Notes: generated from the sequence alone by a model not told the origin. DNA of 32,000 nt from Pseudothioglobus sp. nBUS_23 (GCF_051201565.1 NZ_CP179200.1:720001-752000); one strand, 5' to 3'. Counted from the stretch's first letter, positions 1-32,000 are shown. Numbers and translations are program-made.

Positions 1-315
1 CTTGAGGTGTTTTGCCACAGCAAATGCATAGTTTTTGTGAGATGCCGTTGCAAGAACAATTTGACATCCTTGTTTTTTGCGCTCCATAATATAGCTGATA
101 ACGTTATCGTTATAAGGCAGTTCGGGAATATTAATCTCAAATCTTCTGACGAGTTGATCTTTTAAAAACCCTTTTCCTTTTGACAGCCAAAAAAGATAAT
201 GACCTAAAAGCCATGGCCTCTTAGTGAGAACGCCGAGCGATGATAAAAACAATAGGTCCGTATCGATAAGGGTGTGATCCAGATCGACAATTAACGGAAG
301 GTTGTCATTGTCCAC
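1..315 (-). CDS. HAD-superfamily hydrolase, N-terminal part (partial; continues beyond window start)
   Basis: Not in the ORF track because it runs off the window. The reverse complement of 315..1 translates without stops: (GTG)DNDNLPLIVDLDHTLIDTDLLFLSSLGVLTKRPW...QIVLATASHKNYAFAVAKHLK. It carries HAD motif I DxDxT (DLDHT) and a Ser/Thr motif II (LATAS). The GTG at 315-313 overlaps the uup stop (307-305), which suggests translational coupling. Confidence 0.6.
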   Translation of the reverse strand, partial: MDNDNLPLIVDLDHTLIDTDLLFLSSLGVLTKRPWLLGHYLFWLSKGKGFLKDQLVRRFEINIPELPYNDNVISYIMERKKQGCQIVLATASHKNYAFAVAKHLK

Positions 316-2155
316 TGTCTAGTTCACTCCATTTGTCATAAAGCAGTTCTAATTCTTGTTCCATAGACCTCAGGTTAATCGTTAAGTTTTGGGCGTCTGG
401 GTTCTGATAAAAGTCTGGATCAGAGAGTAATTTCTGAGCCATAGAAATCTCGTTCTCTAAATCTTCGATATTTCCAGGTAAAGATTTTAATAGTTGCTGG
501 TCATTGTATGAAAGCTTTTGAGAAGATTTTTTAGGTTTGGCTTTGGCGCTTTGTTGTTCAGAGGGTTTAGATTTATTGTTATCTTTCTGAAGGATATAGT
601 CGTCATACCCGCCATTGTACTGTTCAATAATCGCGTTGCCCTCCATCACAATAGTTGAGCTGACGATGTTATTCAAAAATGTACGGTCATGAGATATGAG
701 TATTAAGGTGCCCTCATAATCGACCAGCATCTCCTCTAATAACTCAAGCGTTTCAACATCTAGGTCATTCGTGGGCTCATCCAGAACCAGAAGGTTGGCG
801 GGCTGAGATAAAATTTTTGCAAGCATTAATCGGTTTTTCTCACCTCCAGAAAACATCTTGATTGGAGCCATGGCTTGTTTTCCAGTAAACAAAAACTGTC
901 TCAAATAGCCAATGACATGCTTACTCTTTCCGTTGATGTCAATATAGTCTTTTCCACCGGATACAAAATCCATCGCCTTTACGTTTGGATCAAGCGTCTC
1001 TCTCATTTGATCAAAGTAGGCGAGTTGAATTGTTTTTGATCTTCTGATATTGCCTTTGTTCGGTTTTAACTCATCGAGTAGAAGTTTAATGAGTGTTGAC
1101 TTACCGGATCCATTGCCGCCTATAATTCCAATTTTCTCTCCTTTTAAGACGAGAAGAGAAAACTCTTTTACGAGCTCAAGTTCTTTAATCGAGTAGCTTA
1201 TATTTTTAACTTCAAACACAATTTTTGATACTCGTTTTTCATCCTCCAAGGTATGAATCTTGACATTACCTTGCCTTTTGCGAGTGTTAATAAACTTTTT
1301 TCGCATGGCCTCAAGCGCTCTCACTCTGCCCTCATTTCGAGTTCTTCTTGCCTTAATGCCTTGACGTATCCATGCCTCCTCTTGAGCTAGTTTTTTGTTG
1401 AACCGCGCATTTTCAAGTTCTTCACTATTGAGAAGGTTTTCCTTTCGCTTCAGATAGTCCTGATAGCCGCAGTCAAAGATTGATAGTCTGCCTCTATCAA
1501 GATCAAAAATTTTATTTACAATGCCCTTAACAAAGGAGCGATCGTGACTGATGAGTAGGAGAGTGCCATGAAAATCTTTGAGCATTTTCTCAAGATCCAA
1601 GATGGCTGTTATATCCATATGGTTGGTAGGCTCATCCAGAAGAAGAATGTCTGGCTCCTGAATAATAGCTTTAGCAAGCATTACCCTTCTTTTCCAGCCA
1701 CCTGAGAGTGTTGAGAGCTGAGTGTCAGATTTGAGTTGAAATCGGTTTAAAATTGTATCAATTTTGTGGAGGTAGTGCCATAAATCCTGGCTTTCGATCT
1801 GCTCTTGAAGTCGAGAGCTTTTTGATTCATTTCCCTCTTTCAGGGCGTCGTGGTAACTTGCAAGGATTTTTCCAGTATCGCCAAGTCCGTGAGCAACTAT
1901 ATTAAAAAGGGTGTCGCTATTGTCTTCTGGTGGTTGCTGCTCTAGGTAGCTAATGGTTGTTCTATTCTGTATTTTTAAGTCACCATCATCTGCTGAAATG
2001 AGACCAGCTAAAAGTTTTAAAAAGGTTGATTTTCCCTCACCGTTTCTTCCAATGAGTCCAATTTTATCGCCCTTATGGATGGTCGCATTAATCTCGTCGA
2101 GAATTACTTTTTCAGCAAATCTCAGAGAAATATTGTCTAAGGTAATAAGTGGCAT
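305..2155 (-). CDS. uup: ABC-F family ATPase Uup (two ABC domains, no TM segments, C-terminal coiled-coil)
   Basis: 616 aa. Walker A appears twice (GRNGEGKST, GGNGSGKST), as do the ABC signature (LSGGWKRR, FSGGEKNR) and Walker B (LLLDEPTNHMD, LVLDEPTNDLD). There is a charged inter-domain linker and a Lys/Gln-rich C-terminal tail, as in Uup. Confidence 0.9.
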   Translation of the reverse strand: MPLITLDNISLRFAEKVILDEINATIHKGDKIGLIGRNGEGKSTFLKLLAGLISADDGDLKIQNRTTISYLEQQPPEDNSDTLFNIVAHGLGDTGKILASYHDALKEGNESKSSRLQEQIESQDLWHYLHKIDTILNRFQLKSDTQLSTLSGGWKRRVMLAKAIIQEPDILLLDEPTNHMDITAILDLEKMLKDFHGTLLLISHDRSFVKGIVNKIFDLDRGRLSIFDCGYQDYLKRKENLLNSEELENARFNKKLAQEEAWIRQGIKARRTRNEGRVRALEAMRKKFINTRKRQGNVKIHTLEDEKRVSKIVFEVKNISYSIKELELVKEFSLLVLKGEKIGIIGGNGSGKSTLIKLLLDELKPNKGNIRRSKTIQLAYFDQMRETLDPNVKAMDFVSGGKDYIDINGKSKHVIGYLRQFLFTGKQAMAPIKMFSGGEKNRLMLAKILSQPANLLVLDEPTNDLDVETLELLEEMLVDYEGTLILISHDRTFLNNIVSSTIVMEGNAIIEQYNGGYDDYILQKDNNKSKPSEQQSAKAKPKKSSQKLSYNDQQLLKSLPGNIEDLENEISMAQKLLSDPDFYQNPDAQNLTINLRSMEQELELLYDKWSELDSGQ

Positions 2156-2191
2156 AAGTTAAAATTGTAACTTTAAATAACAGCTTTACTA

Positions 2192-2635
2192 ATGCGTTAT
2201 TTTATTCATTTTGTTATTGGACTTTTGCTTATTCAAGCACCTTTTGCTGAAAGTATTGAGGCAAGTGGCTTTGAAACTCAAGAGCAGCAGAGTCGATATA
2301 CACAACTCATTGAAAACATTCGCTGCCCAGTCTGCCAAGGCCAGAGCATTGGTGGATCTAACTCAGACCTGGCGCAAGACCTAAGGGCAAAGGTACGTGA
2401 CATGATTATAGATAGTCAGAGCGACTCAGAGATATACTCGTTCATGGTGGAGCGGTATGGTGACTTTGTGGTCTATAAGCCACCAGTCAACTCCAAGACT
2501 TATGTTTTATGGTTTGCCCCAGTATTGGTTTTGATCATCTCTCTTCTGTTTTTGTTTCGATCGACTCGAGCAAATAAAGAAAAAAAGATTGATGTAGACG
2601 GTGATCTCGATAGAGCCAAAAAATTATTAAAGTAA
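2192..2635 (+). CDS. ccmH: Cytochrome c-type biogenesis protein CcmH (CycL)
   Basis: 147 aa with an N-terminal signal/TM segment. It has the RCPVCQGQSI motif (the LRCxxCQ thiol-redox motif of CcmH), then ERYGDFVVYKPP and a C-terminal TM helix (YVLWFAPVLVLIISLLFLF). Confidence 0.85.
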   Translation: MRYFIHFVIGLLLIQAPFAESIEASGFETQEQQSRYTQLIENIRCPVCQGQSIGGSNSDLAQDLRAKVRDMIIDSQSDSEIYSFMVERYGDFVVYKPPVNSKTYVLWFAPVLVLIISLLFLFRSTRANKEKKIDVDGDLDRAKKLLK

Positions 2636-2640
2636 AAAAT

Positions 2641-3300
2641 ATGAATGAAAACGAAATCAGTGATTTGATAGTTAAGGCCTATACTCACCAAAAAAATGGG
2701 CAACTCTCTCAAGCCATTCAGTCATGGAATGCACTGATAAACCAAAAATCAATTACCCAGGACTTATCGGCTAATGCACACCTAAATCTCGGTAACCTTC
2801 ACCTGCAGCAAGGAAACGGTGACCTCGCCTATGAATCAATGGCAAAAGCCATCAAGGCGAACCCCAACAGCTCAGAAGCTTTTTTCTGTCTAGCCTATAT
2901 GGAGCAAGAGAAAGAGAACTTTGATGAGGCGATTGGTTTTTTTAAATCTGCGTTAAAGCTTAAGCCAGACGACGTTGGTGCACTCAACAACCTTGGGAAC
3001 TGTTATGACCGCCTTAACAAAAGTAAAGATTCCATCAGAGTCTACACTGAGGCAATATCAATCGATTCAAAATATATTGCAGCTTATTATAATCGCGGCA
3101 ATGCATACTCTAAAATAGCAGATGATAATCATGCTTTGAAAGACTTGAGCCAAGCAATTGATTTAGATAATAATTTTTATCAGGCATACTATAATCGTGG
3201 CTCTGTCTACAAAAGACTTGGACAAAGTGATTTAGCTGACAAAGATTTTGCAAAGGCACAGAAGCTAGCTAAACAAGAAATTGAACAATCAAAAAAATAG
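2641..3300 (+). CDS. Tetratricopeptide (TPR) repeat protein, no signal peptide
   Basis: 219 aa with about five 34-aa TPR units (recurring A..Y/F.N.G..Y......A...F..A....P pattern, e.g. [47 protein letters not shown]). It starts 6 nt after ccmH, and its last 20 nt overlap the lysS ATG ORF. Confidence 0.8.
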
Positions 3301-4801
3301 GATAACAGTGAGCGACCAAGACAAAAACAAATTAATAGCTGAGAGAAAATCTAAATTAGCACTACTCAGAGAATCTGGTAACCCCTACGTTAATGACTTT
3401 ACTCCGCTCCATTTATCTTCTGAGATCCACACCAATTTTGATAGCAAGACCAATGACGAGCTGCAAGAGCTGAATGAATCGGTAACGGTCTCTGGGCGCA
3501 TCATGCTCAAGAGGATTATGGGGAAAGCCAGCTTTGTTCAGCTCCAGGATACCTCAGGCCAGATTCAGCTATTTGTCACCAGAGATGAGCTCGAAGATGG
3601 CTACTATAACGAGCAGTTTAAGAAATGGGATATTGGCGATATTATCGGAGCCACAGGAACTCTCTTCAAGACTAAGACTGGAGAGCTCTCAGTCAGAGTC
3701 AGCGAGATTAGACTATTGACGAAGTCTCTAAGGCCCTTACCTGAGAAATTTCATGGCTTGTCAGACCAAGAAACCATTTATCGACAAAGGTATGTCGATC
3801 TGATTATGAATGAAGACTCAAGAAGAGTCTTTAAGCTCAGGTCAAAAATCATTTCTTACATCAGACAGTTCTTTCTTGATCATGACTACCTTGAGGTCGA
3901 AACGCCAATGATGCAGGTCATTCCTGGAGGAGCTGCTGCTAAACCATTCATTACTCATCACAATGCTCTTGATATGGATCTTTACCTTAGAATTGCTCCT
4001 GAGCTTTACCTTAAAAGATTGGTAGTGGGCGGTCTAGATAGAGTCTTTGAAATTAATCGAAATTTTAGGAATGAGGGGCTCTCTCCAAGACATAATCCAG
4101 AGTTTACAATGGCTGAGTTTTATCAGGCCTATGCAACCTACCACGACTACATGGACCTCACAGAAAATCTATTGAGAGGTATCGCGACTGATGTTTGTCA
4201 ATCAGAGACTATACAATATCAGGGCGATGAGTTTGATTTTTCAAAGCCTTTTGAGAGAATCAGCGTCTTTGATTCAATTTTGAAACATAACCCATCTCTA
4301 TCAGCCATAGATTTGTCTGAGGACAACGCCAAAAAGACTGCCAAATCTCTAGGCATTGATATCAAAGAGAGCTGGGGTCTAGGCAAGGTGCAAATTGAAA
4401 TATTTGAGGCAACGGTTGAAGAGAAACTGATTCAGCCCACCTTTGTGATTGAGTATCCAACTGAAGTGTCACCGCTATCGCGAAGAAACGATGACAACCC
4501 ATTTATCACGGATCGTTTCGAGCTCTTTATTGGCGGAAGAGAAATTGCCAATGGGTTTTCTGAGCTCAATGATTCTGAGGACCAAGCACAAAGATTCCGT
4601 GACCAGGTTAACGAAAAGGATGCCGGAGATGACGAGGCAATGCACTATGATGCTGACTACATTAGAGCGCTCGAATATGGCATGCCTCCAACTGCAGGAG
4701 AGGGTATTGGAATCGATCGATTAGTCATGCTGTTTACAAACTCAGCTTCTATCAGAGATGTCCTGTTGTTTCCTCATATGAGACCAGAGTATGAGAAATA
4801 A
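3281..4801 (+). CDS. lysS: Lysine--tRNA ligase, class II
   Basis: 506 aa, collinear with E. coli LysS as I remember it ([32 protein letters not shown], class II motif 2 FRNEG, motif 3 [11 protein letters not shown]). An alternative in-frame GTG at 3308 would remove the overlap with the TPR gene. Confidence 0.95.
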
Positions 4802-4829
4802 TCCAGAAGCGGGTTACTAGCTCCCACAT

Positions 4830-5495
4830 ATGATTCCAGTTCTAACAATTGATGGCCCAAGCGGAGTTGGAAAAGGCACTGTCGCTAATATTGTAGCAGC
4901 TGAGCTCAAATGGCATATTTTAGATTCTGGTGCAATTTATCGTGCTTTTGCAATAGCAGCCTCCAAAAGAGATATTCAAATTGATAATACAGAGCAGCTA
5001 CTAGAGCTCGCTTCAAACTTAGACCTCAGATTTGCGCCAGATTCTGCAAATAATATCTTAGGGGTATATCTTGATAATCAAGACGTCTCTTCAGAGCTCA
5101 GAACAGAAAAAACAGCAGAGCTTGCATCAAAGTTTGCAATGATTGGACCTCTACGAGAGTCACTCCTTAAAAGGCAGCAAGACTTCAGAAAACTACCTGG
5201 ACTCGTTGCTGATGGGAGGGATATGGGGACAGTTGTCTTCAAAGATGCGCCTTATAAAGTTTTTTTAACCGCAAATGTTGAAGAAAGAGCCAAAAGAAGG
5301 CTAAAACAGTTGCACCTAAGAGGCATAACTGGTAACATTTCGCACACTTTAGAAGACGTTAGGAAAAGAGATGAAAGGGACGCAAGTCGCAAACACTCCC
5401 CCCTAAAGCCATCTAAAGACGCATTAATCATAGATACATCTGATCTAACGGTTGATGAAGTGGTTACGAAAGTAATGGCGCTAGTTAAGGTTTGA
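4830..5495 (+). CDS. cmk: Cytidylate kinase
   Basis: 221 aa with the P-loop IDGPSGVGKGT, then LDSGAIYR and DGRDMGTVVF. It sits in the conserved position upstream of rpsA. Confidence 0.93.
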   Translation: MIPVLTIDGPSGVGKGTVANIVAAELKWHILDSGAIYRAFAIAASKRDIQIDNTEQLLELASNLDLRFAPDSANNILGVYLDNQDVSSELRTEKTAELASKFAMIGPLRESLLKRQQDFRKLPGLVADGRDMGTVVFKDAPYKVFLTANVEERAKRRLKQLHLRGITGNISHTLEDVRKRDERDASRKHSPLKPSKDALIIDTSDLTVDEVVTKVMALVKV

Positions 5496-5512
5496 GCGGT
5501 CAAACCTTTTTT
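5488..5512 (+). terminator. Rho-independent terminator overlapping the cmk stop
   Basis: GGTTTGA-GCGG-TCAAACC forms a 7-bp stem with a 4-nt loop, followed by TTTTTTT (5506-5512). The cmk TGA lies inside the 5' arm. Confidence 0.6.
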
Positions 5513-5581
5513 TAATTAACCCGATAAGAGTTAAGTTTAAACCGATACAACTTAACATTTAGCGGTCAACATCGAGATATT

Positions 5582-7255
5582 ATGTCAGAATCATTTTCCG
5601 AGCTATTTGAGAATAGCGAAATACAACAAAACGTAAAACCGGGCGCCCTGTTAATGGGTACAGTCGTCAGCATGAATCGTGAAAAAGCGATCATCAATGT
5701 TGGACTTAAATCTGAAGGTTTTATTTCATTAAACGAATTTAAAGATGTCAAAGGCGAACTAGAAATCACTGAAGGTGATGTTGTTGAAGTTGCCCTTGAG
5801 TCTATTGACGACGGCCTAGGCCATACACTCCTTTCACGAGAGAAAGCTAAGCGCATTAAGATGTGGCAAGAGCTTGAGGCTGCGATGAACTCAAAAGAAG
5901 TTGTGAAGGGTATTGTTACTGGATCTGTCAAAGGTGGAATGACTGTTGATATTGGTGTAATAAAGGCCTTCTTGCCTGGTTCACTAGTTGACGTTAGACC
6001 AGTAAAAGATTTTGACTTCTTGTTAGGTCAAGAAATTGAAGCACTTGTCATTAAGATGGACGAAGTCAGAAACAACATTGTAATTTCTAGAAAGGCTGTG
6101 ATGCAGGAAGTTAATTCTGCTGACAGAGAGGCCCTTATTGAGAATCTTGATACTGGCAAAGAGGTTGAGGGTATTGTTAAGAATCTTGCTGACTACGGTG
6201 CCTTTGTTGACCTCGGTGGTGTAGATGGACTTCTTCACATTACAGATATTTCATGGCAGAGAGTTAACCACCCATCAGAGAAACTCTCTATTGGTGACAA
6301 AATAACGGTCAAAGTTCTTAGCTATGACAAAGAAAAAATGAGAGTTTCACTTGGACTTAAGCAGTTAACGCCAAGCCCTTGGGATAATATATCTGAGCGC
6401 CTACCGATGGGTAAGAAAGTTTCAGGTGTGGTCTCAAATCTGACTGATTACGGTGCATTTGTGAGAATCGAAGAGGGTGTTGAAGGGTTAGTTCACGTCA
6501 GTGAAATGGATTGGACAAATGCAAACGCAAGGCCTTCGAAGTTCGTTAAGCTTGGTCAAGAAGTTGACGTTGTGGTGCTTGATGTTCAAGAATCAAAACA
6601 CAGAATTTCTCTGAGCATGAAGCAAGCCAAAGAGAACCCTTGGGAGGCATTCGAGTCTTCACATAACAAAGGCGACACTATCAATGTAACGGTTAAGTCA
6701 ATTACTGATTTTGGTCTTTTTGTAGGGCTTCCTGGTGGAATCGATGGACTGATTCATTTGGCCGACATTTCATGGGAGAAGCAATCTGCTGATCAGGTTG
6801 TTTCAACCTACTCTAAGGGCCAAGAGCTTGATGTTGTTATCCTTAATATCGACGCTGAAAAAGAAAGAATTTCATTAGGCATCAAGCAGTTAACGTCTGA
6901 TAACTTCTCTCAATACGCTTCATCTAACTCGAAGGGCTCTATTGTTAAAGGCACAATTCAAGAAGTTGACGCAAGAGGCGCTGTAATTGAGCTTGCTGAA
7001 GGGATTACTGGCTATCTTAAAGCCTCTGAAATCTCTCAAGATAGAGTTGAAGATGCCTCCACTGTTCTTAAGGCAGGTGAAGAGGTTGAGGTTGCTATTA
7101 CTATGATTGACAAGAGAACTAGGAAAGTTAATCTTAGCATGAAGGCAAAAGACTCTGTTGAAGAGAAGGCTGCGATGGATGACTATAATAGTCAGTCAAC
7201 TCAAGCCTCAGGATCAACTCTGGGTGACCTTTTAAAAGAAGCAAAAGATAAATAA
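5582..7255 (+). CDS. rpsA: 30S ribosomal protein S1
   Basis: 557 aa with six S1/OB repeats (recurring G.V......GAFV.L....GL.H.S). Length and the cmk-rpsA-ihfB synteny match enterobacterial rpsA. Confidence 0.97.
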   Translation: MSESFSELFENSEIQQNVKPGALLMGTVVSMNREKAIINVGLKSEGFISLNEFKDVKGELEITEGDVVEVALESIDDGLGHTLLSREKAKRIKMWQELEAAMNSKEVVKGIVTGSVKGGMTVDIGVIKAFLPGSLVDVRPVKDFDFLLGQEIEALVIKMDEVRNNIVISRKAVMQEVNSADREALIENLDTGKEVEGIVKNLADYGAFVDLGGVDGLLHITDISWQRVNHPSEKLSIGDKITVKVLSYDKEKMRVSLGLKQLTPSPWDNISERLPMGKKVSGVVSNLTDYGAFVRIEEGVEGLVHVSEMDWTNANARPSKFVKLGQEVDVVVLDVQESKHRISLSMKQAKENPWEAFESSHNKGDTINVTVKSITDFGLFVGLPGGIDGLIHLADISWEKQSADQVVSTYSKGQELDVVILNIDAEKERISLGIKQLTSDNFSQYASSNSKGSIVKGTIQEVDARGAVIELAEGITGYLKASEISQDRVEDASTVLKAGEEVEVAITMIDKRTRKVNLSMKAKDSVEEKAAMDDYNSQSTQASGSTLGDLLKEAKDK

Positions 7256-7267
7256 AATAAATTTTGA

Positions 7268-7297
7268 GCTACTATGCCTTGGCATAGTAGCGTCTTT
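7268..7297 (+). terminator. Hairpin after rpsA (probable partial terminator before ihfB)
   Basis: GCTACTATGCC/GGCATAGTAGC are perfect inverted repeats (7268-7278 / 7281-7291). They are followed by GTCTTT, a weak U-tract, so read-through into ihfB is likely. Confidence 0.45.
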
Positions 7298-7301
7298 AAA
7301 T

Positions 7302-7580
7302 ATGAAAAAAATAGATCTTATTGAAGCAGTCTCAAAAGAAATAAAGATTACTCGCTCTGAAGCTAAGCAATCCGTAGAAATTATTTTAGATGAGATTAGT
7401 TCAGCAATTGTTTCTGGAAAAGGAGTCGAAGTTCGTGGCTTTGGTGGTTTTCAAAAAAGACATAGAAAAGGCAGGATGGGGATTAATCCAAAGACTGGAG
7501 AAAAGACCCAAGTTTCTGAAAAATTTGTACCTTTTTTTAAACCTGGAAAGTTACTAAAAGAAGCCGTTAATAAAGGCTAA
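7302..7580 (+). CDS. ihfB: Integration host factor subunit beta
   Basis: 92 aa from the HU/IHF family (RGFGGF, NPKTGEK, VPFFKPGKLLK; compare E. coli IhfB VPHFKPGKELR). It lies directly downstream of rpsA. Confidence 0.85.
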   Translation: MKKIDLIEAVSKEIKITRSEAKQSVEIILDEISSAIVSGKGVEVRGFGGFQKRHRKGRMGINPKTGEKTQVSEKFVPFFKPGKLLKEAVNKG

Positions 7581-7587
7581 TATACGA

Positions 7588-7616
7588 TTGATTATTGAAC
7601 CCTTGTTCAGTATAAT
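7588..7616 (+). promoter_or_regulatory. Sigma70-type promoter for tRNA-Lys
   Basis: TTGATT (7588-7593), a 17-nt spacer, then consensus TATAAT (7611-7616). The tRNA 5' end is at 7633. Confidence 0.55.
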
Positions 7617-7632
7617 TTCACGTTTTTAATTG

Positions 7633-7708
7633 GGGGCGTTAGCTCAGTTGGTAGAGCATCGGACTTTTAATCCGCTGGTCGAGCGTTCGAATCGCTCACG
7701 CCCCACCA
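7633..7708 (+). tRNA. tRNA-Lys (anticodon UUU), CCA encoded
   Basis: 76 nt. The acceptor stem is GGGGCGT/ACGCCCC and the D-arm is GCTCAGTTGGTAGAGC. The anticodon loop is CTTTTAA (anticodon TTT), the T-arm contains GTTCGAATC, and the 3' end is ACCA. It closely resembles E. coli tRNA-Lys as I remember it. Confidence 0.93.
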
Positions 7709-7716
7709 TACAACTA

Positions 7717-7746
7717 AAGGCCTTCAGAGATGAAGGCCTTTTTTTT
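7717..7746 (+). terminator. Rho-independent terminator after tRNA-Lys
   Basis: AAGGCCTTCA-GAGA-TGAAGGCCTT forms a perfect 10-bp stem with a GNRA-like loop, running into an 8-T tract (7739-7746). Confidence 0.8.
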
Positions 7747-7763
7747 GCGACATAAATCTTAGC

Positions 7764-7782
7764 ATTTCGTGTAAATTTCGTG
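7764..7782 (+). repeat. Two direct ATTTCGTG 8-mers spaced 11 bp start-to-start
   Basis: ATTTCGTG occurs at 7764-7771 and 7775-7782, one helical turn apart. The pair lies between the tRNA terminator and the integrase remnant. The geometry is typical of arm-type recombinase or Xis sites or iterons, but function is not shown. Confidence 0.35.
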
Positions 7783-7802
7783 CACTTAAGTGGAGGTTTA
7801 TC

Positions 7803-7883
7803 TTGGCAACAATACAAAAGGTACTAAATAGAAACAAATCATCCTATCGAGTCTTCATTCGGTTTTATTTTGCTTACAATTGA
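7803..7883 (+). pseudogene. Possible remnant of a tyrosine recombinase (integrase) N-terminus, 26 codons
   Basis: GGAGG (7792-7796) lies 6 nt upstream of a TTG start. The translation is (M)ATIQKVLNRNKSSYRVFIRFYFAYN*. The pattern ATIxK..(5-9 aa)..SYRVxIR resembles the start of many tRNA-adjacent integrases (MATIRKRG..S(W/Y)xAxIR type) as I remember them. It stops after 26 codons and no continuation exists in any frame. Confidence 0.3.
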
Positions 7884-7943
7884 TTGAAATGATATATATT
7901 AAAATTAATCAGATTAATAAGTTGATTTATCAGTACTTGACCC

Positions 7944-10088
7944 TTGAGAATTAATTTTAAATTTTTATTGCTTTTAATTATTATCTCGCTGAGCTGGTTA
8001 GTTCATTCAGAACAACTTTTAAACCAAAATGTTAATATATCTTCCGGCTCTAGTGTTTCAAATGCTTCTGGTCTGACAATTCAAGAGCTTACGGGTGGTC
8101 CCTACACTTTAGAGAATGCGGGCACAATTGAATCATCTAATATCACCTCTAATAGTAATCCCACAATTAGGTTAGAGGCTGGAACATCAGTAAATAACTC
8201 GGGATTAATTGATACTGATGGCAATGCAAATTTAAATGGTGTTTTATTCATTGATAACTCAGGAAGTAATTCTGTTATAAATAGTGGCACTATTCAAACA
8301 GAAACAAGCGGTAATTATGGTCAGGCTATTAACGTCCAAGATGCCGCCTTAACTAAAATTACCAACTCTTCTGGCGGAACCATTAAGGTTACTGACTCAG
8401 CATACAATTCTGGTGCAATTAGAGTCAATACTGGTGGAACAGTTAACACAATAACCAATGATGGAACAATATCAGCTACTGGTTCAGTGCACACCCGAGG
8501 AATAATATCTATTAATACTGCAACTATTGATCGAATTATAAATACTGGAACAATTATTGCACAAGGAGGGAGTAGTTCAAACCGTGGCATTGTCTTTTGG
8601 AATGATAGTGCTACATCAGTGACTAACTCTGGAACAATTCAAGGCACTGGATCCTCTGAAGGTTATGGCATTAGAGTAGGAGATAATGGAAGCATTTCAT
8701 CAGTTACAAACTCAGGAGCAATTACTGGAGGCTTGCACGGATTTGCTAATGGAGGCAGCATAACCAACATAGTCAATACTGGAACGATTAAGGGAACTTC
8801 AGGTTATGATATTTATAATACAGGAAGCATTACGAATCTAACTAATTCACAAAATAATCTTACGTTTTATTCTAAAGTTCCTACCAATTATTATATAAAA
8901 GTTAATAGCTCTTCTAGTTTTGGGAAAATAACTATTAGTAATCCTTCTGGAGCGATGAATGTAAGTATTGCTGATGATTCAACAGTTGGAGAAGGTACTT
9001 ATGAAGCTGTTGTAAATGGAGTTAGTGCTGAAAACATATCAACAAGTTCTGGCAATCATATGAGTGATGGAATCCACTACAAATATAACCTTAAAAATTC
9101 ATCAAGTAGTCAATGGGACTTAGTGATCAATAATTTCACCGCACCAACGCAATGCTCTGTCAATTCAAGCTCTATAAACTGCAATAAAACGCAATGTGTT
9201 ACCTCATCCATAGAGAATGGTCTTAATGCACTGACAAACACTAACTTCGCGCATATGAATACTTATGACTGTGATACTTTTGGCACATCAGGCCAGTGTT
9301 TTTCAATTGGTGGAAGGAGTATATCGGTCAATAATCCTGAGTCAGATATCAATGGGGTTGTTCTGGTTTATGGAAAAAAGCAATCAGATCACTTTAGGTG
9401 GGGTGGATTTTTGCATTCAAATATTTCATTTAAAACATCTTCAAATCTATCTTTATCAGAAAAAACTCCTATGATTGGTCTATACGGAGTTTGGAATGAA
9501 AATACTAATAAAACTGGGCTACAAGCTAAAATTGGTAATTCCTATCAGTCTACTAGTGCAAAAATTACAAGGCCACAAAGTGGAATCTCTGAAGAGGCTA
9601 GTGGTGTCACAACTATTACTGCAAATGAACTAGTTCTAGAGCTGAAAAACAATATCCCGGTATCAAGTTCATTAACTCTATCACCCTATGTTGCTAATCG
9701 ATACTCTCAAAAATTTCAAAAAGGATATAGTGAAACAGGAGTCAGCTCACCATTAACCTATAACAAGATTGTTGATAATTCTTTAACAGCAATTGCTGGA
9801 TTAAAATTTCATAATATAATTAATAATAAATTCAGTATCTATGGAACACTTGGGTTAGAGTATGACTTATCTCACAATGTTTCAGCACTTTCACCAACAG
9901 GAGTTACAGGAATTACTACTGTTGATTTAGAAAAAAATCATCAATCTACCAGACCTATAGTTGCTCTAGGATATGATCATAAAGTTACTGATAATCAAAT
10001 ATTAAGGGTAAAGGCGCAGTATGAAGAGTTGCCCTATCAGGGTATGACCGAGACGAATATTTATGCTAGCTATAATTTTAAATTTTGA
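7944..10088 (+). CDS. Type Va autotransporter (repetitive beta-helix passenger plus C-terminal outer-membrane beta-barrel)
   Basis: 714 aa with signal peptide (M)RINFKFLLLLIIISLSWLVHSEQ. About ten degenerate repeats of 20-30 aa carry an N-[ST]-G-[TA]-I core (VINSGTIQTE, ITNDGTISAT, IINTGTIIAQ, VTNSGTIQGT, VTNSGAITGG, IVNTGTIKGT...). A Y.YNL...WDLVI motif marks the junction to the barrel, and the last roughly 280 aa show alternating beta-strand patterning ending in YASYNFKF (terminal Phe). The start is TTG, the first possible start after an in-frame TGA at 7938, and there is no obvious SD. Confidence 0.85.
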   Translation: MRINFKFLLLLIIISLSWLVHSEQLLNQNVNISSGSSVSNASGLTIQELTGGPYTLENAGTIESSNITSNSNPTIRLEAGTSVNNSGLIDTDGNANLNGVLFIDNSGSNSVINSGTIQTETSGNYGQAINVQDAALTKITNSSGGTIKVTDSAYNSGAIRVNTGGTVNTITNDGTISATGSVHTRGIISINTATIDRIINTGTIIAQGGSSSNRGIVFWNDSATSVTNSGTIQGTGSSEGYGIRVGDNGSISSVTNSGAITGGLHGFANGGSITNIVNTGTIKGTSGYDIYNTGSITNLTNSQNNLTFYSKVPTNYYIKVNSSSSFGKITISNPSGAMNVSIADDSTVGEGTYEAVVNGVSAENISTSSGNHMSDGIHYKYNLKNSSSSQWDLVINNFTAPTQCSVNSSSINCNKTQCVTSSIENGLNALTNTNFAHMNTYDCDTFGTSGQCFSIGGRSISVNNPESDINGVVLVYGKKQSDHFRWGGFLHSNISFKTSSNLSLSEKTPMIGLYGVWNENTNKTGLQAKIGNSYQSTSAKITRPQSGISEEASGVTTITANELVLELKNNIPVSSSLTLSPYVANRYSQKFQKGYSETGVSSPLTYNKIVDNSLTAIAGLKFHNIINNKFSIYGTLGLEYDLSHNVSALSPTGVTGITTVDLEKNHQSTRPIVALGYDHKVTDNQILRVKAQYEELPYQGMTETNIYASYNFKF

Positions 10089-10168
10089 ATTAGCTAAAGC
10101 CCAAATACTCTCTGAAATGAGAGTGAGTAAATATTAATATTTAGACAGTCTATTAAAGACAACAATCA

Positions 10169-11257
10169 TTAACTATAAGGCTTAAAAAAATATATTTTTC
10201 CATGAATCAAATTATTTCCCTCTTTTCTTATAACTGTATCTTTTGATTTGATCAAAATAAATTTTCCAGAAGCTTGATTCATAATGTAGCTATCAGAGTG
10301 AGAATATCTTGAGCTTGATAGCAGCGAGTAACCACTTTCTTCTTGTATTTCAGTTGAAAAAACAAAGATTGATTCAGGATTAGAGTATTTATGGACGGTT
10401 TTAAATATGGACTCAACATCTCCAACATAGATTAAAACATCTAGAGCAACAAACAAATCAAAATTTTCTTGGACTGCATTCAGTGCCTCAACAATATCTC
10501 CAGTATACAAATTATCATAAACATCAAGCTCATCTGCCTTTGAAATCATATTTTCAGAAATATCAATGCCGCTAAGGTGTTCACTAATCTCACTTAATCC
10601 GCTTCCAGACAGACCAGTTCCACAGCCTAGATCAATCGTTTTTGCGAATTTAGATTTTGAAGATATATTTCGAATAAGATCTTTAATTATGAAGGGGAGT
10701 TTGTATTGCAAGCCTTGAACTAATGAATCATTGAATCTCTCAGCGTAATCATCAAAAAGATTTTTAACATACTCTTTAGGCGGTGATTTACTTGTATGTC
10801 CTTTTAGTGAGTTAATCATGTGCTGAGGAATGGCGTAATCTGGTTTTAATTCAAGTGCTTTCTCATAACTCTGAATTGACATTTTTAATTCCCTTAGACT
10901 CAAATAACAGCCACCCATCATGTTGAATAAAAGTGCATCATCTGGGTTTGATTTAATCCATTTTTGGAGAGTTTCTAGGGCATTATTAATTTCACCTTTT
11001 GAGAAGAAATAAATGACTAGAAGTGTTTTGTTAGGATGCACTTTTGAGTAATCAGGATCTAACGCTACAACTTTTTTATAGTGTCTGACTGCTTTGTCAA
11101 GTTCCCCCATCTGATGATATAAGTTACCAAGATTGTAGTAGGCCTCTACGAAGCCTGGCTGAATTGAAATCGCCTCTTCATAAGAACTAATAGCCTTATT
11201 AAATTCACTCAATTTGGCAAACTGATTGGCCTCTTCAACAAGAATTAAATGCTTCAT
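10169..11257 (-). CDS. TPR repeat / class I SAM-dependent methyltransferase fusion protein
   Basis: 362 aa. The N-terminal ~160 aa are TPR units (EAYYNLGNLYHQMGELDKAVRHYKKVVALDP...). The C-terminal half has SAM-binding motif I (IDLGCGTGLSG) and post-I/II motifs (GIDISENM, FDLFVALDVLIY). Confidence 0.8.
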   Translation of the reverse strand: MKHLILVEEANQFAKLSEFNKAISSYEEAISIQPGFVEAYYNLGNLYHQMGELDKAVRHYKKVVALDPDYSKVHPNKTLLVIYFFSKGEINNALETLQKWIKSNPDDALLFNMMGGCYLSLRELKMSIQSYEKALELKPDYAIPQHMINSLKGHTSKSPPKEYVKNLFDDYAERFNDSLVQGLQYKLPFIIKDLIRNISSKSKFAKTIDLGCGTGLSGSGLSEISEHLSGIDISENMISKADELDVYDNLYTGDIVEALNAVQENFDLFVALDVLIYVGDVESIFKTVHKYSNPESIFVFSTEIQEESGYSLLSSSRYSHSDSYIMNQASGKFILIKSKDTVIRKEGNNLIHGKIYFFKPYS

Positions 11258-11356
11258 TAAATATAAATTTCTATTTTTAAGAGATATTTTTTTAAAAAAT
11301 CATTTTGAACTATTTTTAGACTCATTAATATCTTATTTCTATAATAAAATTTAATC

Positions 11357-11797
11357 ATGAATAAATTACTAGATGAGTTTGCTTTTCAATTAGAAATGGA
11401 TGTTGATTGGGGTGATATGGATGCTCTTCAACACGTAAATAATGTCGAATATTTCAAATACTTTCAGAAGGCTCGCATTGCTTATTTTGAAAAAAATAAT
11501 TCAGACAACCTGTTTACTGAGTCCAGGATTTCAACTATATTGGCATCTACACAGTGCAAATTCATTTATCCACTTAAATACCCAGATACTATAGTCATTG
11601 GTGCAAGAGTTGACTCAATAGCTAATGAATATTTCACCATGAAGTATGCTGTGATTAGTAATAATAATCAAAGGCTTGTAGCTATTGGCGATGCTAAAGT
11701 TGTAATGTTTGATTACGAAAAAAATAAAAAAACATCCATTCCTGAAGTGATTAAAGATAGGATTATTGAGCTCGAAAAAACAGAGATTAAGTTTTAA
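11357..11797 (+). CDS. Acyl-CoA thioesterase, hotdog fold (4HBT/YbgC-like)
   Basis: 146 aa. The N-terminal VDWGDMDALQHVNNVEYFKYFQKARIAYF matches the catalytic-Asp/GHVxN region of the YbgC/4HBT family, and the size is typical. Confidence 0.8.
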   Translation: MNKLLDEFAFQLEMDVDWGDMDALQHVNNVEYFKYFQKARIAYFEKNNSDNLFTESRISTILASTQCKFIYPLKYPDTIVIGARVDSIANEYFTMKYAVISNNNQRLVAIGDAKVVMFDYEKNKKTSIPEVIKDRIIELEKTEIKF

Positions 11798-11831
11798 GTT
11801 TGAACACTGATTCTAATATTAAGAGAAGGGT

Positions 11832-11884
11832 GGTAGTAGTTAATCAAAGAAAAGGAGAACTTTGATGTGAGAGAAACTACTATC
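11832..11884 (+). other. Two-tier RNA hairpin enclosing an SD-ATG-TGA start-stop minicistron
   Basis: The outer stem GGTAGTAGTT (11832-11841) pairs with AACTACTATC (11875-11884): 10 bp with one G-U. The inner stem ATCAAAG (11843-11849) pairs with CTTTGAT (11860-11866): 7 bp. The 10-nt loop is AAAAGGAGAA. ATG (11865-11867) is immediately followed by TGA (11868-11870). The element lies 35 nt downstream of the thioesterase stop and has no strong U-tract after it. Confidence 0.4.
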
Positions 11885-12102
11885 ATTTATGGCTAATCTC
11901 ACAATAGCCTTAGGAGATCGAATTAAGTACAATTATATTAATTGTCCAGATTTTGTTCATGTTGAATTGATGAATTTATGATGGAGTTTTCAATAGTAAT
12001 TTGCTGAAAAACTTAGCTCTATTCTTAAAAAAAGTATAAACTTCTGTATATCCTCATTTAAATATGGTGGATTTATAATTTTTTATTATTAAGGAGAGAT
12101 AT

Positions 12103-13728
12103 ATGAACTATTTGCCAAAATCTTTGGCTACGGGTTTCTTATTAGCGATTTTTGCATCCTCATCAGTGATGGCTGCAACTCACCCAGTAACAGGAGAAAC
12201 TCTTGCTGATGATCAAACATTCACATACAGTTTGCTCGATGAATTCACGTCAGTCGACCCCCAAATTGTAGAAGATGTAGAGGGCGCTAACATCGTTCGT
12301 GACCTATTTGAAGGTCTCATGAATCAAGACGCTGATGGTAATCTTGTGCCGGGTGTAGCTACTGGTTATACAACTAACGATGCTAAGGATGTATATACAT
12401 TTACACTGCGTGACAACGCAATGTGGTCAGACGGTAACCCTGTAACTGCTCATGATTTTGTTTATGCTTGGCAGCGTCTCGCTGATCCTGCAACAGCCTC
12501 ACCATACTCATGGTTCGCTGAAATTATGTCACTTGAAAATGTAGGCGCTGTAATGTCTGGTGATTTACCAACAAGCGCTTTAGGGGTTACAGCATTAGAT
12601 AATCACACTTTAGAGGTGCGCTTAACTGATTCATTGCCTTATTTTGCTGCAATGACAACTCATTCATCAACATTCCCAGCTCCAGAGTGGAGAGTGAGAA
12701 CGTTTGGAAATGATTGGACTAAGCCTGGAAATATTGTATCTAATGGTGCTTATGTTTTAACTGAGCACATTCCTAATGAGCGTTCAGTTCGTGAGCGTAA
12801 CTCAATGTATTGGAATGATGAGGCTACTATTTTAGAAAAGGTTGTTGCTCTAGTAATCAATGATGAGAATGTAGACTTCACTCGTTATTTGGCTAATGAA
12901 CTTGACAAAGGTACGGTTCCTTCAGGTCAATTTATTCGCTTGAAGCAGGACTACCCTGATGAAGCGACTTCATTCCCAAGACTTTGTAACTATTACATGA
13001 CATTTAACTTGTCAGATAGTGGTCCTGAAATCTTTAAAGATGTTAGGGTTCGTCAAGCACTTGCATACGCGCTTGATCGTTCTGTGATTACTGAAAAGAT
13101 TCTTCAGGCAGGTCAAATTAATGCATTCACCTTTACGCCTGGTGCAACTGCTGGTTTTGAAGTTCCTCCGGTAGCTTTTGGTCAGATGTCACAAGCAGAC
13201 CGTGAAGCGAAAGCTCAAGAGCTTTTAGCTGACGCAGGTTATGGTCCAGGAAACCCGCTGAGCTTTGAGTATATTTACAATACTTCAGAAGGACACAAGA
13301 AGATTGCAATTGCTGCGCAGCAAATGTGGAAAGAGGTACTTGGTGCTGAAGTTACACTAGCTAATCAGGAGTGGAAAACATTCCTGAAGACACGTGGCTC
13401 TCAAGACTTTGAGCTAGCTCGTGGTGCTTGGTGTGGCGACTATAATGAAGCTTCTACATTCCTTGATCTACTAACAACACCATCTGGTTATAACGATGGT
13501 AAATTTAGCAATGCTGAGGTAGATTCATTAATGTTAGATGCAAGAACTTTGGATGATGCATCGGCTAACTACACACGCGTTGAGGAAATCTTGGCAAATG
13601 AAATGCCAGTCATTCCGGTATACCACTACGCAGGTGTGTTCATGCTTAAGACTAATCTTAAAGGTTGGCCATATAACAACGTAGAACAAAATTGGTATTC
13701 TCGTAATTTATATAAAGTTGCGAAGTAA
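12103..13728 (+). CDS. oppA: Peptide ABC transporter substrate-binding protein (family 5, OppA-like)
   Basis: 541 aa with signal peptide ...SSSVMA/ATHP. Family-5 SBP blocks are present (VRDLFEGLMNQDADGNLVPGVA, WSDGNPVTAHDFVYAWQR, NGAYVL). A strong RBS AAGGAG lies upstream, and oppBCDF follow. Confidence 0.9.
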   Translation: MNYLPKSLATGFLLAIFASSSVMAATHPVTGETLADDQTFTYSLLDEFTSVDPQIVEDVEGANIVRDLFEGLMNQDADGNLVPGVATGYTTNDAKDVYTFTLRDNAMWSDGNPVTAHDFVYAWQRLADPATASPYSWFAEIMSLENVGAVMSGDLPTSALGVTALDNHTLEVRLTDSLPYFAAMTTHSSTFPAPEWRVRTFGNDWTKPGNIVSNGAYVLTEHIPNERSVRERNSMYWNDEATILEKVVALVINDENVDFTRYLANELDKGTVPSGQFIRLKQDYPDEATSFPRLCNYYMTFNLSDSGPEIFKDVRVRQALAYALDRSVITEKILQAGQINAFTFTPGATAGFEVPPVAFGQMSQADREAKAQELLADAGYGPGNPLSFEYIYNTSEGHKKIAIAAQQMWKEVLGAEVTLANQEWKTFLKTRGSQDFELARGAWCGDYNEASTFLDLLTTPSGYNDGKFSNAEVDSLMLDARTLDDASANYTRVEEILANEMPVIPVYHYAGVFMLKTNLKGWPYNNVEQNWYSRNLYKVAK

Positions 13729-13747
13729 CATTTAGTTCTAAAAAAAT

Positions 13748-13782
13748 AAAGCACCATGCATCATTGTGTGGTGCTTTTTTTT
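13748..13782 (+). terminator. Rho-independent hairpin after oppA (intra-operon attenuator)
   Basis: AAAGCACCA (13748-13756) pairs with TGGTGCTTT (13769-13777), with a 12-nt loop, continuing into a T-run to 13782. It lies between oppA and oppB. Confidence 0.7.
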
Positions 13783-13832
13783 GTTTGTACGGTACAATAA
13801 TTCAATAAATTTCTTTCTGGTCAATTTCGGAT

Positions 13833-14756
13833 ATGATCAACTACATAATTAAGCGAATTGGAATTGCTATTCCGACACTCTTAATCCTTATAGCAGTGAG
13901 CTTCTACTTGATGCATGCTGCACCTGGAGGGCCATTCACCTCTGAGAGACCATTGCCAGCGCAAGTGCTTGCAAACATAGAGGCTAAATATGGCTTAGAT
14001 CAGCCAATATGGCGTCAAATGATTAACTATTTATGGGGCGTTATTACTGAGTTTGATTTTGGACCTTCTTATAAATATCACGACAGGACGGTCAATGAGA
14101 TTATAGGTCATGGCTTCCCAATTACCTTGAAGTACGGATTCTGGTCATTTATCGTTGCTGTTGGGGTAGGTATTCCACTCGGCGCTATTGCAGCTATCCG
14201 TAAAAATACTTGGATTGATTATCTTGCTGTTGGTGTATCTATTGGTGCTCAGGTGCTTCCAAACTTTGTCATGGCGCCTTTGCTGATTATTGTTTTCACT
14301 TTGTGGCTTGACTGGCTTCCAGGAGGGGGTTGGAATGGGGGAGCGTGGCAGTACCTTGTTATGCCAGTTATAGCTCTTTCTACCAGCTATATGGCCTCTA
14401 TTGCGCGTATCACAAGGTCTTCTATGCTTGAAGTTTTAAATACAAACTACATCAGGACAGCAAGATCCAAAGGCTTACCAACGAAGGTTATTTTCTTTAG
14501 ACACGTACTAAAGCCTTCACTTCTTCCAGTTATCTCTTACCTTGGACCAGCGTTTGTGGGGCTAATCACAGGTTCAGTCCTTATTGATATTTATTTCTCA
14601 ACAGGTGGTATGGGCTACTTCTTTGTAAACGCAGCATTTAACCGAGACTACTCAGTCATGATGGGAATTACAATTGTTGTCGGCAGCTTGACCATCCTAT
14701 TTAGCTTGATTGCCGATTTGTTGTATGCATGGATTGATCCAAAAATAAGGTATTAA
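13833..14756 (+). CDS. oppB: Peptide ABC transporter permease OppB
   Basis: 307 aa with a multi-TM profile. The N-terminus (MINYIIKRIGIAIPTLL) is typical of OppB/DppB, and the EAA-like loop YIRTARSKGL is present. Confidence 0.9.
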   Translation: MINYIIKRIGIAIPTLLILIAVSFYLMHAAPGGPFTSERPLPAQVLANIEAKYGLDQPIWRQMINYLWGVITEFDFGPSYKYHDRTVNEIIGHGFPITLKYGFWSFIVAVGVGIPLGAIAAIRKNTWIDYLAVGVSIGAQVLPNFVMAPLLIIVFTLWLDWLPGGGWNGGAWQYLVMPVIALSTSYMASIARITRSSMLEVLNTNYIRTARSKGLPTKVIFFRHVLKPSLLPVISYLGPAFVGLITGSVLIDIYFSTGGMGYFFVNAAFNRDYSVMMGITIVVGSLTILFSLIADLLYAWIDPKIRY

Positions 14757-14760
14757 TCAA

Positions 14761-15687
14761 ATGATAGTGGCGAATAAAGGCAAGATTAAAACGATGGCAG
14801 AAAACCTTTCTGAGTCTGGTGCAGGTCGCTCACTATGGAAGGATGCCCGCATGCGATTTATGCAAAACAAAGCGGCAACAATAAGCCTTTTTATTTTACT
14901 TTCTATCGTTTTATTCTCTTTCATTGGACCTTACTTTGCTGTATGGAGTTACGAACAAATTGATTGGAATGCTATGGGTTCAGCAGCCAGAGTCGGAATG
15001 CCTTCAATTGAAAGTGGTCACTTCTTTGGGACAGATGACTTGGGCCGAGATCTCTACTCAAGGGTGATACAGGGGACACAAATATCCCTTATGGTTGGAG
15101 TTTTAGGGGCCACTGTTGCAGTCATTGTTGGGACGCTTTATGGCGCTACCTCTGGTTATCTAGGCGGAAGAACAGACCAAATCATGATGAGAATCGTTGA
15201 CATACTAATGTCAATACCATACATGTTTGTTCTGATTCTTCTTCTTGTGGTTTTTGGAAGGTCAATTGGGATGCTATTTATCGGAATTGGGCTTCTGTCA
15301 TGGCTGGATATGAGTAGGATCGTTCGTGGCCAAACTTTAAACCTAAAGAACAAGGAGTTTATAGAGGCCGCTAGGGTAACTGGTGTCAGTGACTTCAAAA
15401 TTATTACAAGGCATATTGTTCCTAATTTATTAGGAATCGTCGCAGTTTATGCAACCTTACTGGTTCCAGGAATAATTTTAGCTGAAAGCTTTATTTCATT
15501 CCTTGGGCTTGGAGTTCAGGAGCCTTCAACAAGCTGGGGTGCTCTCATTAAAGAGGGTGCAGGAACCATTAGTTATGACACGGAGTGGCAACTTCTCTTT
15601 CCACTTGCTTTTTTTGTCGTCAGTCTTTTTTGTTTTTACTTTATCGGTGATGGCCTTCGTGATGCGCTTGATCCTAAGGAGAGGTAG
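14761..15687 (+). CDS. oppC: Peptide ABC transporter permease OppC
   Basis: 308 aa. GRSLWKDARMRFMQNKAA matches the E. coli OppC N-terminus as I remember it. It also has GTDDLGRDLYSRV, the EAA-like FIEAARVTG and multiple TM helices. Confidence 0.9.
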   Translation: MIVANKGKIKTMAENLSESGAGRSLWKDARMRFMQNKAATISLFILLSIVLFSFIGPYFAVWSYEQIDWNAMGSAARVGMPSIESGHFFGTDDLGRDLYSRVIQGTQISLMVGVLGATVAVIVGTLYGATSGYLGGRTDQIMMRIVDILMSIPYMFVLILLLVVFGRSIGMLFIGIGLLSWLDMSRIVRGQTLNLKNKEFIEAARVTGVSDFKIITRHIVPNLLGIVAVYATLLVPGIILAESFISFLGLGVQEPSTSWGALIKEGAGTISYDTEWQLLFPLAFFVVSLFCFYFIGDGLRDALDPKER

Positions 15688-15693
15688 TTCAAA

Positions 15694-16662
15694 ATGAGTC
15701 TGCTTGATGTTAAAAATCTAAAGGTTGAATTTGAAACCGCAGACGGCGTAGTGAGTGCAGTGAACAACGTTAACTTTTCTATTGATGAAGGAAAAATTTT
15801 AGCCATTGTTGGCGAGTCTGGAAGTGGAAAAAGTCAAACTGTATTTGGAATGACTGGACTCCTTGATCATAACGGTAAAGCTACTGGCAGTGTCATGTTT
15901 GAAGGTGAAGAGATTCTTAATCTCTCCAATCAAAAATTAAATCAAATCAGAGCGGAAAAAATAGCCATGATTTTTCAAGACCCTATGACAAGTCTTAATC
16001 CCTATGTCAGAGTCTCTGAGCAAATGACCGAAGTTTTAATTCATCACCAGGGCGTATCAAAATCTGATGCACTTAAACAATCTATCAGTATGCTTGATGC
16101 TGTTCGAATTCCTGATGCAGGCAACCGTATCAGAATGTATCCGCATGAATTTTCAGGAGGTATGCGACAGAGAGTAATGATTGCTATGTCACTACTTTGT
16201 CGACCTAAATTACTCATTGCTGATGAGCCAACAACCGCCCTTGATGTTACAGTTCAGGCGCAAATTATGAAGCTTTTGGCAGACCTACAGAAAGACTTTG
16301 GGATGTCAATAATTCTTATTACTCATGACCTTGGAGTGGTTGCAGGAAGTAGTGATGACATGCTAGTCATGTATGGCGGTGAAATCATGGAAATTGGTAA
16401 GACAGAGGATATATATTCCTCACCAACCCACCCATATACTCAGGGGTTAATGAGCGCGGTTCCAAGGCTTAATGATTCTGAGGAGAGGTTGATTACAATT
16501 CCGGGCAACCCTCCAAATATGATGAAGGCTCCAGAGGGCTGTCCTTTCGCTCCTAGATGTAATTACACACTAGACAAATGTAATAGTGACTCACCCGTTC
16601 TAGCAAAAGTGAGTGATAATCACTTCAGGGCATGTCACGTTGCTAAAGAAAAGATATCATGA
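15694..16662 (+). CDS. oppD: Peptide ABC transporter ATP-binding protein OppD
   Basis: 322 aa with Walker A GESGSGKS, signature FSGGMRQR and Walker B LLIADEPTTALD. The C-terminal oligopeptide-type extension carries HPYTQGL and a Cys cluster (CPFAPRC). Confidence 0.92.
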   Translation: MSLLDVKNLKVEFETADGVVSAVNNVNFSIDEGKILAIVGESGSGKSQTVFGMTGLLDHNGKATGSVMFEGEEILNLSNQKLNQIRAEKIAMIFQDPMTSLNPYVRVSEQMTEVLIHHQGVSKSDALKQSISMLDAVRIPDAGNRIRMYPHEFSGGMRQRVMIAMSLLCRPKLLIADEPTTALDVTVQAQIMKLLADLQKDFGMSIILITHDLGVVAGSSDDMLVMYGGEIMEIGKTEDIYSSPTHPYTQGLMSAVPRLNDSEERLITIPGNPPNMMKAPEGCPFAPRCNYTLDKCNSDSPVLAKVSDNHFRACHVAKEKIS

Positions 16663-17645
16663 GTAATCAGGAAATTCTTGAAGTCAAAAACTTAAAGGTT
16701 AACTTTGATGTTAGGTCAGAGGGGGATATGCCATGGACAAAGGCAAAGAAGCTCAAAGCAGTGAACGATGTATCTTTCTCCTTAAAGGCTGGAGAAACGC
16801 TTGGAGTGGTTGGAGAGTCTGGGTGTGGAAAGTCGACTCTTGCAAGAGCGATTGTCAAAATGGTGCCCGCAGAATCTGGAGAGGTTGTTTGGCTTGGCAA
16901 TGACTTGCTTGGGATGAGTAGCGCTGAAATAAGGCCATATCGCAAACAAATTCAAATGATTTTTCAGGACCCTTTAGCAAGCCTCAATCCAAGAATGAAC
17001 ATTGGAGAAATCATAGCAGAACCTCTGAGGACGCATTACCCAAAAACACCAGAGTCGGATGTCCAAGCTAGAGTGAGTGATGTAATGAATAAAGTTGGAC
17101 TCCTAGATAATTTAATGAATCGCTATCCGCATGAGTTCTCTGGAGGCCAGTGCCAGAGAATTGGTATTGCTCGCGCTCTAATTTTGAAACCTAAACTTAT
17201 TATATGTGATGAGCCTGTCTCAGCACTAGATGTGTCCATCCAGGCTCAGGTCGTTAATCTGTTGATGGATTTGCAGGAAGAGATGGACTTGGCTTTAATA
17301 TTCATCGCTCATGATCTAAGCGTTGTGAAACACATCAGCACTAAAATCATGGTTCTTTATCTGGGCAATATGGTTGAGCTAGCGAATAGTGAAGACATTT
17401 ATAAAGCACCAAGCCACCCTTACACTCAAGCGCTCATTTCTGCCGTTCCGATTCCAGACCCAAGTGTTGAAAAAAATAAAGATTTAATCTTGATTGAGGG
17501 TGAATTACCATCACCAATTAACCCACCTTCAGGCTGCGTATTTAGAACCAGGTGTCATAAAGCTCAGGAGGTCTGTGCAAATGAAAAGCCTGAGTTTAAG
17601 GGCTTATCGAAAGACCATAGTGTTGCTTGCCACTTCCATGATTAA
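16659..17645 (+). CDS. oppF: Peptide ABC transporter ATP-binding protein OppF
   Basis: 328 aa with Walker A GESGCGKST, signature FSGGQCQR, Walker B LIICDEPVSALD, and HPYTQAL plus CVFRTRC. It overlaps oppD through ATGA. Confidence 0.92.
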   Translation: MSNQEILEVKNLKVNFDVRSEGDMPWTKAKKLKAVNDVSFSLKAGETLGVVGESGCGKSTLARAIVKMVPAESGEVVWLGNDLLGMSSAEIRPYRKQIQMIFQDPLASLNPRMNIGEIIAEPLRTHYPKTPESDVQARVSDVMNKVGLLDNLMNRYPHEFSGGQCQRIGIARALILKPKLIICDEPVSALDVSIQAQVVNLLMDLQEEMDLALIFIAHDLSVVKHISTKIMVLYLGNMVELANSEDIYKAPSHPYTQALISAVPIPDPSVEKNKDLILIEGELPSPINPPSGCVFRTRCHKAQEVCANEKPEFKGLSKDHSVACHFHD

Positions 17646-17769
17646 ATACCTAAAAAAACGCATTAAAAATAAATGGCTTTTAATTGTAGTACCTTTTTTA
17701 TTTTTTCTAATCAAGGGGTTGATATGGCTAGCTATTTTCTATGGTCTGTGGGATTTAATTAAAAGTTAA
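17638..17769 (+). CDS. Hypothetical 43-aa small membrane protein (speculative)
   Basis: The ATG at 17638 overlaps the oppF stop (cc-ATG-AT-TAA). The translation is MIKYLKKRIKNKWLLIVVPFLFFLIKGLIWLAIFYGLWDLIKS: a basic N-terminus followed by a ~30-aa hydrophobic stretch. There is no SD. It is the 3' tail of the track ORF 17494..17769. Confidence 0.25.
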   Translation: MIKYLKKRIKNKWLLIVVPFLFFLIKGLIWLAIFYGLWDLIKS

Positions 17770-17779
17770 TAACATTAAT

Positions 17780-18346
17780 TTATTTTTTAACCTTTGAAAG
17801 AATCTCCTTCATACCTTTTTTGTTTTCAAAAATCTCCTCTTCAGTGAGTCCATCCATTTCGTGAGGAAACACTAACCAATCATCAGTCTCATGAACAAAA
17901 TAATCTGGTTCAACTTCAATGATATTTCTTTCAGGCTTGTACCAGGGCATTGCCATTCTAATATCATGAGGAATATTCTTTCTAGACTTTTCTTTTAGTG
18001 TGTCAAGAATTGCTTTAATACTTCTTCCAGAATCAAAAACATCATCAACTATCAGTAATTTATCTTCAGCATTCATGTGGCTGATAAGATAGTCTATGCC
18101 ATGAACTCTAACCTCTTTGGATTGCTGATTAATGCCGTAATATGATGAGGTGCGAATAGCGATATGATCAGAGTCATTTCCAAGGTATGCAAGTATTTCC
18201 TGAATGGCTATTCCAACAGGTGTTCCCCCCCTCCAAACACCAACAATAAAGTCAGGTTTGAAGCCACTATTGTGAATTTGAACTCCTAATTTATACGAGT
18301 CATGAAGAAGTTCATCAGCGGTGATATATTTTTTTGCAATTGACAT
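17780..18346 (-). CDS. Purine phosphoribosyltransferase, Gpt/XGPRT-like (type I PRT)
   Basis: 188 aa with the PRPP-binding motif LLIVDDVFDSGRS. The N-terminal YITADELLHDSYKLGVQI...VGVWRGGTPVG parallels E. coli Gpt (YIVTWDMLQIHARKLA...AVSRGGLVPG) as I remember it. WLVFPHE resembles the Gpt C-terminal W..QPW, and an extra ~25-aa acidic/basic tail follows. Confidence 0.8.
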   Translation of the reverse strand: MSIAKKYITADELLHDSYKLGVQIHNSGFKPDFIVGVWRGGTPVGIAIQEILAYLGNDSDHIAIRTSSYYGINQQSKEVRVHGIDYLISHMNAEDKLLIVDDVFDSGRSIKAILDTLKEKSRKNIPHDIRMAMPWYKPERNIIEVEPDYFVHETDDWLVFPHEMDGLTEEEIFENKKGMKEILSKVKK

Positions 18347-18387
18347 AGAAGGGTTCCGAAATTTAATACTTAAATTTTAAAGGGTTT

Positions 18388-19386
18388 TTAGCTTTTAAAT
18401 TTCTGAATTTCTTCTAACAACCTAGATTTAATTTCAGAGTCAGCAAACGAGGCCTCCATAGCCATGAGCGAAATCTGCTTTAGCTTTTCAATATCTAAGT
18501 TAAAGTGTTTAGCACTGTCATAATATTCTTGGCCAACAGTAGTATTAAAAAATGGAGGGTCGTCAGAATTAAGGCTAATACTTATACCCTTTTCCATTAT
18601 TGATGGAAGAGGGTGGGTGTCCCAATCAGAAAAAATGGATAGCGATAAATTGCTTCCTGGACAAATCTCTAGATGGATATTTTGTTCAACAAGCTTATTC
18701 ATTAGTTTTTCGTCTTTAATGCAATTCACACCATGACCAATCCTACTTACAGGCAGGTAATTGATTGCATCCCAAACGCTTTCAGGTCCACAGATCTCTC
18801 CAGCGTGAACTGTACAGGAGTAACCTGCCTTTTCAGCAATCTTATAGACTTCCGCAAACTCCTCTAATGTATATGCGTTTTCATCGCCTCCCATTCCAAA
18901 GCCGACAACATAGGGGTGAGGGTTTTGAACCATGGTTTGAACAACATTGAAGCCTTGTTTAGGTCCTAAGTGCCTGACGCAGGTAACGATAATGCGACCA
19001 ATGATTCCAAAATCACGTTCGGCATCATTTATTCCGTTGGTAATGCCTGAAATCATATCATCGTAACTGATACCGCATTCTGCAGCATGGTCTGGAGAGA
19101 TAAAGGTTTCTGCATAAATTACGTTGTCTTTTGCACAGTCTTTCAAGTATTCATAGGTAATGTCCGCATAATCTTTGCCCGATCTTAAGCAAGAGCTAAC
19201 GTTATCATAGGCCGTCAAAAAACTAGGGAAATCACTCCATGCGTAACTACCATTAGCAAGAAAAAGATTTTTATCTAAGGAGACAGCGTTACGTTTTGCA
19301 ATCGCCTGGGCAAGCGAAGGCTTGATGGTGCCTTCAAGGTGACTATGAAGCTCTACTTTTGGAACTCTATAGACTTGGTCTTGCAT
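18388..19386 (-). CDS. add: Adenosine deaminase (metal-dependent amidohydrolase family)
   Basis: 332 aa with PKVELHSHLEG (the HxH metal site), TVHAGE, IGHG and SLNSDDPPFF (the catalytic Asp-Asp block). Its start abuts the deoB stop (TAAATG). Confidence 0.88.
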   Translation of the reverse strand: MQDQVYRVPKVELHSHLEGTIKPSLAQAIAKRNAVSLDKNLFLANGSYAWSDFPSFLTAYDNVSSCLRSGKDYADITYEYLKDCAKDNVIYAETFISPDHAAECGISYDDMISGITNGINDAERDFGIIGRIIVTCVRHLGPKQGFNVVQTMVQNPHPYVVGFGMGGDENAYTLEEFAEVYKIAEKAGYSCTVHAGEICGPESVWDAINYLPVSRIGHGVNCIKDEKLMNKLVEQNIHLEICPGSNLSLSIFSDWDTHPLPSIMEKGISISLNSDDPPFFNTTVGQEYYDSAKHFNLDIEKLKQISLMAMEASFADSEIKSRLLEEIQKFKS

Positions 19387-20601
19387 TTAATTTAGCTCGC
19401 ACGCCTTGCCATTGGCAAGGGGCTTTATCTTGAGGTGCTGAGCAATAGTTTGTCCCATATCAGCAAAAGTCTCTCTTTTGCCTAGATTTTGGGCTTTAAT
19501 GGACTTTCCATAAAAGACTACAGGAACGTGCTCACGAGTATGATCACTCCCAGGCCAAGTTGGATCGCAACCATGATCAGCTGTAATGAGGACAAGATCA
19601 TCATCAATGAGCTTGGATTCGATTTCTGGAATACGCTTATCAAATTTTTCAAGCGCTAATGCGTAGCCAGGGACATCCCTTCGATGACCATAATGTGTAT
19701 CAAAATCAACAAGGTTTACAAAAATTAAGCCATCCTTAACTTTATCCATTTCATTAATCAGTTGGTCAACTAAACCCATATTGTTAGAAGCTTTAACGGT
19801 ATAAGAAACGCCTTGATTCGAAAAAATATCACCTATTTTGCCGACTGAAATAACTTGTCCATTGGCCTCCTGAATTTGATCTAGCAGAGTGAAGTCATTT
19901 GGAGGGGTTGTTAAATCCTTGCGGTTGGAGGTTCTTTTAAAGCCATCTTTAGAGTTACCTACAAAAGGTCTTGCGATAACTCTTGTAATATTTAATGGGT
20001 CGACTAGTCTTTTGGCAACTTTACAGAGCTCGTAAAGTCTCTCCAGGCCGAAGTGCTCTTCATGAGCAGCAATTTGAAAGACAGAGTCTGCTGATGTATA
20101 ACAAATTGGAAATCCAGATTGGATATGCTCATCTCCAAATTCTTCAATGACTTGGGTTCCTGATGCGTGTTTATTTGCAAGCGTTCCAGGAATATTTCCT
20201 TGCTTCAATAGCTCATCAATCAGACTCCTTGGAAAGCAGTTATCAATTTTTGGAAAGGTCCCCCATTCAAATGGGACTGGTAGACCACAGATTTCCCAGT
20301 GCCCACTGGGAGTGTCTTTTCCAGCACTGATTTCTTTGGCGAAGCCGAACGCTCCTTCAGGCTTAACTCTCTGAATTGGAAGAGAATTCCCTCGGCTTTC
20401 AATAGCAGCCTCACCAAGCCCCCACCTTAATAGGTTTGGTATTTTGAGGGGCCCACTTCGATCTGAATTATTGGCTTTACCTGAGTCACACGCTTCAATA
20501 ATATGTCCAAACGTATCTGATCCTTGATCCCCATAGAGATGGGCATCTTCACTTGAACCCAGGCCAAGAGAATCTAGAACTAAAATGATTGCCCTTTTCA
20601 T
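19387..20601 (-). CDS. deoB: Phosphopentomutase
   Basis: 404 aa with N-terminal ILVLDSLGLG, then DTPSGHWE, NLVDFDTHYGHRRD and TADHGCDPT, all alkaline-phosphatase-superfamily DeoB motifs. It overlaps the deoA stop by 1 nt (TGATG). Confidence 0.93.
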   Translation of the reverse strand: MKRAIILVLDSLGLGSSEDAHLYGDQGSDTFGHIIEACDSGKANNSDRSGPLKIPNLLRWGLGEAAIESRGNSLPIQRVKPEGAFGFAKEISAGKDTPSGHWEICGLPVPFEWGTFPKIDNCFPRSLIDELLKQGNIPGTLANKHASGTQVIEEFGDEHIQSGFPICYTSADSVFQIAAHEEHFGLERLYELCKVAKRLVDPLNITRVIARPFVGNSKDGFKRTSNRKDLTTPPNDFTLLDQIQEANGQVISVGKIGDIFSNQGVSYTVKASNNMGLVDQLINEMDKVKDGLIFVNLVDFDTHYGHRRDVPGYALALEKFDKRIPEIESKLIDDDLVLITADHGCDPTWPGSDHTREHVPVVFYGKSIKAQNLGKRETFADMGQTIAQHLKIKPLANGKACELN

Positions 20602-21950
20602 CAGTTTAGGCCTTTATTTGAGGTGAGAACTTCTTTGATTAAATTTGTATTACTAGGCTTTTTTTGATTGAAATGAATGAGTTTAGGAAGCTGAGATTGC
20701 AGAAAATCGAGTTGCATTTGATCACGACAATGCGCCATTGCAAGTGACTCTCCTTTATCTAACCATTGACCCTTGCTGACTATCTCACTGAGACCAACAC
20801 CATGATCAATAGGATCACTAGATTTTGTTCTACCCGCCTTTAAATGAATCATGCTAAGTCCGATTGCTCTAGCATCGACCTCAGAGACGTATCCAGATGA
20901 ATTTGACTGAATAGATGCAACCAAAGGCATTGGTTTTAAGTGTTTTTCCGGAACTTCAATCAAATCAACTGGGCCTCCAAGCTCAGTGATCATTTTTCCA
21001 AATATTGATGCGGCTTTTCCAGACTCAAGTGCGAGTTTGGATTTATTTCTAGCGCTATCTAAATCTGACTCCAGGCCGCTCAGCTGAAGCATGTAGGCGG
21101 ATAATTCAAGAGTCAGCTCTAAAAGTCTTTGATCAGCATTGTGAGGATCTTTCAAGAAGTCAATGCACTCCATCACTTCGATTGCATTACCAACACTGTG
21201 CCCTAGAACCTGGTCCATGTCGGTAATTAAACAGCTTGTTGGGACTCCAGAATTACTCGAAACATTGGCAATACTTTGTGCCAACTCTTGAGCCATTTTG
21301 TAATTAGCTGCGAAGGCGCCATTACCTGTTTTAATATCCATGACAAGAGCATCAAGGCCTGATGCTAGCTTCTTAGATAAAATCGAAGCAGTAATTAAAT
21401 CAATTGACTCTACGGTAGCAGTAACATCTCGTGTTGCATAGAAGCGCTGGTCTGCAGGAGCTAGGTTTGCTGTTTGTCCAATAATCGCACATCCCACTTG
21501 CTTAACGAGAGACTGGAATGCTGAATTATTGGGCGTCGCATCATATCCAGGAATGCTCTCAAGTTTATCGAGGGTTCCTCCTGTGTGACCCAGTCCTCGC
21601 CCTGAAATCATCGGTACATAGCCTCCACAAGAGGCCACAATTGGCGCCAACATTAAACTAATTTTATCCCCAACTCCACCAGTTGAATGCTTGTCTACTA
21701 CAGGGCCATTTAGATTGAGCTGATCCCAGTTTAAGGTATCTCCAGAGTTCATCATATGCCTAGTTAAGTTAACCCTTTCATCCATACTCATGCCGCATTT
21801 GAAGATAGCCATAGCAAAGGCACCCAGTTGAGCATCCGTCAAGCTTCCGTCAGTGATGCCTCGAACCATGTATCCAATTTCAGGGTCACTCAACGAAATT
21901 CCGTCACGTTTTTTTCTGATGAGTTCTTGAGGTAAAAATAGCTCACTCAT
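20601..21950 (-). CDS. deoA: Thymidine (pyrimidine-nucleoside) phosphorylase
   Basis: 449 aa with IRKKRDG, the signature VDKHSTGGVGDK, SGRGLGHTGGTLDKLESIPG and a C-terminal alpha/beta domain. Confidence 0.93.
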   Translation of the reverse strand: MSELFLPQELIRKKRDGISLSDPEIGYMVRGITDGSLTDAQLGAFAMAIFKCGMSMDERVNLTRHMMNSGDTLNWDQLNLNGPVVDKHSTGGVGDKISLMLAPIVASCGGYVPMISGRGLGHTGGTLDKLESIPGYDATPNNSAFQSLVKQVGCAIIGQTANLAPADQRFYATRDVTATVESIDLITASILSKKLASGLDALVMDIKTGNGAFAANYKMAQELAQSIANVSSNSGVPTSCLITDMDQVLGHSVGNAIEVMECIDFLKDPHNADQRLLELTLELSAYMLQLSGLESDLDSARNKSKLALESGKAASIFGKMITELGGPVDLIEVPEKHLKPMPLVASIQSNSSGYVSEVDARAIGLSMIHLKAGRTKSSDPIDHGVGLSEIVSKGQWLDKGESLAMAHCRDQMQLDFLQSQLPKLIHFNQKKPSNTNLIKEVLTSNKGLN

Positions 21951-21956
21951 CCTTGA

Positions 21957-24314
21957 CTAGTCTCCATAAGGAGTCCAAATGTTTTTAATTTCTGTAGCAT
22001 TTCTTAGGAATTCCAGACCCTCACCTTGCATTGGGTCAATCCAGTTTCTATCCAAATCCTCATTGACCCATAAACGCTTTAAATCCTTAGCGCTGATAGA
22101 TTCCACTGAGGCAATTACATTTTGGTCAGCCCAGCACCACATTGCGTCAGCATCAGCATGACCTGCAAGCTGTTCAGCGAGATCTTGTTTGTTACCACTA
22201 ACAATATTGATAACGCCAGCTGGAATATCTGAAGTTTCAAAGGTTTGGACAAGCTCTAAAGCAACACTAGCAAATTTTTGGCTGGGAACAAATACAACGC
22301 GATTGCCCATAGCTATTGCTGGAGCAATTAATGAAACTGTTGAAAGGAGTGGCGAATGCTCTGGCGCAATTTGAGCAAGAATGCCTACAGGCTCAGGTAG
22401 AGCCATGGTGACGCCTCTATATGGAGCACTATGAACAGCGCCGTCATATTTGTCAGCCCAGGCGGCATAACTAAATAATCGACTGATACTTTCATCAAAC
22501 TCAGCTTTGGCTTGTTTTTTAGTAGTTCCACAAAGATTAATCAGACGATAGACCCATTCTGACTCTCGTATTGATAAATTCTCAGCAATAAAATAGATTA
22601 TCTGAGCCCTGCCATGACCACTAAGTGATCCCCATGATGATGCCTTTGAGGCAGCACTAATAGCGTTTCTAATATCTTTTCTGTTTCCAGAGCCAACATA
22701 AGCGGCGAGTGAACCATCCGCATTGAAAGTTGCAATGCTATGACCACCATCTGGTCTAACTTGTTTTCCACCAATATAAAACTTGAGAGTGCGATCTATC
22801 GCTTCTTCTTTATATGAAGCTGATGAAGTAGGGAGCTTAGTTGATGTTTGAAGTCCTTCAGGTTTGAGGTACTCATATAAACCCTCTTTGCCGCCTTCTC
22901 TTCCAAAACCAGACTCTTTAATACCACCAAAGCCGCAAGAAGCATCAAATTGATTGTGGCAATTTATCCAGACAACCCCAGCTTTGACTTTTGGCGCTAC
23001 ATCCATAGCGCGATTAATATTTTCACTCCATATGCTTGCAGCGAGTCCATATCGACTATTATTGGCCAACTCAATGGCTTCAGATTGAGTTCTAAAAGTC
23101 ATTGAAACCAGAACTGGTCCAAAAATTTCCTCTTGAACAAGCGGATGACTTGAATCGACCTCAGTGATGAGTGTAGGAGGATAGTAATTCCTTTCTGAGT
23201 CAAGATCACAGGCCTGATAGAGCTCTCCACCATGGATAAGTCCACCATCAACCATTTCGCTAACTCTTTGAAATTGAGTTTTACTAACAAGACTGCCTAT
23301 GTCCGTTGATTTGTCAAGTGATGATCCAAGTCGAAGTGTTTTTATTCTTCTTTTAATCTTTTGGTGAAGCTCATCTGCGACATCAGCTTGCACTAATAAT
23401 CTGGATCCGGCGCAGCAGACCTCACCCTGGTTAAACCAGATTGAGTCAACTAATCCTTCAACAGCAGCATCAAGATCAGCATCTTCAAATACAATAAATG
23501 CGGACTTTCCTCCAAGCTCAAGAGTTAGTTTTTTTCCTTGTCCCGCAGTGCTCTGCCTGATTGATCTTCCAACAGCTGTAGAGCCAGTAAATGCGACTTT
23601 GTTAACGCTATTGTGTGCTGCAAGCTCAGCACCAATTGCGCCATCACCATTAATCATATTAATGACCCCGGGTGGAAGGCCTGCCTCTTCACAGAGTTGA
23701 GCAAAAAACATAGCGGTCAATGGCGTTTGTTCAGCTGCTTTAAAGACAATAGTATTTCCCATGGCAAGTGCTGGTGCAATCTTCCAAGAAAGCATCAAGA
23801 GTGGGAAGTTCCAGGGAACAATTTGTGCCACAACACCAATGGCTTTATAGCTTGAGAACTCTTTTGCTTGTAGCTGTGCCCAGCCTGCATGGTAATAAAA
23901 ATGCCTAATCGCCAGAGGTATATCGATGTCTCTACTTTCCCTAATTGGTTTCCCATTGTCTAGAGACTCAAGGACGGCTATAAGTCTTGAGTGTTTTTGG
24001 ATTAATCGCGCGAGCGCATAAAGAACTTTAGCTCTCTTATGACCTCCAAGATTTTCCCAAGCAGGCTGCGCTTTTCTGGCGGCAGAAACAGCAGAATCTA
24101 ATTGTTTAGAGTTGGCAATTTCAATGTTAGCTAAAAGCTCTCCGTTTGAGGGGTCAAGAGTGGCGATCAAGTCTGATTTATTATTTGAAACAAATCGACC
24201 ATTAATGAGCTGACCAAATCTTCGATTATTTTTTTCTAGCCACACATGGGCCTCTTTGCTGCTTTCAAATGCTTCGCTATATTCGAGACTATCAAAAGAT
24301 TTTAGAATTGTCAT
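21957..24314 (-). CDS. Two-domain aldehyde dehydrogenase (full catalytic ALDH plus truncated C-terminal ALDH-like module; ALDH16-type architecture)
   Basis: 785 aa. Domain 1 (about aa 1-485) has IVPWNFPLLM, FTGSTAVG, general base ELGGKS, nucleophile motif FNQGEVCCAGSR (Cys codon 23415-23417) and EEIFGPV. A Ser/Thr-rich linker LQTSTKLPTSSASYKEE lies at about 22801-22860. Domain 2 (~285 aa) repeats only the NAD-binding half (IAPEHSPLLSTVSLIAPAIAMGNRVVFVPS) and lacks the catalytic Glu/Cys region. Confidence 0.85.
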   Translation of the reverse strand: MTILKSFDSLEYSEAFESSKEAHVWLEKNNRRFGQLINGRFVSNNKSDLIATLDPSNGELLANIEIANSKQLDSAVSAARKAQPAWENLGGHKRAKVLYALARLIQKHSRLIAVLESLDNGKPIRESRDIDIPLAIRHFYYHAGWAQLQAKEFSSYKAIGVVAQIVPWNFPLLMLSWKIAPALAMGNTIVFKAAEQTPLTAMFFAQLCEEAGLPPGVINMINGDGAIGAELAAHNSVNKVAFTGSTAVGRSIRQSTAGQGKKLTLELGGKSAFIVFEDADLDAAVEGLVDSIWFNQGEVCCAGSRLLVQADVADELHQKIKRRIKTLRLGSSLDKSTDIGSLVSKTQFQRVSEMVDGGLIHGGELYQACDLDSERNYYPPTLITEVDSSHPLVQEEIFGPVLVSMTFRTQSEAIELANNSRYGLAASIWSENINRAMDVAPKVKAGVVWINCHNQFDASCGFGGIKESGFGREGGKEGLYEYLKPEGLQTSTKLPTSSASYKEEAIDRTLKFYIGGKQVRPDGGHSIATFNADGSLAAYVGSGNRKDIRNAISAASKASSWGSLSGHGRAQIIYFIAENLSIRESEWVYRLINLCGTTKKQAKAEFDESISRLFSYAAWADKYDGAVHSAPYRGVTMALPEPVGILAQIAPEHSPLLSTVSLIAPAIAMGNRVVFVPSQKFASVALELVQTFETSDIPAGVINIVSGNKQDLAEQLAGHADADAMWCWADQNVIASVESISAKDLKRLWVNEDLDRNWIDPMQGEGLEFLRNATEIKNIWTPYGD

Positions 24315-24323
24315 AATTAAATC

Positions 24324-25370
24324 CTATGCTAATGGGTGACGATATGATGATGAGTAGAAGCCAGTTGAGTAGTGATCTAATTGACGCTCAATATCACCAA
24401 GAAGACTCGATGCACCAAATCTAAACAAATCAGGCTCTAACCATCGACGACCCAACTCTTCTCTAATCATAGTCATATATAAAAGTGCTGTCTTAGTATC
24501 ACTGATGCCACCTGCAGCCTTAAAACCAACTGAAATACCAGTTTTAATATAATAATCTCTAATCATTCTAACCATGACAAGACTTACAGGAAGGGTGGCG
24601 TTGACTGACTCTTTGCCAGTCGATGTCTTAATAAAATCAGCACCAGCCATCATACAAATTTGGGAAGCTTTTGCAATATTTGTAAGGTTCCCTAATTCTC
24701 CAGTCGCCAAGATAGTTTTCATGTGGGCATCGCCACATTGTTCACGAAACATCTTGACTTCTTCATAAAGCGCCTTCCAATTACCCTCTAAAACATGCCT
24801 TCTACTGATCACTATATCGATTTCATTAGCTCCTTCATTGACAGAATATTCTATTTCTTGAAGTCTCAGTGGAAGCGGGGAGAGTCCAGCAGGGAAGCCT
24901 GTAGATACAGCAGCAAGATTTATTGAGGAGCCTTTGATGGCTTGTTTAGCAGCAACTAGCATGTCATGATAAACACATACAGCAGCAACACTTAGATTTA
25001 AAGATTCAATGCCCAATTCTTTCTCAAGATTAATACTGATAGGTTGCCTTGCCTTGCTGCAAAGTCTTCTTACTCGTGCGACTGTATCGTCACCAGATAA
25101 AGTGGTTAAGTCCATTAAAGTAATAGCTTTTAATAACCATGCAGCTTGATTCTCTTTTTTGATGCTTCGTCTAGGGCCATAATTTGCACATCTTCTCTCA
25201 ACAGCGCTTCGGTTTACAGATATGCTCGAAATCAGATCAAGACTAAAGTCTATCCCAGGATTTCTTAAATCACTATGAGTGGTTTCTATCTCATCAGATT
25301 CAACAAGATTAAGAATTTTCTTGTCTTCTTGTAATGCTTCGTTTTTTGTTGAATTTTTATTTGTATTCAT
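24324..25370 (-). CDS. deoC: Deoxyribose-phosphate aldolase, long (animal DERA-like) form
   Basis: The Schiff-base Lys block ADFIKTSTGKESVNAT is present, along with KTILATGELG, AAWLLKAITLMDLTTLSGDDT and LFRFGASSLLGDIERQ. The start is given at the first ATG (25370, 348 aa). The track ORF begins at an in-frame TTG at 25385 (353 aa), 6 nt after the punA stop. Confidence 0.9.
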   Translation of the reverse strand: MNTNKNSTKNEALQEDKKILNLVESDEIETTHSDLRNPGIDFSLDLISSISVNRSAVERRCANYGPRRSIKKENQAAWLLKAITLMDLTTLSGDDTVARVRRLCSKARQPISINLEKELGIESLNLSVAAVCVYHDMLVAAKQAIKGSSINLAAVSTGFPAGLSPLPLRLQEIEYSVNEGANEIDIVISRRHVLEGNWKALYEEVKMFREQCGDAHMKTILATGELGNLTNIAKASQICMMAGADFIKTSTGKESVNATLPVSLVMVRMIRDYYIKTGISVGFKAAGGISDTKTALLYMTMIREELGRRWLEPDLFRFGASSLLGDIERQLDHYSTGFYSSSYRHPLA

Positions 25371-25391
25371 AATATTTCTAACCAATTGATC

Positions 25392-26195
25392 TTACTGGTT
25401 TTTTAGGTAAGAATTTAATAATTTCTCTACAGTATCTGCTGCTTTACTTGCAAAAGCAATAGTCTGTTCATGACTAATATCGCTTTCACTCATTCCCGCG
25501 GCATAATTTGTAATGACTGAGAGAGCACAAAGTTGAATGCCTTGGTGGCGAGCTAGAATGACCTCTGGAACAGTTGACATTCCAACAGCGTCAGCCCCAA
25601 GCATTTTTACCGCCCTTATTTCAGCAGGCGTTTCAAACTGTGGGCCACTGAACCAAGCATAGACACCCTCAAATAAATTGATATTATTAGCCTTTGCAGC
25701 AATCCTCATGTCATTGCTTAGTTTTGGGTCGTAAGCGTTGACCATGTTGACGAATCGCTCGTTACCATCAGCTCCAAATAAAGGGGAAACCCCTGTCATA
25801 TTAATATGATCTGTAATGAGCATGACGCTTCCTGGAGATGCCTTTTCTAAAGTGCTTCCAGCAGCATTTGTTAAAACTAAACTTTGGCAGCCTATCGCAT
25901 TCAATACTTCAATAGCAACAGCCATAATATCTGCCTTACCATGCTCATAGTAATGAGCCCTTCCTTGCATAACAACAACACTTGTGCCTTGAACCTCACC
26001 AAACAATAGTTTTCCCGCATGACCACCGACTCCTGCAACTGGAAACCCAGGCAAAGAAGTAAAATTTAGAGTGCTTTTTATATTGATGTTGTCACAAAAT
26101 TGACCAAGACCTGAGCCAAGAATGAGTCCAATTTTTGGCTTAAAGCCTTTGACGTGTTGATTAATAATCTCAACACATTCTTGCACTTGGGTCAT
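25392..26195 (-). CDS. punA: Purine nucleoside phosphorylase, trimeric PNP/MTAP family (PunA/human-PNP type)
   Basis: 267 aa with GIILGSGLG, GHAGKLLFG, GRAHYYEG-like (GRAHYYEHG), GPQFETPAE and AVGMSTVPEV, the family-2 PNP motifs. It overlaps the cdd stop (TAATG). Confidence 0.9.
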   Translation of the reverse strand: MTQVQECVEIINQHVKGFKPKIGLILGSGLGQFCDNINIKSTLNFTSLPGFPVAGVGGHAGKLLFGEVQGTSVVVMQGRAHYYEHGKADIMAVAIEVLNAIGCQSLVLTNAAGSTLEKASPGSVMLITDHINMTGVSPLFGADGNERFVNMVNAYDPKLSNDMRIAAKANNINLFEGVYAWFSGPQFETPAEIRAVKMLGADAVGMSTVPEVILARHQGIQLCALSVITNYAAGMSESDISHEQTIAFASKAADTVEKLLNSYLKNQ

Positions 26196-26587
26196 TACAG
26201 GTGCTCCGGTCCGAATGATTGCGGAAGAAGATCGGATAAATGCATACGATTCTTAATGCCTTCTGTCGAGCACATTATGACCTCGGTAGTTGCATCAGAA
26301 AACTCTCTTATTCTTTGCCTGCATCCGCCACAAGGAATTCCTCCTTCATCGTTTTTGGTCATGACATAGATTTTGTTAATTTTATGTTCACCTCCCATAA
26401 CCATAGATGCGATTGCAGAAGCTTCAGCGCAGTTACCAAGAGGATAGCTAGCGTTTTCAACATTGCAGCCACTATATTCACTACCCTTGTCGGTAATAAT
26501 TAATACCCCAACAGGATAATTTGAATAGGGAACGTAGGCCTTACTCATTGCTTCTTTGGTTAATTGTATATGGCTATCTTCAGTCAT
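26195..26587 (-). CDS. cdd: Cytidine deaminase, small homotetrameric type
   Basis: Zinc motifs CAEASAI and PCGGCRQ are present, and the product is about 131 aa. I chose the ATG at 26587 (MTEDSHIQL...), preceded by AAGGAG that lies inside the 3' end of the permease gene. The 174-aa track ORF extends spuriously into the permease coding region. Confidence 0.88.
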   Translation of the reverse strand: MTEDSHIQLTKEAMSKAYVPYSNYPVGVLIITDKGSEYSGCNVENASYPLGNCAEASAIASMVMGGEHKINKIYVMTKNDEGGIPCGGCRQRIREFSDATTEVIMCSTEGIKNRMHLSDLLPQSFGPEHL

Positions 26588-26588
26588 T

Positions 26589-27563
26589 CTATAACTCCTT
26601 AATATAAGGCTGTGCTGAGGCTTTAGGCGGGACAGCTTTGCCAATAAACCCAGCCAAAAGAATAATAGTAAGAATATAAGGTGTAGCTTCGATAAGCTGG
26701 ACAGGAATTTCCCCAACACCCGGAATAACTATGCCCTGAAGTCTAATCGAGATAGCGTCTAAAAAAGCAAATAAGAAGCATGCTGCAAGGACCTTGTAGG
26801 GATGCCACTTTCCAAAAATAAGAGCTGCAAGAGCAATAAATCCGCTTCCAGCAGTCATATCTTTAACAAACTGAGCGTTATATGCAGTAGAGAGATATAC
26901 ACCGCCTATACCACACAATATTCCACCAATTAAAAGGGCTTTATAGCGAAGAGACTCAACAGAGATTCCAGCCGTATCCACCGCTTTTGGATTCTCTCCT
27001 ACAGCTCGAAGTCGAAGACCAAAACGAGTTTTAAAGACTACCCACCATACCATTGGGACAATGACAAAAGCAAGGTATACCAAGATGTTATGACCGCTGA
27101 TTAGCTCCCTATAGATAACTCCTAAAATTGGAACATGGTCGATGAGATCAAGGCCAGGCAAATCAATCGAAAGGAATCTTTGGTCATTATTTAAAGTAGG
27201 AGTGATTCCAGCCTTTTTGAACCAGGCAAGACTAAGAATCATGGTCAGTCCAGCTGCCAAGATATTGATTGCAACGCCACTGACAATCTGATTACCTTTA
27301 TAAGTAATCGATGCGAAGCCATGAACCATCGCTAGCACTGAAGAGGCAATGATTCCTGCCAGTAGCCCAATCCATGGTGAGCCAAATACTACTGCGGCAC
27401 TTGCAGCAATAAATGCTGACATAAGTAATTTACCTTCTAGTCCAATATCGACTACTCCAGAGCGTTCTGCAAATAGTCCTGCCATTGAAGCGAAAATGAG
27501 AGGGACACAGACGCGAACAGAAGCATCTAAGGTTAAAACCGTACTTAAAAAGATATCACTCAT
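26589..27563 (-). CDS. ABC transporter permease, BMP/nucleoside (CUT2-like) system, second permease (B. subtilis NupQ/YufQ-like)
   Basis: 324 aa and highly hydrophobic with roughly 8-10 TM segments. It has GERSGVVDIGLEGKLL-type N-terminal and GKWHP motifs seen in BMP-associated permeases. ATGA overlap with the upstream permease. Confidence 0.88.
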   Translation of the reverse strand: MSDIFLSTVLTLDASVRVCVPLIFASMAGLFAERSGVVDIGLEGKLLMSAFIAASAAVVFGSPWIGLLAGIIASSVLAMVHGFASITYKGNQIVSGVAINILAAGLTMILSLAWFKKAGITPTLNNDQRFLSIDLPGLDLIDHVPILGVIYRELISGHNILVYLAFVIVPMVWWVVFKTRFGLRLRAVGENPKAVDTAGISVESLRYKALLIGGILCGIGGVYLSTAYNAQFVKDMTAGSGFIALAALIFGKWHPYKVLAACFLFAFLDAISIRLQGIVIPGVGEIPVQLIEATPYILTIILLAGFIGKAVPPKASAQPYIKEL

Positions 27564-28660
27564 TCTGTTGCCTCAATTGGAGCTAAAAAGCGAATTAAAA
27601 TTGGCCTGTACAAGTACTCAAGGCCACCACAAAATAGAATAACAAGTCCCTGCATAACAACAACAATATCCCTAGAGACATTCTGAAGTTCAAAGTCTAG
27701 CTCTGCACCCCCTTGATAAAGGATTCCAAAGAGAAAGGCCGCAATCAGAATTCCAACGGGATGATTACGACCCATCAGAGCTACAGCAATACCACCAAAA
27801 CCATAGCCATAATTAAAATTGAGGAATAGGCGGTGCTGAACGCCCATAAGTTCATTGATTCCTACCAGACCTGCTAAAGCGCCAGAAATACACATGGTGA
27901 CAATAATAATCTTTTTTGGGTTGATTCCACCATAGACAGCAGCATCGTTACTTTTTCCAACCGCTCGAATAGCATAGCCCCAGCGAGTATGCCAAAGAAA
28001 AAACCAAACCAATCCTGAGAAAAATAGTGCCACAAGGATAGATAAATTAAGTGGTGATTTTGCAATCTTATAGCCAAAACTAGCAAAAACATCATGAACA
28101 AAAGGCAGCCAAGAGGCTTTGATAAAATCTGCACTTTCTGGAGACATTTCACCAACTTCTCTTAAAACATTGACTAAGACATAAACCATCAATGCAGAGG
28201 CTAAAAAGTTGAACATAATCGTTGTTATAACAATATGGCTTCCTCTATAAGCCTGCAAATAGGCAGGAATAATAGCCCATAGAGCGCCAAAGAGAAGCCC
28301 TCCAGAAATTGCTAGAGGGATGACTATCCATGCACTTAATGCAGGGTTTAAGTATAACGCAACTATAGCAGTGCCTAGGCCGCCAACATATGCCTGACCT
28401 TCACCACCAATATTAAATAATCCAGCATGAAAGGCAACCGCTACAGCTAAACCAGTAAATACAAAGTTGGTTGCATAATAAAGCGTGTAGCCTAAACCCT
28501 CATCATATCCGAGTGCACCATAAATCAAGATTTTTGTTGCCTCAATAGGATCTACGCCAATTAGAATAAATACAATAGCCGTGGCAATAAATGCGGTTAA
28601 AACATTGAGGAAGGGTAACAATAATCCGTTAATCCATGATAAGCGTCTCTCACGAGTCAT
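27560..28660 (-). CDS. ABC transporter permease, BMP/nucleoside system, first permease (NupP/YufP-like)
   Basis: 366 aa, a polytopic membrane protein with FNIGGEGQ and AVALMGRNHP blocks. ATGA overlap with the ATPase gene. Confidence 0.88.
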   Translation of the reverse strand: MTRERRLSWINGLLLPFLNVLTAFIATAIVFILIGVDPIEATKILIYGALGYDEGLGYTLYYATNFVFTGLAVAVAFHAGLFNIGGEGQAYVGGLGTAIVALYLNPALSAWIVIPLAISGGLLFGALWAIIPAYLQAYRGSHIVITTIMFNFLASALMVYVLVNVLREVGEMSPESADFIKASWLPFVHDVFASFGYKIAKSPLNLSILVALFFSGLVWFFLWHTRWGYAIRAVGKSNDAAVYGGINPKKIIIVTMCISGALAGLVGINELMGVQHRLFLNFNYGYGFGGIAVALMGRNHPVGILIAAFLFGILYQGGAELDFELQNVSRDIVVVMQGLVILFCGGLEYLYRPILIRFLAPIEATE

Positions 28661-30213
28661 ACTTTGGCTCCCTTTAATGAATCTTCAGATTCAAGCGCAT
28701 TAGCCATCATCATTCCAAGTGTCGCCTCATCTGCATCTGATCCGTTTACTGTTCCTGTAATTTCACCGTCACACATTACAACAATCCGGTCACTTAATGA
28801 CATTATCTCTTCTAGTTCAACTGAGATTAAAATGATCGCTTTGCCAGCATCTCTCATCTCAATAATTCTTTTTCTAATAAACTCGATTGCACCAATATCG
28901 ACACCTCGGGTAGGCTGGCCAATAATGAGAAGGTCTGGGTCTCTCTCAAACTCTCTAGCTAAAATAAGTTTCTGCTGATTACCACCTGAAAAATTCGAAG
29001 ACATCAGGTTGGGGTTGCTTGGACGGACATCAAATGCTTCCATCATTGATTCGCAGTTAGCTTTCACAGAAGCACGCTTTAGCCAAACCCCTTGGTTGAT
29101 TGTTTTGTCATTGTGATAGCCTAATAATGCAGTTTCGCTGGCAGTAAATTCTGAGATCATTCCCATTCTTTGCCTGTCTTCAGGGACATGGGCAACGCCT
29201 AGGTTTCTTAATTGCTCGGGATTTAAAGTGTTGTTAGAGGTAATCGTTTCGCCCATTATCTCAATTGAGCCTTTTGAAATTGGAAGTATTCCAGCCAAGG
29301 CTTTTAAAAGAGTTCCTTGACCATTTCCAGTCACACCAGCAATTCCTAAAATTTCTCCTGAGCGAGCTTCAAAACTGACATCTGAAACTCTCTTTAAGCC
29401 TTGTTCATTCATTATTTCAAGGTTTTTCGCAATCAGAGCAGGGCTTCCAGACTTTGCTTTAGATTTTTTAATGTTGAGTAGAACTTTTCTTCCAATCATG
29501 AGTTCTGCTAGCTCTTCTGGATTGGTTTTACTTGTCTCCCTGTGAGCAACCATTTTGCCAGCACGCATTACTGAAACATTGTCGGTTATGCTCATGATTT
29601 CACGAAGCTTATGAGTAATCAAAATAATTGTTACGCCTTGCTTTTTGAGTGCCTCAAATATGCGAAACAGTTCGTCTGATTCTTGAGGCGTTAACACTCC
29701 AGTGGGTTCGTCAAGAATTAAAACTTTAGCGCCTTTATAAAGTCCTTTTAATATCTCTACTCTTTGTTGCATGCCCACTGAAAGGTCTTCAATAGCAACA
29801 TCTAGATCAACCTCTAGACCATATTCTTTTGCAAGTCTAGTGAGTTCAATTCTTGCATTGGCAAGGCTTTCAGAAATCAATGCGCCACCTTCACTCCCAA
29901 GAACAACATTCTCAAGGACCGTAAAGTTATCTACCAACATAAAGTGTTGATGGACCATTCCAATACCTGCCTCAATAGATTGCTTTGAACTTATTGCTCT
30001 GAAGTCTTTATTGAAAACTTTAATTTGTCCAGAGTCCGCCTGATAAAAGCCATACAAGATACTCATTAATGTTGACTTACCGGCACCATTCTCACCAACA
30101 ATTCCATGAATTGTTCCAGTTTGGACACTCAGGTTGACCTTGTCATTAGCGTGCACAGCACCAAAATGTTTATCAACATTGATTAGCTCAATGGCAATGT
30201 TCGACTCAGTCAT
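28657..30213 (-). CDS. ABC transporter ATP-binding protein with tandem ATPase domains (CUT2 type; NupO/YufO-like)
   Basis: 518 aa. Domain 1 has GENGAGKST, LSVGMQQR and ILDEPT. Domain 2 has a degenerate Walker A GVTGNGQGT, plus FSGGNQQK and LIIGQPTRGVD. Confidence 0.92.
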   Translation of the reverse strand: MTESNIAIELINVDKHFGAVHANDKVNLSVQTGTIHGIVGENGAGKSTLMSILYGFYQADSGQIKVFNKDFRAISSKQSIEAGIGMVHQHFMLVDNFTVLENVVLGSEGGALISESLANARIELTRLAKEYGLEVDLDVAIEDLSVGMQQRVEILKGLYKGAKVLILDEPTGVLTPQESDELFRIFEALKKQGVTIILITHKLREIMSITDNVSVMRAGKMVAHRETSKTNPEELAELMIGRKVLLNIKKSKAKSGSPALIAKNLEIMNEQGLKRVSDVSFEARSGEILGIAGVTGNGQGTLLKALAGILPISKGSIEIMGETITSNNTLNPEQLRNLGVAHVPEDRQRMGMISEFTASETALLGYHNDKTINQGVWLKRASVKANCESMMEAFDVRPSNPNLMSSNFSGGNQQKLILAREFERDPDLLIIGQPTRGVDIGAIEFIRKRIIEMRDAGKAIILISVELEEIMSLSDRIVVMCDGEITGTVNGSDADEATLGMMMANALESEDSLKGAKV

Positions 30214-30264
30214 AGCTACTTATTTTAACCAAGAAATAGATTTATTATAGTTATATAGATTTGA

Positions 30265-30284
30265 AACTTTTATATATAAAAGTT
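30265..30284. repeat. Perfect 20-nt AT-rich palindrome AACTTTTATATATAAAAGTT
   Basis: The sequence is self-complementary over all 20 nt. It sits immediately 3' (operon sense) of the terminator U-tract and 52 nt upstream of the ATPase ATG. Function is unknown. Confidence 0.5.
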
Positions 30285-30319
30285 AAAAAAAAACATCCGG
30301 CCCTAGAGCCGGATGTTTT
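30285..30319 (-). terminator. Rho-independent hairpin after the binding-protein gene (intra-operon attenuator)
   Basis: On the minus strand, AAACATCCGGC-TCTAGGG-GCCGGATGTTT forms an 11-bp GC-rich stem (30319-30309 / 30301-30291). A run of 9 U follows (A-run 30285-30293 on the plus strand, partly shared with the stem). It lies between the SBP stop (30340) and the ATPase start (30213). Confidence 0.65.
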
Positions 30320-30339
30320 AATCTAAAAAAAACTGCTTG

Positions 30340-31380
30340 TTATAAAGGGCAGCTATTATCAGACATGTAGTCATGAACAACAATAGAGCCATCGATAATT
30401 CCAGCTCTTGCTGCATCTACAGCGGCAAGCATGTCAGAAGAAACCAGATCAGCGTTGTACTCGTCCATTGCGGCACCAACACCATCTTCAGCTACTCCAT
30501 TTACTTTAAAGCCACCTGACCATGTTCCATCAACAGCAGCAGCAAAGCTTTCATATGCAGCTAAACCAACTTTCTTGTACATTGAAGTCAGCATAGTTCC
30601 TGGTTGCATGTAGTTCTGGTTTGAGTCTACACCAATTGCTAACACACCCATATCTGCAGCTGTTTGGTATACACCGATTCCAGTTCCACCAGCAGCAGCG
30701 TAAACTACGTCAGCACCATTTTCAACTTGGCTACGAGTAATTTCACCACCCTTAGTTGGGTTGCCCCAAGCTGCAGGAGTTGATCCTGTCATCTGAGCTA
30801 GAACATTCATAGAGCTATCAGCATGAGCAACACCTTGCTTGTAGCCACATTCGAAACGACTAATTAATGGAATATCCATTCCACCAACAAAACCTACAGT
30901 CCCAGAGTTTGACGCCATAGCTGCCATGACTCCAACTAGGAAAGAGCCTTCATGCTCTTTAAAGATGACGTTTTGAACATTTGGAGCATCAACTACACCA
31001 TCGATAATAGTGAACTGAGTGTCTGGATATTCAGCTGCAGCTGCTGCAACTGCATTAGCCATAGTGAATCCCACAGCAATAACTGGTGAATAGCCACGCT
31101 GAGCAAACTTCTTAAGGCTTTGCTCCATCATTGCCTCGTTAGTTGGCTCTAATTCTGTAACCGCAATACCAGTGTCATTCATAAACTTCATTACACCGTT
31201 TACATAAACAGCCTCGTTGAATGACTTGTCATTTTTTCCGGCAGTGTCATAAACGACTGCTGGCTTGACATGACCATCAGCTTGAGCAATTGGTGCTGCT
31301 AAAAGAAACGTAGAAGCAATAACCGCTAAGCCAGTTTTTTTGAGCAATCCACTAAAATGTGAACGTTTCATGTTTTTCAT
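30340..31380 (-). CDS. BMP-family ABC transporter substrate-binding protein (nucleoside-binding, PnrA/Med/NupN-like)
   Basis: 346 aa with a signal peptide ending AQA/DG, which is not a lipobox. It has VVYDTAGKNDKSFNEA (the BMP G..DKSFN block) and GVDSNQ. An AAGGAG RBS lies at 31394-31389. Confidence 0.9.
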   Translation of the reverse strand: MKNMKRSHFSGLLKKTGLAVIASTFLLAAPIAQADGHVKPAVVYDTAGKNDKSFNEAVYVNGVMKFMNDTGIAVTELEPTNEAMMEQSLKKFAQRGYSPVIAVGFTMANAVAAAAAEYPDTQFTIIDGVVDAPNVQNVIFKEHEGSFLVGVMAAMASNSGTVGFVGGMDIPLISRFECGYKQGVAHADSSMNVLAQMTGSTPAAWGNPTKGGEITRSQVENGADVVYAAAGGTGIGVYQTAADMGVLAIGVDSNQNYMQPGTMLTSMYKKVGLAAYESFAAAVDGTWSGGFKVNGVAEDGVGAAMDEYNADLVSSDMLAAVDAARAGIIDGSIVVHDYMSDNSCPL

Positions 31381-31520
31381 TGTGTACTCTCCTTAGTTAT
31401 TAATCTTAATTTTTAATAGAAAAAAACCGTCATTAAAAAAAAGACAGTCAAAATATCTTTAGTATTAACTCAAGTTTTGTTCTTAAAAGTATATAGAAAT
31501 TAAATTCCCGAGTTATGAAT

Positions 31521-31549
31521 ATTCTATTCTTGAAAATGGTCTTTGTCAA
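31521..31549 (-). promoter_or_regulatory. Near-consensus sigma70 promoter for the nucleoside operon
   Basis: On the minus strand: TTGACA (31549-31544), a 17-nt spacer, then TAGAAT (31526-31521), preceded by a T-rich UP-like tract. The predicted TSS near 31514 gives a leader of about 130 nt. Confidence 0.6.
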
Positions 31550-31643
31550 AAAAAAATCGATATATTTTTCAATCTTCCTAAATTGGTATCCTTAAATTAA
31601 GTTTGGTGTTTTTTTTCTGTAATATTTTTATAATAAATAATGA

Positions 31644-31666
31644 TTGTTTACAATAATTGTCAACAA
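31644..31666. promoter_or_regulatory. Two TTGT-NN-ACAA motifs (candidate GntR-family operators)
   Basis: TTGTTTACAA (31644-31653) and TTGTCAACAA (31657-31666) are 13 bp apart start-to-start. Both fit the generic GntR operator pattern (N)GT(N)xAC(N). They lie just upstream of a TATAAT (31676-81) in front of the GntR gene. Confidence 0.35.
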
Positions 31667-31715
31667 ATTTAGGCATATAATAAAAGCTTTAGATTAAATG
31701 ATTAAGGCTGAGTTA

Positions 31716-32000
31716 ATGAATACTGAAATTCATAAAAATTCTGATGAGGTGGTTGACCTAGTTTTTGAAGCAATTCTAAAGAATCGCCTAAAGCCTGGTG
31801 TAAGACTTTCAGAAATATCTTTGCAGGAAGAGTTTGGCTACAGTCGCTCAGTTGTTAGACAGGGATTTGATAAGCTAGTTGATTCAGGCCTGCTGCAACA
31901 TAAGAAGAACCAAGGAGTCAGGGTGGCTTGCCCAACTAAAGAAGAGACGACTCAGATTTATGAAGCGAGGCAGGCTATTGAAAACGCTGTCATTACAATA
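31716..32000 (+). CDS. GntR-family transcriptional regulator (partial; continues beyond window end)
   Basis: MNTEIHKNSDEVVDLVFEAILKNRLKPGVRLSEISLQEEFGYSRSVVRQGFDKLVDSGLLQHKKNQGVRVA is a winged-helix GntR N-terminal domain. The following EETTQIYEARQAIE looks like the start of an FCD-type effector domain. An in-frame ATG at 31698 is an alternative start. The frame stays open to 32000. Confidence 0.85.
   Translation, partial: MNTEIHKNSDEVVDLVFEAILKNRLKPGVRLSEISLQEEFGYSRSVVRQGFDKLVDSGLLQHKKNQGVRVACPTKEETTQIYEARQAIENAVITI

What the first reader, a model, noticed from the sequence alone, without database searches (positions are those of the whole stretch)
21957..24314. ALDH16-type two-domain aldehyde dehydrogenase embedded between deoC and deoA
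**Seen in the sequence**
- A single 785-aa ORF encodes a complete, apparently active ALDH (ELGGKS general base, GEVCCAGSR nucleophile).
- A Ser/Thr linker follows, then a ~285-aa second ALDH-like module. This module copies only the NAD-binding half and ends before any catalytic residues.
- The gene sits 9 nt downstream of a DERA gene and 6 nt upstream of deoA. The operon also encodes PNP, ADA, CDA and a purine PRT.

**Established knowledge (from memory)**
- Size and architecture of this kind (about 800 aa, full ALDH plus truncated C-terminal domain) define the poorly understood ALDH16 family, whose physiological substrate is unknown.
- A human ALDH16A1 variant has been associated with gout and serum urate, and an interaction with HPRT1 has been proposed.

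**Inference**
- DERA releases acetaldehyde from deoxyribose-5-P. The operon position therefore argues that bacterial ALDH16 is the dedicated aldehyde-oxidising step of deoxynucleoside catabolism.
- This would give a mechanistic bridge between ALDH16 and purine/nucleoside metabolism.
Basis: partly seen in the sequence, partly recalled or inferred. Interest (0 to 1): 0.78.

Follow-up and report, generated by a model that had tools for sequence, protein, structure and literature searches.

The report
ALDH16 paired with deoxyribose-phosphate aldolase
A two-module aldehyde dehydrogenase of the poorly understood ALDH16 family sits inside a nucleoside-breakdown operon, and across at least ten bacterial phyla its relatives lie directly after (or are fused to) the aldolase that releases acetaldehyde from deoxyribose, which gives this orphan family a testable job.

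Summary
The 785-aa ORF (21957..24314) is a real ALDH16. It aligns end to end with the crystallised Loktanella ALDH16 (6MVR, E 2.5e-269, 54% identity). It keeps N169/K192/E266/C301. Its C-terminal 282 aa are a degenerate copy of its own NAD-binding half. It lies 9 nt after deoC and 6 nt before deoA, in a 12-gene nucleoside uptake and catabolism operon of a Pseudothioglobus genome.

- deoC lies directly upstream on the same strand in 68 of 73 species-representative genomes (at least 10 phyla) and in 26 of 27 metagenome contigs.
- No other neighbour is conserved.
- At least three lineages encode a single DERA-ALDH16 fusion protein.
- AlphaFold2 models one fusion as a compact body (pTM 0.87).

The most likely role is oxidation of DERA-derived acetaldehyde, possibly in a complex with DERA. 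This was not tested biochemically. Catalytically dead ALDH16 copies still adjacent or fused to intact DERA hint at a non-catalytic partnership as well. The partner DERA subfamily is the animal type. The operon's PRT is not a general neighbour. I found no paper linking ALDH16 with DERA.

The parts
31521..31549 (-). Promoter-like site upstream of the operon (TTGACA-17-TAGAAT, 11 of 12)
   Evidence: Consensus scan only. It is the best-scoring site in 17000..32000 and lies upstream of the first gene. Function is not shown.
30340..31380 (-). BMP/PnrA-like substrate-binding lipoprotein of a nucleoside ABC transporter; first gene of the operon
   Evidence: Pfam PF02608 Bmp, E 8.8e-55.
30290..30319 (-). 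Strong hairpin plus T-run directly after the binding-protein gene; possible partial terminator inside the operon
   Evidence: 13-bp stem with 6 GC pairs, then TTTTTTTTT. The role is inferred.
28657..30213 (-). ABC transporter ATPase with two ABC domains
   Evidence: PF00005, two stretches, E 8e-51.
27560..28660 (-). ABC transporter permease
   Evidence: PF02653, E 6.8e-37.
26589..27563 (-). ABC transporter permease
   Evidence: PF02653, E 1.2e-36.
26195..26587 (-). Cytidine deaminase (cdd). The likely start is ATG at 26587 (M45 of the listed 174-aa ORF).
   Evidence: TIGR01354 scores 139.9 bits against a cut-off of 113.65 and matches aa 51-173 of the long ORF. The start is inferred from where the match begins.
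25392..26195 (-). Purine-nucleoside phosphorylase (trimeric PNP/PunA type)
   Evidence: NF006054 scores 333 bits against a cut-off of 218. Pfam PNP_UDP_1 also matches.
24324..25385 (-). Deoxyribose-phosphate aldolase (DERA, deoC), long form. It has an E. coli-type barrel with catalytic D190, K253 and K289, plus a conserved N-terminal extension (aa 41-85, nt 25131..25265).
   Evidence: - TIGR00126 scores 146.9 bits against a cut-off of 117.3.
- The PDB match to E. coli-type DERA 5eky (E 1.3e-43) starts at residue 83.
- The extension is conserved among 69 ALDH16-linked DERAs.
- The protein is 52% identical to a tick DERA.
- Residues 1-35 are not conserved, so the TTG start may lie too far upstream.
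22854..24314 (-). ALDH16 catalytic module (aa 1-487): a complete ALDH with N169 (23808..23810), E266 (23517..23519) and C301 (23412..23414)
   Evidence: - Pfam Aldedh covers aa 42-484.
- 6MVR residues 2-477 match at E 2.9e-202, and human ALDH2 (1cw3) at E 5e-110.
- The pocket motifs PWNFPLLM.xWK, FNQGxxCCAGSR and FGG are shared with ALDH2.
22806..22853 (-). Ser/Thr-rich linker (aa 488-503)
   Evidence: Read directly from the sequence.
21957..22805 (-). ALDH16 C-terminal pseudo-Rossmann module (aa 504-785) plus stop codon
   Evidence: - Self-alignment to aa 27-263, E 3e-23.
- Aligns to 6MVR residues ~500-766.
- 227 cluster representatives match at E<=1e-30 in a 1.84-billion-protein library.
20601..21950 (-). 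Thymidine phosphorylase (deoA)
   Evidence: TIGR02643 scores 595.6 bits against a cut-off of 570.7.
19387..20601 (-). Phosphopentomutase (deoB)
   Evidence: NF003766 scores 531.6 bits against a cut-off of 256.
18388..19386 (-). Adenosine deaminase
   Evidence: TIGR01430 scores 327.7 bits against a cut-off of 216.55.
17780..18346 (-). Phosphoribosyltransferase, probably purine-specific; last gene of the operon
   Evidence: PF00156 matches. The nearest solved relatives are purine PRTs, 1vdm at E 9.5e-13. All NCBIfam equivalog cut-offs are missed.

Best explanation
The gene encodes a catalytically competent ALDH16 that works as the dedicated partner of the DERA encoded just upstream.

Proposed pathway in this operon:
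1. Nucleosides are imported by the BMP-type ABC transporter.
2. They are deaminated by Cdd and Ada.
3. They are phosphorolysed by PNP and DeoA.
4. DeoB converts deoxyribose-1-P to deoxyribose-5-P.
5. DERA cleaves that into glyceraldehyde-3-P and acetaldehyde.
6. ALDH16 oxidises the toxic, volatile acetaldehyde to acetate with NAD(P)+.
7. The PRT salvages the released purine base.

Shown here:
- Family membership and intact catalytic residues.
- Operon structure.
- Near-universal deoC-ALDH16 adjacency.
- Existence of natural DERA-ALDH16 fusions.

Inferred:
- That acetaldehyde is the substrate.
- That the two proteins associate physically, so that acetaldehyde is handed over directly.
- That the conserved DERA N-terminal extension and/or the ALDH16 C-terminal pseudo-Rossmann domain form the docking surfaces.
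For: - **Family and residues.** End-to-end match to LsALDH16 6MVR, 54% identity. N169, K192, E266, C301 and E396 are present here and wherever the position is covered in the 80 surveyed homologues.
- **Catalytic half.** Outside ALDH16, its nearest solved relatives include human ALDH2, betaine-aldehyde dehydrogenases and retinal dehydrogenases (E ~1e-110). It keeps the ALDH2 pocket motifs, with F170, W177 and the FGG Phe. It has Cys, not Arg, at the position before the nucleophile.
- **Genome survey.** Over GTDB species representatives, deoC is directly upstream on the same strand in 68 of 73 loci with upstream sequence. The median gap is 21 nt, and the phyla number at least 10.
- **Independent replicate.** 26 of 27 metagenome contigs show the same adjacency.
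- **No other conserved neighbour**. The partner DERAs form one subfamily, 54-88% identical to the window's.
- **Fusions.** Full-length DERA-ALDH16 proteins exist in the same order as the genes: P0131, P0271, P0272, P0273, P0276 and P0298. They were seen on independent contigs and assemblies. P0300 is a separate fusion of another DERA type to an ordinary ALDH.
- **Structure prediction.** AlphaFold2 on fusion P0272 gives pLDDT 88.6 and pTM 0.87. The DERA extension and the inter-enzyme linker are confidently ordered.
- **Coupling.** A 9-nt gap, with a Shine-Dalgarno-like AGGA overlapping the deoC stop, suggests translational coupling.
- **Literature.** Bacterial ALDH16 is an active aldehyde dehydrogenase and the family's physiological role is unknown (PMC12041015).
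Against: - No enzymology could be done here. The only activity I could read about for LsALDH16 is with hexanal-type aldehydes (PMC12041015). Its acetaldehyde kinetics are unknown to me.
- Catalytically dead ALDH16 copies remain adjacent to intact DERA (Rhodovulum strictum and R. tesquicola) or fused to it (P0276). Oxidation may therefore not be the only function.
- Only 20 of 80 loci carry other nucleoside genes. The conserved unit is a deoxyribose-5-P module, not a nucleoside operon.
- The surveys cover ALDH16 relatives about 46% or more identical in the C-domain. More distant members were not sampled.
- Physical association rests on fusions and one AlphaFold2 score. No coordinates or PAE were available, and only 7 sequences covered the DERA part of the alignment.
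Confidence: 0.72

Rival explanations
1. ALDH16 acts mainly as a structural or regulatory partner of DERA, for example as a scaffold, stabiliser or allosteric regulator, through its C-terminal pseudo-Rossmann domain. Aldehyde oxidation would be secondary or dispensable.
For: - Dead ALDH16 copies (N169, E266 and C301 lost, 11-14 aa deleted) are kept as intact ORFs 4 nt after intact deoC in two Rhodovulum species. Their dN/dS is 0.37, against 0.19 for deoC.
- P0276 is an intact DERA fused to a dead ALDH16.
- Many bacterial-looking ALDH16-like representatives lack catalytic residues.
- Vertebrate ALDH16A1 is a pseudoenzyme (PMC12041015).
Against: - The window protein and every surveyed homologue in the 80 genome loci keep the full catalytic set wherever the position is covered. 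So do all complete genes from the metagenome loci. That argues for selection on catalysis.
- A dN/dS of 0.37 over a short divergence could reflect recent decay rather than maintenance.
Confidence: 0.12
2. ALDH16 oxidises a different aldehyde of the same pathway. Candidates are glyceraldehyde-3-phosphate (GapN-like, giving 3-phosphoglycerate) or the open-chain form of deoxyribose(-5-P), rather than acetaldehyde.
For: Both DERA products are aldehydes, and so is the DERA substrate. Adjacency and fusion do not say which aldehyde is used.
Against: - The substrate pocket is of the ALDH1/2 type, with hydrophobic and aromatic residues (F170, W177, FGG Phe).
- The residue before the nucleophile is Cys. 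From memory, GapN uses Arg there and at two other sites to bind phosphate.
- LsALDH16 is reported to be active on hydrophobic aliphatic aldehydes.
Confidence: 0.1
3. It is a general-purpose detoxifying ALDH whose place in the operon is incidental.
For: ALDHs are promiscuous. No NCBIfam equivalog cut-off is reached.
Against: - Adjacency to deoC in 68 of 73 and 26 of 27 loci, in otherwise unrelated flanking contexts and across at least 10 phyla.
- Repeated gene fusions.
- By inference, the chance expectation for a given upstream neighbour is about 1 in a few thousand genes.
Confidence: 0.03

Closest known systems
Loktanella sp. ALDH16 (LsALDH16; PDB 6MVR/6MVS/6MVT/6MVU; Liu & Tanner 2019)
   Same: It has the same two-module architecture. 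It is 54% identical over the whole length. The catalytic N/E/C residues are present, and the C-terminal pseudo-Rossmann domain lacks them. Its nearest relatives in my survey (68-71% identity) also have deoC upstream.
   Different: The host differs: a gammaproteobacterial Pseudothioglobus rather than an alphaproteobacterium. The reviews I could read treat the physiological role as unknown and do not mention DERA. The primary paper could not be read.
Vertebrate ALDH16A1 (pseudoenzyme; gout and HPRT1 literature)
   Same: It belongs to the same family and has the same full ALDH plus truncated C-terminal domain layout. A primate ALDH16A1 (P0304) is recovered as a homologue. A tick DERA (the only animal DERA compared) is of the same long-form subfamily as the ALDH16-linked bacterial DERA, at 52% identity including part of the N-terminal extension.
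   Different: Vertebrate proteins lack the catalytic residues (P0304). The proposed partner in the literature is HPRT1 (title cited), not DERA. In bacteria a PRT is near ALDH16 in only 4 of 80 loci.
ALDH1/ALDH2 family (for example human mitochondrial ALDH2, 1cw3)
   Same: The catalytic half aligns over about 436 residues at E 5e-110. Nucleophile, general base and aromatic pocket motifs are shared.
   Different: ALDH2 has no C-terminal second module. From the literature, it forms classical tetramers, whereas ALDH16 forms a dimer that mimics a tetramer.
Aldolase plus acylating acetaldehyde dehydrogenase complexes (DmpFG, BphIJ)
   Same: The logic is the same: an aldolase releases acetaldehyde, and a dedicated adjacent dehydrogenase removes it. 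In those systems this happens through a tunnel (established knowledge; cited in the reference list seen).
   Different: The proteins are unrelated: a pyruvate aldolase and a CoA-acylating dehydrogenase of another superfamily. The product there is acetyl-CoA, not acetate. Channelling is not shown here.
SPU bacterial microcompartment (DERA plus AldDH inside a protein shell; PMC11585597)
   Same: DERA is the signature enzyme and carries a ~70-aa N-terminal extension. An aldehyde dehydrogenase is proposed to dispose of the acetaldehyde.
   Different: There is no room for shell genes in this tightly packed operon. The dehydrogenase there is acylating. The extension there is read as an encapsulation peptide.
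Type B/C PutA C-terminal domain
   Same: An extra Rossmann-like domain that does not bind NAD+ and directs an unusual dimer, as described for ALDH16.
   Different: PutA is a proline dehydrogenase/P5C dehydrogenase fusion. It appears only as a distant hit, at about 30% identity over the ALDH part.
Classical deo operons (E. coli deoCABD)
   Same: deoC, deoA, deoB and a purine nucleoside phosphorylase are encoded together.
   Different: From established knowledge, E. coli has no ALDH in the operon. Its DERA is the short form without the N-terminal extension: the alignment starts at window residue 83.

Membership tests
ALDH16 (cd07111) | N-terminal complete ALDH (NAD-binding, catalytic and oligomerisation parts) | tested here: met
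   Pfam Aldedh covers aa 42-484 of a 461-position model. 6MVR residues 2-477 match at E 2.9e-202.
ALDH16 (cd07111) | C-terminal ~280-aa domain that resembles an ALDH NAD-binding domain but lacks a catalytic half and nucleotide-binding motifs | tested here: met
   The module aligns to the protein's own aa 27-263 (E 3e-23) and ends before E266. N169, K192 and GSTAVG are not conserved. It aligns to the 6MVR C-domain.
ALDH16 (cd07111) | End-to-end homology to a structurally characterised member | tested here: met
   Query 1-784 aligns to 6MVR 2-766, E 2.5e-269, at 54% identity.
ALDH16 (cd07111), active bacterial subgroup | Catalytic Asn, Glu and Cys retained | tested here: met
   N169, E266 and C301 are present. 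They are invariant in the 80 surveyed homologues wherever the sequence is present.
ALDH16 (cd07111) | Dimer in which the C-terminal domain mimics the quaternary contacts of tetrameric ALDHs | not testable with these tools
   Known for LsALDH16 from the literature. No multimer modelling or coordinates were available here.
ALDH16 (cd07111) | NAD(P)+-dependent aldehyde dehydrogenase activity | not testable with these tools
   Needs enzymology. The literature reports activity with hexanal for LsALDH16.
Class I deoxyribose-phosphate aldolase (DeoC/DERA), the partner gene | Equivalog-level profile match and the catalytic Asp/Lys/Lys | tested here: met
   TIGR00126 scores 146.9 against a cut-off of 117.3. 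D190 (EIDIV), K253 (FIKTSTGK) and K289 (GFKAAGG) are present.
Aldolase-dehydrogenase channelling complexes (DmpFG/BphIJ type) | Homology to the pyruvate aldolase and the CoA-acylating dehydrogenase subunits | tested here: not met
   The aldolase here is PF01791 DeoC, and the dehydrogenase is PF00171 Aldedh of the ALDH1/2 type. The resemblance is functional only.
Aldolase-dehydrogenase channelling complexes (DmpFG/BphIJ type) | Stable physical complex with direct transfer of the aldehyde | tested here: inconclusive
   Natural fusions exist, and the fusion model has pTM 0.87. These are suggestive only. There is no interface information or biochemical data.
SPU bacterial microcompartment | BMC shell genes in the locus and an acylating AldDH | tested here: not met
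   All operon genes are accounted for, and the gaps between them are too short for extra genes. The dehydrogenase is a non-acylating-type ALDH1/2 relative.
Non-phosphorylating GAPDH (GapN) | Arg residues that bind the substrate phosphate, including the residue preceding the catalytic Cys (from memory) | tested here: not met
   The motif is EVCCAGSR, with Cys before the nucleophile as in ALDH2 (QCCCAGSR). The positions of the GapN residues are recalled from memory, not checked here.

The most novel reading that the evidence does not exclude
The ancestral and conserved role of the whole ALDH16 family is to partner physically with long-form DERA. This would include the catalytically dead members.

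In bacteria, ALDH16 would sit in a complex that takes acetaldehyde straight from DERA. In lineages where the catalytic residues were lost (some bacteria, vertebrate ALDH16A1), the protein would persist as a DERA-binding pseudoenzyme.

The human ALDH16A1 association with urate and gout would then act through deoxynucleoside/deoxyribose-5-P catabolism rather than through HPRT1.
Probability: 0.25. Interest if true: 0.85.

Novelty: new variant of a known kind. Interest (0 to 1): 0.72.

Why it matters
ALDH16 is one of the few ALDH families with no assigned physiological substrate. Its human member is a pseudoenzyme linked genetically to gout, with no accepted mechanism.

A near-invariant, cross-phylum pairing with deoxyribose-phosphate aldolase, repeated fusion to it, and persistence of the pairing after catalytic death give the family a concrete biochemical context. 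They also yield simple experiments:
- a DERA-coupled acetaldehyde assay,
- complex isolation,
- knock-outs grown on deoxynucleosides,
- DERA/ALDH16A1 co-immunoprecipitation in human cells.

The pairing would also add a missing step to reconstructions of deoxynucleoside use by abundant marine heterotrophs, namely how acetaldehyde is handled.

Tried and rejected
Translation gives only stops. The gene is on the minus strand.
- **Primary papers.** Liu & Tanner 2019 (DOI and PMC6376876) and Vasiliou 2013 (PMC3746320) are not held. An earlier mention of DERA there cannot be excluded.
- **Literature searches.** ALDH16 with deoxyribose, ALDH16A1 with DERA, ALDH16 with operon/aldolase, and deoC with aldehyde dehydrogenase gave only proteomics lists or unrelated work.
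- **First genome-scan alignment.** A 25-sequence C-domain alignment was too divergent to seed the scan. A 7-sequence alignment replaced it.
- **ORF calling.** Length-greedy and GC3-weighted ORF calling were unreliable in high-GC loci. Adjacency was therefore measured from tblastn coordinates.
- **A 'second ALDH16' in L059** turned out to be PutA.
- **Doubtful fusions.** The apparent fusions P0279, P0295, P0299 and the 'Artemia' P0297 were set aside as probable assembly chimeras or contamination. They have truncated junctions and Rhodobacterales-like sequence. Only six full-length fusions are counted.
- **Metagenome scan for dead lineages.** It returned almost only active ALDH16. It serves as an independent replicate instead, and the context of most dead lineages remains unknown.
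- **Exceptions lacking adjacent deoC.** L037, L049, L066 and L068 have no deoC within 10 kb, and L038 has it 4.8 kb upstream. All have unrelated upstream genes, and four of the five are Chloroflexota.
- **Riboswitch search.** No known RNA family lies in the operon leader.
- **NCBIfam.** It has no ALDH16 model. All ALDH equivalog cut-offs are missed.
Full report
**Observation**

The ORF at 21957..24314 exists but is on the minus strand. It encodes 785 aa. Pfam finds the Aldedh family in two stretches, the main one covering aa 42-484.

The catalytic set is present:
- N169 (PWNFP)
- K192
- E266 (ELGGKS)
- C300/C301 (GEVCCAGSR)
- E396

A Ser/Thr-rich linker (aa 488-503) follows. After it comes a 282-aa module that aligns to the protein's own residues 27-263 (29% identity, E 3e-23). 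That module ends before the general base, and it has lost the equivalents of N169, K192 and the GSTAVG nucleotide-binding motif.

The whole chain aligns end to end with the crystallised Loktanella ALDH16 (6MVR; query 1-784 against 2-766, E 2.5e-269) at 54% identity. The identical protein is on record from a 1.79-Mb contig of Pseudothioglobus sp. nBUS_23, and hundreds of full-length 785-aa relatives exist. The two-module chain is therefore not an artefact. This is a bona fide, catalytically intact ALDH16. That architecture is already described in the literature (PMC12041015 and PMC8160307).

**Surroundings**

Twelve tightly packed minus-strand genes run from 31380 to 17780:
1. BMP/PnrA-like binding protein
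2. ABC ATPase
3. Permease
4. Permease
5. Cytidine deaminase
6. Purine-nucleoside phosphorylase
7. deoC
8. ALDH16
9. Thymidine phosphorylase
10. Phosphopentomutase
11. Adenosine deaminase
12. A phosphoribosyltransferase whose nearest solved relatives are purine PRTs

A promoter-like site (11 of 12) precedes the first gene, and a strong hairpin follows the binding-protein gene.

deoC ends 9 nt before the ALDH16 ATG, with AGGA overlapping its stop codon. ALDH16 ends 6 nt before deoA.

The DERA has an E. coli-type barrel with D190, K253 and K289. It also has an N-terminal extension that E. coli DERA lacks.

The rest of the window is ordinary housekeeping: ABC-F, ccmH, lysS, cmk, rpsA, tRNA-Lys, an autotransporter and an Opp/Dpp transporter. 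No Rfam family other than the tRNA is present.

**Neighbourhood survey**

I searched one genome per GTDB species with a profile of the ALDH16-specific C-terminal domain, so that ordinary ALDHs would not be picked up. This found 591 relatives, of which the best 80 loci were kept. They span:
- Gamma- and Alphaproteobacteria
- Verrucomicrobiota
- Gemmatimonadota
- Chloroflexota
- Myxococcota
- Bacillota (Limnochordales)
- Bacteroidota
- Acidobacteriota
- SAR324

Seven loci are cut at the 5' end of ALDH16. Of the 73 with upstream sequence, 68 have deoC directly upstream on the same strand. The median gap is 21 nt and all 68 gaps are at most 623 nt. One further locus has deoC 4.8 kb upstream.

The partner DERAs are 54-88% identical to the window's, so they form a single subfamily. 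They share the N-terminal motif RNpG..ldldW..N.SAvERR...gRRsVKKewQAAWLLkA.

Clustering all neighbouring ORFs shows that nothing else is conserved:
- deoA is near in 17 of 80 loci.
- PNP is near in 11.
- A DeoD-type phosphorylase is near in 8.
- Any other nucleoside gene is near in 20.
- The PRT is near in 4.

The catalytic residues are invariant in the 80 ALDH16 proteins wherever the sequence is present. The nearest survey relatives of the crystallised enzyme (68-71% identity) also have deoC upstream.

An independent metagenome scan gave the same result. Of 27 complete ALDH16 genes with at least 1 kb of upstream sequence, 26 have deoC adjacent, and all 26 are catalytically intact. By inference, a given gene is expected as the upstream neighbour roughly once in a few thousand genes, so this association is far beyond chance. 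Because the flanks differ between loci, it is not simply inherited synteny of a larger block.

**Fusions**

An exhaustive profile search with the C-domain turned up P0131. It has an N-terminal DeoC domain, 49% identical to the window DERA including the extension, followed by a complete ALDH16.

Searching with P0131 found six full-length fusions of 1082-1184 aa in at least three divergence groups:
- P0131, P0271, P0272 and P0273
- P0276
- P0298

P0300 joins a different DERA type to an ordinary ALDH.

The fusion genes occur on independent contigs from different assemblies, including a Rhodospirillales MAG. There they stand alone among housekeeping genes. The domain order, DERA then ALDH16, matches the gene order.

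AlphaFold2 on P0272 with a 39-sequence alignment gave mean pLDDT 88.6 and pTM 0.87. The DERA extension scores 87-96 and the inter-enzyme linker 72-84. DERA is about 27% of the chain, so a pTM this high implies a confidently placed DERA. However, no coordinates or PAE were available, and the DERA part of the alignment had only seven sequences. I treat this as suggestive only.

**Mechanism**

DERA splits deoxyribose-5-P into glyceraldehyde-3-P and acetaldehyde (established biochemistry). Among solved non-ALDH16 structures, the nearest relatives of the ALDH16 catalytic half include human ALDH2, betaine-aldehyde dehydrogenases and retinal dehydrogenases, all at E ~1e-110. The half shares the ALDH2 pocket motifs: F170, W177, the FGG Phe and the CCAGSR nucleophile loop. 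It has Cys where GapN, from memory, has a phosphate-binding Arg. Published work reports LsALDH16 activity on hydrophobic aliphatic aldehydes.

The best-supported reading is therefore that ALDH16 oxidises DERA-derived acetaldehyde to acetate, probably in close physical association with DERA (confidence 0.72). The link to DERA itself is much firmer than the identity of the substrate.

The same logic is known from DmpFG-type complexes. It has also been proposed for the SPU microcompartment, where DERA likewise carries an N-terminal extension (PMC11585597). In both cases the proteins involved are different.

**Complication and most novel reading**

Many bacterial-looking ALDH16-like cluster representatives lack the catalytic residues.

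In Rhodovulum strictum and R. tesquicola, the ALDH16 has lost N169, E266 and both Cys, plus 11-14 residues of the GFGG...GREGG loop. It nevertheless remains an intact ORF 4 nt after an intact deoC. The R. euryhalinum orthologue is still active. dN/dS between the two dead copies is 0.37, against 0.19 for deoC. That is relaxed constraint, but not neutral evolution.

P0276 is an intact DERA fused to a dead ALDH16.

The ALDH16-linked DERA subfamily is the animal type: it is 52% identical to a tick DERA, including part of the extension. Animals also carry ALDH16A1, which in vertebrates is a pseudoenzyme.

It is therefore possible, though unproven, that a physical DERA-ALDH16 partnership is the conserved core of the family. 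Human ALDH16A1 might then act through DERA and deoxynucleoside catabolism rather than through HPRT1. The bacterial data give no general support for an HPRT link.

**Novelty and verdict**

The protein is a new member of a structurally characterised family, and the aldolase-plus-dehydrogenase logic is known. I could not find the specific DERA-ALDH16 module, its fusions, or its persistence after catalytic death in the searchable literature. The primary ALDH16 structure paper was not readable.

I rate the finding as a new variant of a known kind, with interest 0.72. It turns an open question, what ALDH16 is for, into a set of simple experiments.

Noticed in passing
L085 6001-8274 and L087 6001-8301 (Rhodovulum strictum, R. 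tesquicola); compare L086: These ALDH16 orthologues have lost N169, E266, C300/C301 and 11-14 aa of the GFGG..GREGG loop. They are still intact ORFs 4 nt downstream of an intact deoC. dN/dS between them is 0.37, against 0.19 for deoC. The R. euryhalinum orthologue is still active.
   Followed up: partly
P0276 (1082 aa, metagenome protein): A natural fusion of an intact DERA to a catalytically dead ALDH16 (N169->E, E266->N, C301->A).
   Followed up: partly
Proteins P0125, P0130, P0136, P0139-P0141, P0146, P0152, P0155, P0156, P0159, P0162, P0165, P0187, P0194, P0197, P0201, P0202, P0212, P0214, P0241, P0242: Many bacterial-looking full-length ALDH16-like cluster representatives lack the catalytic Asn, Glu and Cys. 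Pseudo-ALDH16 is therefore not confined to vertebrates. Their genomic context is unknown, because the metagenome scan aimed at them returned active forms.
   Followed up: partly
Proteins P0237, P0239, P0247, P0248, P0253, P0254, P0259, P0262, P0270: Stand-alone proteins of ~290 aa resemble the ALDH16 C-terminal domain alone. In the two scanned (P0237, P0253) Pfam Aldedh covers only about model positions 10-232. All nine end in a W-H-P/T motif (for example TAWHPIG). Their function and context are unknown.
   Followed up: no
Proteins P0305, P0307, P0312, P0313: Long-form DERA also occurs fused to a phosphopentomutase-type Metalloenzyme domain, to PGM/PMM domains and to an MFS transporter. These are further fusion links within deoxyribose metabolism.
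   Followed up: no
window 25131..25265 (-), DERA aa 41-85: This N-terminal extension is absent from E. coli DERA. Among ALDH16-linked DERAs it is conserved almost as well as the barrel, and it is also present in a tick DERA. It is modelled with pLDDT 87-96 in the fusion. DERA aa 1-35 are unconserved, so the TTG start at 25385 may lie too far upstream.
   Followed up: partly
window 24312..24326 (-): deoC and ALDH16 are in the same reading frame, separated only by TAG plus three codons. Loss or read-through of one stop codon would create a 1142-aa fusion like the natural ones.
   Followed up: no
window 30290..30319 (-): A 13-bp GC-rich hairpin with a T-run lies right after the binding-protein gene, inside the operon. 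It could be a partial terminator that raises the ratio of binding protein to downstream products.
   Followed up: no
window 26195..26719 (-): The listed cdd ORF (GTG start, 174 aa) overlaps the permease gene by 131 nt. The profile match starts at about residue 45, so the real start is probably ATG at 26587.
   Followed up: partly
L031, L044, L048, L056, L064, L069, L070 (Bacteroidota): A recurrent compact arrangement, deoA-deoC-ALDH16, is followed in most of these loci by a DeoD-type purine nucleoside phosphorylase. It differs from the Thioglobaceae operon.
   Followed up: partly
L037, L038, L049, L068 (Chloroflexota) and L066: These are the loci where ALDH16 lacks an adjacent deoC. Upstream genes are unrelated (cysS-like, membrane protein, sugar-phosphate isomerase/oxidoreductase-like). 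In L038 deoC lies 4.8 kb upstream.
   Followed up: partly
P0127 (1154 aa, animal-type tail GDIFPN): An ALDH16A1-like protein with an N-terminal Myb/SANT-like DNA-binding domain (PF13837). It may be a gene-model merge or a real fusion.
   Followed up: no
window 7944..10088 (+) and 7633..7708 (+): An autotransporter beta-domain protein (714 aa, TTG start) lies next to tRNA-Lys(UUU). Both are unrelated to the finding and were not examined further.
   Followed up: no
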